A stretch of DNA of 64,000 nt from Octopus sinensis (Eukaryota): assembly GCF_006345805.1 (NCBI RefSeq), contig NC_043000.1, positions 147,312,001 to 147,376,000 on the forward strand, in the 5' to 3' direction. The number at the start of each line of letters is the position of its first letter. The stretch's first letter is position 1. Position numbers and translations under genes: made by a program. A model generated the notes under the pieces. The model did not search any database. It saw only the letters and a program-made list of their open reading frames with translations, and was not told where the DNA came from. This document shows, one piece after another, positions 1-64,000 of this stretch.

Positions 1-240
1 TGAGAAGGCACGTTCTGTGAACCATACCTCTGTTCTCTCTCCCCGCAGCCGCCCCGCTGTTGCCTGTCTCCTGTTTCCACTCATCTACCACTCCTACCCT
101 GCCCCTCCAACGTACCAGTCTCCGAGCTTTCTAGCGACTCCAGTCCGACCCCTCCACCTCACATACTTTCCCCAACATACCCCTTCCTTCCTTCAAACGA
201 GCCCACAAACTGCGTGACTTCTTGATCCACAGTGTCTTCC
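1..240 (+). mobile_element. Penelope-like element fragment (RT to GIY-YIG linker), frameshifted
   Basis: One frame reads [33 protein letters not shown], typical of the PLE linker (LQSDP...F...PL..F.R...LRD.L.HS). Confidence 0.6.
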
Positions 241-329
241 TTCACTCCACCCCACAAAAAAGTTCGTATTCCATGTTTTCGTATTTTGTATTTCATGTTG
301 TTTACGTTTTGTGAGACGTCCTGTACCCA

Positions 330-333
330 TATA

Positions 334-379
<46 letters not shown>

Positions 380-486
380 TATATATATATATATATATAT
401 CAGTATGTACATATATGCATATATGCCTTATATATATTTATTTATATTATTATATGATTGAACGCCACGCATGTATATATAGTAAA

Positions 487-533
<47 letters not shown>

Positions 534-573
534 TATATATATATATATGTATATACACCATATATATGTAATA

Positions 574-623
<50 letters not shown>

Positions 624-625
624 TT
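330..625. repeat. (AT)n microsatellite region
   Basis: Direct reading. Confidence 0.95.
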
Positions 626-1368
626 TCGTTCTTTCGTTCCCCTCTCTCACATTTCCTGGCCTTCTCTTCATGCTCACCTTCCCTCCTCTTTTACTTCACC
701 CTGTACCTTTCATTTTTTCTCACCCTCCTTAATTCTTCTATCCCTCTGCCTCTCTCACTCCTCTCCCCACGTGACCGGTGTTCAGCCAAGCCTGACCTTT
801 CTTTCTTGGTTCGAGTACCATCCGTGCAACATCTATATTCCTCCCTGTACCTTTGAAATCTTATGCCTCTGCCATAAAGCTTTACTTCCAAACACGCCAG
901 CTTAATTTAATTCGTCCTTAGTCGAAAGACACCTGTTTCTAATGTCCTGTTATTTGTATTTATGTACCATTTCTCCGGTTTTTTTTCGTCTTTGTTTTCG
1001 TATACATTCGCTGCTTTCTTCCAAGGAATCTAATGCTCTTAGCTTAGTTTTTCTTTGGGGATGGCCAGATTGGGGAATTCTCGAGTAAAACCAGCCGAAA
1101 TTGCAAAGATAATCTGGAACTCGACGGAGGAAAGAAAACTCCGAACGACCCGTCCTTGTTTTCTTTGTATCGTCTGTCTGGATGTTTAGCGTTTTTGTCC
1201 CATTTTTGTAATTTTTATATATATATAAAAATATAGCGGTTCTATATTTAAGAGATGAGGAATTAAGTACCTTATTTACATTATTTGCATTATTAATATT
1301 CGACGGATATTTGTCCTCAGCTTGTTTGTTGTTAACACAACATTTTGACTGGTATACTCTCCAGCCTT

Positions 1369-1675
1369 TAGCTTGTTATTCTCTTTAAGTGAACATTTTT
1401 CTGGTTGAAATACACGGAAAAATGGCAACACAGCAGTCAAAAAATCGTAAAAAAATAGGGATTTTCATAGAAAAAAGCACCTTTTTGATGTAAATAATTT
1501 TTGGTGTTAACGTGGCCCGATTTGAATTTTTTCTTCTACGGAAGGAAGAGCAAGCCTTCTCCTATCATACTTTCAATTTTGGTCAACCTGCGCCGCGGGG
1601 TCTCGGAGGAGATAGTGTTAGTTGAAGGCTACCAAACCTGCCATACACAGACAACTTCAGCTTTATATATATAGA
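1369..1675 (-). mobile_element. Non-autonomous Helitron-like element, 3'-truncated
   Basis: Reverse complement of the 5' part of 24855-25243; begins A|TCTATATATATAAA. Confidence 0.7.
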
Positions 1676-1736
1676 TTACTAAATTATATAGGATGCACTT
1701 TATTGTATTTTGTTATACCCGTAATACCCCGATCTG

Positions 1737-1797
1737 TGGGAAAACTGTCTTGCATGAAACCGGTCTGTGGTACAAAAAAGGTTGGTTACTTCTGCTG
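1737..1797 (+). mobile_element. hAT-Charlie (MER1-like) terminal fragment
   Basis: GGAAAACTGTCTTGCATGAAACCGGTCTGTGGTACAAAAAAGGTTGG resembles the MER1/Charlie right end. Confidence 0.5.
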
Positions 1798-2351
1798 TAA
1801 AGGACTGCGCTATCGTTTACCAATTGCAATAAATAATTAAATTCAGTGCTACCAATAACCCAAAATTCATTATGTTTTCTAGATATATCGCACAACATAT
1901 TTCTGTTAACAACTATGTTCTTGGTTATTTTTTTATTTTCTAATTCAAAGTCAAAAAAATGGTGACTAGTAGCTTGGATGGTTCCAAATTAAAGACAAGT
2001 TTATTTACTGTTCTCATGAATATTTACTGTTTTATACTTCATGAAATAGTGAAATTCATGAATTAAAGAAAACTTTATTTACTCTCCTCATGAATATTTA
2101 TTGTTTTTCAAGTCTTGGAATCATGAAATTCATGCCCTGGCAATAAATTAATGTTTGAAGTAATCTTATTTTTAGTTACATAAGATGTTTTCTAAACAAC
2201 CACCTTCGCTTCACTTATGAAATTATATGTGAGAGAGAGTATGGATTCGACAAATAAACCAAAACACTGCAGGAAACACACACAAAAAACAACGATTCTG
2301 TCATGTATAAAGCTTATTTTCTCTGTTAGCTTGCCTGTGATTCCACTAGGA

Positions 2352-2733
2352 GGAAGCACTCCGTCAGTTACGACGATGAGGGTTCCGGTTGATCCGAATC
2401 AACGAACAGCCTGTTCGTGAAATTAACGTGTAAGTGGCTGAGCACTCCACAGACACGTGTACCCTTAACGGGGATATTCGGGGATATTCAGCGTGACACA
2501 GAGAGTGACAAGGCCGGCCCTTTGAAATACAGGTACAACAGAAACAGGAAGTAAAAGTGAGAGAAAGTTGTGGTGAAAGAGTACAGCAGGGATCACCACC
2601 ATCCCCTGCCGGAGCCTCGTGGAGCTTTAGGTGTTTTCGCTCAATAAACACTCACAACGCCCGGTCTGGGAATCGATACCGCGATCCTATGACCGCGAGT
2701 CCGCTGCCCTAACCACTGGGCCATTGCGCCTCC
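2352..2733 (-). mobile_element. tRNA-derived SINE, family A (about 380 bp)
   Basis: Head on - with A box TGGCCCAGTGG and a B-box-like motif. Near-identical copies at about 5781, 20904 and 61692. Confidence 0.9.
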
Positions 2734-2984
2734 TGTGATTCCACTACACCTCTATGTCTAAGGTCTACATTGGGTGCAGTGTATGGTGTTTATACACCCG
2801 CTCCTTTGAGTAAGACCATTTCTTTGATGAAACTGGGGTCTTGTCTTCTTTCCTACTTACTAAAACTTTAGTCTTTGCTAAGTTTACCCTGCAACCACTT
2901 GATTCTAACTGTGGCTAGAATTTCGTCATTAATTCCGCTAAAAGTTCAGCTATGCGAACTAGAGCAGCAGAATATTTGAGTTCC

Positions 2985-3645
<661 letters not shown>

Positions 3646-5039
3646 ACAAAGTGGAGTTGTGGGGTACCGCACGAGTGAATTATATCGAAAGAAAGTTTGA
3701 AAATGCAATTTAAAAGATGTTTATTTACTTTACCGATTTCACTGTTGGGAAAAAGATTGTCAAAAGTAACATGTAGAAGTTTGGTTGCGTTAATTATTGG
3801 TTGTTACAAATTGCTACATTACATATATACAGTCTTTGGTAACAGGGATATGTTAAGGACATAAAAAGTTCAACAAGTTCCTTAAAATATTGGGCACAAA
3901 AGATTACTACATAAATAATCGTTCTCAAGGACATGCTTAAGATAGTTCCAGAGGAAATGATATTGGTAATTGTATCTGTATTTCAAACATGCACACAGAA
4001 TATTGGTTGACACAGAGTACTACGATCCATATAGATATACATTCTTTGGTGACAAGAGCATGTTGAGAATATAAAAAAGTTTAACAAGCTCATTGAAATA
4101 ATGGGCACAAAAGATTACAACAAATATATTATACATTCTCAAGATAATTTCCAGAAAGAATTATTAAAAAAGTTCAGTATACACGTACAGAATATTATGA
4201 GTTCAAAAAGATTTACATTATAATAGTAGTGAAGCTAAAACTGACCTGTCCACCATGTTAACGTAAAAGAATATTATCTATTTCAAGGGACACAGTAGGT
4301 GTGTTTGGTTGGTGGGGGAGGAGAAGTAATGTGGAACTGAAAAGAATTTACCCTTTTTTTCTTTTCAGTTCCACATTACTTCTCCTTTTCTCTACCCTGT
4401 ACTGTTCTCCCCCCCCCCCCCACTTCGTTTTATCTCACTTCCACTCTCTAATTCTTTTTCTTCCCTTCTCCCCCTTTTGTTATTTCGCTCTCATCCTTTC
4501 TCCAATTCTTTTTTCTCCCCTTCACCGTTTCGTATCTCTCCCTCTTTCGCCTTTACTCTCTCTCTCTCTCTCGCTCTCTCGTTGCTCACACGTGACCATC
4601 GTCCGGCGTTCTTTTCCTCACGTTATCATCTTTCTTTTCTTTCAGTCTGTCTTACAGACCAGGCACATTCTTATCTGTCTCCGCTTCTATCTTTTCTCTT
4701 GTCAAAGACAATATTCCTCCAGCGTTCGCTACCTTACCTCGTCTGGCCTAATGGTCCATCATGTTTGTTTTCGTTTGGTTTGTAGTATGTCTCCACTGTT
4801 TTGTTTTTACTACCAGCTTTGACCCTCCGCAAATCCCAAATTTTATTTTTGTTCGCGGGAACATATTGTCGTTAATTGCTCGAAATGAGGAGTAGATGGA
4901 CAGCCGACAACTGATGAAGAGTCGTTCTTTATGTTATTTCTCTTGTTTTTCCCTTTGTTTCTCTCGTTTCACATACCCAAGCTGTCTTCGTATTTCATGT
5001 TGCTTTCGTATTTCATGTTTTGTGACGTCCGTACCTATT

Positions 5040-5072
5040 GCATATATACGATATATGTATATATATACATTA

Positions 5073-5134
<62 letters not shown>

Positions 5135-5135
5135 G

Positions 5136-5169
<34 letters not shown>

Positions 5170-5206
5170 GTAATAGTATATATATATATAGATATATATA
5201 TGTATA

Positions 5207-5245
<39 letters not shown>

Positions 5246-5355
5246 TATATATATANNNNNNNNNNNNNNNNNNNNNNNNNNNNNNNNNNNNNNNNNNNNN
5301 NNNNNNNNNNNNNNNNNNNNNNNNNNNNNNNNNNNNNNNNNNNNNNNNNNNNNNN
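5040..5355. other. (AT)n tract ending in a 100-N assembly gap (5256-5355)
   Basis: Direct reading. Confidence 0.98.
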
Positions 5356-5780
5356 GGCATTACTGTCAGAAATATGACACAAGCTAATCTAGAGAAAGCG
5401 GGTTTAGCGTCGCGACAGTGCGAGCAAAAAACATATGTGCGACAGCAGGAATTATTTCGACGAGAGCAAATAGAAAAGTTTTAGTATTTACAATTTCTCC
5501 ATGAACATTAATACTTATCACCACAATTTAGTCTCAGCATCAGTAATTTCTGTTTTTGTAAATATATTTCTGTTTTATTGGTGAAACCATATTCGTATAC
5601 AGAAAAATGTATGTATTTTTGTTTATATGTTTAAGTTACTTGAAGATATGTTACAAATAGTTAGCTACTAAACAGTCTATTAGTATGTAGTTTGAGTTAA
5701 TGGGACGATGCTCTAAGCTTTTAATATTTGGTTGCAGATTCTTTCAAGGTATTTGTGGGGGATGTGCAGATTTTTTTAAG

Positions 5781-6155
5781 ATCACTCCGTGGGTTCGACG
5801 ATGAGGTCCCAGCTGATACGATCAACGAACAGCTTGCTCGTGAATCAACGTGCAAGTGGCTGAGCATTCCACAGACAAGTGTATACCCTTACGTAGTTCT
5901 CGGGGATATTCAGCGTGACCAGAGAGTTACAGGCTGGCCCCTTTGAATACAGGTACAAACAGAAACAGAAGAAAGAGTGAGAGAAAGTTGTGGTGAAAGA
6001 TTACAGCAGGGTTCACCACCACCCCCTGCAGGAGCCTTGTGAAGCTTTAGGTGTTTTCGCTCAATAAACACTCACAATGCCCGGTCTGGGAATCGAAACC
6101 GCGATCCTACGACCGCGAGTCCACTGCCCTAACCACTGCGCCATTGCGCCTCCAC
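5781..6155 (-). mobile_element. SINE family A with a 16-bp TSD
   Basis: GGGGGATGTGCAGATT at 5757-5772 and 6156-6171; the empty site is present in arm B. Confidence 0.92.
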
Positions 6156-6233
6156 GGGGGATGTGCAGATTATTCAGCTAAACGTTTAGTAATGTTTCCA
6201 GATTTTTGTCTTTTAAGTGACAGTGGGTTTGTA

Positions 6234-6477
6234 TACTCTTTTACTCTTTTACTCTTTTACTTGTTTCAGTCATTTGACTGCGGCCATGCTGGAGCACCGC
6301 CTTTAATCGATCAAATCGACCCCGGGACTTATTCTTTTGTAAGCCCAGTACTTATTCCATCGGTCTCTTTTTGCCGAACCGCTAAGTAACGGGACATAAA
6401 CACACCAGCATCGGTTGTCAAGCAATGCTAGGGGGACAAACACAGACACACAACCACACACACGCATATATATATAT

Positions 6478-6508
<31 letters not shown>

Positions 6509-6682
6509 ATATATATACGACGGCTTTTTTCAGTTTCCGTCTACCAAATCCACTCACAAGCTTTGGTCGGGGCCCCGAGGCTATAGTAGAAGACACTTGC
6601 CCAAGGTGCCACGCAGTGGGACTGAACCCGGAACCATGTGCTTGGTAGACAAGCTACTTACCACACAGCCACTCCTGCGCCT
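6234..6682 (-). mobile_element. tRNA-derived SINE, family B (internal (TA)/(TG) microsatellite, (GAGTAAAA)n tail)
   Basis: Head AGGCGCAGGAGTGGCTGTGTGG...GGGTTCAGTCCC; at least 10 copies in the window. Confidence 0.9.
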
Positions 6683-7044
6683 ATGGTAATGTTTTTCCTG
6701 TTTTTGCTTATTTTTGTTCACTGTTCTTTGCGATTATCGTGTTGCTGTTTGAAACCTATTGTTTCATCTTTGAAATCTCTACTATGACCTCCTTACGTTC
6801 TCTCCTCTTTGTATATGAGAGTTATGGTGAGAGTGTCGATAATGAAGACTACGAGAAGCAAGCTGATGATAATAATAACGATAAAGACAGGAAAATGAAA
6901 CACAGTACTGTTGATTACGACCGTCCTCTTTATGATATCTCCTAGGATTTGAACTCTGTCCTATAAGGTAGTGAAATATGTTAATAGCTACCTTTGTAAA
7001 TTACGATTACCTGAACCTGTGAGAACTTTAGCATGTTTACCAAG

Positions 7045-7230
7045 GTTTATTTATATATATTTATATATATTTAATTTATATATATTTATATAATTTATAT
7101 ATAATTTATATATATTTATATATAATTTATTATATTTATATATATTTAATTTATATATATTTATATATAATTTATATATTTATATATATTTAATTTATAT
7201 ATATTTATATAATTTATATTATATGGTGTA
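7045..7230. repeat. AT-only low-complexity tandem repeat
   Basis: Direct reading. Confidence 0.9.
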
Positions 7231-7324
7231 ATTATTTAAAGTTTTAGTAAATGTTGCTACATTGGCAGAAGTGAGTTGGAGAATACAAAACAATTATATT
7301 ACCTTCATATTACGATTGATCAAA

Positions 7325-7933
7325 ACGATTACCTTCATATCTGTGTCGCTGCTACAAATACACTAAACTATATGCAACAGACGACCATTTGACTGATTGG
7401 CAAAGGTACACCTGCTAACACGTTAAAATCTCTAATCCACAGTCGAAGTCTTCTAACTTTTCCTATTCTATCATTAAATCAATTTAAACAACATCCCTGA
7501 TTGTCTCGTAGCTTAATTTTCAATTATTTAAGGAGTGTAAATTGTTGATCCCGCGATACAATAAAAGCTCAAGCAGCTACAATTCTTGAAATCGATAAAT
7601 AATCAATAACAAAAACCATTGATCTTTACATTACTGTCGGCCATTCATGTAAAACATAGATAAAAACTACGCCCAAAAATCTGGCTCCCTTCTTCGCGAA
7701 GAGAAATTATTTCAACTCTCATTAGATGGTGATCCTCTACAAAACTTAAGATCTACAATGGACGATTACCTTCATATCTGTGTCGCTGCTACAAATACAC
7801 TAAACTATATGCAACAGACGACCATTTGACTGATTGGCAAAGGTACACCTGCTAACACGTTAAAATCTCTAATCCACAATCGAAGTCTTCAAACTTTTCT
7901 TATTCTATCATTAAAACAATTCAAACAACATCC
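7325..7933 (+). repeat. About 170-bp direct repeat (7325-7496 and 7762-7933)
   Basis: ACGATTACCTTCATATCTGTGTCGCTGC... occurs twice, nearly identical. Confidence 0.9.
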
Positions 7934-8134
7934 TCTGCTCGTCAGAGCTAGCCGGCAATTGCATACCACTTTACTCAGGCTCATCTTACCAACCTGTCTT
8001 TCTCTTCATCACACCTTCATCTCGCTTCATCTCACTTCATCTCGCTCACAGGCCCATACTAAACCACTATTCCTAAACCTTTCTCTGTAAAACGTTGACT
8101 TTCTGGAATATCATTTGTTACCAAATTTGTTTCT

Positions 8135-8553
8135 TTACTTTACTTTACTTTACTTTACTTATTTGTTTCAGTCATTTGACTGCGGCCATGCTGGAGCACC
8201 ACCTTTTAGTCGAGCAAATCGACCCCGGGACTTATTCTTTGTAAGCCCAGTATTTATTCTATCGGTCTCTTTTGCCGAACTGCTAAGTGACGGGGACGTA
8301 AACACACCAGCATCGGTTGTCAAGCAATGCTAGGGGGACAAACACAGACACACAAACACACACACACATACATATGTATATACATATACACGACAGGCTT
8401 CTTTCAGTTTCCGTCTACCAAATCCACTCACAAGGCATTGGTCGGCCCGGGGCTATAGCAGAAGACACTTGCCCAAGGTGCCACGCAGTGGGACTGAACC
8501 CGGAACCATGTGGTTGGTTAGCAAGCTACTTACCACACAGCCACTCCTGCGCC
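8135..8553 (-). mobile_element. SINE family B
   Basis: Full-length match to the other copies. Confidence 0.9.
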
Positions 8554-8872
8554 TATTTGTTTCTTTCTTTTTTTCTGCAAATGTTGACATAATCTTTCCG
8601 TGTAGTAAATTGTAAATGAAAACAGAGGTGTTACCTGAAGAATATTAAATTCCATTTCAGAAATTGAGATAAGAACGTGTTTTGATAAAAACAAAATTAT
8701 ACAATTTGATATAAATGAGGAATTGATCAATAAAAATTGTTACAAGCGAAACATATCAAACATGTACAGACAGAAATGCAAAGATTCGGGAGATATACAA
8801 ATTGAAAATTCTTTAAACAGATCTAGTTAGAGAACAAAAATTGGTAGAAAGACCTTGCAGGAGCTAAAAAAT

Positions 8873-9043
8873 GAGATTTCTGGCCGTGACCATCTCGTGA
8901 TATTTTCTTGTAAATTGTACACATAACTTACTTTATCCACTACATTCAGCCGTTTTAAATACAGTAGGGTGTAATGTAAAGGAAATTTGGCTACTCTTTC
9001 TAGAGCTTTCCTTCATTGGAGTGTATGCATATTTGTCACACAT
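8873..9043. repeat. About 170-bp segment whose inverted copy lies at 11144-11318
   Basis: ...TTTATCCACTACATTCAGCCG...CTAGAGCTTTCCTTCATTGGAG... is the reverse complement of 11144-11318. Confidence 0.85.
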
Positions 9044-9243
9044 ACAATTTGATGGTCACAACTGTATGGCAATATGTATTCAAAAATTAATTTAGAGGAT
9101 AAAGCAGACATGGGAAAGACTCAAAAAGAACAATTTGATGGTCACAACAGTATGGCAATATGTATTCAAAAATTAAGTTAGAGGATAAAGCAGACATGGG
9201 AAAGACTCAAAAAGAACAATTTGATGGTCACAAATGTATGGCA
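9044..9243 (+). repeat. 86-bp tandem repeat, about 2.3 copies
   Basis: ACAATTTGATGGTCACAA starts at 9044, 9130 and 9216. Confidence 0.9.
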
Positions 9244-9455
9244 TTAAATAGATTGAGCAATCATAATTTGGAAGGAAAGTGAATTTCCTCAAACGAAAGT
9301 TATATGTATAACATATCAGCAACATTAACGCACTAAACAATGAGCGAAGAATTAGGAAAAACAGCACAACAGATGCCTACCTCTATTGTCACTCCAAAGA
9401 CCAACAACTGGAAATAAATTATTTCAAATTATTTGGATGAATACTCAGTACATTC

Positions 9456-9685
9456 GCGGCGAGCTGGCAGAAACGTTAGCACACCGGGCGAAATGCTTAG
9501 CGGTATTGCGTCTGTCGTTGCGTTCTGAGTTCAAATTCCGCCGAGGTCGACTTTGCCTTTCATCCTTTCGGGGTCGATAAATTAAGTACCAGATACGCAC
9601 TGGGGTCGATGTAATCGACTTAATCCGTTTGTCTGTCCTTGTTTGTCCCCTCTATGTTTAGCCCCTCGTGGGCAATAAAGAAACA
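9456..9685 (+). mobile_element. tRNA-like SINE, family C, with a 17-bp TSD
   Basis: Head GGCGAGCTGGCAGAA...GAGTTCAAATTCC; GAATACTCAGTACATTC flanks both sides. Confidence 0.9.
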
Positions 9686-9709
9686 GAATACTCAGTACAT
9701 TCACAGAAT

Positions 9710-10603
9710 CGCGCAGAATAGTGAACAAAAATAAGTAACAACAGGAGAAGCAATACAATACAATACAAACCGCTACTGTGACTCAAAACTGGAAACATAT
9801 TACAAAACATCTGGATGAATAATCTGCACATCCTGCACAAATACCTTTAAGAAATCTGCAACCAAATATTAGAAGACTATGTATTCATCGTCTGATTAGG
9901 AGCTAACAATGTGTAACATATCTTCGAGCAGCTTGAATATATCAACAAAAGTATAAAAATATGATTTGACCAATAAAACAGAAATATATATACAAGAAAT
10001 ATATATATAAGGCGCAGGAGTGGCTGTGTGGTAAGTAGCTTGTTTACCAACCACATGGTTCCGGGTTCAGTCCCACTGCGTGGCACCTTGGCCAAGTGTC
10101 TTCTGGGCAAGTGAGCGGATTTGGTAGACGGAAACTGAAAGAAGCCTGTCGTATATATGTATATATATATGTATGCGTGTGTGTGTTTGTGTGTCTGTGT
10201 TTGTCCCCCTAGCATTGCTTGACAACCGATGCTGGTGTGTTTATGTCTCCGTCACTTAGCGGTTCGGCAAAAGAGACCGATAGAATAAGTACTGGGCTTA
10301 CAAAAGAATAAGTCCCGGGGTCGAGTTGCTCGATTAAAGGCGGTGCTCCAGCATGGCCGCAGTCAAATGACTGAAACAAGTAAAAGAGTAAAAGAGTAAT
10401 ACAAATACAGAAATTACTGACGCAGAGACTAAATTGTGGTGGTAAGTATTAATGCTCTTGGAGGAAACGCAAACACCAAAACTTCCTATTTGCAGTCGTC
10501 GAAATAATCCCGTTCCTCGCACACATGTTTTTTGCTCGCACTGTCGCGACGCTAAACCCGCTTTCTCTAGATTAGCTTGTGTCATATTTCTGACAGTGAT
10601 GTC
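9710..10603 (-). repeat. Arm B of the inverted duplication, interrupted by SINE family B (10010-10399, +)
   Basis: See arm A. Confidence 0.85.
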
Positions 10604-12019
10604 TTTGAATTCCCTGCAGCTCTTTCTTTCTTTGACTATTTTTCCTTTCTTTATTCAAGCAGTTGACACATCTCTGTCGTAATATCTTCTTATTTCGACA
10701 GAAAAATAAAATATTTTTAACACTGTCAAAATGAAGTATTCGAGGCCTAACTCCTGCTATGAACTGGAAATAATAACGTAGTGATATAGCGTGCTTTGTA
10801 GGAATATAATGAAAAGAAGGAATGGACAAAAATTTATAGCAAATATTACTTCACATTGTTACAGTTACATTCGCACTCCTATGGACATGGATTCACCGTT
10901 CATTATAAATAATGACAATATGCTCGTATAAATTCTGCAGAAGATACCGGAGACGCAATTGATGTCAGGCAAAAACATAAACCCAGCATGTTTTATTGAA
11001 AGTGTGTGTGTTAATGTTTCTACATCAATCTGCACCGCAAGTGGAAGAAATGAACGTTTTCTCTTCAGCTCTGCCTACAGGTTAGTCAAGCCTGATTGTC
11101 ATCTACCTTGGTTTTCATTATCAATTACTGAAATTCATGCCTGTGTGTGTGACAAATATGCATACACTCCAATGAAGGAAAGCTCTAGAAAGAGTAGCCA
11201 AATTGCCTTTACATTTCACCTTACTGTACTTAAAACGGCTGAATGTAGTGGATAAAGTAGTCATGTGTACAATTTGCAAGAAAATATCACGAGATGGTCA
11301 CGGCCAGAAATCTCATTGAGTGATGAACATTTGATAAAAAGAGACAAATAAAATCTTGGTCTAAAATAACGCGTGAGGTAAATTCAAAAATGACGAACGT
11401 GCGAGAAGCAGACTTCAGAATCTGTATAAACTTCGTGTGTTCCCCAGTACAATTTTCCTCCAACAATGGACATTTACCAAAACTACAAATAATTACACCA
11501 TATATTACAAATCGTAGAAATACTTACAATTATTAAAACAAGAAGTACTGTTACTGTCTTCTTTTCTAACAGCACATTTCCGAACAGTATACGAACGAGG
11601 TACATCACATAAAAATACAGATATATTGCTAAAAAATTAAATACTTTTATTGAAGCCAAAAAAAATACCATCAACACGCACTTCGTCACATCGTAATGGT
11701 TCATGCAATTTTTTTCTTATTTTGCAAAACCAATTGACATCACCTTAAATTCCTGCTTACACGCCAATGGGTTGTTAAAGGCTAAATAATGCCGTAGGCC
11801 TCATAAAATCAAAGATGGCACAAATAACATTCGAACGCTAAAAGAGAACGGTAGAATACTAAAAATGCCGATCTTAAAATAAAAACCAACTTCACGAAAT
11901 GTATGTATGTCAGGTCACTTTCGAGTGCTACTGGTAACATGTAACCCAGTACAACCTATTGCATGGTGTTAGCTGTCACTTTACTACGTTTGAATGAAGC
12001 TTTTGCATACTTGTCAAGG

Positions 12020-12207
12020 CCGAATTCCATATTTTTTCACAGTTACTAGTAGCCCTTTCAGATCCTTGTTATTTACATATAATTTCAGATCATCCATATA
12101 GAGCAAGTGTGAGATGGTCTTGTCAAGCATTTTATAACCGTGATTTGTTCTGTTCAACTCGTGAGACAAGGGAATTGCTGCTGCTGCTGTTGTTGTTGTT
12201 GTTGTTG

Positions 12208-12243
<36 letters not shown>

Positions 12244-12530
12244 TCGTTGTTGTTGTTGTTGTTTCACTTCTCAGAACGCTCGGTTTTGTTTGTTCTGATA
12301 GATTCTGTGAGAGCGGACAGCAGCCTGCTGTCAAGTGTCTCACAGGATCTCTTTCTGCACATTATAAGCTTCGATATTTGGTTGTTAATTATCGTGGGAG
12401 ACATTCAACATTCAAGAACCAATCTCAAAATCCTAACTGTCCCCAACAGGGTCGTTTATTAAGCTTGCTCTACTCTCATGTCAATTCCGATTTCTCTGAT
12501 ATATTTCTCGAACTTGGTTGTTAGTGCTCC
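12020..12530 (-). mobile_element. R4/Dong-like (RLE-type) non-LTR retrotransposon fragments separated by (CAG)n/(CAA)n
   Basis: RT motif ISHLLYMDDLKLY at 12020-12175; C-terminal TLLGTVRILRLVL and a 3' tail at 12263-12530. Confidence 0.7.
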
Positions 12531-12539
12531 GAGTGCATC

Positions 12540-12850
12540 CCGCTCAAAAGGATGTTGAACGAAACACCTATGTTTCCAGAGGTGAATTATTCAAACCTCA
12601 AAGAATTCCTCTCAACACATGGCTATGATGCTCCCCCACTACTTCTGCTCAGGCATACACATATCGTCAGCCACCAAGGGACATGCTCAATTGGTTACGG
12701 TCAAACAACTGACAAGCAAATCTGTGATCTGTGGTATTGAGCAGAATATTTGCAGTAGCCCATCTTTTATATCAAGGCGAAACATGTACGTGATAACACT
12801 TCCAATCAGTTAAGATCAGAAGCCATGAAAGCCAGAGCCTGGCATCGGGG
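12540..12850. mobile_element. Interspersed repeat, inverted copy of part of 18355-18905; class uncertain
   Basis: Reverse-complement similarity. A weak GIY-YIG-like C..xGQT pattern does not settle the class. Confidence 0.55.
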
Positions 12851-13918
12851 CATTTATTATTATTGTTGTTGTTGTTATTATTATTATTTACAAAGTGTAG
12901 AACGGGGGAAGTAACACTAGGTTATTTTTTTTGCGATGACGTATTTTAACAGCATTGGGCAGTGGGTGTAATGCTGCAAGTAAAATATCTTAACAATAAG
13001 TCTTGCTGCAAAGAAAAAAAAAAGAATCTTTCTTATTATGTGTTAATAGCATATGCCATACAAGTAAGCGAACGTTTTTGCAGTATACTCCTTTCTCAAG
13101 TCCTTCAATTCTTTTATATTGATCTTACGTTAACGTAGAAACATAGATCCATACCTAACACTTTATTATCCGTTATTTTCAAAATAACTACCTCCATAAA
13201 TGCTTTTCAGCTCGATGGTTCAATGGCGAGTCTTGTCTTCCCTTGTTTCTATTTTATTATTTTTAGTTTTCAAATAAAGTGGATCTCCATTATCCTAACT
13301 TCGATTGGAATAGGAGTGCCTCACTAAAATTTTCTGCCTTGAATTTCATTTCTCTTTTCTTTCTGTGGATGAAAAATACGTTGCCATATAGAAAATTAGA
13401 TGTCTTTCTCAAATTTAGTCTTTGCTGCATTTCATTACTCTGATATCAATAAAATAAGCATCTACGGGTAGATTGGAATATATTCCTCCTACTAAAAAGG
13501 ATCCTAGATGTAACAGAAGTAATGAAAATGTTTCGAAAGGTAACGGCGTTGCCATAAACGCTTGATCGTCTAACATGCTTTAGTGAGTCCCATAACGCAT
13601 TGAATGCTGTGGGTACAAAAGTGCAATACAGCCAACCGGCACTCGCGATGGACACACTTGACATGGTGGAACACCCGGGATGTGACAGCTGGAGAAAGAA
13701 AGAACTGCACTAGCAACCGGCTGGTATTCATTTACAGCTGAGTAGACTGGAACAATATGAAACGAAGTGCCCTACTCAAAGGCACAACGTGCCACCCGGT
13801 CCGGGAACTGAACCCTCGGCCTTATGATCACAAGCTCAACAACCTAACCACTAAAGCACGCGCGTTCGTCCCATAGGTATCACAGGAGATTCAATAGAAT
13901 AATTTATCTTCAATATTA

Positions 13919-14750
13919 AGGGGAGCTGGCAGAATCATTAGCACGCCGGGCGAAGTGCTCAGCGGTATTTCGTCTGCCGTTACGTTCTGAGTTCAAATTC
14001 CGCCGAGGTCGACTTTGCCTTTCATCCTTTCGAGGTCGATTAAATAAGTACCAGTTACGCACTGGGGTCGATATAATCGACTAAATCCGTTTGTCTGTCC
14101 TTATTTGTCCCCTCTGTGTTTAGCTCCTTGTGGGTAGTAAAGAAATAGGTATTTCGTCTGCCGTTACGTTCTGAGTTCAAATTCCGCCAAGGTCGACTTT
14201 GCCTTTCATCATTTCGGGGTCGATAAATTAAGTACCAGTTATGCACTGGGGTCGATGTAATCGATTTAATCCGTTTGTCCGTCCTTATTTGTCCACTCTG
14301 TGTTTAGCCCATTGTGTGTAGTAAAGAAATAAGAATCATAGCGTGCAGACAAAATGCTTAGCAGCGGTTCTTCTGGCTTTACGTTCTTAGCTCAAATTCT
14401 GCCCAGGTCGACTTTGCTTTTCATCCTTCAGGGTCGATAAAATAAGTACCAGCTGAGTACTGGGGTCGATGTAACCGACTAATCTCCTCCTTCAAGATTA
14501 CTAGCCTTGTGCCAAAATTTTAAACCAATATTAAGTGGAGCCGGCAGAATGGTTATCACGCCGGACAAAATACTCAACAGAATTTCTTCCGGCTTTACGT
14601 TCTTAACTCAAATCCTACCGATGTCGACTTTGCCCTTCATCCTTTTGGAGCCGATAAAATAAGTACTCGTTGAGCACTGGGGGGGGGGGGTCGACGAAAT
14701 AGACTGGCCCCTCCACTGAAATAACAGATTTTGTGCCTACAATAAAAGGA
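13919..14750 (+). mobile_element. Cluster of SINE family C copies (one head-to-tail dimer plus older copies)
   Basis: The GAGTTCAAATTCCGCCGAGGTCGACTTTGCCTTTCATCC body is repeated four times. Confidence 0.85.
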
Positions 14751-15185
14751 ATATCAAGAGTAAATCATTTACCCAGCCCTCTCGAAGTTATATATCCAAG
14801 ATAATTGGGGGCGGGACGTTAAACTCATAAGAACTACAAGCTAATGTAACATGAGTGCAATTTTCATCAAAGCTCTGATAAGTTGTTTAGAGCCTTGCAG
14901 TTTCTACTTGTAGATGAAACTGTTCAAGATTAACTCCCTTGAGCACGATATATGCATCTCATCACTGAAGATGAGACATGAACCGCTAGACTCCTCATCA
15001 GTTTCTTTGTTATACAATGATTCCAACAACCTACGACTTATATCACATGCTTTACGGCATTTGATTTAGGTACTCACTATATCGAGTTCAAATCCAGTTG
15101 GGAGTGACTTCTTTTATATTAGTTTGTCAAAGAGGCTAATATCTTCCCAGACAAGCAACTGTTGATGATACGATGGATTTTATAA

Positions 15186-15418
15186 GGCGGCGAGCTGGCA
15201 GAACCGTTAGCACGCCGGGCGAAATGCGCAGCCGTATTTCGCCTGCCGTTACGTTCTGAGTTCAAATTCCGCCGAGGTCGACTTTGCCTTTCATCCTTTC
15301 GAGGTCGATAAATAAAGTACCAGTTACGCACTGGGGTCGATGTAATCGACTTAATCCGTTTGCCCCTGTCCTTGTTTGTCCCCTCTATGTTTAGCCCCTT
15401 GTGGGTAATAAAGAAACA
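15186..15418 (+). mobile_element. SINE family C with a 16-bp TSD
   Basis: GATACGATGGATTTTA at 15167-15182 and 15419-15434. Confidence 0.92.
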
Positions 15419-15845
15419 GATACGATGGATTTTAAATTGGAAGAAAGAAAACAAATAACAAGAAACAAATAACGGTAATAAATAGCAACAATCTGTTGTG
15501 CATCAAATGAATTAAACCAACCACTTGTCCCTTGGATAAATATTATAAATAGGTGCAGGCATACCTCCGTGGTTAATAAGCTCGGTTTGCGACCATGCTG
15601 TTTCGGGTTCAGTCCCACTGTGCGGCACCTTGAACAAGTGTCTTTTACTATAACCCCGGGTTGATCATTGCCTTATGAGTGAATTAGGGAGACAGAATCG
15701 ATTTGTCCGACTAAAATCCTCCAAAGCGGTGCTCTAGTATGGCCGCTGCCCAATGACTGAAACAAGTACTTCAGCAAAGAGGATAAGAAGAAAAAGAATA
15801 TGAAATACCCTGGAATTCCTAAGGACTCTTTCCTTTTTTCTTTTT

Positions 15846-16191
15846 TTCTTTTTCTTTTTACTTGTTTCAGTCATTTGACTGCGGCCATGCTGGAGCACCA
15901 CCTTTAGTCGAGCAAATCGACCCCAGGACTTATTCTTTTGTAAGCCCAGTACTTATTCTATCGGTCTCTTTTGCCGAACCGCTAAGTGACGGGGACGTAA
16001 ACACACCAGCATCGGTTGTCAAGCAATGCTAAGGGGACAAACACACACGCGCACACACACACACACACACATATATATACATATATACGACGGGCTTCTT
16101 TCAGTTTCCGTCTACCAAATTCACTCACAAGGTGACGGGGACGTAAACACACCAGCATCGGTTGTCAAGCGATGTTGGGGGGGACAGACAG

Positions 16192-16224
<33 letters not shown>

Positions 16225-16388
16225 CATATATACGACAGGCTTCTTTCAGTTTCCGTCTACCAAATCCACTCACAAGGCATTGGTTGGCCCGGGGCTATAG
16301 TAGAAGACACTTGCCCAAGGTGCCACGCAGTGGGACTGAACCCGGAACCATGTGGTTGGTTAGCAAGCTACTTACCACACAGCCACTC
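15846..16388 (-). mobile_element. SINE family B with an internal duplication
   Basis: The segment GTGACGGGGACGTAAAC...CACTCACAAGG occurs twice. Confidence 0.88.
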
Positions 16389-16699
16389 CATTTATTTATT
16401 TATCCATTTAGTTTGGGGTGAACTAGTATCTAAAAATTATATTCCAAAATATATTTGCATAACTGAAATTCTCTTTTTGCTGTTATTTGTTTTTTGCTGT
16501 TTCCTTCATTTTTCTTTAGTTTTCTGCTTTTTCTAATACTTCTTATTCTTCCAGTACTGTTTCTACTAGAACTGCTGCTAAGACTACTTCTGCTGGTTTT
16601 TAAGATCTACTACAACTGAGAACCGAGGCTTTTTTATTACCAGCACTACGAGAAAGACAACTAACGTTCTTCTTCGTTCTTCTTCATTCTTCTTCGTCT

Positions 16700-17950
16700 T
16701 TATTCTTCTTCTCCTTCTCTTCTTTTCTCTTGCTCCTCTTCTTCCACTGTCTTCTTTTGCTTCTTCTCTTCCTCCTCCTCCTCCCCATCATCATCATCAC
16801 CATCATCATCATCATCTTTGTTCTCTTCCTCCTCTTTCTGTTTTTCTTCTTTTTTCCTCTTTCTCCTCCTTCTCCTTCCTCTCATGCGTTTGTTTCTTTC
16901 TCTCGTTTCATTCTTCTTCTTCTCCACTTCCTCCTCCTTTTTGTCCTCTTCTTCTTCTCCTCAATCTCCTCCTCTTCCTTTTCTTCTCTTCTTCCTCCAC
17001 ATCATCATCATTATCATTATCATCTTTGTTCTCTTCCTCCTCTTTCTGTTTTTCTTCTTTTTTCCTCTTTCTCCTCCTTCTCCTTCCTCTCCTGCGTTTG
17101 TTTCTTTCTCTCGTTTCATTCTTCTTCTTCTCCACTTCCTCCTCCTTTTTGTCCTCTTCTTCTTCTTCCTCAATCTCCTCCTCTTCCTTTTCTTCTCTTC
17201 TTCCTCCACATCATCATCATTATCATTATCATCTTTGTTCTCTTCCTCCTCTTTCTGTTTTTCTTCTTTTTTCCTCTTTCTCCTCCTTCTCCTTCCTCTT
17301 CTGCGTTTGTTTCTTTCTCTCGTTTCATTCTTCTTCTTCTCCGCTTCCTCCTCCTTTTTGTCCTCTTCTTCTTTTTCCTCTATCTCCTCCTCTTCCATTT
17401 CTTCTCTTCTTCCTCCACATCAGCATCATCATCATTGTTCTCTTCCTCCTCTTTCTTTTTTTCCTTCTTTTCCTCTTCTCTTTCTTCACCTGTTTCTCTC
17501 TCGTGTTTTTTTCCTTCTTCTTCTACACCTCCCCATCATCATCATCATCATCATCATCATCCTTGTTCTTCTCCTCATCTTCCTTTTTCCGCCTCTTTCT
17601 CCTCCATCTTAATCTTCTTTATCTTTCTTTTTCTTCTCCTCCTTCTCCTTCTTTTCCCTCTTCTCCTCCTTCACCTCTTCTATCTTCCTTAATCCTCTCC
17701 TTTTTTCTGCACTCCATTCCCATCTTATTTTCCTTCCTCTTCCTTCTTCTTTTCCACCATTCCTTTATTCTACCCCTACACCATCTCTTATTTTCGTGTC
17801 TCCCATCTTTTTCCTTCTCTTCATTCTTACTTCATTTGGCCCTTCTTTTTATTTACCAAATCTGCCCCCCCTTCCTTTTATGTTTCTGTTTTTCTTTTAC
17901 TTTTCTCTGTTCCTCTTCTTTAAGCTCTAATCTTATAATCATTTTTCTCT
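16700..17950. repeat. Polypyrimidine composite minisatellite, about 207-bp period, about 3.5 copies, plus CT-rich flank
   Basis: The unit containing CATCATCATC...CTTTGTTCTCTTCCTCCTCTTTC recurs near 16790, 16997, 17204 and 17415. Confidence 0.85.
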
Positions 17951-17985
17951 AACGTATTCACATTCTAATAATAATAATAATAATA

Positions 17986-18304
17986 ATGGAGAAACTCTCA
18001 AAATACAAAGACCTGGAAATAGAGGTAACTAGAATGTGGAACCTGAAAACAGAAACAATTCCTATCATAGTAGGTGCATTAGGCATGATAAAAAAATATT
18101 CAGACAAATACATAACAAAAACACCAGGACTTACAAACACATATAACATACAGAAAATTGCACTACTAGGCACTGCACACATCCTACGCAGAACACTTTC
18201 CATACAATAACCATCAGAGCATCACAACAAATCACAGCACATACCCAAGGCACACAGAGCTGCGCTCGGTAGTGAAGTGAAAGCACGCTATAAAAATAAA
18301 ACTA

Positions 18305-18306
<2 letters not shown>
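17986..18306 (+). mobile_element. R4/Dong-like LINE 3' end (RLE endonuclease) embedded in (TAA)n
   Basis: EKLSKYKDLEIEVTRMWNLKTETIPIIVGALG...IQKIALLGTAHILRRTL; (TAA)n on both sides, the known Dong target. Confidence 0.8.
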
Positions 18307-18344
<38 letters not shown>

Positions 18345-18354
18345 GTAATAATAA

Positions 18355-18905
18355 TGCCCTGATGCAGTACCAGGCAGTGGCTCTTGTGGCTTCTGATCTT
18401 AACTGATTGGAAGTATTATCATGTACATTGTTTTGTCTTGGTATAAAAGATGGGTTACTGCAAATATTCTGCTCAATACAACAGATTTGCTCGTCAGTTG
18501 TTTGACCATAACCATTTGAGCATGTCCCTTAGTGGCTGACGATACATGCATCTCTGATCACGAGCAGAAGTAGTGGGGGGGGGGCATCATAGCCATGTTT
18601 TGAGAGGAATTCTTTGGGGTTTGGATAATTCGCCTCTGGAAACATGGCTTTTTGTTCAATATCTTTAAACAACCCTTATTGAAGGACCCTTTGAGTAGGA
18701 TGGGCAACTTGACCTAAAGACAATTCTAACTGGGCCCCACTTGCAAGGTCATGTGCTGTTTATTTTGATATGAGATCATCATGTCATGCACATATAGTTG
18801 TAAGCATGTGCCTGGTGTACCTTATCAGACGGGTAGTCTTGATGGGTATGTTGGGTTTTGTATATTTTACCCCAGTGTCACTTTGATGGCATGCACAACT
18901 CTCTC
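18355..18905. mobile_element. Interspersed repeat flanked by (TAA)n; class uncertain
   Basis: Homologous to 12540-12850. Confidence 0.55.
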
Positions 18906-19039
18906 ATCATAATAATAATAAATAATATATAATAATAAGAGAAGAAGAAGAAGAAGAAGAAGAAGAAGAAGAAGAAGAAGAAGAAGAAGAAGAAGAATCT
19001 TTTCTACTACAGGCACAAGGCTTGAAATTTGTAGATCAC

Positions 19040-19420
19040 AACAACCCCAATATTGACTGGTGCTTAATTTATCGACCCCCAAAAGGATGAAAGACAAAGT
19101 CGACTTTGGTGGAATTTGAACTCAGAACGTAGCGACGGTCAAATACTGCTAAGCATTTCGTCCAGCGTGCTAATGATTCTGCCAACTCGCCGCCATCTAA
19201 TAATAATAATAATCCTTTCTACTATAGGCACAAGGCCTGAAATTTTGAGGGAGGGGACTAGTCGATTACATCGATCCCGGTGTTTCACTGGTACTTAATT
19301 TATCGACCCCGAAAGGATGAAAGGAAAAGTTAACCTCGACGGAATTTGAACTCAGAACGTAGCGACGGGCGAAATACCGCGAAGCATTTCGTCCAGCGTG
19401 CTAACGATTCTGCCATCTCA
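19040..19420 (-). mobile_element. Two SINE family C copies
   Basis: Reverse-complement match to the family C body. Confidence 0.85.
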
Positions 19421-20104
19421 CCGCTTTGATAATAATGATAATAATATTTTTTTTATTAGCCACAGGGGCAAGCATACCATTTCCACTGCTACCGCCACCA
19501 CCACTACTCCACTACAAACTACTACTACTGCTAGTCGTGACTAGTCTGTCACTTTATAGCTCAGGAACTACGTTGTCCAATGTGTCCTCTTTTTTTAAAC
19601 GGTAGGATGTGATTTAAGAAAAATTTGGCTGCTATTTCTAGCAGGTCCAGTAACTGTGCAGAAACTCTTTTGTTGGTTCGTTTAGTTAGTTGTTAAGCAT
19701 ATAGGGGGCAGATGTCCCTAGAATAAATAGTAACTTTTTCCCCACATCCAAAAAAACCCAGAGAATTTATTTTCTCTGGCCAATACGAATGCATCACCCG
19801 CCAATATCTAGAATACGGCCGGTCCTGTTTACAGTTTGGGTTGAATCGGTTGTTGATATTGGCTGAGGCATTTTACAAAGCAGGATACGAACTGCTGACA
19901 TCTCTACTGGGTGAGTATCTCACAACAAATATACCAGGTTCTCTAGATATCAATATAGATGATGGACTCTCTCGTCGAAGACGAAGTGTGAATGTTCAGC
20001 TTTTACCGAACAACCTACACAAATGATTTGTTTATAGTGATCAAATATTCGTGCTCACCCTGAATAGATGCACGATATGCCACGCGTTAGGTATCGAAAT
20101 GAAA

Positions 20105-20712
20105 AGGCGGCGAGCTGACAGAAACGTTAGCACGCCGGGCGAAATGCTTTGCGGTATTTCGTCTGTCGCTACGTTCTGAGTTCAAATTCCGCTGAGGTCG
20201 GCTTTGCCTTTCATCCTTTCGGGGTCGATTTGATAAATAAATACCAGTTACGCACTGGGGTCGATATAATCGACTTAATCCGTTTGTCTGTCCTTGTTTG
20301 TCCCTTCTGTGTTTAGCCCCTTGTGGGTAATAAAGAAATAGGTATTTCGTCTGCCGCTACGTTCTGAGTTCAAATTCTGCCGAGGTCGACTTTGTCTTTC
20401 ATCCTTTTGGGGTCGATTAAATAAGTACCAGTTACACACTGGAGTCGATATAATCGACTTAATCTGTTTGTCTGTCCCTGTTTGTCCCTTCTGTGTTTAT
20501 CCCCTTGTGAGTAGTAAAGAAATAGGTATTTCATCTGCCGCTACGTTCTGAGTTCAAATTATGCCGAGGTCGATTTTGCCTTTCATCCTTTCGGGGTCGA
20601 TTAAATAAGTACCAGTTACACACTGGGGTCGATATAATCGACTTAATCTGTTCGTCTGTCCTTGTTTAGCTTCTCTGAGTTTAGTCCCTTGTGGGTAGTA
20701 AAGAAATAGGTA
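20105..20712 (+). mobile_element. SINE family C multimer: one head plus three bodies
   Basis: Each extra unit restarts at GGTATTTC directly after ...AAAGAAATA. Confidence 0.88.
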
Positions 20713-20903
20713 TCGAAGTGATCGTAGAGCAACGCGAGATGAAGTGTTTTGCTCAAGAACACGACGCACTACCCTCTCTAGGAACCGAAACCACGATCTT
20801 GCGATCGTGAGTACAACACCATAACCACTAAGCCATGCGTCCTCACTAACCTATATCGCTATTTACCTCGGTACTAATATATCTCGATTCCGTTATGCTT
20901 ATA

Positions 20904-21291
20904 GGAAGGAAGCACTCCGTCGGTTACGACGACGAGGGTTCCGGTTGATCCGAATCAACGGAACAGCCTGCTCGTGAAATTAACGTGTAAGTGGCTGAGC
21001 ACTCCACAGACACGTGTACCCTTAACGTAGTTCTCAGGGAGATTCAGCGTGACACAGAGAGTGACAAGGCCGGCCCTTTGAAGTACAGGTACAACAGAAA
21101 CAGGAAGTAAGAGCGAGAGAAAGTCGTGGTGAAAGAGTACAACAGGGATCACCACCATCCCCTACCGGAGACTCGTGGAGCTTTAGGTGTTTTCGCTCAA
21201 TAAACACTCACAACGCCCGGTCTGGGAATCGAAACCGCGATCCTACGACCGCGAGTCCGCTGCCCTAACCACTGGGCCATTGCGCCTCCAC
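20904..21291 (-). mobile_element. SINE family A with TSD TATGCTTATA
   Basis: TSD at 20894-20903 and 21292-21301. Confidence 0.92.
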
Positions 21292-22056
21292 TATGCTTAT
21301 ATACCTAGATATCAATATACTAATATACCTGGGAACCACTATACCTAGATGCGAACATACCTATATACAGCAAGATACGCATATATCAACCTACCATTTA
21401 CCTAGAGACCGATATACTTAAAAACCAATATTAGCTACATATCAATATACCCTGATTCCAATATTAATAATATACCAATATAATTAAATATCAATACCGA
21501 CATATCTAGATATCAATATATACATTTACTTATATATATCAAAATATGAAGAACCCAAATCTAGTTATCAACATACCTAGATACCGAGATACATAAATAC
21601 CAAAAGAGACCGATAGAATAAGTACTGGGCTTACAAAGAATAAGTCCCGGGGTCGATTTGCTCGACTAAAGGCGGTGCTCCAGCATGGCCGCAGTCAAAT
21701 GACTGAAGCAAGTAAAAGAGGTTTGTGAATAATGTCCATAAGAACCTTATAAAATAATATTTTAAGTAGAGTTGCTTCCCTTACACGCTTTTGCTTTCGT
21801 TCCATTTTCAAATCACAACACGAATAAATCGTTGAGCTGGCACACTCGGTAGCATGTCAGGAAAATGCTTAGTGAGATTTCTTGCGGCTCTTTACGTTGT
21901 GAGTTCAAATTCTACCGAGGTCGACTTTGCTTTTCATGTTTTTTGGGGTAGATGAAACAATACCAGTCAAGTATTAGAGTCGATACAATCAACTGACCCT
22001 ATCTCCTCAAAATTGCTGACTTGGTATCAAAATTAGAAATACTTTACACAAATATA

Positions 22057-22383
22057 GGCGTTCCTTCGTTTTAACTCGACAAAACCCATTACAAGACCTC
22101 GGTTGTTTCCGTGACAACTCGACAATTCACTTCGGATATCTTCGTGACCTCCGAAATTTTGCGGATTTTACATACACACATGAAGTAGGTAAGAAGAAAT
22201 ATGCAAGGCTATTTTGCTGACACAATTTCGTTATATCTATATTCTACAACACACAAATACATAAAAACAGAATACGCACACTGTCACAGAGGTCACGAAG
22301 ATATCCGAAGTGAATTGTCGAGTTGACACGGAAACAACCGAAGGCCTTGTTATAGTTTTGTCGAGTTAAAACGAAGGAACGCC
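22057..22383. mobile_element. MITE with about 95-bp terminal inverted repeats
   Basis: 22057-22151 and 22289-22383 are reverse complements (GGCGTTCCTTCGTTTTAACTCGAC...). Confidence 0.85.
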
Positions 22384-22693
22384 CGAATATATACTCTTCT
22401 GGATTATAATACTAAACGTTAGGATTTCAAATTACACTGAGTTTGATATTTCTTTTCATTTCTCCAGGATCTATATACTAGAACGCCAACACTTGCGTTA
22501 CGAAAGTGCTGCAGTCGCAAAAATGCAGCCGTAATGTGGAATTCTTTAGAACATATTTCTCATAACCTTTACGTAACACGGAAGACAATGAACATGTGCT
22601 TCGTGTTATGGAAATCCACATTACAGCAATATTTTCAGGAACGCTACGTTTCTACAATGCAGGGACGTTGTTATCTTTTTTCTTCTTATATAT

Positions 22694-22861
22694 AGGCGCA
22701 GGAGTGGCTGTGTGGTAAGTAGCTTGTTTACCAACCACATGGTTCCGGGTTCAGTCCCACTGCGTGGCACCTTGGGCAAGTGTCCTCTACTATAGCCTCG
22801 GGCCGACCAAAGCCTTGTGAGTGGATTTGGTAGACGGAAACTGAAAGAAGCCCGTCGTATA

Positions 22862-22922
<61 letters not shown>

Positions 22923-23137
22923 GCGTGTGTGTGTTTGTGTGTCTGTGTTTGTCCCCCTAGCATTGCTTGACAACCGATGCTGGTGTGTTTATGTCCCCGT
23001 TACTTAGCGGTTCGGCAAAAGAGACCGATAGAATAAGTACTGGGCTTACAAAAGAATAAGTCCCGGGGTCGATTTGCTCGATTAAAGGCGGTGCTCCAGC
23101 ATGGCCGCAGTCAAATGACTGAAACAAGTAAAAGAGA
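22694..23137 (+). mobile_element. SINE family B
   Basis: Full-length match. Confidence 0.9.
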
Positions 23138-24235
23138 GTTTAAGGGTTATTATATACCTTTTTTTGTCATAGTTTGGCAGAGTTACATGGGCGCTGAAAT
23201 TGATTTAATAGATAATAAATAGTTACCAGTCAACTACATCCCTCGCCTACAACAATTGGGTTTGTACATAAAAATGAAATCATTTTTTACTGGACCCAGA
23301 GAGGGAACCTCAAAGTGCTCGTTCAACCAGCAAGAAATAGCATCCGAATACCCTCAAATCACACTCTTAACAAAAAGGAAGAAAACATTGAAAAAAATAT
23401 TGTCGTCAATATACGAAATGACGGTATGGTCGTTGCTGGAACGCTTTTAGTCATACATCTGTCTAATCTTCTAGAGCTAAACGGCAACAACAATGAATCT
23501 GTATAATAACAAAATGTTAGAACAGAGGCCGAATTGTTTTGCAGCATTTAATTTCGTTTCCAGTTTTGGTTTTGCTGGTCATTTCTTCTGGGGTGACAAA
23601 AAGCAGTAGTAATATATTCGTATCGAATCAGTTAGTTGTATCATTCTTTTAAAGCAACCCTTGTGTCTAAAGACAGAATCGATTATTACAAAACTGACAC
23701 CATTTGCCCAAATGCTACGAGTGATGGCGGCGATCGAGTATTGAACAAGTCATTGGTCGGTAGAGCATGTTCTGTGACCAGCGCTACGCTAATGTTATCT
23801 TTAGTCAAGGTACCGAACTCTAAACAGACCAAATTTCATTTAAAATAATACGAATATAATGTAAAGTATAGAAGCAATCTTAATATGGCTAACCACATAG
23901 GGGAGGGGTGTTACTGTAGCTCTACAGCCCCAGGAGATCGTCGTCTCCAGCTGGCTTTAGACACCGTTTCAGTGCCCTTGAAGTATTTTCAAAGGGAGGC
24001 CATCCCTTCCTCGCAAGCCTGAGTGATACGCTCGGACTAGTTTCGGGATTTTTGTCCCTTGTCAACTGAGATTTAATAATGAATGCGAATATAATTTACC
24101 GATAAATCAGCATTTTACATCTGCTTAAACACAACAGAAAGCAATGTTCTATATTAGCCTTATGGATGCTTATCCTTCAGAAAAGATTAAATTTTTTCAT
24201 AGGAATAATAGTTATATAAATACCAGCAATCTAAG

Positions 24236-24610
24236 GCGACGAGCGAGCACAATCGTTAGCACGTAACGCAAAAGGCTTAGCAACGTTTCGTCCGTCTTTA
24301 CATACTGAGTTCAAATTCCGCCGAGGTCGACTTTGCCTTTCATCCCTTCGGGGTCGATAAAATAGCTACCAGTTAATCACTGGGGTTCGATGTAATCGTC
24401 TTATCCCTCCTCCGAACTTGCTGGTATGATGCACATTTGAAACGAACGTAAGTACCAGTAATAAACTGATTTCAAAGTTAGGCACAAGGTCAACAATTTC
24501 GGATGAGGGAGTTAGGTCGATTACATCGACCCCAGTGCTCAACTGGTAATTATTTTATCGACCCCGAAAGGATGAAAAGCAGAGCGCTAACGATTCTGCC
24601 AGCTCGCCAC
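24236..24610. mobile_element. Two SINE family C copies in opposite orientation
   Basis: + copy at about 24236-24430; - copy at about 24480-24610. Confidence 0.8.
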
Positions 24611-24854
24611 CTTAAGTGCCAATAATATATTAAGATCGACCCAGTTGACGTTATCCTTCCTATTAAATAGACCTTTTATCTAAAGATGAAATCAATCATT
24701 ACACATCTCATAGATCAGTCGAATGCTACAGACGTTAATCAACTTGATGATTCGTAAGAATGCAGAGCGACGATTAAAATTAAATTTACCCTCTTACTCC
24801 TCTCTTTCTCCCTCTCTTTCTCCCTCCCCTATCTCTCTAATTATTAATCTTTAA

Positions 24855-25243
24855 TCTATATATATAAAACTGAAGTTGTCTGTGTGTGGCAGGTTTGGTA
24901 GCCTTCAACTAACACTATCTCCTCCGAGACCCTGCAGCGCAAGTTGACCAAAATTGAGAGTATGATAGAAGAAGGCTTGCTCTTCATTCCGTAGAAGATA
25001 AAATTCAAATCGGACCATGTTAACACCAAAGATTATATCAAAAAGGTGCTTTTTTTTTCTTTGAAAATCCCTATTTTTTTACGATTTTTTTATTGCTGTG
25101 TCGCCATTTTTCAGTGTATTTCAACCAGAAAAATATTCACTTAAAGAGAATAACAAGCTACATAATGCAAAATTTTTACTTTTCAAAAATTCCAATTCTA
25201 AAGGGTCGAAACAAACCCGAGCAACGCCGGGCTATACTGCTAG
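24855..25243 (+). mobile_element. Complete non-autonomous Helitron-like element (389 bp)
   Basis: A|TC 5' end, subterminal hairpin CCCGAGCAACGCCGGG, CTAG|T 3' end, no TSD. Confidence 0.85.
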
Positions 25244-25618
25244 TAATGAATAAAGAAATACAACTTTAAAGTAGTCACTCGTATTATTTTTAAAATTTTC
25301 CATAACCCAAAAAGAATATAAGTACGAATCAGTATTGCACCGAATCACTCACTAACTGAGGGAGACATACAGACCCTTTAACTGACATTACATTTTGTTT
25401 GGGTTCAGTACAGTTAGCTGTTGAATAATCCAACAGAATTAAATGTAAATAGGTACCGCCAGTGGGGGATAGTTCGAGTACGTAAGAAATGTAAAATGTG
25501 ACTCGTATTTCTTTGGAGTGCTGGGTTAAGATTTTGTCTTTTGGTTAGACATAAAGCTAATCGCTTCAGTTGTGTTTTTCATGTTATTAAGTCAATATAT
25601 GAGTGTCAATTTTCTTCT

Positions 25619-25954
25619 GTGAAGGCGCATGGCTCAGTAGTTAGAGCGTAGAGGTTACGATCGTGAGGTTGTGAGTTCGATTCCCGGACCGGGCTGTGTG
25701 TTGTGTTCTTGAGCAAAACACTTTATTTCATGTTGCTCCAGTTCACTCAGCTATAGAAATGAGTTGCAACGTCACAGGTGCCAAGCTGTATCGACCTTTA
25801 CTTTGGATAACATCAGTGGTGTGGAAACGGGAGGCTGGTATGCATGGGAAACTGCTGGTCTTCCACAAACAACCTCGCCCTGACTTGTGCCTCGGAGGGT
25901 AACTTTCTAGGTGCAATCCTATGGTCACTAATGACCACAGGGGGTCTCCTCCTC
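25619..25954 (+). mobile_element. tRNA-derived SINE, family D (CORE-like middle), with a 22-bp TSD
   Basis: A box TGGCTCAGTAG, B box GTTCGATTCC. ATATGAGTG(T/C)CAATTTTCTTCT at 25597-25618 and 25955-25976. Second copy at 59103-59470. Confidence 0.88.
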
Positions 25955-27048
25955 ATATGAGTGCCAATTTTCTTCTATAGCTAAAAATAGTTGACTCCAT
26001 CCAGTCTATTATCATTTTATTTAATTTTTTTGTTTTTTTTTCTTTTTTGTCTTTTGCTTCTTTGTTTGGTTTTTGCGATCTTTTTCCTTTTTGTTTTGTT
26101 TTGTTTTTTTAGTTACTCAATATTTCTAATTGAGTATTCTCCAATTACTTCTGTAACTGTACCTTACTTAGTGTCACGTTAAACAATGTGCACACTGAAT
26201 TGTTGCAGCGGAGAACGGTTCTGTGGGCCCGATGTTAATGTATGTCTACAGTGACTGGGTAAGTAGGAGTCCCAGTGCAATACTTTAACCGAAGGCTTAT
26301 AATCATGTTAAGGCGACCTTGACCTTATATATTCTCTAGCTGACTTAGAGCATTCATTTCTTAGTTAATTTGATGTAAATAAATTTGAGTGAAAAAAATA
26401 TAATATAGGAAATATTTTCCGGGTATTTCAGTTCATTTCCCCCTCCCAGCCAACCAACATTTTTTTCTTTTTTCTTTTTTGTCAATGACTCAAAGCACTC
26501 CAGTCGACCAATTCAAATTGTATTCTTTGCTACCTGGACTAAACCAACATATCTCTAAGCTATTCTCCTACAAGGATTTGAACTCAATGGTCACAAATCC
26601 AATTACACTCTCTTGCCTTTTCTTCGAGCTGTAATCCGGGATTTTTATATTATATATAATAACTGGTTCGTCAAGTGAGTCAAAAGAGATCAAGTATCTA
26701 AGGCATTGAAATATCACCATAAATAAAATATGAATGAATGGTGTTGACTTCGTGGTCGACTCAACCAAGTGTGATTTTCAGGAATAAGCAATAAATACTA
26801 TAATATTTCGTCAGAAATCCTAGGCAGAAATTGAATTAGCGAAGGCATTTAAATCAGTTTCGATCATAATTTCTTTTAAAACTATATCAACCTCCGCGCA
26901 CGTCCAAGACATTTTATTTGGTCGTAAAGTTATGGAAGATCGACTTTGGAATTATGAAATGCATTGCAGCTCTGCCAGTATTTGATCTTATAAGACAAAA
27001 TATTATAACTATGAAACAAAGAATCCGGCGCTCTGCGTTTTCTAAATA

Positions 27049-28152
27049 CAGTAATCACTCGCCATATCGCGCCTCAGTACATCGCGGATTTTTCTGGCTA
27101 ATATGTAAGTTCAAATCGTGCACTCCTCAGTATATCGCAGATTTCTGCGGCCGATAGGTATTCATGTTTTAAAATAATAATAATGAAATTATTGTTTACA
27201 GTGCTCAATTATTTATGTGGTAAAGTAAGCATTTTCACGCCTAAAAATAAATTAATTAATAAAAATACAGTACAGTACTGCACTGTATAACACATTAATT
27301 AAAATATATTAAAAGAAAATACGTAGTGTACCGTAGATGAGTAGACAAAGAATCGCACATACTGAATGGAAAACGAAACTCGGGAGGCGAGTGTGTGGTT
27401 TGGTTTTGCATTTGTGTGCAAAATTGTGAATTTATTTCAAGCCCTACGATGTCACCCAAACGTTCTGCACCTTCTAAGATTTCTGATAGTGAACCCAAGC
27501 GCCAGAGGAAGATGCTTACTATGGCAGAGAAGATGAGACTCCTCGACATGCTTAAGGAAGAGAGAAGGTATGCGGATGTAGGCCGCCAAAAGAACTTCAA
27601 AGAATAGCGGAAGATTCGGACACCCAGATGATTCGTGTGTTGCAGTTCAGAAATGTAATCGACGAAGCCATGGAAGTTTATAAAAACCTCCTCACACAGA
27701 AGAAAAGGCAGCGCTGGCAACTGCCCATTACTATGTTCCTTATCCGCAAAAAAGGAGACGACACGGGTAATCCTAAGAGTGTGGGGAATGTTTATAAAAG
27801 CTTAAGTATATAAAAATATTGTTATATTTTGGAATGGTCATTTTGCCAGTTTAGCCAATAAAAACACACGCACTATATATTTGGTGTTATTTTGCTTCAG
27901 TGTTATTTATTTTTTACATTAATCTTAATCTTATTTCGGCCAGAGTTCTTTCGTCACACTCCTGTGACCGCATCAATTTTTATTGACTAAACTGGCAAAA
28001 TGACCACTATATAAAAATAATAAATTAAATATATAAAAATTATAAGAATCATTTTTTAAAATACACAGTACAGTACTGTTTCTACTTTACGGATTTTCAC
28101 CTATCACGTGGGGTTTTGGAAAGTAACACCCGTGATAGTCGAGGAATTACTG
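27049..28152 (+). mobile_element. Internally deleted Tigger/pogo DNA transposon
   Basis: TA|CAGTAAT...ATTACTG|TA imperfect TIRs. MSPKRSAPSK...PKRQRKMLTMAEKMRLLDMLK is a Tigger/CENP-B-type N-terminal HTH. Confidence 0.85.
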
Positions 28153-28758
28153 TATACCGGAAGATTAACGAATGTGGTTATGAGATAAATTCCCACTCTC
28201 AAGTATCCAAATAAACTGTCTATTTGACAACCGATTAGTATGTTTATTTAACTGTTGTAAATGCAGATAATGAAATAATCCTATTTGGAACAGACGAATA
28301 GAACATACAGAAGAGAAAATCTATTCTTCTTTGACTTTATGTAACTAGATTTTTAAATAAGCAAAGATGAAGTCAAGGGAGACTACTTTTAAAATGCTAA
28401 AGTAGCCTCCCTTGAAAGAAGTATTATGTTGAGTAAGTAACCATAAATTATTTTGAACTTCGTGGGAATTTATATTAAACCAACTTTGCAAAGAGAGGGA
28501 GTGTGGGATAGACTATTGTCTGCATATTAGCATATTAGGGATCAATTCCAGATAAATTTTAAAATGGTAGATAGTGAACTGGCACAAATGTGTGTTGGTC
28601 ACAGCGCCCGCGATATTCAGTTACGGCCCTTTAATTCTACCACAGAGATCAACTTTACTTTACAGACATCGATAAAATAAAGTATTAGCCTTTATCGACT
28701 CTGTGTGTGTGTGCGTTGTTTTGGGTTTTTTATAGAACATATTTCTAGAGCATATTTT

Positions 28759-29157
28759 GGATCTTTTCGGTTTGAACGGCAGTTTTTTTTAATAATTTCC
28801 ACGTAACTAAACACTTTTAAACTTCGTATACTGGTAGAATGTGTTTACAAAACATCTTTTTCTCTTGGCTTTATTGAGAAAATTCTATAGTTTGTAAGAT
28901 ACTTGTTTTTTCTTCAATTTCTGCAATTTCAACCAATCAATGGCGTCTATTGAGGTGAAAACATTTTGTGCCGTATGAATATGTTCCTCGTTTAAGAAAC
29001 AGATTGGGTTTATTTACATTTCTGAAGAAAAAAAGATACCCTTCCCCTAACCCTAAAATAGATTGAAATGCAATAGATCGATACTAGGGTCATAATTATG
29101 GGTGACAATTTCGTATGACACCGCTAGAAAAAACTGCCGTTCAAACCGAAAAGATCC
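28759..29157. mobile_element. MITE with 30-bp TIRs and an 8-bp TSD
   Basis: GGATCTTTTCGGTTTGAACGGCAGTTTTTT at both ends, inverted; CATATTTT at 28751-28758 and 29158-29165. Confidence 0.88.
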
Positions 29158-30079
29158 CATATTTTAAATGGAAGTTTTTTCGTTTTGTTTTATTTTATTT
29201 TCGTTTTGTTTTATTTTATTTTCGTTTTCTGTCTGCATTGCATAAGTGTACAACTAACTAGCAGTAGCGCACAGGGACAAATAAATAGGTAATCGACGAG
29301 CTTGTTATTTGCGGGACCCTGGTTCTTGAAGGTATCTTTCAATAAGAGGTTTATGTAAAACCCGGGGAATCATTCAATTTCTGGTCTTCCCAGCCAATGC
29401 TGAGCCATATCTGATTGGTTGAAATTCAAAAATATTTCAATCCTTAAAGTTTAGGTAGTTACTTTATTCTTAATTTCTCCAAAATGTTTGCTATCTTTAC
29501 GTTTGAATACTTATATCTGCGGGACTGCTAAGGAAACCAAAATAATCTGAGAAAATACAAAAATAAACTTGGATATTCTATCTAAGCGAAACGAATACGT
29601 AAATGCTCAAAAGTCACTCATTAAATCTCATTAATTGAAAATATATTGATTTAATGTTCTCTTCAGTGAAATTTTTGAAATATATTTTTATAACTACTTA
29701 GGGATCTTTCCAGATTAATTATTCGACTTGCCTCAGGGTTGGGCTTATTCCTGGTAAAGTATATATGGATAGCAGGTTATAACCTATAACCTTAGATATC
29801 CACATTATTTCTCTAAGCCATCAAATGCTCGAGTCTCTTCTGGTTACCTTTCTTTTTCTTCAGAAGCAAACCCTCTGTAGAAGTTCTACAGGAGATTCCA
29901 TTCCAATCTCCTTTCACTACATGACTATTTCAAAATTCATAGTCCCTGGTGCACCAACTACTACAAATTTCATGTTCCAAATCTTCAGAATCTCAAATTT
30001 TAAGGGGTGTATTTTTTCCACTGTTCACTTACTTTCTTCACAATCCTAAGTATCAAATGGACATGATAGTTCAGCCTCA

Positions 30080-30345
30080 CCTGGCCCCCGTGCCGGTGGC
30101 ACGTAAAATGCACCATCCAATTGTGGCCATTTGCGAGCCTCGTCTGGCACCTGTGCCGGTGGCACGTAAAAAGCACCCACTACACTCACGGAGTGGTTGG
30201 CGTTAGGAAGGGCATCCAGCCGAAGAAACATTGCCAGATCAGACTGGGCCTGGTGCAGCCTTCTGGCTTCCCAGACCCCAGTTGAACCGACCAACCCATG
30301 CTAGCATGGAAAGCGGACGCTAAACGATGATGATGATGATGATGA
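30080..30345 (+). mobile_element. RTE-LINE 3'-end-type short repeat, family E, with a (GAT)n tail
   Basis: GGCGTTAGGAAGGGCATCCAGC...CCATGCTAGCATGG...AAACGATGATG; same sequence as the 3' end of the RTE at 51498-52853. Confidence 0.8.
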
Positions 30346-30919
30346 TTTCTGTAATTTTGCTTCACCCCTCCGCCCACCCATTCATATCATTATTGTCGTT
30401 TGTTATTATTTCTAGTAATCTTTCTTAAGACCCAACCAATTTGAAATATTTTTATAGAAGTATGACAATATGATAATTATTTTTTGTAGATTATTTTATT
30501 AAGTTACTTTAAAACATCATCATTAAAATTAAAAATAAAATACTAACAGATTATTTAATAAGTGACTTTTAAATATTTATATATTCGTTCCGCTTACTCT
30601 GAATACCCATGACTATTTTTGTATCAATCCTCGGATTGTTTGGTTTACTCGTTAGTCCCGCAGCTATATGTACATAAAACCAAAGATAACCCGGCAAAAT
30701 CTATGATTTTCATAATAAGCATTAAAAATTACATCTGTGTAAAAAAAAATTTTAAAAACAATAACACCGGGTATGTAAAACCGAAAAGACCTCATATAAG
30801 TTATATATTTACATAAATAAATTCCTAAAAACACACGCGTAAACAGTTGTCAAAACACGAGCTAACATAAATTTGTTACCTCCCTTGGAAATTCGTGTCA
30901 ATTTAGTAGCAAGTGAAAT

Positions 30920-30931
30920 CCGCTAGAGGGC
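30920..30931 (+). promoter_or_regulatory. CTCF-like core motif CCGCTAGAGGGC, 35 bp upstream of the NIFK ATG
   Basis: Exact match to the CTCF core consensus CCRSYAGRKGGC. A pyrimidine run (CTTCCTCTTTT, 30940-30950) follows. Confidence 0.4.
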
Positions 30932-30965
30932 TCTTGCGTCTTCCTCTTTTAATAATTTGCTAATC

Positions 30966-31076
30966 ATGGCAACTGGTAAATCTTCAAGAAAGGTTCCTAA
31001 ATTACCAGAAAATCTGGCATTACTACCGTCAGAACAGAAAGAATTCGAAAAATTTGCCAACGTCGAGTCTACTAAA
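30966..31076 (+). CDS. NIFK: NIFK coding exon 1 (MATGKSSRKVPKLPENLALLPSEQKEFEKFANVESTK)
   Basis: ATG at 30966, 37 codons, then a GTAAGC donor (phase 0). LALLPSEQKEF resembles the NIFK N-terminal motif (human LSLNPQEDVEF). Confidence 0.88.
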
Positions 31077-31335
31077 GTAAGCCGTTTTAATTAAAATCAT
31101 TATTTTGCCGTAAATCTTTTCAATGTTGACTGTCAAGCACGTGGGGCAGGCACTTGCCTTACATAAACATATTATTGTGTAATTAATTAATTGTTCCTAA
31201 CAATTATCCATTTCTATGTTTTACTTGCTTCATAATCTTCGAACACAAAACCAGTAGAATTTACAAGTTTCCGTAATATTTTGCTTCCTTTCCTTTTACT
31301 GGAAAAGACGGCGTTTTAAATAATAATAATAATGG

Positions 31336-31743
31336 GGCGATCTTTCGTCTCTAGTAGACCTTTCCGTCGATTTCCGTAAAAAAAATTTTTTTTTTTTTTA
31401 CATATGGGCTTGCGGGAACTTTTGAAGTAATGAGAGCGAAAGAGACTAAGAGAAAGCGATTGTATGACGAGGGAAGTTCTTTTGAAGTTACCGTGCATGT
31501 GAAGCATTGATGTACATGTGTGTGTGTGTTTGATGGGGTGTGGGAGACAGACAGTATGTTGTGTAAGTGAAGTGCTTCTGTTAGTGTGTGTGAAGAGACA
31601 GAGTAATGTGTGAAAGAAAGAGATAACTGAAATTTTTTACTCGGTGTATGTGTATTACTTCAAAAGTTCCCGCAAGCCCATATGTAAAAAAAAAAAATTT
31701 TACGGAAATCGACGGAAAGGTCTACTAGAGACGAAAGATCGCC
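31336..31743. mobile_element. MITE with near-perfect about 95-bp TIRs in NIFK intron 1
   Basis: 31336-31431 and 31654-31743 are reverse complements; (TAA)n on both sides. Confidence 0.9.
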
Positions 31744-31769
31744 AATAATAATAATAATAATAAAGATAA

Positions 31770-32100
31770 AACATTGTGTACAGTGCTCAGGTGCACTACA
31801 ACTCATCTAAAGTGTATATATAATCAGGTGAAGTTTCGGCGGATTTCAGAAAGCATGAGGGCCTTAAAGGATGCAGTGTCATGGCAGTCAACAACTGACG
31901 CAGGCAGTTTGTTCCATGCTTCAGCAACTCTGAGCGTGAAGAAATGTTTCCGAAAGTCATGGGAGCTGTGTTTGTTTTCTGACTTTGTAGGCATGTCCAC
32001 GTGTGTTAGACACATGGAGATCAAAAAGGTGTTCAGTGTTGTTGTTGGTGAGGTGGTTGATAACTTTGTGGGTGTTTACCAAGTCCGTCGCCAGTTTTCT
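31770..32100 (-). mobile_element. CR1-like LINE 3' fragment
   Basis: RKHFFTLRVAEAWNKLPASVV is the CR1 C-terminal motif. Confidence 0.8.
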
Positions 32101-32238
32101 GAGTTTGTGATTGAAATCAACATTTAAGCAAAAAATACTTGTCGAAGTGGAGCAAGTTTTATCGACTAGTGATAACCAAGTTGTTTATTATCAGTGGCTG
32201 GAATTTTACAATTGTCGTGTTTTGATATTTGTTTTAAC

Positions 32239-32928
32239 CTAGAGAAGTTTCTTATCCTCGCGAAAATTATAAACGATGTAACAACTAAGGATCTTCGGTG
32301 GGGATAACTACGGATTTCTGTCACCCCCACCGACGACTTTGGATGATCATAACTTTCAGGAAAATGGATATTTTTTAATGAAATTTTCTACGAACATGTG
32401 GCTAATGCAGTTTCGCACCTCTCCTTGTAAAATGCATTTTTATGAACAAAATTTATCGGATCCCGATGCATTTTTTTTTTAAAGTTTTTTTTCAGATTCC
32501 TACGTTTTTGATGTCGGAGGTTACGAATATGCCCCCCCCCCAAAAAAAAAGATTAACCCCACCAACACCACTCTTCCCTCCCATTTAAAATTTTGAACTT
32601 TTTCGAAAATTTTTTTCCCCCCACTATGTTTTAGATGATGGAGATTCCGGATTGCAAGAAACCACGTTTTGAAACTTTTTAATTCAATAAGCTCATTGAT
32701 TGGTGTATAAAGAGACATAGATATGAAAGTCTTCTTTGGGGGTTGTTTTTGGGATGTTACTCTGAAAATTTACCTGTTTTTATTCCCCACTCGGGGGTGT
32801 TTCGGAACAAGTCCATATTTGTTTCATTTTCTGTGTTTGTGCATCTGTGGATTACACACACACACATGTAATTAAAAAAAGTTCAAACGGGGAAATTATT
32901 TCATTCAATATCATGCTTATTATAGAGA
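32239..32928 (-). mobile_element. Possible second Helitron-like non-autonomous family
   Basis: On -, starts A|TCTCTATAATAAGC and ends in CTAG; the hairpin is degenerate. Confidence 0.4.
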
Positions 32929-33025
32929 TTATGTAACAAATTATACTTTACACCTCTATATTTAACTATACATGTATATACTTTTTTTTTATCAAAATGT
33001 TATTGATAATATTTTATTCTAAAAG

Positions 33026-33148
33026 GTAACTGGGCGTGGTGTTGTTTACCTTGGTCGTATCCCCTATGGATTCTTTGAGAACCAAATGAGAGCGTATTTC
33101 AGTCAATTCGGCAAAGTGACTCGCCTTAGGCTATCACGAAGTAAAAGA
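33026..33148 (+). CDS. NIFK: NIFK coding exon 2, RRM with RNP2 ([41 protein letters not shown])
   Basis: AG acceptor, GTAAGT donor, 123 nt, phase 0-0. Close match to human GVVYVRHLP...SYFSQFGTVTRFRLSRSKR. Confidence 0.97.
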
Positions 33149-33349
33149 GTAAGTTTTTTTCCTTATTGTTTTAAATTTGTTTCGGTTTTTTTTCTTTATG
33201 TCTAAGATTTCAGTTCTTTAAACAAGGTCCCCTTCAGTAGGCCTCATATTTTAAAATTAAATAACAAAGTGAAATATAGACTCCCTTACTGAAGCCCATG
33301 TCAGTACAGAAATTAGTGTGATCTGATCCTTTTCAGTTTAATAAATTGA

Positions 33350-33620
33350 ACAGTGCCACCTCGACTGGCTTCTGTGCCGGTGTCACGTAAAATGCACCAA
33401 TCCGACCGTGGCCGTTGCCAGCCTCGCCTGGCACCTGTGCAGGTGGCACGTAAAAAGCACCCACTACACTCACGGAGTGGTTGGCGTTAGGAAGGGCTTC
33501 CAGCTGTAGAAACATTGCCAGATAAGACTGGAGCCTGGTGCAGCCTTCTGGCTTCCCAGATCCCCGGTCGAACCGTCCAACCCATGCTAGCATGGAGAAC
33601 GGACGTTAAACGATGATGAT
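33350..33620 (+). mobile_element. Family E repeat
   Basis: Match to 30080-30345. Confidence 0.85.
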
Positions 33621-34061
33621 TTTGTGTTAAAGTTGTCGTATTTTGGTAATTTCAACCTATCAATGACATGTATTCAGCTGAATAAAATTACTGCTGGTGT
33701 TTGTCACTGTTATTTATGACATATTTCATCTCAGTTACGTTCGTATAAATAAACAAGTGTATCTGAAGCATGTTTACTTCATGGCAACACCATAATCGTG
33801 CGTGCATTTTTACTGCTTTTAGTTTTTTTTGTTTAGGTTTCTTGTTTTTCAGCTACTTTTTTCAGAAAAGACTTTTTTGCCCCCACTAACCCTAAAACCA
33901 AAACCAGTACAAACGCACAAACGAATGTCATAGATAACAGTGACAAACGAAAAATACACCACCGATAGTTGTTGCTGACAAACAGCAATAATTTTATTCA
34001 GTTGAATACACGTCATTGATTGGTTGAAATTACCAAAATACAACTGCTTTAAATCACAAAA
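33621..34061. repeat. Imperfect inverted repeat (about 105-130-bp arms) in NIFK intron 2; MITE-related
   Basis: 33621-33725 pairs with 33925-34061; adjacent 34060-34170 resembles the 28759 MITE. Confidence 0.7.
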
Positions 34062-34169
34062 TAACTTTGAAAATATAAACTTTTCTCAACAACACTAAGA
34101 GTAAAAGATGTTTTATATAACACATTCTATTAGTGTCCGAAGTTTGAAAGTGTTCAGTTACAAAAAATT

Positions 34170-34510
34170 AATTTCTCCATTTGCTGTAACATACATCAAG
34201 ATGTAGGACAAGATACTGTGATAGCCTGGGCTTCCAAGGCCCACAGCTCTTCAATATCCTCCCGAAGAACCTAAGAGACCTGCATGGGATGGATGCAGAT
34301 GTCTTTAAAATGAAACTGGATCTCTTCTTGTCAGGTATCCCAGATGAACCAACTTCACGGCAGGAGGTGCAGATGAGGGCAGCTGCATCGAACTCTCTCA
34401 TGCACCAAATGGCAATTGCTAAAAAGCATTCGTGAAGTAAAATCATGTGGCAACACCAAATGGCGGTGCCCCAGCATGGCCACAGCTCGTGAGCTGAAAC
34501 TAGATAAATA
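34170..34510 (+). mobile_element. CR1/L2-group LINE 3' fragment
   Basis: GPQLFNILPKNLR...FKMKLDLFLSGIPDEP...RAAASNSL. Confidence 0.75.
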
Positions 34511-34589
34511 AATCAAATACTATAAATTGTAAATTTTATCAGCTTTACTGATTCTGTAGTTCTTTCTATTAATATAAGTTAATATTAAG

Positions 34590-35230
34590 GCAGCAAGCTG
34601 ACACGGCTGTTACTGCGCTGGACAAAATTCTTAGCTGCATTTTATCCATCTTTATGTTCTGAGTTTAAATGCCACCAAAGTTGACTTTGCCTTTTCATCT
34701 TTCTGGGGTCAATAAGTAACTATTTCTTTACTACCCACAAGGGGCTAAACACAGAGAGGACAGACAAATGGATTGAGGCGATTATATCGACCCCAAAAGG
34801 ATGAAAGGCAAAGTCGACCTCGGCGGAATTTGAACTCAGAACGTAATGGCAGACGAAATATGGCTACGCATTTTGCCCGGCGTGCTAACGTTTCTGCCAG
34901 CTCGCCGCCTTATGGGGTCAATAAATACCTATTTCTTTATTACCAACAAGGGGCTAAACACAGAGGGGACGAACAAGGACAGACATAGGTATTAAGTCGA
35001 TTACATTGACCCCGAAAGGATGAAAGGCAAAGTCGACCTCGGCGGAATTTGAACTCAGAACATAACAGCAGACGAAATACGGCTACGCATTTCGCCCGAC
35101 GTGCTAACGTTTCTCCCAGCTCGCCACCTTATGGGGTCAATAAATACCAGTTGATCACTGGGGTCAGTGCAGTCAACTTGCCCCTCTCCCCAAAATGCTA
35201 GCGTTGTACCAAAATTTGAAACCAATATAA
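34590..35230. mobile_element. Cluster of SINE family C copies
   Basis: Nested + and - copies. Confidence 0.8.
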
Positions 35231-35373
35231 GTTAATGTTAATTTTATATTAAACATCATAAAGTAAAAGGTGCTTTCTTCTGAAACTCTAATTAATTCAC
35301 TTCTACCCTACTGATAATGAATCTAATTTCTCTCAATTAATTAATGTTTACATTTTGTTTTTGTTTTTTTCAG

Positions 35374-35482
35374 ACAGGAAAATCCAAAGGTTTTGCTTTC
35401 ATTGAATTCTTGAGTGAAGATGTGGCAAAAATTGTAGCTGGAACAATGAATAACTATTTGTTGTTAGAAAATTTACTAAAAT
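35374..35482 (+). CDS. NIFK: NIFK coding exon 3, RRM with RNP1 ([36 protein letters not shown])
   Basis: T-rich tract plus CAG acceptor, GTTAGT donor, 109 nt, phase 0-1. Matches human [29 protein letters not shown]. Confidence 0.97.
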
Positions 35483-36524
35483 GTTAGTATCTACTTTACA
35501 ACAGTCTTTAAAAACCTGTTTTATTTTCCTTGCTTTGATTTTGTAGTACTGAAAGTCTGATATTTTAAATATGGGAGAAAATCAAATCACATAGTTCTGG
35601 GTTCAGTCCCTCTGCATGGCACCTTGGGCAAATGTCTTCCACTTTAGCCTTAGGGCTATAGTAGAAGACAAAAATACCTTGCGGATGGATTTGGTAGACA
35701 GAAATTGAAAGAAGCCTGTCGTATGTAATGTATGTATATTTTTTTATTAATATTTAGCAGAAGTAACAGTGACTCAAGGTCCGAGAGTTTCATACATTGG
35801 CACTTATCAAACTGGCTACAGGTCAAAGACCTAAGTTTATATAGCTGGTGATAAATATATTTCCCTCTGGATTATTCTAAAATCATAGTAATGTCACATG
35901 GATAATTCAAATTGCCTGTTATATTATTCAATAAGCAAATATATGGGAAAAATAAAGAGCAAAAAAAAAAAACCTTGTGCATGTCCTCACGCACACATTG
36001 TTTCTTTACTTATTTGTGTATTTGCTTATTGAACAAAGTAACAAGCAAACAATGTGAATTATTCACATGACATTACGATTTTAAAATTTAATCTAAAAAA
36101 TCCGAAGAGAAATATATTTATCACCAGCTATATATATAAGCTCAACTAGTTTGAGTGCCAGCACACGAAACTCAGATCTTGACTCACTCTATTTCTTCTA
36201 TTAATATTAATAAAAATATATATACACTCGTATTTTGAGTTCTGTTCTTCCTGTTTGCATCAACATATATATAAAGAGGATGAGGTGTGAGTTGGTGACT
36301 CCTTGTCTTAGGGTAGTTGTAAATGAGTGTCACCAGCATACAACAGTGTCCTCGATTTCTAATCTTTGATGAAAACATGCCTTGCCATACCTTACTTAGT
36401 GTTTTAAAGCTGAGTGCCATCTCCTTTCTTTTAACTGTGGTGGCAGATGTTCTTATAGTACCATCAGAACTAAAGATATTCTGTTACAAAAGCTGTGTGT
36501 GTGTTTATATATCATATCATCTGT

Positions 36525-36840
36525 TTTCCGCACTGGCATGGGTTGGACGGTTCAACCGGGGTCTGGGAAGCCAGGGGCTGCACCAGGCTCCAGTCTGATC
36601 TGGCAGTGTTTCTACAGCTGGATGCCCTTCCTAACGCCAACCACTCCACGAGTGTAGTGGGTGCTTTTTACGTGCCGCTGGCACAGGTGCCAGGGGAGTC
36701 TGGCATCGGCCACGATCGGTTGGTGCTTTTAATGTGCCACTGGCACGGAAGCCAGTCACGGCGGCGCTGGCATCGGCCACGTTCAGATGGTGCTTTTTAT
36801 GTGCCACCGGCACAGAAGCCAGTCAAGGCGGCGATAGTCG
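36525..36840 (-). mobile_element. Family E repeat
   Basis: Reverse-complement match. Confidence 0.85.
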
Positions 36841-36959
36841 CATATATATAATCTTTTTTCTATGTTTGGTTGATATTCGAACTGAGAATGAACAGAGCCA
36901 ACAATGTTATCTCTTGCAACAGCATAAAAGCCCCATTACAATACATTTTCAGTAAACAG

Positions 36960-37270
36960 ATAGGTGTCCTTAATCAAATCCAATCTGTTGTGGCTGGGAG
37001 ATAACAGTTTACTCAAAGCTTCCATCACAATCTCAAGACAGCTCCAGAACCTGGTGCATGTGTTCTCACTCTGCCTTTGGGAAGATCTTCAAGCAACTCC
37101 TTGGCCTTGGTGTTGCAAGTAAAACAACTGGCATCTTTCTCAACTGTATCCCATACATTGTAATTTGTGGTATTACAATGACTGGGGTTGGGAGACCAAA
37201 AATGTAGAAATTCTCCAACAATCACTTGTGACTCTTTCTTGCTCAAACTTTTATATCAGAACTTCCATAA
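36960..37270 (-). mobile_element. Decayed Tc1/mariner transposase fragment
   Basis: SPNPSH...NYNVW...CNTK..ELLEDLPK; related to 45300-45720. Confidence 0.6.
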
Positions 37271-37299
37271 GTAAGATGAAGCTAAAATTCATTGTTTAA

Positions 37300-37511
37300 C
37301 CCTTTCGTTGCCAAAACCGGCTCTGGCTCTATAGTATTAATGTCTTGTTTTCATAAGATTTTCATTAAAATATACCACTAAACCTTAGTCACAATTTATG
37401 TTCCTAACACTAGCTTAATGATAACTAAGTTATTTTACAAAATTCTTTGTTATATTTAAAATAATTGAAAGAAATACAGAGCATCTCAAAATAAATACAG
37501 TAATGAAAGGG
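37300..37511 (+). mobile_element. piggyBac-like MITE, family P2
   Basis: TTAA|CCCTT...AAGGG|TTAG; inverted copy at 49172-49385. Confidence 0.8.
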
Positions 37512-37580
37512 TTAGTAAAATTGTGAATATTCCTTGCTTATACTAATGAAATCTTTTATTTTTTTTTTCAATTCCTCCAG

Positions 37581-37798
37581 GTCGGTTCATTCCACCAGAA
37601 GAAGTGAAAGTCAATTTATTCAAAGGATGTAACAGAAAATTCTCAGCACCAAAATCTCATATCATTTCCAGAGATCGACACAATTCAGCTAAATCTACTA
37701 AAGTAATTCGATATAAAACCATTCGTTCCCTGAAGAAGCTCAATAAAAGGGTGGAAAAGCTTAAGGATATAGGTATCGAATTTGATTCAAGCAACTTG
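37581..37798 (+). CDS. NIFK: NIFK coding exon 4 (CRFIPPEEVKVNLFKG...KLKDIGIEFDSSNL)
   Basis: Pyrimidine tract plus CAG, GTGAGT donor, 218 nt, phase 1-0. Matches human CHFMPPEKVHKELFK...KKLAKKGIDYDF. Confidence 0.95.
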
Positions 37799-38281
37799 GT
37801 GAGTAACAGGAGCATGATGAACATGTAGCAACTTTTTTTGATTATTTTACATCTGTTTTTCCATGCCAGCATGGGTGTGATGTAGAGGACATGCCTGGCC
37901 TTCCATACTTACAGGCATGTTATCTACATCCGTCTCTCAGCTGAGAGATCCTACTCTTGCAGACTCGTAGGTGCTGGGTGGCCCGCATAAAAGCACCTAA
38001 TGCACTCTGTAAAGTGGTTGACGTTAGGAAGAGCATCCAATCATAGAAACCATACCAGCTTGGAATCATCATCATCATCATCATCGTTTAACGTCCGTTT
38101 TCTGCGCTAGCACGGGTTGGACGGTTTGACCGAGGTCTGGGAAGCCAGGGGCTGCTCCAGGCTCCAGTCTGATCTGGCAGAGTTTCTACGGCTGGATGCC
38201 CTTCCTAATGCCAACCACTCCGCGAGTGTAGTGGGTGCTTTTTACATGCCACCTGCATATTTAAATGATGATGGTGATATA

Positions 38282-39150
38282 CAAGGTCTGATCGATAAGT
38301 ATCTGTACTGTTGCCATAGTAACGAAGCTAAGGCACGCAGAGTGAAGCTGCTTGGCATAGACTGACCTTGAACTCTGCTGTGCATGCACACTAAGTTTTA
38401 ACGTTCTAGCTCACTTCTGCTGTTTACAGCAGTGCTTGGAAGGAAGATGTGTCATGCGTGATCATTGCATTGACCATGACTGAGGAAGTTGTGGCAATAC
38501 CTGCTCAGAGGCCTATGCAAAGTTGCAGAAAGTGTATGGAGAGGAGTGTATGAGCTGTACACAAGTGGACGAGTGGTTCAGACGTTTCCAAGATGGCTGT
38601 AAAAAATGTCAATATTGACAAACGTTCTGGTAAACCTGCAACCAGCAGAACTGAGAAAATCATCACAGATGTGTGTGCAGCTGTGGTGGGGAAACCACTG
38701 AATCGCCATCTGTGAATTATCAATGGATGTGTAGATTAATTCAGTTTGGTCCATTATCACTGAAGATTTGGGTAGGAGACATGTGTCTGTCAAGTTTGTT
38801 CCAAAACTGCTTTCAGCTGACCAAAAAGACACTTGGGTTTCAGTTGCACAAGATCTGATTGTGCCAAGAACGATAGAAGCTTTTTGAAAACTTTTGCGTA
38901 GACCTCTGAGCAGATGTTGCCAGGCTTTTGGCAAAATTTGATGCAGATTCTGTCATGGTCAATGCGACGATCACACGCTACACACCTTCCTTCCATGCAC
39001 TGCTGTAAACAGTGGAAGTGAGCTAGAGCATTAAAACTTAGTGTGCATGCACAGCAAGGTTCAAGGTCAATCTGTGCCAAGTGGCTTCACTCTGCATGCT
39101 TTAGCTTCATTACTATGACCACAGTCCAGGTACTCATTGATCAGACCACG
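38282..39150. mobile_element. Mariner-derived fold-back element built from two 5' ends
   Basis: TA on both sides. About 240-bp arms (38282-38515 and 38905-39150) are reverse complements. The interior encodes decayed mariner N-terminus (AYAKLQKVYGEECMS...EWFRRF; KFVPKLLS). Confidence 0.85.
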
Positions 39151-39344
39151 TATATATATGCTTACATACATGAGACATTGATATCCTCCTCATAATCCTA
39201 ACCTGTTTTTCAAGTAAGGGTGTTTTTCTGCTACTTGTCATCTAAAGTGCAGAACTACTAGATGGTTTGCTGACAGGGAAATGTCAGTAATTTTAGCTCA
39301 GTTTCGTGCAGTATGTAAAAATTAATATAGCCATATGCACTGTC

Positions 39345-41397
39345 GTTCATCATCATCGTTTAACGTCCATTCTCCATGCTAGCATGGGTTGGACGGTTCG
39401 ACTGGGGATCTGGGAAGCCAGAAGTCTGCACCAGGCTCCAGTCTGATCTGGCAGTGTTTCTACAGCTGGATACCCTTCCTAACGCCAACCACTCCATTAG
39501 TGTAGTGGGTGCTTTTTACGTGCCACCTGCACAGGTGCCAGGCGAGGCTGGCAACGGCCATGATCGGATTGGTGCCTTTTACGTGCCACCGGCACGGAAG
39601 CCAGTCGAGGCGGCACTGGCATCAGCCACAATTCGGATAGTGCTTTTTACGTGCCACCGGCATGGCAGCCAGTCATGGTGATGCTGGCATCGGCCACGAT
39701 TCGGATAGTGCTTTTTACGTGCCACCGGCATGGCAGCCAGTCATGGCGACGCTGGCATCGGCCACGATTCGGATAGCGCACAGGATGATTGTGTGATTAA
39801 GTTTATTTTGAAACCATTTGATTGAAGGCTATATCCACTGTATAGGCATTATTGGCTAGTGACCTGTACCATAATGCTGTGAGTCAGTGAGTGAAATTGG
39901 TGAACAGAAACTGAAGAAGCAAGTCATGTTTGTGTTTTTGTGAGTTCATATTTGTTCACTGGCTGTAAACAACCTCAGTATCATTTGCTTGCTATTTCCC
40001 ATGGAAGCATGTCCAGATTACTTGACATATGTGATTTTCGTAAACAAAAGTCTTGTTTGAATGGTGGTGTTTTCGATTCTCCCCATAACCATCTCTAGGC
40101 TTTTCATTGTTCTTAGACTTGAGGATTATTACCCTGACTCATCATCATCGTTTAACGTCCGCTTTCCATGCTAGCATGGGTTGGACGATTTGACTGAGGA
40201 CTGGCAAACCAGATGGCTGCACCAGGCTCCAATCTGATCTGGCAGAGTCCCTACAGCTGTATGCCCTTCCTAATGCCAAACACTCCAAGAGTGTAATGGG
40301 TGCTTTTTACATGCCACTGGCATGAGGGCCAGTCAGGCGACACTGGGAACGGCCATGCTCAAATGGTGTTTTTTTACATGCCACCTAAACTGGCAAGGAC
40401 CTTGCTCGGATGTTTTTTTCACGTGCCAGTAAGGCAATACTGGTAATGATCATGCACGAATGGTGCTTTTTACATGCCACCGGCATGGAAGCCAGTTAGC
40501 TGCTCTGGCAATGATCACGTTTGGATGGTACTCTTAGCGCTCCACTAGCATGGATGCCAGTCATCGAATTTGATTTCGATTTCACTTGCTTCAATAGGTC
40601 TTTGCAAGCAGAGTTTAGTGTCCAATGAAGGAAACGTACGCATAAGTGAGCTGGTTACATCCCTGGCATGGGCCACAAGGTTATGGTCTCACTTGGCTTG
40701 CTGGGTCTTCTCAAGTACAGCATATTTTCAATGGTCTCAGTCACTAGCCATTGCCTCGGTGAGGACTATAGAAGAAAAGACTTGCCCAAGGTACTGTGTA
40801 GGACTGAACTTGAAAACATGTGATTAGAAAGCAAGCTTCTTAACCACAAAACTATGTCTGCAAGCACACACACACATTTGTGCTTGTGCTAATGAGATAA
40901 GCTAAATTAATATTGGACATCCAAACAATTCTTTCTCCTCATTTGTCAATCTGATTCTTAATTTATTGACACCTACAGGTGATGTATAAGCAATGTAAAA
41001 GGTAATCAGAAGATCAGCCACATAACTGTAGTTTCTAAATTCATAACAAAGTGTCTCAATTCTGGTGCCTAAGTCTGTGAACAAATCAACTCCCTGCCCA
41101 ATGTAAACAAAAATATCCCTAATATTTGCAGTGGAGTCCGTGCAGGTGGCACGTAAAATGCACCAATCCGACCGTGGCCGATGCCAGCCTTGCCTGGCAC
41201 CAGTGCAGGTGGCACGTAAAAAGCACCCACTACACTCACGGAGTGGTTGGCGTTAGGAAGGGCATCCAGCTGTAGAAACATTGCCAGATAAGACCGGAGC
41301 CTGGTGCAGCCTTCTGGCTTCCCAGATCCCCGGTCGAACCGTCCAACCCATGCTAGCATGGAGAACGGACGTTAAACGATGATGATGATGATGATGA
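39345..41397. mobile_element. Three family E repeats in NIFK intron 4 (39345-39780 -, 40140-40780 -, 41135-41397 +)
   Basis: Shared GGATGCCCTTCCTAA(C/T)GCCAA core and (GAT)n tails. Confidence 0.8.
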
Positions 41398-41640
41398 AGG
41401 CAGCAAGTTGACAGAATGTCGTCCATTTTTACATTCTGAGTTCAAATTCCATTGAGGTTGTCTTTGCCTTTCATCTTTTCAGGGTTCATGAAATAACAGC
41501 TGAGCACTGGAGTCAGTGTAATCAACTTACCTCTTTGTCAAATTTGGAAGCATATCAGTTTAACTGTATTTTATAACAAATATTGCACTGTGCTGCTTCA
41601 AATATTGCTGGTTGCACATTTTAAAGTAATTATTTTTATA

Positions 41641-42024
41641 TACTCTTTACTCTTTTACTTGTTTCAGTCATTTGACTGTGGCCATGCTGGAGCACCGCCT
41701 TTAATCGAGCAAATCGACCCCGGGACTTATTCTTTGTAAGCCCAGTACTTATTCTATCGGTCTGTTTTGCCAAACCGCTAAGTGACGGGGACGTAAACAC
41801 ACCGGCATCAGTTGTCAAGCAATGCTAGGAGGACAAACATAGACACACAAATACATATATACGACAGGCTTCTTTCAGTTTCCGTCTACTAAATCCACTC
41901 ACAAGGCATTGGTCGGCCCGAGGCTATAGCAGAAGACACTTGCCCAAGATGCCACGCAGTGGGACTGAACCCGGAACCATGTGGTTGGTAAGCAAGCTAC
42001 TTACCACAGCCACTCCTGCGCCCT
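41641..42024 (-). mobile_element. SINE family B
   Basis: Full-length match. Confidence 0.9.
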
Positions 42025-42309
42025 GTATATATGTATATATAATCTTATTTTCCATACTTATGTCACTGAAACCTAGGGCTGCATGTAGTTTGACACCTTC
42101 TCCCAACCAAGACATAAAAGACAAGAACAAGGCTACCTTGATTTAAACTCAGGATGTTAGGCAAAAATATTTACTGTATTCAATCCATTGTTTCTGATTA
42201 GCTCAGACAGTCAAGAGCTTGTAGTAGTGGAAGGAATAAGTCTGGTTTTAGAGCATTTTCAATAATGGATGGAGTATTTCTTTCAACTTTTTTTCTTTTT
42301 ATTTTTCAG

Positions 42310-42648
42310 GAGAAATCAATCATGACCAGTTTAGATAAGCAGCTCAAATCTGTAGCTAAAAAAGAAACTGATGACAGTTCAGAGATGAAGACAGATGAGT
42401 CCACACTCTCTGCAGTTGATGCCAGTCATTCGACTAATGAAGGTGACTCCACAACCGGTGGCAGCATATTATTACTGGAAGATAACCCCAGTGATGATGA
42501 AATACAGATAAAAACACCACCAAACTGTGTCAAACTCTCAAAATTAAACCAGCTTTCCAAAAAAGAACTCAGGAAAGTTAAGACCGTAAAAACAGCCAAA
42601 GCACCCAGCTTTAAATTATTCCCAAAGCCAAAAAAGGTTAAAGAATAA
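42310..42648 (+). CDS. NIFK: NIFK terminal coding exon 5a (EKSIMTSLDK...SDDEIQIKTPPNCVK...KPKKVKE*), giving a 299-aa protein
   Basis: Strong T-rich acceptor, in frame with exon 4. DDEIQIKTP resembles human DDEIVFKQP. TAA stop followed by AATAAA at 42664-42669. Confidence 0.9.
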   Translation, partial: EKSIMTSLDKQLKSVAKKETDDSSEMKTDESTLSAVDASHSTNEGDSTTGGSILLLEDNPSDDEIQIKTPPNCVKLSKLNQLSKKELRKVKTVKTAKAPSFKLFPKPKKVKE

Positions 42649-42663
42649 TTATAAAAGTTTTAC

Positions 42664-42669
42664 AATAAA
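42664..42669 (+). terminator. Polyadenylation signal for NIFK exon 5a
   Basis: AATAAA 16 nt after the stop, with a U-rich stretch downstream. Confidence 0.6.
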
Positions 42670-42832
42670 AATTTATAAACTAATTTCTTCTCTTTAACTT
42701 TTTTAACAACTTATTTTTTTTTTGCAAAATTGCCCAAGTCAAACTAGTATAAAAAAAACTTGGGCAATTTTACAAATCTCAACATTTATTGGGTCATACT
42801 AATATGTGCTGACATGGATTATATTTGTTTAA

Positions 42833-43053
42833 CCCTTTAGTGTTTGCATTATTCTGCCAAAATTAATCCTTTTTTATCTAAATTGTTTTGAATTAATCAT
42901 GCATTATCTTGTAGCTATGAGATTTTGATGAGGTAGCTGTTAATTTTTAAAACAATATTGTAGGGTTGGTGTGTGAGACCAGATCTGGCCAGTTTGACCA
43001 TAAAACAGGCAGAATACTTTTGGCCGGATATGGCCGGTTTAAATGCTAAAGGG
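42833..43053 (-). mobile_element. piggyBac-like MITE, family P1
   Basis: TTAA|CCCTTTAG...CTAAAGGG|TTAA. Other copies at 47907-48117 and 48716-48931; degenerate ones near 54830-54965 and 59530-59670. Confidence 0.88.
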
Positions 43054-43439
43054 TTAAATGAACTTCTGGTATGATGATTGCTGTTAAGCTGATGTTTTAA
43101 GGTGTAGCACCTGACTTGTGATTTTGTTAAATTTTTTCATTTTAACTAGGGGGCATTGCAGTCTCTATCATAAGTTTAGGGTTCTTGAATTATACTATTT
43201 TTTGGTTTTCTGAAAGTTAATTTGACTGTATTTAAGTTTACTTATTTTATTGAGGGTTTTGTTGTTTTTTTATATGGATAGTTATAGACTGTGTCCATAG
43301 TTCATCTAGACGTTTCCCAACTAGTGAGTTGTAAGGAGTTGATATTCAGCTTGAACTTCTAGTGGGTATGTTAGTTAGTTAGTTAATTTTTTGGCTCAAA
43401 AAGCAAGGCCATGTAGGGGGACATGGAGTTATGTACAGG

Positions 43440-43740
43440 GTGGTGTTCATGTAAAGAGTTCAGGCCATTTGTGGTCAAGGGAGACTTTGAACCGAGCAGT
43501 CGTCAGCATCTTCACTATCTCATCCGGCAGCTTATTCCACGGAACCGCAACCCGGACGGAGAAAGCCTCTCTCCTTCAATTGAGATATCTATGGTGAAAA
43601 CATGGAAGTTTCAGTGGGGTACACCTGTGGAAAGAAGATTCAGTACAGAGAAGAGTGAGCTCCGTGAGGAGTTACAAGAGGCAGAGAGTGCTTAATATGC
43701 GACTTGGCTAAGTTGTAAGCAGGATTCATAGCTGCAGTAG
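43440..43740 (-). mobile_element. CR1-like LINE 3' fragment
   Basis: RRKAFSVRVAVPWNKLPDEIV...FKVSLD. Confidence 0.75.
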
Positions 43741-45015
43741 GAGGGAGGAAACTAATCACATTGATAGGCTTGTAATTGTAGCTTGTTAGCTAAGAACTGC
43801 TGAATAGGAGGGCTTTCTTTTAAACTTGAATCTAGAATCTAGTAGCAGCTACACTGTTCTTGATGTGTAGAGTATAGCAGTCATCATCTTCATTTGACGT
43901 CTGTTGTCTGTGCCAGCATGGGTTGGACGGTTTGACAAGGGCTGGTAAGCTGAGGGGCTGCACCAGACTCTCAGTCTGATTTGGCATGGTTCTATGACCT
44001 TCCTAATGCCAACCACTCCAAGAGTAATTGGTGCATTTATGTGCCAGTTGTGTGACACTGGTATCTCCCACAACTATGATTTCACTTGGCTTGGAATTAT
44101 TTTTTTATGGTTCTCATAGTCAGTGTTTGAATAGCAATGCCTACACCTTTTTGTATAGAATGGAGGAAGAAACCAAAGCCTGCATCAGAGTAAATTCCAC
44201 TGAAGGTGCCGAAAGGCCAGGTAATGTTAAATCAGATTAGTGTCCCATCTAAGTACAATGGACAAAAGTTCTTATCTCTTCAATCTCACCTGTAAGGCTG
44301 TGGTATACTATTTCTTGTTGTGATGCTCTTCAATGTTGTTGAACTCGGGATCATGTGATTGAGAAACAAATTTCATAACCACAGGGTCGTGTCTGGCCAC
44401 TGCCTTCAAAGAGGTAACTTTACATTTGTAAATCAATTTTGGTAATGTTATGCTTATAATTGCCACAAAAATTCATCAGAGACTGTGAGGTCAAGCATCC
44501 CTAACAGTGTCCAAACCTTAGATTCTTCAAACTGTGCCTTAAGAGAAAGTGTAATTTAGCAGAAAGTTTGGTTAGAACAACAATTCATAATTAGAATAAC
44601 TTACTGAGCTAATATGTATAAAACACTTTCTTTCTAGAAGCTGTTCCATTTTATGTCTCTTAGCTGTACAGCAAGCTCCTATATATGGATTTTATGTCAA
44701 GAAATATTAGTTGATCTGTTCAATGGCAGTGAAACTTTAACTAAGCACATATCTTTATGATTCTTTTAGAGATATATATATCATTTATACTTTCTCATCT
44801 AGAGTAATTTTATAAGTTTTAGATGTTTTCATACTGTTGGAGTATATATCTTCTCAGATGGATCTACCTTCTACAAACCAAACCATGAAATAAGATCATA
44901 ACTTGACGCAGTTGTTTTTGAGCAAGTAGAATCCCAACAATCATTTTATTTACTCTCACTGATTAACCAAATTATATCTTTCCTACTTAACATTTCTAAC
45001 TTACCTTCATTACAG

Positions 45016-45080
<65 letters not shown>

Positions 45081-45299
45081 ATATATATATGAGAGAGTGT
45101 GTGTGTTTGAGCTAAATTTGACAATTTAATTTTTTAAGGTCGATGTATTGGAGAACATAAATTAAAGTTGCAATTGAAAAATAGTTAACTGAATGGGAGA
45201 CTAGAAACCATCTGAATATTGGAAAAGAATTACCTGTATCATGATGAGTCACACCAGGTATCAAGATATCAACATCATGACTGCTAGTTAATGCTCTGT

Positions 45300-45720
45300 G
45301 AACACTGTAAAATGTGACAGGGAAAGCTGTGGCTAGCAGGTGTTCTGACTCTCCGCACATCTTTGAACACAGCCTTAGAATCAATTCAGATGGCTATGTT
45401 AAGCTACTGGAGACTGTAGTCAATCCCTGGCTGTAGAGGGTTGCTGATGGAAGGACATATGTGTGACAGCAGGTTTCAGCTCTTTGCCATACCTCTAGAA
45501 AGAATCAGAAGTGATTATCAAAGAATTTCTGACCTCCTGACTTCCCTGATTTTAATCTTATGGATTACGAAAGACCAACTGCTCTGCCTGAAATCCCAAA
45601 GCCAAGATCGAGAAGGCTTTCAAAGGTCTTCCCAAGGATGCAGTGGGGAATGCATGCACTAGATTCCAGAGTTGTCTTGAGGCCATGATGGTGGCAACTT
45701 TGAGTTAACTGTTATCTCCC
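45300..45720 (+). mobile_element. Decayed Tc1/mariner transposase C-terminal fragment
   Basis: VKLLETVVNPWL.RV...PDFNLMDY...KAKIEKAFKGLPKDAVGNACTRFQSCLEAM. Confidence 0.7.
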
Positions 45721-46486
45721 AACCATAATCTAGGAATTCTTTTTTGATTTCTTAAAATACTTTTATTTTTGGATGGGATATTGTCAAATTTACCCAAAAC
45801 AGCTTGTACATGTGTGTGATTTCATTCTCACAAATAAGGAAAAATCTGTTAAGTATTTCAAATTCAAAGATTTTTGAGTAACATTTGTGATTTTTTTCCT
45901 ATTGAGGAATGAAATATTAACAACTTTTGAAATTATATCTAACCTACTTTTTAAATTCTGTTTTTTTTCAGTTTCATTTTAAAACACTAATATGACTTAA
46001 TAAGAAAAGTTTATTGTCATTATAAATATTTCTGTACCTGAAATGAAAAATGTGCCTCATCTATTTAATGTTGGGGGAAAAAAATACTTAGTGGTCCATG
46101 AATGTACAACAGAAGAATACTACTAATGCTCCTGTATTTTATACAGTGCACCAAACATACACATCTGTGATCATATCCATGTTACTTTGATGTCTTGCTG
46201 TATTGTGTTTCATTTGAGTGGGATACCAGCTTGATACTGTGTCTTCTTCCTTGAAAAAAGATACATCTACTCATAGTAACCATGCACACTTTGAACAGAC
46301 CTGATCAAATGCATTTCGGCTGTAAGTCATGCTGTGATTTCAATTCAAAACAAAGGGACATAACTGGATACGTCAAAATATTTTGATCAACTGATGTACT
46401 AATTCTTTTTTCCACCTTTATCAGGGCAGACAATAGGCATTTTTGTTAGAGAATGGTTTATAAGTGATATAGTCAACCCAAGCAGC

Positions 46487-46891
46487 TTACTCTTTACTCT
46501 ATTACTTGTTTCAGTCATTTGACTGCGGCCATGCTGGAGCACCGCCTTTAGTCGAGCAAATCGACCCCGGGACTTATTCTTTGTAAGCCCAGTACTTATT
46601 CTATCGGTCTCTTTTGCCGAACCGCTAAGTGACGGGGACATAAACACACCAGCATCAGTTGTCAAGCAATGCTTGGGGGACAAACACAGACACACAAACA
46701 TATACACACACACTTACACATATATACATATATACGACAGGCTTCTTTCGGTTTCTGTCTACCAAATCCACTCACAAGGCATTGGTCGGCCCGGGGCTAT
46801 AGCAGAAGACACTTGCCCAAGATGCCACGCAGTGGGACTGAACCCGGAACCATGTGATTGGTTAGCAAGCTACTTACCACACAGCCACTCC
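46487..46891 (-). mobile_element. SINE family B
   Basis: Full-length match. Confidence 0.9.
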
Positions 46892-47906
46892 TATTCTTTT
46901 TGTTTGTTTTATTTTTGACACCAGCCTCACATTATCATTCTAAAAATACTTTTAAGCCCAAATTGATGAAGTATTAACTTTAGCCATGTAAAAAGTATTT
47001 ATTTGTTTTCGGTCTTTACTATCAATGCCACTGTCACCACTACATCACTTATTACCAGTAAAAGCAATTATTTATCTCTAATGTCACAAAGTTATCTTTT
47101 TCTAATCTGGTAGTGTATAAGTACTTCTTGTCAGACAACTAAAGGTTTCATTTCAGTCTTGTAAAATATGTTGTTCAGTTATTTTCTTGTTCTTGAATAT
47201 CGCTTCCGAATGACCCCTCACAGCTGAAAACTTTAGTGAAAGTAATAATGTTGCACTTGACATCAGGAAAACCTACCATGTCTGACATGTGAATCTTTTA
47301 GCTAAGATGTCTGGCTAGAGTCTTCATTATCTCCTATTTCGTGGATTGGAAGAATCTATAAGCCGAGATGTTGTGTACATCCTTCAATTAGGACATAACA
47401 ATGTAATCTCTTTCAACAGTATAAAGGTCCCATTACAGCACATTTTTAGGAAACAGGTGGTGCCATTAATGGAATCCACTCTGTTGTAAGCATTCAGAGC
47501 AGGGTTGTGAATAACCCAGGAGTGATGGTTCTTTCTCCTTCCTACATCAGTTTCAGAGGACATGCAAAAATGATTATGCATACAGTCTCTCTTCTTCTAA
47601 GCCACAAACATATCTATAAGTGGCCTTGTGTCTAGAATATCTTACAGGATTGGTTCTAAGTTCAAATCCTGACAAAGTCAACTTTGCTTTTCGGCCTTTC
47701 AGCAGTCCAGAGTAGTGAGTTGGCAGCATTTTTAGAACAATGGGCAGGATGTCTTACAACATCTATTTTGGCTCAGTTCATTCTGAGTTCAAATACCAAC
47801 CCAACCCAACATAGAAAAAGGTGATATCACTGCCAAGGATTGGAATCAACAGATATTAAGATTGTGTCAGCAATTTTAAAAGCCAATGAAAACATAGTTT
47901 CCTTAA

Positions 47907-48117
47907 CCCTTTAGCATTTAAACCGGCCAAAAGTATTCTGCCTGTTTTATGTTCAAACTGACCAGATCTGGTCTCTCACACCAACCCTACAATATCATTT
48001 AAAAAATTAACAGCTACCTCATCAAAATCTCAAAGCTACAAGATAATGCATGATTAGTTCAAAACAATGTGGATAAAGAAGCATTAATTTTGGCAGAATA
48101 ATGTGAACACTAAAGGG
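47907..48117 (+). mobile_element. piggyBac-like MITE, family P1
   Basis: TTAA TSD and CCCTTTAG TIRs. Confidence 0.88.
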
Positions 48118-49171
48118 TTAAATCAACAGCCACTACATGTGTATGTTTATATGGTTGAAATGGAAGGGAACAGAACTTAACTCATGACCAAGTAAGACCA
48201 CTTTCTTAACTCGGAAAGTTAATGCAAATGTTCTAAAAACCCAAGGAGTTCTCGTGTGTAAATTTGCTTTGAGTGGATGAAGTGTTTCACAGCTCTGAAC
48301 CTACTTTTCAGTGTAATTCCACTTCCCTTATACAAAAGAAAATATAACTGTTTTCTAAAAGAATAGTTTTCTACATTTACAATTAGACCGACTAATATTT
48401 TCTCCTTTCTGTTTTCCATTATCTCCGTTTTATGGGAGGCGTCTTTCTTTCTTAAAAAATGTACATTCCTTTTTGAATGGTTCCATCTCTGTTGTTAGGT
48501 GTTATATTTATTTTTGTTTTATATACTTCTTGTTGTTTAGCCACAGGCCAGCTGAGATCCAGTAAAAAAACCTGTGGAGGGGAGATTAGTGAATGTAGTA
48601 CCTAACTACACAAAAAGATGAGTTAGCCATGACTGCTCAGTCAGTGATCTGGAGATAAATGACAACAGCCTTCAACACTATATATACCACTAGAACATAA
48701 CATTGATAACTAGATAGCTAATTTAAACCGGCCATATCCGACCAAAAGTATTCTGCCTGTTTTATGTTCAAACTGGCCAGATCTGGTCTCTCACACCAAC
48801 CCTACAATATCGTTTTAAAAATTAACAGTTACCTCATCAAAATCTCATAGCTACAAGATAATACATGATTAGTTCAAGGCAATGTGGATGAAGAAGCATA
48901 ATTTTGGCAGAATAATGCGAACACTAAAGGGTTAAACTCTCTTTCTCTCAACAAACTTTCCTTTTTCTCCTATTAAATATCATTCTTTTGATCCACAGCT
49001 TTCCTATAGCTCAATTTTGATTTTATTTTAGTTTTTACTATTAAATCAAAGTGAGTCAACATGTATAAACTCAAAAGCAATTTAGAGAAGATAAAATCAT
49101 AAAAACAGCCTAAAATCTCAGTGAGAAAAATTAAAAGAATAATTTTGAAAATTTGTAATAAAATAGTTTAA

Positions 49172-49385
49172 CCCTTCCATTACCGTATTTATTTTGAGAT
49201 GCTCTGTGTTTCTTTCAATTACTTTAAATATAACAAAGAATTCAATAAAATAACTTAGTTATCATTCAGCTAGTGTGAGGAACATAAATTGTGACTAAGG
49301 TTTGGTGGAAGATTTTAATTCAAAACTTATGAAAACAAGACATTTGTACTCAGAGCCGGTTTCAGCCGGGTTGGGAACAAAAGGG
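49172..49385 (-). mobile_element. piggyBac-like MITE, family P2
   Basis: TTAA|CCCTT...AAGGG|TTAA. Confidence 0.85.
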
Positions 49386-49389
49386 TTAA

Positions 49390-49750
49390 CTTACTCTTTT
49401 ACTTGTTTCAGTCATCTGACTGCAGCCATGCTGGAGCACCGCCTTTTAGTTGAGCAAATCGACCCCAGGACTTATTCTTTGTAAGCCTAGTACTTATTCT
49501 ATCAGTCTCTTTTGCCAAACTGCTAAGTTACGGGGACATAAACACACCAGCAATGTTGGGGTGACAAACACAGACCCACATATATACGATGGGCTTCTTT
49601 CAGTTTCCATCTACAAAATCCACTCACAAGGGTTTGGTCAGCCCGAGGCTATAGTAGAAGACACTTGCCCAAGGTGCCATACAGTGGGACTGAACCCGGA
49701 ACCATGTGGTTGGTAAGCAAGCTACTTGCCACACAGCCACTCCTGCGCCT
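49390..49750 (-). mobile_element. SINE family B
   Basis: Match to the family. Confidence 0.88.
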
Positions 49751-49973
49751 TAATAAAAAAAAATGTAATTTCTTCACTTCAGTATTATTTAGTACTTGTT
49801 AGTGCTTGGTTGTTTGCCTTTTATAATATTACGACATGGTAAATTGGATGGTTTCAAGATTTCTTAAGTTATCAAAAATGTCCTTTGATTTCTAATTTGC
49901 AAGCCACCAACAAGCTTGCCAAAGTGCATTTTTTTTTTACTAACTCTGGTTTTTTTTTTATTTATTTCTTCAG

Positions 49974-50450
49974 TCTCAGCAGGAAAATTTACCAAGTGCT
50001 CTGAGAATGAAAATCAGGCATGTAATTAAGGAACAATCCAATAACAGTCAGACACTGAATGAGAGGAACGAAGGTCAAAGGATTAATGACAACGATATCG
50101 TGTTTTGGGAAAATAATCAAAATAAATCATTTAACAAGAACATGGCTCTTCATTTTAAAACCCTTGATGATTCTTTTACGATTCCTGTTTCCAATGAAAA
50201 CTATGTGAAGGATGAGAGCATTTTCACATACCCTGACTCCTGGATGCTCAGTAATACTCAATCTACACCATCTCAATTAGATAACAGTTTATATTTGCTG
50301 GAAGATGACAGCAGTGATGATGAAATAATATTGAAAACACCACCAAACTGTGTTAAACGGTCAAAATTAAACACACTTTCTGAAGAACAGCTCAGGAAAG
50401 TGAAGACCATAAGAACAGCCCAGAATCCTAGCTATAAATTATTTCCTTAA
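49974..50450 (+). CDS. NIFK: Candidate duplicated alternative terminal exon 5b of NIFK (SQQENLPSALRMKIRH...SDDEIILKTPPNCVK...PSYKLFP*), predicting a 345-aa isoform
   Basis: TACTAAC at 49938-49944, poly-T tract, CAG at 49971-49973. Phase 0 like exon 5a, with 158 open codons. The last 54 aa are 38/54 identical to exon 5a. AATAAA at 50609-50614. Confidence 0.7.
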   Translation, partial: SQQENLPSALRMKIRHVIKEQSNNSQTLNERNEGQRINDNDIVFWENNQNKSFNKNMALHFKTLDDSFTIPVSNENYVKDESIFTYPDSWMLSNTQSTPSQLDNSLYLLEDDSSDDEIILKTPPNCVKRSKLNTLSEEQLRKVKTIRTAQNPSYKLFP

Positions 50451-50608
50451 CTAAAAGAAGCTTTCAAAATCATTTTGAAAATTTAACAAAAATATTTTCC
50501 ATATTTTTTTTTATTATTGTGATATTATTTAAAACTATTTTTGAACGGAAGATATTTTTTTCTCAGCTATGGAAAGAAAGTTCGTTTTAAAATACATTCA
50601 ATAAGAGA

Positions 50609-50614
50609 AATAAA
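50609..50614 (+). terminator. Candidate polyadenylation signal for NIFK exon 5b
   Basis: AATAAA followed by a G/U- and U-rich tract (TTTTGGGTTTTTTTTC). Confidence 0.5.
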
Positions 50615-50961
50615 ACATTTTGGGTTTTTTTTCTTTCTTTTTATTTTAATTTATCTTTCCTCACTATACTAAAGTTTCAAACTTGGTAAGCGTTCATTAA
50701 AGGGAGGTAACTTTTATTGGCAACCGGAAAAATTCATCACAACCTTTTTCAGTATGATATCCATCATGTGTATATGTTTGTGTTATATATATATATATAT
50801 GTATATACGCGCACACTCATATATAGATACGTTTATAATCAGGAACCATTCTGAAGTTGAGCCTAGAATAAAATTGTATCATCTCGGATGATAAGTAAAA
50901 ATCAACTTCTACAAAAACATTCTTGTCCGTTGTAGAGGTGATCTTCATGTGAAAAAAAAGC

Positions 50962-51006
50962 TCATAGATGCTTGATCTCAAAATCTGTACCAAGAGTCAG
51001 TGTATG
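50962..51006 (-). CDS. LBP/BPI-family terminal exon (HTLTLGTDFEIKHL*)
   Basis: TTTTTCTTCCACAG acceptor, phase 0, TGA stop. Resembles BPI NFLLFGADVVYK. Candidate AATAAA signals on - at 50713-50718 and 50640-50645. Confidence 0.85.
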   Translation of the reverse strand, partial: HTLTLGTDFEIKHL

Positions 51007-51064
51007 CTGTGGAAGAAAAATTACAATGAATAATAATGTTTAATATTGTTTACAAACATTATAC

Positions 51065-51377
51065 ATATATACTTAATTATCTGTAAATGTAATATGTGAC
51101 AATTATTCGGGAGCCAAGATAAAACTCCGAGTTTCGGATGCCGAGGTGGAAATCCATGCCACCATCTCTTCAGTTATCCAGCCATCAGATAACTGAATAG
51201 AGATAGAGATGGTGGCGTGGATTTCCACCTCGGTATCCGAAACTCGGAGGTTTATCTTGGCTACCGAATAATTGCCACATATTACATTTACAGATAAATT
51301 CCTCTATTTACATGATATCGAGGTCTCTTTCTTTCTTTTGTTATCTTACCGTTTTTTATCAATATATACTTAATTAT
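51065..51377. mobile_element. Palindromic insertion (about 100-bp arms) with a 16-bp TSD; Penelope pLTR-like
   Basis: Arms at about 51078-51178 and 51188-51297 are reverse complements. ATATATACTTAATTAT is repeated at 51065-51080 and 51362-51377. Confidence 0.65.
51118..51178 (-). ncRNA. Type I hammerhead-ribozyme-like motif
   Basis: The - strand reads GATAA-CTGAAGA-[stem II]-CGAAA-CTCGGAG-T-T-TTATC. Stem I (GATAA/TTATC) is perfect, the core is CUGANGA/GAAA, and stem III is near-palindromic. Confidence 0.55.
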
Positions 51378-51497
51378 TAATTTTTGATTATTCTAGCAAG
51401 TAACAAAAATATATTTTGGTTGCCTGAACAAGAATATCAAAGTGAGAAATTCTTAGTAACAACAAAATGAAATGTCAGCTTTGAATAAATATATGAG

Positions 51498-52853
51498 CGT
51501 TAGCACCTTGAGAGAAATGTTGTACCTAAGAGGCATCAGTTGTGGTGTGCAAGAGAGACGATTGCGCTGGTATGGTCATGTGGCGAGAATGGATGAAGAT
51601 AGGTGTGTGAGAAAGTGCCAATCCTTAGCAGTTGAGGGAACCCGTGGAAGAGGTAGACCCAGGAAAACCTGGGACGAGGTGGTGAAGCACGACCTTCAAA
51701 CTTTAGGCCTCACTGAGGAAATGACCAGCGACCGAGACCTTTGGAAATATTCTGTACGTGAGAAGACCAGGCAGGACAAGTGAGCCCAGCCCACTTATGA
51801 ATGCCTTTCCTCCCTTGGACACAAAGACCTGTTGAGGCAAGCAAAGTCGATATAGAACCTCATCCGACGACAGGCACCCATGCCAACCCCCTTTGCTTGC
51901 GAAGACATGTTGGGGCAAGCGAAATCGAATTGAACCAGCCAGGATCCCTGGTCTGGTGGTACGTAAAAAGCACTATCCGACTTGTGGCCGATGCCAGCGC
52001 CGCCTCCACTGGCTTCCGTGCCGGTGGCACGTAAAATACACCAATCTGACCGTACGACAGGCACCCATGCCAACCCCCTTGCTTGCGAAGACATGTTGGG
52101 GCAAGCGAAATCGAATTGAACCAGCCAGGATCCCTGGTCTGGTGGTACGTAAAAAGCACTATCCGACTCGTGGCCGATGCCTCCACTGGCATCCGTGCCG
52201 GTGGCACGTAAAATACACCAATCTGACCGTACGACAGGCACCCATGCCAACCCCCTTGCTTGCGAAGACATGTTGGGGCAAGCGAAAACGAAATCGAAAT
52301 CGAATTGAACCAGCCAGGATCCCTGGTCTGGTGGTACGTAAAAAGCACTATCCAACTCGTGGCCGATGCCAGCGCCGCCTCCACTGGCTTCCGTGCCGGT
52401 GGCGCGTAAAATACACCAATCTGACCGTACGACAGGCACCCATGCCAACCCCCTTGCTTGCGAAGACATGTTGGGGCAAGCGAAATCGAAATCGAATTGA
52501 ACCAGCCAGGATCCCTGGTCTGGTGGTACGTAAAAAGCACTATCCGACTCGTGGCCGATGCCAGCACCCCCTCGTTTGGCTTCCGTGCAGGTGGCACATA
52601 AAATACACCAATCCAACCGTGGCCGTTGCCAGCCTCGCCTGGCACCTGTGCAGGTGGCACGTAAAAAGCACCCACTACACTCACGGAGTGGTTGGCGTTA
52701 GGAAGGGCATCCAGCTGTAGAAACACTGCCAGATAAGACTGGAGCCTGGTGCAGCCTTCTGGCTTTCCAGATCTCCGGTCGAACCGTCCAACCCATGCTA
52801 GCATGGAGAACGGACGTAAAAAAGAAAAAAAAAAAAAAAAAGAAAAAGAAAAA
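51498..52853 (+). mobile_element. 5'-truncated RTE-clade LINE with a tandemly amplified 3' UTR and an A-rich tail
   Basis: RRLRWYGHVARM...GRGRPRKTW (stop at 51783); four 177-198-bp units starting at 51867, 52054, 52231 and 52429; A-tract at 52818-52853. Confidence 0.9.
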
Positions 52854-53249
52854 TACATAGTGTAATCACCACCAGTGTTACCACAATTTTATGTCCAATT
52901 TCTCTGTTGGTATTAAGTGGACAAAGCTTCACATTCCAAGTCGGTTCTTATTTGAAGGTACTGCCCTCTTAGACAAGCCAGAGGAACATATCTCATTTGT
53001 ATATTTCATTTTTACCTTAGTTTTAAAAGCCATTGTTCCTGCTAACACCTACCACGTTGCAGAGTGTACTGCATGCATTTTATTGTGGCATCAACATTAG
53101 AGAGTCCGTCTCAAAGAGGGGCTCTCAAAGTCAGTCAACTTAAAAACCAAAGATTACAAGCACTGCCTCCTCTCTCTCTCTCGGCCTTTGTTATTGATAC
53201 TATAACATCCTCTGCACCTTGGAACTAGCTGGGCTCATGTCATCTCTCT

Positions 53250-53440
53250 TCAGACATTCCTTATCTCTCCTCTTCTCACCATTTTGTTGAAACCAACTAT
53301 CCCTACTTCTTCAAGCCATATATTCATCACTACACTTGGTCTTTTCTTCCCAGAACATCAGCCTGTAAAAATTTCTCCTTGCCCACAGATTTTGTCTTAC
53401 AAACGTTCAAGAGGAACATTAAATGGCATCAGTCTCAACT
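53250..53440 (+). mobile_element. Decayed CR1/L2-group LINE 3' fragment
   Basis: FLPRTSA...LQTFKRNI. Confidence 0.5.
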
Positions 53441-54017
53441 GGTCAAGAAGGGTCTGCACTGGCCTTTCTCCAAACTCCAAACAAAGTTAAGAAATGTCTG
53501 AAGAATCCTGCTGATAACTTCTCTTCTATCTGTTTTAAATATTGTATTGTATTTTTAAAATAAAGTGTTGATGCAAACACAAATCTCATTTAAAAAATAG
53601 TTAAACAGGAGAAAATGGTGGTTTTCTTTCAAAATATCATTTCTCTTTGCATCTAGATTTAGTTTCAAAATACATAAGCCAATGATGGAATCACCACATG
53701 GTCACTTAACCTGCAAGAAATAGCAGTCAAATCACCCACCCACCCAAATTACATGCTGCCATCAGGAAGAGGAGGGTGTCACACTGGGAAATGTAGTCCT
53801 AGATGTGCAATTTCTGAGAGAAGAATAAGACAGTCATGGGCCAGAATGTTTTTGGTCAAAGCCCTTCTCAGAACTCACCTAGGGCTAAAGAACAAATATA
53901 TTTTGCATTCAATCTTAGATTAGTGTATGTCTACACACACACACACACACACACATACACAAATCATTTAATTCCAAAAATTATTTTCAGAATTAACACA
54001 GTAGAAATGAAACTCAC

Positions 54018-54094
54018 CTTCTGTATTTTTAATTCTGTGTTTATAACCATAGTGCCACTCATCATAACTAAAGGAATTCCGAGCCTTCCTTGAT
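54018..54094 (-). CDS. LBP/BPI-family exon (DQGRLGIPLVMMSGTMVINTELKIQK)
   Basis: CTTCAG acceptor, GTGAGT donor, 77 nt, phase 1-0. Resembles BPI EKLQKGFPLP...VQLYNVVLQPHQ. Confidence 0.85.
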
Positions 54095-54225
54095 CTGAAG
54101 ATTAAAATCAAAAATATGTGTGTCTTTAATACTTGAGAGACTAAGTCTATCAATACTCTTCTGCATTAAAGAAGATGAAAGATACTGAAAGTGTTTATTA
54201 ATTATAAACTTATTTAAGTCCTTAC

Positions 54226-54280
54226 CATTGATTCGAGGAATCACGTACTTCTTGATAACCATATTTGTTAATGGATAGAA
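54226..54280 (-). CDS. LBP/BPI-family exon (FYPLTNMVIKKYVIPRIN)
   Basis: CTTTTCAG acceptor, GTAAGG donor, 55 nt, phase 0-1. Resembles human BPI IMNYIVPILVLPRVN. Confidence 0.85.
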
Positions 54281-55099
54281 CTGAAAAGATGACAAAAAAG
54301 GAAAAAAATGTTTGAAGAATTAAGATAGCCATGGTTATGAAAAAATGCATGAATGAACGCAGTATTTGCCAATATACATAAGCCAATGATGGAGTCTCTA
54401 CATGGTCTAAAAATGCATGAAGGAACACTGAGTATTTGCCAATATTAAGTGTATTTTCCAATGTATTTAGAGATGAAGAATACAACATATCACCATTTGA
54501 TCATCAATTTATTGACCAACAAACATAGTATGTGAATGCAAATGTTCCTGCGACAGGTGGGCTGAAGAGATACGATACTTAGTTCCAATCTAGCCAAGAA
54601 TCAGCTAAGTGAATGAAAAAAAAGACATCTAATGCTTATTTATTAAATAATAATAATGAAATTATTGTATACAGTGCTCAGGTGCACCACAACTTGTCAA
54701 AAGTGCGTATAAAGAATATGCAGTAATGTACAAATGTCTGGAAAGTGAACAGTGTATGAGTCGGATACATGCTTGCATGTATATGGAGGGGAGAAAATCA
54801 GGTGTTTTTAATTAATCAAGCATTAACTCATGGCTTGAGATTTCAATGATGGGATTGTTACTTTTAGAATGACATTGTAGGATAGGGGTGGCTGGATCTG
54901 GTCAGTTTGAACACAAAACAGGTAGAATATTTGGGCCAGGTATAGCTAGTTTAAATACCAAAGAATTAGAGAATGTAGAGAGACTTCTGTCAGCCAAAAT
55001 TAATTCTACATCTGCACATGTATGTGCAGGCAAGGATGAGATTTTATTAAGGAAAGTTGACAAGTTGTCCATGCATTCAAGTTTTCACTCTGCATAGCA

Positions 55100-55618
55100 C
55101 TGATATTATTCAAGGCAAAGACCACATGTAATGACATGCATAAGATCTGGTCATCAAATCTAAGTAGAGACTTCAAACTTGAAATCTTCAAAGCCACCGT
55201 CAAACCAATTCTGCTATATGGCTCAGAAACCTGGACGTTATCAAAAAAGCTTGAGAGGCGGTTGGATGGAACCTACACTCGCCTCCTTATGAGAGCTCAA
55301 AATTTCTTGTGGAAGCATCATCCAACCAAAATGCAAATATATGGGAAACTACCACCTGTGTCATCCCTTGTGAAAGGTAGGAGAGTCCAGTTTGCTGGAC
55401 ATTGTTGTAGAGCTGAAAAAGAGGTAATTTCTACTCTTCTCCTCTGGAAGCCATCTACTCGCAATACCAGAGGGCGCACACTCTCCTACCCTGATGTAAT
55501 CTCCAGGGAAACAGGCATCCAGCAACAGGACCTCCGTAATGCCATGATGGACCGTGAAGTCTGGTGTAGCATGGTAAATTCCATTGTCTCAACCACGGTC
55601 GAACAATGATGATGATGA
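55100..55618 (+). mobile_element. RTE-clade LINE 3' fragment with a (GAT)n tail
   Basis: KIWSSNL...FKATVKPILLYGSETWTL...RRVQFAGHC; ORF ends at 55609. Confidence 0.9.
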
Positions 55619-55722
55619 AAGGCCACATACTAAGGCCAATACAACTTAGCATTAGTGTCACTGCAGGTGTTGCTGTCAGAACAGAAAGAATTGTAGGAGA
55701 CACCATAAGGTATTTTGCCTGA

Positions 55723-55952
55723 GGCGGTGAGTTGGCAAAAACGTTAGCACGCCGGGCGAAATGCTTAGCGGTATTTCATCTGCGTTACGTTGTGAGTTCA
55801 AATTCCACCGAGGTCGACTTTGCCTTTCATCCTTTCGGGGTCGATAAATTAAGTACCAGTTACGTACTGGGGTCGATGTAATCGACTTAATACCTATGTC
55901 TGTCCTTGTTTGTCCCCTCTGTGTTTAGCCCCTTGTGGGTAATAAAGAAATA
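55723..55952 (+). mobile_element. SINE family C with TSD GGTATTTTGCCTGA
   Basis: TSD at about 55709-55722 and 55953-55966. Confidence 0.9.
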
Positions 55953-56307
55953 GGTATTTTGCCTGACTCTTTAAAAGATTCATCAATCTACCACCCTGAA
56001 TCAATACTTTTTTTACTGACCCTGAAAGGATAAAATGCAAAGTTGACCACAGCAAGATTTGAACTCACGCTACAGAGAGCCAAAACAAATTCGGGACGTA
56101 TTTTATCTAGTATCTAATAACTCAGCCACTTCAGCCACTTCGCCATCAGAGAGCAGATGTGTGCTAAAATATGACATCTGAGATTAAGCAATGATTGGCC
56201 AAATGAAAATATAAAAACAGATGAGGTTAATAGTTCAGAAAATTTAAATTATCACACCAATAATTCATATCAGAAATGTAGACATTTTATAAATTAAATA
56301 AACTCAC

Positions 56308-56356
56308 ATTGAAATTTTCACCAAATAAACTATTTTTCCTATTAATTGTTTTGAAA
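56308..56356 (-). CDS. LBP/BPI-family exon (FKTINRKNSLFGENFN)
   Basis: Long poly-U/C tract plus CAG acceptor, GTGAGT donor, 49 nt, phase 2-0. Bridges the flanking exons in frame. Confidence 0.8.
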
Positions 56357-56694
56357 CTGGAAAAAGAAAAAAAAAAAAAGAAAATGAAATTTGCAAATGA
56401 TAGGAAATACAGACATCAGATAAATTTGTGCTTTATCAGATTTATATCCTGTCCCCTGTCACAAACTAATCTTGGAAAAAGTGGAGATTATAGACATTAA
56501 CAGATTGTGTGTAAACATCAATTTTCAAAAAACTAAAATGTCTGGGAAGTTTCTAGAGTGAGATATATATAAAAAGAAATGAAAGCATGAACCTTTCACA
56601 TCTGATCAATTTATATATAAACTGATTTTTTGGGGGGATAAAGTCCAAAACCAATAATTTATTGTATTGATTCCAGTATTTTACTCATATTTAA

Positions 56695-57272
56695 GGATCC
56701 GACTCGTGGCCGATGCCAGCACTGCCTCGACTGGCTTCCGTGCCGGTGGCACGTAAAATACACCAATCCAACCGTGGCCGTTGCCAGCCTCGCCTGGCAC
56801 CTGTGCAGGTGGCACGTAAAAAGCACCCACTACACTCACGGAGTGGTTGGCATTAGGAAGGGCATCCAGCTGTAGAAACATTGCCAGATTAGACTGGAGC
56901 CTGGTGCAGCCTTCTGGCTTCCCAGAACCCCAGTCGAACCGTCCAACCCATGCTAGCATGGAGAACGGACGTTAAACGATGATGATGATTACCTTACTAC
57001 ACCTAAAGGGATGAAAAGTAAAATTGACTTCACTAGCATCTAAATTCGGAGCTGGCAGAAACGTCAGCACGCCGGGCGAAATGCGTAGCCGTATTTCGTC
57101 TGTCGTTACGTTCCGAGTTCAAATTCCGCCGAGGTCGACTTTGCCTTTCATCCTTCCGGGGTCGATAAATTAAGTACCAGTTTCGCACTGGGGTCGATGT
57201 AATCGACTTAATCCCTTTGTCTGTCCTTGTTTGTCCCATTTGTGTTTAGCTCCTTGTGGGTAGTAAAGAAAT
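56695..57272 (+). mobile_element. Family E repeat (56695-56990) followed by SINE family C (57047-57272)
   Basis: Matches to the two families. Confidence 0.85.
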
Positions 57273-57891
57273 ATATAGGGATATTGAATAAATATTCTAT
57301 TTAGTCTAGCATTGTGAAGGGACATGGCCTAGTGGTTAGGGTGTTTGGCCCGTGACCATCATGTTGCAGGCTCAATTCCTGGATCAGGCAACACATTGTG
57401 TCCCTAAGCAAAGCATTTCATCTTACACTGCTCCAGTCTACTCAGCTGTAATGAGTACCAGCCAGGTACTGGTGCAGCCCCACTCTCTCTCCCTTAGCGG
57501 TCACATCTTTGATGTTTCACTGGGTCATGGGTGAGGGGATTAGGGTGTATCCTATGTCTTTTATTATTGACAACATAGTTCTCTAAAACAATTAGTGAAC
57601 GATGACTGATTGTATTTAGTCTAGCATGCTTTCTACTATTTCTGTCAATGAACCACTATTTTGTTATGTATAATATTCATTTATTATTGTTTAGCCCATG
57701 TCAGCTACAATCAAGCAAACCTATAATCAAAGTATACTAATCATGACCATTCCATTTTATTTTCATACAGTATATCCAGGACTATACTATCCAAATGTTC
57801 TTCCTTTTTTAAGATTATAGGAACTTGAGCTGCTATTTCTAGCAAGCAGAGTGACCATGTACTGGCTTCCACATTCTTTTGATTAGATACT

Positions 57892-58258
57892 ATACTCTTT
57901 ACTCTTTTACTTGTTTCAGTCATTTGACTGCGGCCATGCTGGAGCACCACCTTTAGTCGAGCAAATTGACCCCGGGACCTTATTCTTTGTAAGCCCAGTA
58001 CTTATTCTATCGGTCTCTTTTGCCGATCCGCTAAGTGACAGGGACGTAAACACACCAGCATCGGTTGTCAAGCAATGCTAGGGGGACAAACACAGACACA
58101 CAAACATATACACACACACTTATATATATATACATATATACGACAGGCTTCTTTCAGTTTCCGTCTACCAAATCCACTCACAAGGCATTGGTCGGCCCGG
58201 GGCTATAGCAGAAGACACTTGCCCAAGATACCACGCAGTGGGACTGAACCCAGAACCA
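57892..58258 (-). mobile_element. SINE family B
   Basis: Match to the family. Confidence 0.88.
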
Positions 58259-58525
58259 AGCAATGACAAAACTTGATTAATTTTTTAAATAATCAAAGGA
58301 AACCATGTTTCAGACTGCTGATACTATTTGTCACTTGCAACACCTGACAGAAGTATAACCATCTTTCAGCTGACAAAGTACCATTTAAACCCAGAACACA
58401 CAGGGATGGAACAGATACTGCAAGGAAGGCCATCCAATGCAATAACAATTCTGAAAATCCATTGCTCTGAATTGGTACTTCGGAAAAAAGACAAAATCAG
58501 CAGGATTTGAACTCAGAGCATAGAG

Positions 58526-58762
58526 CAGTGCTTTTCAAACTTTTTGCTGAAGAGGAACCCCAAGGAAACATTCCACTGGCTCGAGGAACCCCTGTGCAAT
58601 AATTTAATTGTCTTATGCACACATATCTGCACAGGAGAATTAAAAATTACTGTTGATTTTAGCATTTTTGTAACTTCTTGCAGAACCCCTGGACTGTACT
58701 GGCGGAACCCTAAGGTTCTGCGGAACCCTAAGATTCCGCGGAACCCTGGTTGAAAACCACTG
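58526..58762. mobile_element. hAT (Charlie-type) MITE
   Basis: CAGTG...CACTG TIRs; 8-bp TSD GCATAGAG at 58518-58525 and 58763-58770. Confidence 0.9.
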
Positions 58763-59102
58763 GCATAGAGAATTGGAACAGATATAAGATACCACAATGC
58801 AGTCTATCTAGCACTAATGATTCAGCCAATTCATCACCCTAGTATCAATAATACACTATAGTTAATTCAATTGTCTATATTAAGTACCTGAGCAAAAAAT
58901 ATATTTATTCATATATATAATTGCTTTATTCTATTTTTAAATATCTTCTCTCACATCACTGAACTATGATACAAAGTAGAATTTCGCAGATATATTACTC
59001 TATAGAATTACATCGCCATACAACCACAAATTGCTTGCAAGAAAATAGTTTAACTACATCAACTTTAACCCTTTAGCATTCAGATTACTCTGTCAAATGT
59101 CG

Positions 59103-59470
59103 GAGACCCTCTTCGGTCACGACACAGACCATGGGATTGCACCTAGAAAGTTACCCTCCTAGACACGAGTCCGGGCGAGGTTGTTTATGGAAGACCAGCA
59201 GTCGCCCATGCATACCAGCCTCCCCTCTCCACGCCACCAGTGTTATCCAAGGGAAAGACAAAAGTCGATACAGCTTGGCACCAGTGATGTCGCAACTCAT
59301 TTCTACAGCTGAGTGAACTGGAGCAACGTGAAATAAAGTGCCTTGCTCGAGAACACAACACGCAGCCTGGTCCGGGATTCGAGCTCACGATCATAAGCTC
59401 ACGATCGTAAGCTCGACAACCTCACGATCGTAAGCTCGACACTCTAACCACTGAGCCATGCGCCTTCACA
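59103..59470 (-). mobile_element. SINE family D
   Basis: Reverse complement of 25619-25954. Confidence 0.88.
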
Positions 59471-60054
59471 TGTAATACTTATTTATTCACATTGTCTGAC
59501 TTAACCATCATTATTTTGTAGCCCCAAGATTTCAATAATGTGGTTGCTTGTTTTTTTTAATATTATTATGGAATAGGTGTGAGAAACCAGATTTGACCAG
59601 TTTGAGCATAAAGCAAGTTGAATATTTGGGTGGGCCAGATATGGCCAGTTTGGATGCTAAAGAGTTAAATTATTTCAACCAATATTTCTATCATTCATAA
59701 TGAATTTTCATGAAGTATATTTCAATAATACTGCAGTCTAAGAAAAAGAGAAAAGAAATAATAAAATAAACCCTCTTTGCTTTTTTTTTTTTTTTTTTGT
59801 AGCTTTTTCTTTAACTCTTTTCATATCAACCCATCTCAAACAGCCCCTGATTTAAAAGGATTTTAATTAAAACCTTCCATCAAAATTTAATTAAAACCTC
59901 CCATCAAAATAAAATAACTGATTTATGTTCCAGACACTAGCTTAATAATGAGGAGGTTGTTTTTACTAAATTCATTATTTTCAAAAGTAGCTGGAAAAAA
60001 CAGCAGAGTGTTTCAACAAAAATATGATAAAGAAAGAGTTAATGTTAAACTTAC

Positions 60055-60122
60055 GTAAATTTGACAATTTGTGAATAAAGTCTACTATCCTTAATGAACG
60101 CACTCATGTGTGCTTTTAAATC
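60055..60122 (-). CDS. LBP/BPI-family gene, first visible exon (DLKAHMSAFIKDSRLYSQIVKFT); the 5' part of the gene lies outside the window or was not found
   Basis: On -, TTCTTTGTTACAG acceptor and GTAAGT donor; 68 nt; only frame 0 is open; phase 0-2 joins the next exon. Confidence 0.8.
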
Positions 60123-60198
60123 CTGTAACAAAGAATGAAATGAAAATAAGAAGTTGGATAAACCTTAGTTTTGATATAAACAAATGTTTCATTAATAA

Positions 60199-60710
60199 CT
60201 GGCAGTATCGCCCGGCGTTGCTCGGGTTTGTAAGGGAAATAACTATATAAGCATTTTTAGAGAGTTATAGCCAAAATATAGCAAAAAAATGCTTTAAAAA
60301 TGGAAAAAAAATGATGGTAAATTTTTTTTTAAATCGTTGACTCATCGTAGACATTTTTAGAGAGTTACTTCCCTTATATAATAGCGAAAAAATGCATTAA
60401 AATGGAAAAAAATGATGGCAAATATTTTTTTAAATCGTTGACTCATCGTAGACATTTTTAGAGAGTTACTTCTCTTATATAATAGCGAAAAAATGCATTA
60501 AAATGGAAAAAAACGATGGTAAATTTTTTTTTAAATCGTTGACTCATCGTAGACATTATTAGAGAGTTACTTCCCTTATATAATAGCGAAAAAATGCATT
60601 AAAAATGGGAAAAATTGATGGTAAATTTTTTTTAAATCGTAGACTCATTGTAGACACGCGCTAATACCCAGAAGGGCTCGATATGAATCACGACTATAAG
60701 ATACCCGGTT
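60199..60710 (-). mobile_element. Helitron-like element with an internal tandem repeat of about 87 bp, 5'-truncated
   Basis: 3' hairpin CCCGAGCAACGCCGGG; internal unit ACATTTTTAGAGAGTTAC... occurs about four times. Confidence 0.8.
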
Positions 60711-60771
60711 CTGAGATCAATAATTGGCCCTAAATCAGTTGTTGTCAGCTTGCTGCCTTACAAGGGCTACA

Positions 60772-61209
60772 TACTCTTTATTCTCTCTTTAGTCTTTTGC
60801 TTGTTTCAGTCATTTTGACTGTGGCCATGCTGGAGCACCGCCTTTAGTCGAGCAAATTGACCCCAGGACTTATTCTCTGTAAGCCTAGTACTTATTCTAT
60901 CGGTCTCTTTTGCCGAACCGCTAAGTTACGGGAACATAAACACACCAGCATTGGTTGTCAAGCGATGCTGGGGTGACAAACACAGACACACAAACATATA
61001 CACACACACACACATATATACACACATATATATACATATATATACGACAGGCTTCTTTCAGTTTCCATCTACCATATCCAATCACAAGGCTTTGGTTAGC
61101 CCGAGGCTATAGCAGAAGACACTTGCCCAAGGTGCTATGCAGTGGAACTGAACCCAGAACCATATGGTTCGTAAGCAAGCTACTTACTACATAGCCACTT
61201 CTACACCTA
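60772..61209 (-). mobile_element. SINE family B
   Basis: Match to the family. Confidence 0.88.
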
Positions 61210-61691
61210 TAATGAAATTATATTGAACCTTGGTATGCAATCAGTCATGTTTCTGCTCACTGATAATACATTGTCCTATTTAAATTTTAACTGCAATAAA
61301 GCTTTTTTATAAAAAAATGTGCTTAAAATGCAAGTGTTGTATCTGGTTAAAATATTTGATTTCTAAAGAAAACATCCAACAGCTCCATAGTAACCCCTTT
61401 GGACATATGCTACCCACTTATGAGCCATTAATGCTCCCAAGGAGGTGCTACCACCCAAGGGAAGAACCACTACCCCTAAACTAACTAATATAAATGCTTT
61501 TTGCATGGAAAAGTAAATTTGAAGATAACATAACCACTCTCAGTAATATGCAAATTTTCACATCTACTTATGTACAATGAATCTCTCAACATTACTTTGG
61601 CAAGTATGGTATAGTCTGTACTATGCTGAAGAAGTTTAACTAGCCTGAAACATGTCTGGAGTTATTTCTTGTAATTAAAATAATATTGGAT

Positions 61692-62075
61692 GGAAGCACT
61701 TCGTCGGTTACGACGATGAGGGTTCCGGTTGATCCGAATCAACGGAACAGCCTGCTCGTGAAATTAACGTGTAAGTGGCTGAGCACTCCACAGATACGTG
61801 CACCCTTAACGTAGTTCATGGGGATATTCAGCGTGACACAGAGAGTGACAAGGCCGGCCCCTTGAAATACAGGTACAACAGAAACAGGAAGTAAGAGTGA
61901 GAGAAAGTTGTGGTGAAAGAGTACAGCAGGGATCACCACCATCCCCTGCCGGAGACTCGTGGAGCTTTTAGGTGTTTTCGCTCAATAAACACTCACAACG
62001 CCCGGTCTGGGAATCGAAACCGCGATCCTATGACCGCAAGTCCGCTGCCCTAACCACTGGGCCATTGCGCCTCCA
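61692..62075 (-). mobile_element. SINE family A
   Basis: Match to the family; AATAATATT flanks both sides. Confidence 0.9.
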
Positions 62076-62471
62076 CACAATAATATTAATCATTGGCTGA
62101 TGTTGTTTTATCCTCACAACATAACCATTTCAGATTATCCTTTTGATGCTAAACACTAAATCAAATAACACTAAATTAAGTAATGTTTTTTTCTTGTAGA
62201 TTACATCTTTGAGTGATATTTCTTAGTAATTCATTCTTTAAAACATTATACTGTCAGTCATATTAGTATGAATCCATGTGCATATCATTTGATACCAGGT
62301 AATTAGTAATAGAGAATGAAGCTATTCTAAAAGAGAAAGAACATACATCTAATGAGAGATAAAGTATCTAGAAGTTATTAACAAGAGAGAAAGAAGGATA
62401 GGAGGCAACATTTTATTATTTTGCATTGAAATGAATGAAATTACAAAAATATAATAGAACAAGTTATTTTT

Positions 62472-62832
62472 CTACGATTTAGATTCCTAACTACTCCCAC
62501 ATTTTGCGGTGCAGTTTAACCAAAACCGGGTATCTTATAGTCGTGATTCATATCGAGCCCTTCTGGGTATTAGCGCGCATCTATGATGAGTCTACGATTT
62601 AAAAAAAATTTACCATCATTTTTTTCCATTTTAATGCATTTTTTCGCTATTATATAAGGGAAGTAACTCTCTAAAAATGTCTACGATGAGTCAACGATTT
62701 TTAAAAAAATTTACCATCATTTTTTTTCCATTTTTAATGCATTTTTTTGCTATTTTTTGGCTATAACTCTCTAAAAATGCTTATATAGTTATTTCCCTTA
62801 CAAACCCGAGCAACGCCGGGCAATACTGCTAG
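62472..62832 (+). mobile_element. 5'-truncated Helitron-like element between two copies of a roughly 120-bp direct repeat
   Basis: Hairpin plus CTAG|T end; 62353-62474 resembles 62833-62958. Confidence 0.8.
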
Positions 62833-63467
62833 TGACAGATAAAGTGTTTAGAAATTATTAACAAGAGTGAAAGAAGGGTAGGAGGCAACATATTTTATTA
62901 TTTTGCATTTGAAATGAATGAAATTACAAAAAATATAATAGAACAAGTTATTTTTCTAGATTTTGTCACTGAAGAAAAATATTTAACATAAGAGAATGTG
63001 AGAGGAAGCTAATAAGAGAAAGAAAGACTAGAACAAAATTTATATCCAAAAAAGCAAGCAGAATATGAAAAGCTACAATAGTTTGTGACTACTCAAATTT
63101 TAATTGCTAGAGTGTAAGGTGTCGAAGGTTCCTTTGAACCAAATAATGTAGCACTGAAACAAGAGAATTGGTTTGGACTTAGTTTCAGTCAATTTCAAGA
63201 TCAAAGATGTCATTATTATAATTGTATTTCGATATTTTTCATATAACTAGAAAATTAATAAATACAGTGGAAAAGGAAAAAAAAAAATTATTTATCATTA
63301 CTATCAAAGTGCAGCAACTCATTAAAATAAATATTACTACCAATCAAAATGTACCCAGTACACTTTATAAAAGTACTTGGTAAATTAGTGAAGACTATAT
63401 TAAGTCTAAAAGACCCTTTAGTCTTGTTGAGAACGTAAATAATCTCTCTAATGTTGTTATAATAAAA

Positions 63468-63862
63468 CTAGCAGTATCGCCCGGCGTTGCTCGGGTTTGT
63501 AAGGGAAATAACTATATAAGTATTTTTAGAGATGTAAAGTATAATAGCCTTTTCAATATGGCTAACCACAAAGGAGGGTGTTACTGCAGCTTTTTACGTT
63601 CTGAGATTTAATAATAAATTTTTAGAGAGTTACTTCCCTTATATATGCCAAAAATGCATTAAAAATGGGAAAAATTGATGGTAAATTTTTTTTTAAATCG
63701 TAGACCCATCGTAGACGTGCGATAATACCCAGAAGGGCTCGATATGAATCACGACTATAAGATACCCGGTTTTGGTTAAACTGCACTGCAAAATGTGGGA
63801 GTAGTTAGGAATCTAAATCGTAGGAGACAGTCAGCACACAACCTCTCTTTTATATATAAAGA
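63468..63862 (-). mobile_element. Complete non-autonomous Helitron-like element (395 bp)
   Basis: On -, A|TC 5' end, hairpin CCCGAGCAACGCCGGG, CTAG|T 3' end. Confidence 0.85.
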
Positions 63863-64000
63863 TGTACCCAATAGGCTCTGTAAAATAATTGGTGCTTGGA
63901 AAAGCATTCAACTGTAGAAATCTTGCCAAAAATGGTAAGTATGAGTGTGCTGTGCTCTTCCAACTCATCTACGAGAGCAGCAACTCTAAGTAAGAACTGA

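What the first reader, a model, noticed from the sequence alone, without database searches (positions are those of the whole stretch)
42310..50614. Duplicated alternative last exon of NIFK: two interchangeable C-terminal tails on one RRM
Seen: exon 4 ends in phase 0 and can splice in frame to 5a (42310-42648) or to 5b (49974-50450). Exon 5b has a perfect TACTAAC branch point, a poly-T tract, in-frame tandem CAG acceptors (49973, 49979, 49982), 158 open codons and its own AATAAA. The last 54 aa are 70 percent identical (38/54) with no indels, but the N-terminal parts are unrelated and 5b is 46 aa longer. 5b is less basic: KKE becomes EEQ, and the terminal KPKKVKE is lost by a stop at that position. 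No copies of exons 1-4 lie between the two. Inference: exon duplication gave a ribosome-biogenesis factor a switchable tail, chosen by polyadenylation at 42664 versus read-through, which could alter nucleolar targeting or partners. Caveat: by eye about 7 synonymous versus 16 amino-acid changes, so purifying selection is not evident. I do not know whether this has been described.
Basis: partly seen in the sequence, partly recalled or inferred. Interest (0 to 1): 0.85.

Follow-up and report, generated by a model that had tools for sequence, protein, structure and literature searches.

The report
Conserved second tail exon of octopus NIFK
Downstream of the octopus ribosome-biogenesis gene NIFK lies a second, old copy of its last coding exon that has stayed open and partly conserved across octopods, so it is probably a real alternative protein tail, but no RNA data here show how it is spliced.

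Summary
The window is Octopus sinensis NIFK: five coding exons, with exon 4 ending in phase 0. The 5b frame at 49974-50450 has 158 open codons, and its last 54 residues are 38/54 identical to 5a.

5b is not a recent or decaying copy. It is intact in O. vulgaris, O. bimaculoides and the distant octopod Argonauta hians, where it is a 309-codon open frame at the syntenic place. Its 54-codon block carries the DDEIxxK-TPP motif, which in human NIFK docks the Ki-67 FHA domain. That block has dN/dS about 0.1 between two Octopus species. The spacer before it evolves neutrally but stays in frame.

Two independent annotations splice NIFK into the 5b acceptor. Both use donors inside 5a, not exon 4. One reads 5b out of frame and the other reads it in frame.

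5b is therefore probably a real alternative terminal coding exon. The exon 4 to 5b junction and the poly(A) switch remain untested. Both tails keep the Ki-67 motif.

Duplicated alternative terminal exons are a known kind. Interest is moderate.

The parts
30966..31076 (+). NIFK coding exon 1 (from the ATG)
   Evidence: A brute-force splice model reproduces P0001 exactly.
33026..33148 (+). NIFK exon 2 (start of the RRM)
   Evidence: The RRM_1 match covers residues 44-110.
35374..35482 (+). NIFK exon 3 (RRM, RNP1 KGFAFIEF)
   Evidence: This exon is missing from the O. vulgaris assembly.
37581..37798 (+). NIFK exon 4, ending in phase 0 with donor TTG|GTGAGT
   Evidence: The intron position is shared with Haliotis NIFK.
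42310..42648 (+). Exon 5a coding part: 112 aa plus stop. This is the annotated tail, with SDDEIQIKTPPNCVK and the basic end KPKKVKE.
   Evidence: Between sinensis and bimaculoides dN/dS is 0.45 overall and 0.34 in the 54-aa block.
42442..42443 (+). GT of a donor inside 5a (AAG|GTGACT, phase 1). The O. vulgaris model P0003 uses it to reach the 5b acceptor.
   Evidence: The GT is absent in O. bimaculoides, which has GAAACTGAC.
42577..42578 (+). GT of a phase-0 candidate donor inside 5a (AAA|GTTAAG, after ...KKELRK). It is homologous to the donor AAG|GTAAAA used in the Argonauta model.
   Evidence: It is a weak consensus match in Octopus, and its use there is untested.
42664..42669 (+). AATAAA of 5a
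   Evidence: The 3' UTR including AATAAA is alignable with Argonauta.
49060..49165 (+). '5c': a third, degenerate copy of the tail end (KQFREDKIIKTA*NLSEKN*...) with its own AATAAA. It is a pseudo-exon remnant.
   Evidence: Two colinear blastn matches to 5a with E about 0.01-0.02 each. It is also present in O. bimaculoides. It is flanked by MITE copies.
49938..49973 (+). 3' splice region of 5b: TACTAAC at 49938-49944, a poly-T tract and AG at 49972-49973
   Evidence: TACTAAC and the last 14 nt before the AG are the same in O. bimaculoides and O. vulgaris, while the T-runs differ in length. Argonauta has a poly-T tract and CAG|CAG at the start of its 5b frame.
49974..50450 (+). Exon 5b open frame: 158 codons plus stop. 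There are further in-frame AGs at 49978-79 and 49981-82 and a first ATG at 50007.
   Evidence: It is intact in three Octopus species with one 3-nt indel. The Argonauta counterpart has 309 open codons.
50286..50447 (+). Conserved 54-codon block of 5b (SLYLLEDDSSDDEIILKTPPNCVKRSKLNTLSEEQLRKVKTIRTAQNPSYKLFP), the Ki-67-FHA-docking-type motif
   Evidence: Between sinensis and bimaculoides dN is 0.016, dS is 0.169 and the ratio is 0.09. Simulation gives p = 0.025. This is the only part of 5b alignable with Argonauta. It has a weak PF12196 match. The motif's role is taken from bioRxiv 10.64898/2026.06.18.733134.
50609..50614 (+). AATAAA downstream of 5b
   Evidence: It is conserved in O. bimaculoides and O. 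vulgaris. Its use is untested.

Best explanation
5b is a real protein-coding alternative 3'-terminal exon of the octopod NIFK gene. It arose by an old duplication of the tail-coding part of the gene, before Octopus and Argonauta split.

Inferred mechanism: some transcripts read through the 5a poly(A) site. They are then spliced into the conserved 5b acceptor and end at the 5b poly(A) signal. The product keeps the RRM and ends in a second version of the Ki-67-FHA docking motif (DDEIILK-TPP). That motif follows a fast-evolving disordered spacer and lacks the basic KPKKVKE end.

Shown here: the copy, its age, its open frame, constraint on its C-terminal block, phase compatibility with exon 4, and the use of its acceptor in two annotations.

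Inferred only: that it is translated, and which donor feeds it. The candidates are exon 4 (tails mutually exclusive) and a donor inside 5a (a composite exon, giving a protein with both motifs as in the Argonauta model).
For: 1. The frame is intact in O. sinensis, O. vulgaris and O. bimaculoides.
- Sinensis and bimaculoides differ by 37 substitutions and a single 3-nt indel in 474 nt.
- The flanks show 8 indel events in 399 nt, and intergenic DNA shows 0.2 indel events per substitution.

2. Selection differs along the exon.
- The last 54 codons have dN/dS of 0.09, tighter than the same block of 5a (0.34).
- The spacer has dN/dS of about 0.5-1.5.
- In a neutral simulation, 2 or fewer nonsynonymous changes out of 7 has probability 0.025.

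3. There has been no gene conversion since the sinensis/bimaculoides split. 5a and 5b are equally distant within and between species.

4. dS between 5a and 5b is 0.6-1.1. With 0.3-0.5 substitutions per site, the chance of gaining no stop is 0.018-0.006, before counting indels.

5. Argonauta hians has a counterpart.
- The synteny is the same, with a convergent LBP/BPI gene downstream.
- The 309-codon open frame is the longest in the 33.6-kb locus.
- It starts just after a poly-T tract and CAG|CAG, and ends in a recognisable block (31/53 aa identical).
- The rest of the intergenic DNA is unalignable.

6. No other conserved coding piece lies between 5a and 5b.

7. The O. vulgaris model P0003 and the Argonauta model P0004 both splice NIFK into this acceptor. 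The O. vulgaris annotation used Iso-Seq, RNA-seq, PASA and EVM (PMC10700109).

8. Exon 4 ends in phase 0 and the 5b acceptor is phase 0, in both Octopus and Argonauta.

9. The block carries the NIFK strand motif that pairs with the Ki-67 FHA domain. It has a weak PF12196 match with E = 0.0066. Haliotis and Lingula NIFK have the same ...E(E/D)EI.F.TPP motif.
Against: - No RNA evidence was accessible.
- No in-frame 5b isoform is annotated for O. sinensis, O. bimaculoides or O. vulgaris. Ten hypothetical isoform sequences are absent from the protein collection.
- The one Octopus model that uses the acceptor reads 5b out of frame, with a stop after 18 codons. Its donor is not conserved in O. bimaculoides.
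- Whole-exon dN/dS is 0.56-0.89 and nucleotide identity is no higher than in the flanks.
- The block test rests on 7 substitutions. It weakens to p of about 0.06 when the one O. vulgaris change is added (my own binomial estimate).
- The N-terminal parts of Octopus and Argonauta 5b are not detectably similar. Orthology of the two 5b copies is favoured only slightly by distances (0.579 against 0.599).
- The Argonauta 5b has lost the TPP.
- The strong 5a acceptor and poly(A) signal lie upstream, so exon 4 to 5b would probably be a minor form.
Confidence: 0.6

Rival explanations
1. Exon 4 (donor at 37798) splices directly to 5a or to 5b as mutually exclusive terminal exons. The choice is set by polyadenylation at 42664 against read-through. 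The result is one RRM with one of two tails.
For: Exon 4 has a strong donor (GTGAGT) and ends in phase 0. The 5b acceptor is phase 0 in Octopus and Argonauta. Tandemly duplicated, mutually exclusive terminal exons are a documented pattern, for example Drosophila pip and PGRP-LC (PMC9013439).
Against: No annotation has this junction. Both annotated links to 5b start inside 5a. Skipping 5a requires ignoring a strong acceptor (ttttttctttttatttttcag) as well as the poly(A) site.
Confidence: 0.3
2. 5a is a composite (hybrid internal/terminal) exon. A donor inside 5a competes with the 5a poly(A) site, as in the IgM secreted/membrane switch. The phase-0 donor after ...LRK would give a long protein carrying both docking motifs, as in the 563-aa Argonauta model. 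The phase-1 donor at 42441 would give a short protein without any motif, with 5b serving as 3' UTR.
For: The Argonauta model P0004 joins AAG|GTAAAA (after QLRK) to the 5b acceptor in frame. The O. vulgaris model P0003 joins 42441|42442 to 49974. The K|V codon pair supplies a GT in all species.
Against: - In Octopus the phase-0 donor is weak (AAA or AAG|GTTAAG).
- The phase-1 donor is missing in O. bimaculoides, and its product cannot explain the conserved 5b frame.
- The Argonauta pipeline mixes ab initio, RNA-seq and homology evidence, so its junction may be a prediction only (PMC12682272).
- The O. vulgaris model is distorted because exon 3 is missing from that assembly.
Confidence: 0.3
3. 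5b is a non-functional remnant, a pseudo-exon like 5c. Its frame is open by luck and the gene models that touch it are prediction noise.
For: Whole-exon dN/dS is near 1 and identity equals that of the flanks. The chance of gaining no stop between sinensis and bimaculoides is 0.18 under neutrality. A degenerate sister copy, 5c, lies 900 bp upstream. No in-frame annotation exists in Octopus.
Against: The frame has been kept over a 5a/5b divergence of dS 0.6-1.1, and also in Argonauta with 309 codons. The block has dN/dS of 0.09. Indels are depleted. The block is alignable across octopods where neutral DNA is not.
Confidence: 0.12
4. 5b is an independent small gene or retrogene. A 147-aa RRM-less protein starting at the ATG at 50007 would carry only the Ki-67-docking tail and might act as a competitor of NIFK.
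For: There is an in-frame ATG near the start of the frame in Octopus (codon 12) and in Argonauta (codons 8-9). The first 144 nt of 5b resemble the 3' part of exon 4 with no intron, as a 5'-truncated retrocopy would. Intron 4 is ancient, being shared with Haliotis.
Against: No promoter or upstream exon evidence was found. A conserved branch point, poly-T tract and AG sit exactly at the start of the frame. Both annotations treat it as a spliced exon of NIFK. No such protein is in the databases.
Confidence: 0.08

Closest known systems
Tandemly duplicated, mutually exclusive alternative terminal exons (Drosophila pip, PGRP-LC, CG42235; review PMC9013439)
   Same: Two homologous terminal exons lie in tandem on one strand. 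Each has its own 3' splice site and poly(A) signal, and both are in phase with the same upstream donor.
   Different: Use is not shown here. There are only two live copies plus one dead one. The copies share only the last third of their length. The annotated links start inside the first copy, not at the upstream exon. No competing RNA structure was looked for.
Composite terminal exons with splice-versus-polyadenylation competition (immunoglobulin mu secreted/membrane switch; 'hybrid internal-terminal exons', PMC8769537). The comparison is from general knowledge.
   Same: The Argonauta and O. vulgaris models use a 5' splice site inside the proximal terminal exon, upstream of its poly(A) site, to reach a distal terminal exon.
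   Different: Here the distal exon is a paralogue of the proximal one, so the in-frame product would repeat the same motif. The donor is weak in Octopus, and none of this has been tested with RNA.
NIFK / Nop15 C-terminal Ki-67 FHA-binding region (Pfam PF12196 hNIFK_binding; human DDEIVFK strand plus phospho-Thr; bioRxiv 10.64898/2026.06.18.733134)
   Same: Both octopus tails have an acidic run, then DDEI-x-x-K, then TP directly after it. This is the arrangement described for Ciona NIFK. Other lophotrochozoan NIFKs share it.
   Different: The Pfam match is below threshold for 5b (16.3 bits against a cut-off of 25) and absent for 5a. Binding to an octopus Ki-67 is untested. The Argonauta 5b has lost the TPP.
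Processed (retro)copies of genes, 5'-truncated
   Same: 5b may join exon-4-like and exon-5-like sequence with no intron. It also stops resembling the parent near the parent's poly(A) signal.
   Different: No poly(A) tail remnant or target-site duplication is visible. The exon-4 similarity is weak at DNA level and not significant at protein level. The copy lies 7 kb downstream of its own parent in the same orientation, which is more typical of local DNA duplication.

Membership tests
NIFK / Nop15 gene family | A single RRM, with best matches to NIFK orthologues | tested here: met
   RRM_1 matches with E = 2.7e-13. The top hits are NIFK-like proteins of Octopus, Haliotis, Littorina, Lineus and vertebrates.
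NIFK / Nop15 gene family | Conserved exon structure | tested here: met
   Five coding exons. Intron 4 is at the same place as in Haliotis rufescens, after GIDF plus 6 aa.
NIFK / Nop15 gene family | C-terminal Ki-67 FHA-binding region (PF12196) | tested here: inconclusive
   5b residues 108-123 match the end of the profile with E = 0.0066 and 16.3 bits, below the cut-off of 25. 5a has no match. By eye the DDEIxxK-TPP motif is present in both tails.
Duplicated mutually exclusive alternative terminal exons | Two homologous exons in tandem on the same strand | tested here: met
   blastn gives 157/204 identities with E = 3e-39. The aa identity is 38/54.
Duplicated mutually exclusive alternative terminal exons | Each copy has its own 3' splice site and poly(A) signal | tested here: met
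   These are consensus sequences only. The 5b signals are conserved in three Octopus species.
Duplicated mutually exclusive alternative terminal exons | Both copies join the same upstream donor in frame | tested here: inconclusive
   The phases are compatible. No annotated or stored protein has the exon 4 to 5b junction.
Duplicated mutually exclusive alternative terminal exons | Only one of the copies is present in any one mRNA | not testable with these tools
   There was no access to RNA-seq or Iso-Seq reads. The Argonauta model contains parts of both copies.
Duplicated mutually exclusive alternative terminal exons | Both copies are under purifying selection | tested here: met
   For the 54-codon block, dN/dS is 0.34 in 5a and 0.09 in 5b. 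The frame is kept in four species. The statistical support is modest, with p = 0.025.
Composite (hybrid internal/terminal) exon | A functional 5' splice site inside the proximal terminal exon, upstream of its poly(A) site | tested here: inconclusive
   Candidate donors lie at 42441|42442 (not conserved in O. bimaculoides) and at 42576|42577 (weak in Octopus, good in Argonauta). Their use is known only from gene models.
Processed retrocopy | Lacks the parent's intron: exon 4 and exon 5 sequence are contiguous | tested here: inconclusive
   - DNA: sinensis exon 4 is the best non-self match of 8464 windows.
- With the inferred ancestral exon 4, 1-10 of 8236 windows score as well for the sinensis 5b, and 122-206 of 8236 for the bimaculoides 5b.
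- The intron-4 end used as a control gives z of 0.5-1.5.
- Protein level: not significant.
Processed retrocopy | Poly(A) tail remnant and target-site duplications | tested here: not met
   No A-run follows the point where similarity to the parent's 3' UTR ends, at about 50497. No flanking direct repeat is visible by eye. An old insertion could have lost both.

The most novel reading that the evidence does not exclude
5b was born when a 5'-truncated, spliced NIFK cDNA (the back of exon 4 plus exon 5) landed 7 kb downstream of its own parent gene. It was then captured as an extra terminal exon. Octopods would therefore make NIFK forms with a second, or a doubled, Ki-67-FHA docking motif, which could tune the link between ribosome biogenesis and Ki-67.
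Probability: 0.2. Interest if true: 0.6.

Novelty: new member of a known kind. Interest (0 to 1): 0.4.

Why it matters
If RNA data confirm it, octopods would have an unannotated, anciently conserved second C-terminus on an essential ribosome-biogenesis factor. The part under selection is the peptide that docks the Ki-67 FHA domain in other animals. That would give a natural pair of variants for asking what the NIFK/Ki-67 contact does, which is still an open question. It would also add an invertebrate case of paralogous alternative last exons. On the practical side, the finding flags a missing exon or isoform in the O. sinensis and O. bimaculoides annotations, and a faulty NIFK model in O. vulgaris.

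Tried and rejected
1. The word-index protein search with 5b returned nothing. This was a false negative, because exhaustive HMMER found P0002 and P0004. I did not use as evidence.

2. Exact look-up of ten hypothetical isoforms found none in the collection. The set covered exon 4 to 5b at the three AGs and the 5a K|V donor to 5b, for sinensis and bimaculoides.

3. The retrocopy idea remains unresolved.
- Protein-level similarity of the 5b N-part to exon 4 is not significant in any species.
- DNA-level similarity is suggestive in sinensis.
- It is weaker with bimaculoides or with the ancestral exon 4.

4. Gene conversion as the cause of the low dN/dS is rejected for the time since the sinensis/bimaculoides split. 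5a and 5b are equally distant within and between species. Conversion at deeper times is not excluded, since Octopus 5a/5b nucleotide identity (0.78) exceeds the identity between orthologues (0.71).

5. Homology between the N-terminal parts of Octopus and Argonauta 5b is not detectable (z about 0).

6. A search for further conserved exons between 5a and 5b found none, only repeats.

7. A search for NIFK of squid, cuttlefish or other octopods found none among the listed hits. The age of the duplication is therefore bounded only by Argonauta.

8. A literature search found no paper with both NIFK and cephalopod.

9. Pfam scans of other long open frames in the window found nothing relevant.

Full report
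**What is there**

The window is Octopus sinensis. The tail 5a joined to exon 4 is 100% identical to the RefSeq protein 'MKI67 FHA domain-interacting nucleolar phosphoprotein-like' (P0001, 299 aa). It is 88-89% identical to the O. bimaculoides protein P0002.

A brute-force splice model reproduces P0001 exactly. The coding exons are 30966-31076, 33026-33148, 35374-35482, 37581-37798 and 42310-42648. Exons 1-4 total 561 nt, so exon 4 ends in phase 0 at TTG|GTGAGT. Haliotis rufescens NIFK has the same five-exon layout with intron 4 at the same place.

**Check of the observation**

- 5a is 112 aa plus a stop. 5b at 49974-50447 is 158 open codons followed by TAA. The last 54 aa match 38/54 without gaps.
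- TACTAAC is at 49938-49944, a poly-T tract follows, and AGs end at 49973, 49979 and 49982.
- AATAAA is at 50609-50614 for 5b and at 42664-42669 for 5a.
- The DNA match between 5a and 5b is 157/204 with E = 3e-39. It runs past the stop to the parent's poly(A) signal.
- tblastn finds no copies of exons 1-3 between the two tails.

There are two additions.
- A third, degenerate copy of the tail end lies at 49060-49165. It reads KQFREDKIIKTA*NLSEKN*, has its own AATAAA, and sits between two MITE copies. It is also present in O. bimaculoides.
- Weak similarity between 5a and 5b continues for about 50 aa upstream of the 54-aa block. It is p about 0.02-0.04 against the O. bimaculoides 5a only.

**5b in other Octopus species**

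I fetched the loci of O. bimaculoides (L001), O. vulgaris (L002) and O. sinensis (L003) through their NIFK proteins. 5b is present at the same place in all three, with an intact frame.
- Sinensis and bimaculoides are 131/158 aa identical. They differ by 37 substitutions and one 3-nt indel in 474 nt.
- TACTAAC, the AG triplet and the AATAAA are conserved.
- Over the whole exon, dN/dS is 0.56-0.89 and nucleotide identity (92%) equals that of the flanks (88-96%). Taken as a whole, the exon looks nearly neutral.

| Segment | dN/dS (sinensis vs bimaculoides) | Source |
|---|---|---|
| 5b last 54 codons | 0.09 (dN 0.016, dS 0.169; 2 nonsynonymous, 5 synonymous) | |
| 5b middle 56 codons | about 1.45 | |
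| 5b first 48 codons | 0.52 (0.2-1.7 across the three species pairs) | |
| Same 54-codon block in 5a | 0.34 | |
| NIFK RRM exons | 0.23 | |

- I took a neutral substitution spectrum from 2.8 kb of aligned intergenic DNA (93.5% identity, ts:tv 127:52). Under it, 2 or fewer nonsynonymous changes out of 7 has probability 0.025.
- Indels are depleted. There is one in-frame event in 474 nt, against 8 events in 399 nt of flank and 36 events in 2772 intergenic nt.
- Gene conversion does not explain this. 5a and 5b are equally distant within and between species (nucleotide identity 0.765-0.778), so the paralogues have not exchanged sequence since the species split.
- dS between 5a and 5b is 0.6-1.1. 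At 0.3-0.5 substitutions per site, the chance that 158 codons gain no stop is 0.018-0.006, before counting indels.

**A distant octopod**

An exhaustive HMMER search of 1.8 billion representative proteins with 5b found only two clusters. One is Octopus NIFK, with 5b residues 26-158 aligned to residues 166-291. The other is a 563-aa protein of Argonauta hians (GAB1599129.1, P0004).

Its locus, L004, has the same neighbour, a convergent LBP/BPI gene. The Argonauta model has exons 1-4 and then 5a cut at an internal donor (AAG|GTAAAA, after ...KKQLRK, phase 0). After that comes one 283-codon exon that ends ...SLYLVEDDSDDEVTFGTHTKCIKRSELSRLSKKQLLKVKTIATVNCPSHRVFPDLNI*.

- The open frame around that exon is 309 codons, the longest in the 33.6-kb locus.
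- The frame opens 26 codons upstream of the acceptor, and the exon itself starts right after a poly-T tract and CAG|CAG. It reads (Q)QGELNP, against SQQENLP in Octopus.
- The Argonauta 5a also continues to its own ...KLFPKPKRVKE* with a conserved AATAAA.
- Between Octopus and Argonauta, only the 5a block and 3' UTR, the 5b block and the last LBP/BPI exon are alignable. The rest of the interval is not, and no other conserved coding piece lies between 5a and 5b.
- In the block, 5b/5b dN/dS is 0.26-0.31.

There are caveats.
- The spacers of the two 5b exons are not detectably similar.
- Quartet distances favour one old duplication only slightly (0.579 against 0.599).
- The Octopus 5b is closer in protein to the Argonauta 5a (42/54) than to the Argonauta 5b (31/53).
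- The Argonauta 5b has lost the TPP.

**How 5b is joined to the gene**

This is the unproven step.

The two annotations that use the acceptor both start inside 5a.
- The Argonauta model is in frame and would carry both tail motifs.
- The O. vulgaris model P0003 (210 aa) joins AAG|GTGACT at 42441|42442 to 49974 and reads 5b in another frame, ending after 18 codons.

The O. vulgaris annotation was built from Iso-Seq, RNA-seq, PASA and EVM (PMC10700109). A real transcript probably underlies the junction, but the model is distorted. Exon 3 is absent from that assembly and the model shifts a donor to keep the frame. Its 5a donor also has no GT in O. bimaculoides.

The Argonauta annotation (GINGER) mixes ab initio, RNA-seq and homology evidence (PMC12682272). 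The Octopus equivalent of the Argonauta donor is weak (AAA or AAG|GTTAAG).

No other Octopus NIFK isoform appears among the 120 best hits listed for full-length P0001, where one sharing exons 1-4 would rank near the top. Ten hypothetical isoforms are absent from the protein collection. I had no access to reads.

**What the tail is**

A 2026 preprint (10.64898/2026.06.18.733134) describes the NIFK strand DDEIVFK, which pairs with strand beta-4 of the Ki-67 FHA domain. In Ciona the motif is DEEVVFK with a Thr-Pro directly after it.
- Octopus 5a has SDDEIQIKTPP and 5b has SDDEIILKTPP.
- Haliotis and Lingula NIFK have EEEISFKTPP and EDEITFITPP.
- 5b gives a weak, sub-threshold match to Pfam PF12196 (E = 0.0066), and 5a gives none.

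So the conserved block of both tails is the Ki-67-docking-type motif. The tails differ in the spacer, in KKE against EEQ, and in the loss of the basic KPKKVKE end in 5b.

**Origin**

The point in 5b that aligns with the start of 5a is about 50118, not the acceptor. The 144 nt before it do not resemble the end of intron 4 (z 0.5-1.5). They do align colinearly with the last 158 nt of exon 4, at 116/203 identities across the exon 4/5a junction.
- Sinensis exon 4 is the best non-self match of 8464 windows.
- With a parsimony ancestor of exon 4, using Argonauta as outgroup, 1-10 of 8236 windows score as well for the sinensis 5b. For the bimaculoides 5b the figure is 122-206 of 8236.
- At protein level nothing is significant.
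- No poly(A) remnant is visible.

Because intron 4 is ancient, a true intron-less join would mean a processed copy. I rate this as possible (about 0.2-0.3), not shown.

**Verdict**

5b is most likely a real, old, translated alternative terminal exon of NIFK (confidence about 0.6).

The 'different partner' idea needs revising, because both tails keep the Ki-67 motif.

Paralogous alternative terminal exons are a known kind (PMC9013439). No paper links NIFK and cephalopods. I rate this a new member of a known kind, of moderate interest, and the public RNA data can decide it.

Noticed in passing
window 49060-49165 (and L001 about 23737-23793): A third, degenerate copy of the NIFK tail end with in-frame stops and its own AATAAA. 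It shares some states with 5a and others with 5b. It is conserved in O. bimaculoides at 94% identity, within the aligned block 48937-49393.
   Followed up: partly
window 42828-43056, 48780-48937, 49166-49390: Copies of a small MITE-like element with terminal inverted repeats GTTTAACCCTTTAG.../...AAAGGGTTAA. Two of them bracket the 5c fragment. The copy at 49166-49390 is shared with O. bimaculoides.
   Followed up: partly
L002 (O. vulgaris GCA_951406725.2), between 12173 and 13502: NIFK exon 3, which holds the RNP1 part of the RRM, is missing from the O. vulgaris assembly. The deposited model P0003 skips it by using a donor shifted 7 nt upstream, so that protein has no RRM Pfam match.
   Followed up: partly
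window about 50620-51082 and beyond, minus strand: A convergent LBP/BPI/CETP-family gene has its CDS end near 50962. The stretch 50651-51082 is 96% identical between sinensis and bimaculoides. A TTTATT at about 50640 suggests that its 3' end abuts or slightly overlaps the putative 5b poly(A) site. The same gene pair is syntenic in Argonauta.
   Followed up: partly
window 51867-52620: A 192-bp tandem repeat in 4 copies with 90% matches. It gives long open frames on both strands (51798-52888) that are not genes.
   Followed up: no
window 51472-51783; L004 21838-22122: An ORF fragment (…RRLRWYGHVARMDE…) has a 49%-identical relative just upstream of the Argonauta 5b. It looks like the tail of a LINE-type retrotransposon ORF. 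There was no Pfam match above threshold.
   Followed up: partly
window 30046-30294, 33333-33593, 36495-36851, 38117-38365, 39376-39681, 41069-41359 and others: There are many copies of one short interspersed repeat, seen as ORFs reading ...AWVGRFDRGSGKPEGCTRLQS.LA.FLQLDALPNANHSVSVVGAFYVPPAQVPGEAG.... They fill the NIFK introns on both strands.
   Followed up: no
window 5256-5355: A run of 100 N, which is an assembly gap.
   Followed up: no
window 16582-17949, plus strand: The stretch is stop-free in all three plus-strand frames, up to 456 codons, with no Pfam match. It is probably a compositionally biased or repetitive stretch.
   Followed up: partly
tool behaviour: The word-index protein search returned no hit for 5b, although P0002 shares a 13-residue exact word with it. 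The exhaustive search found it at E = 1.6e-20. Negative results from the index search should not be trusted for short queries.
   Followed up: yes
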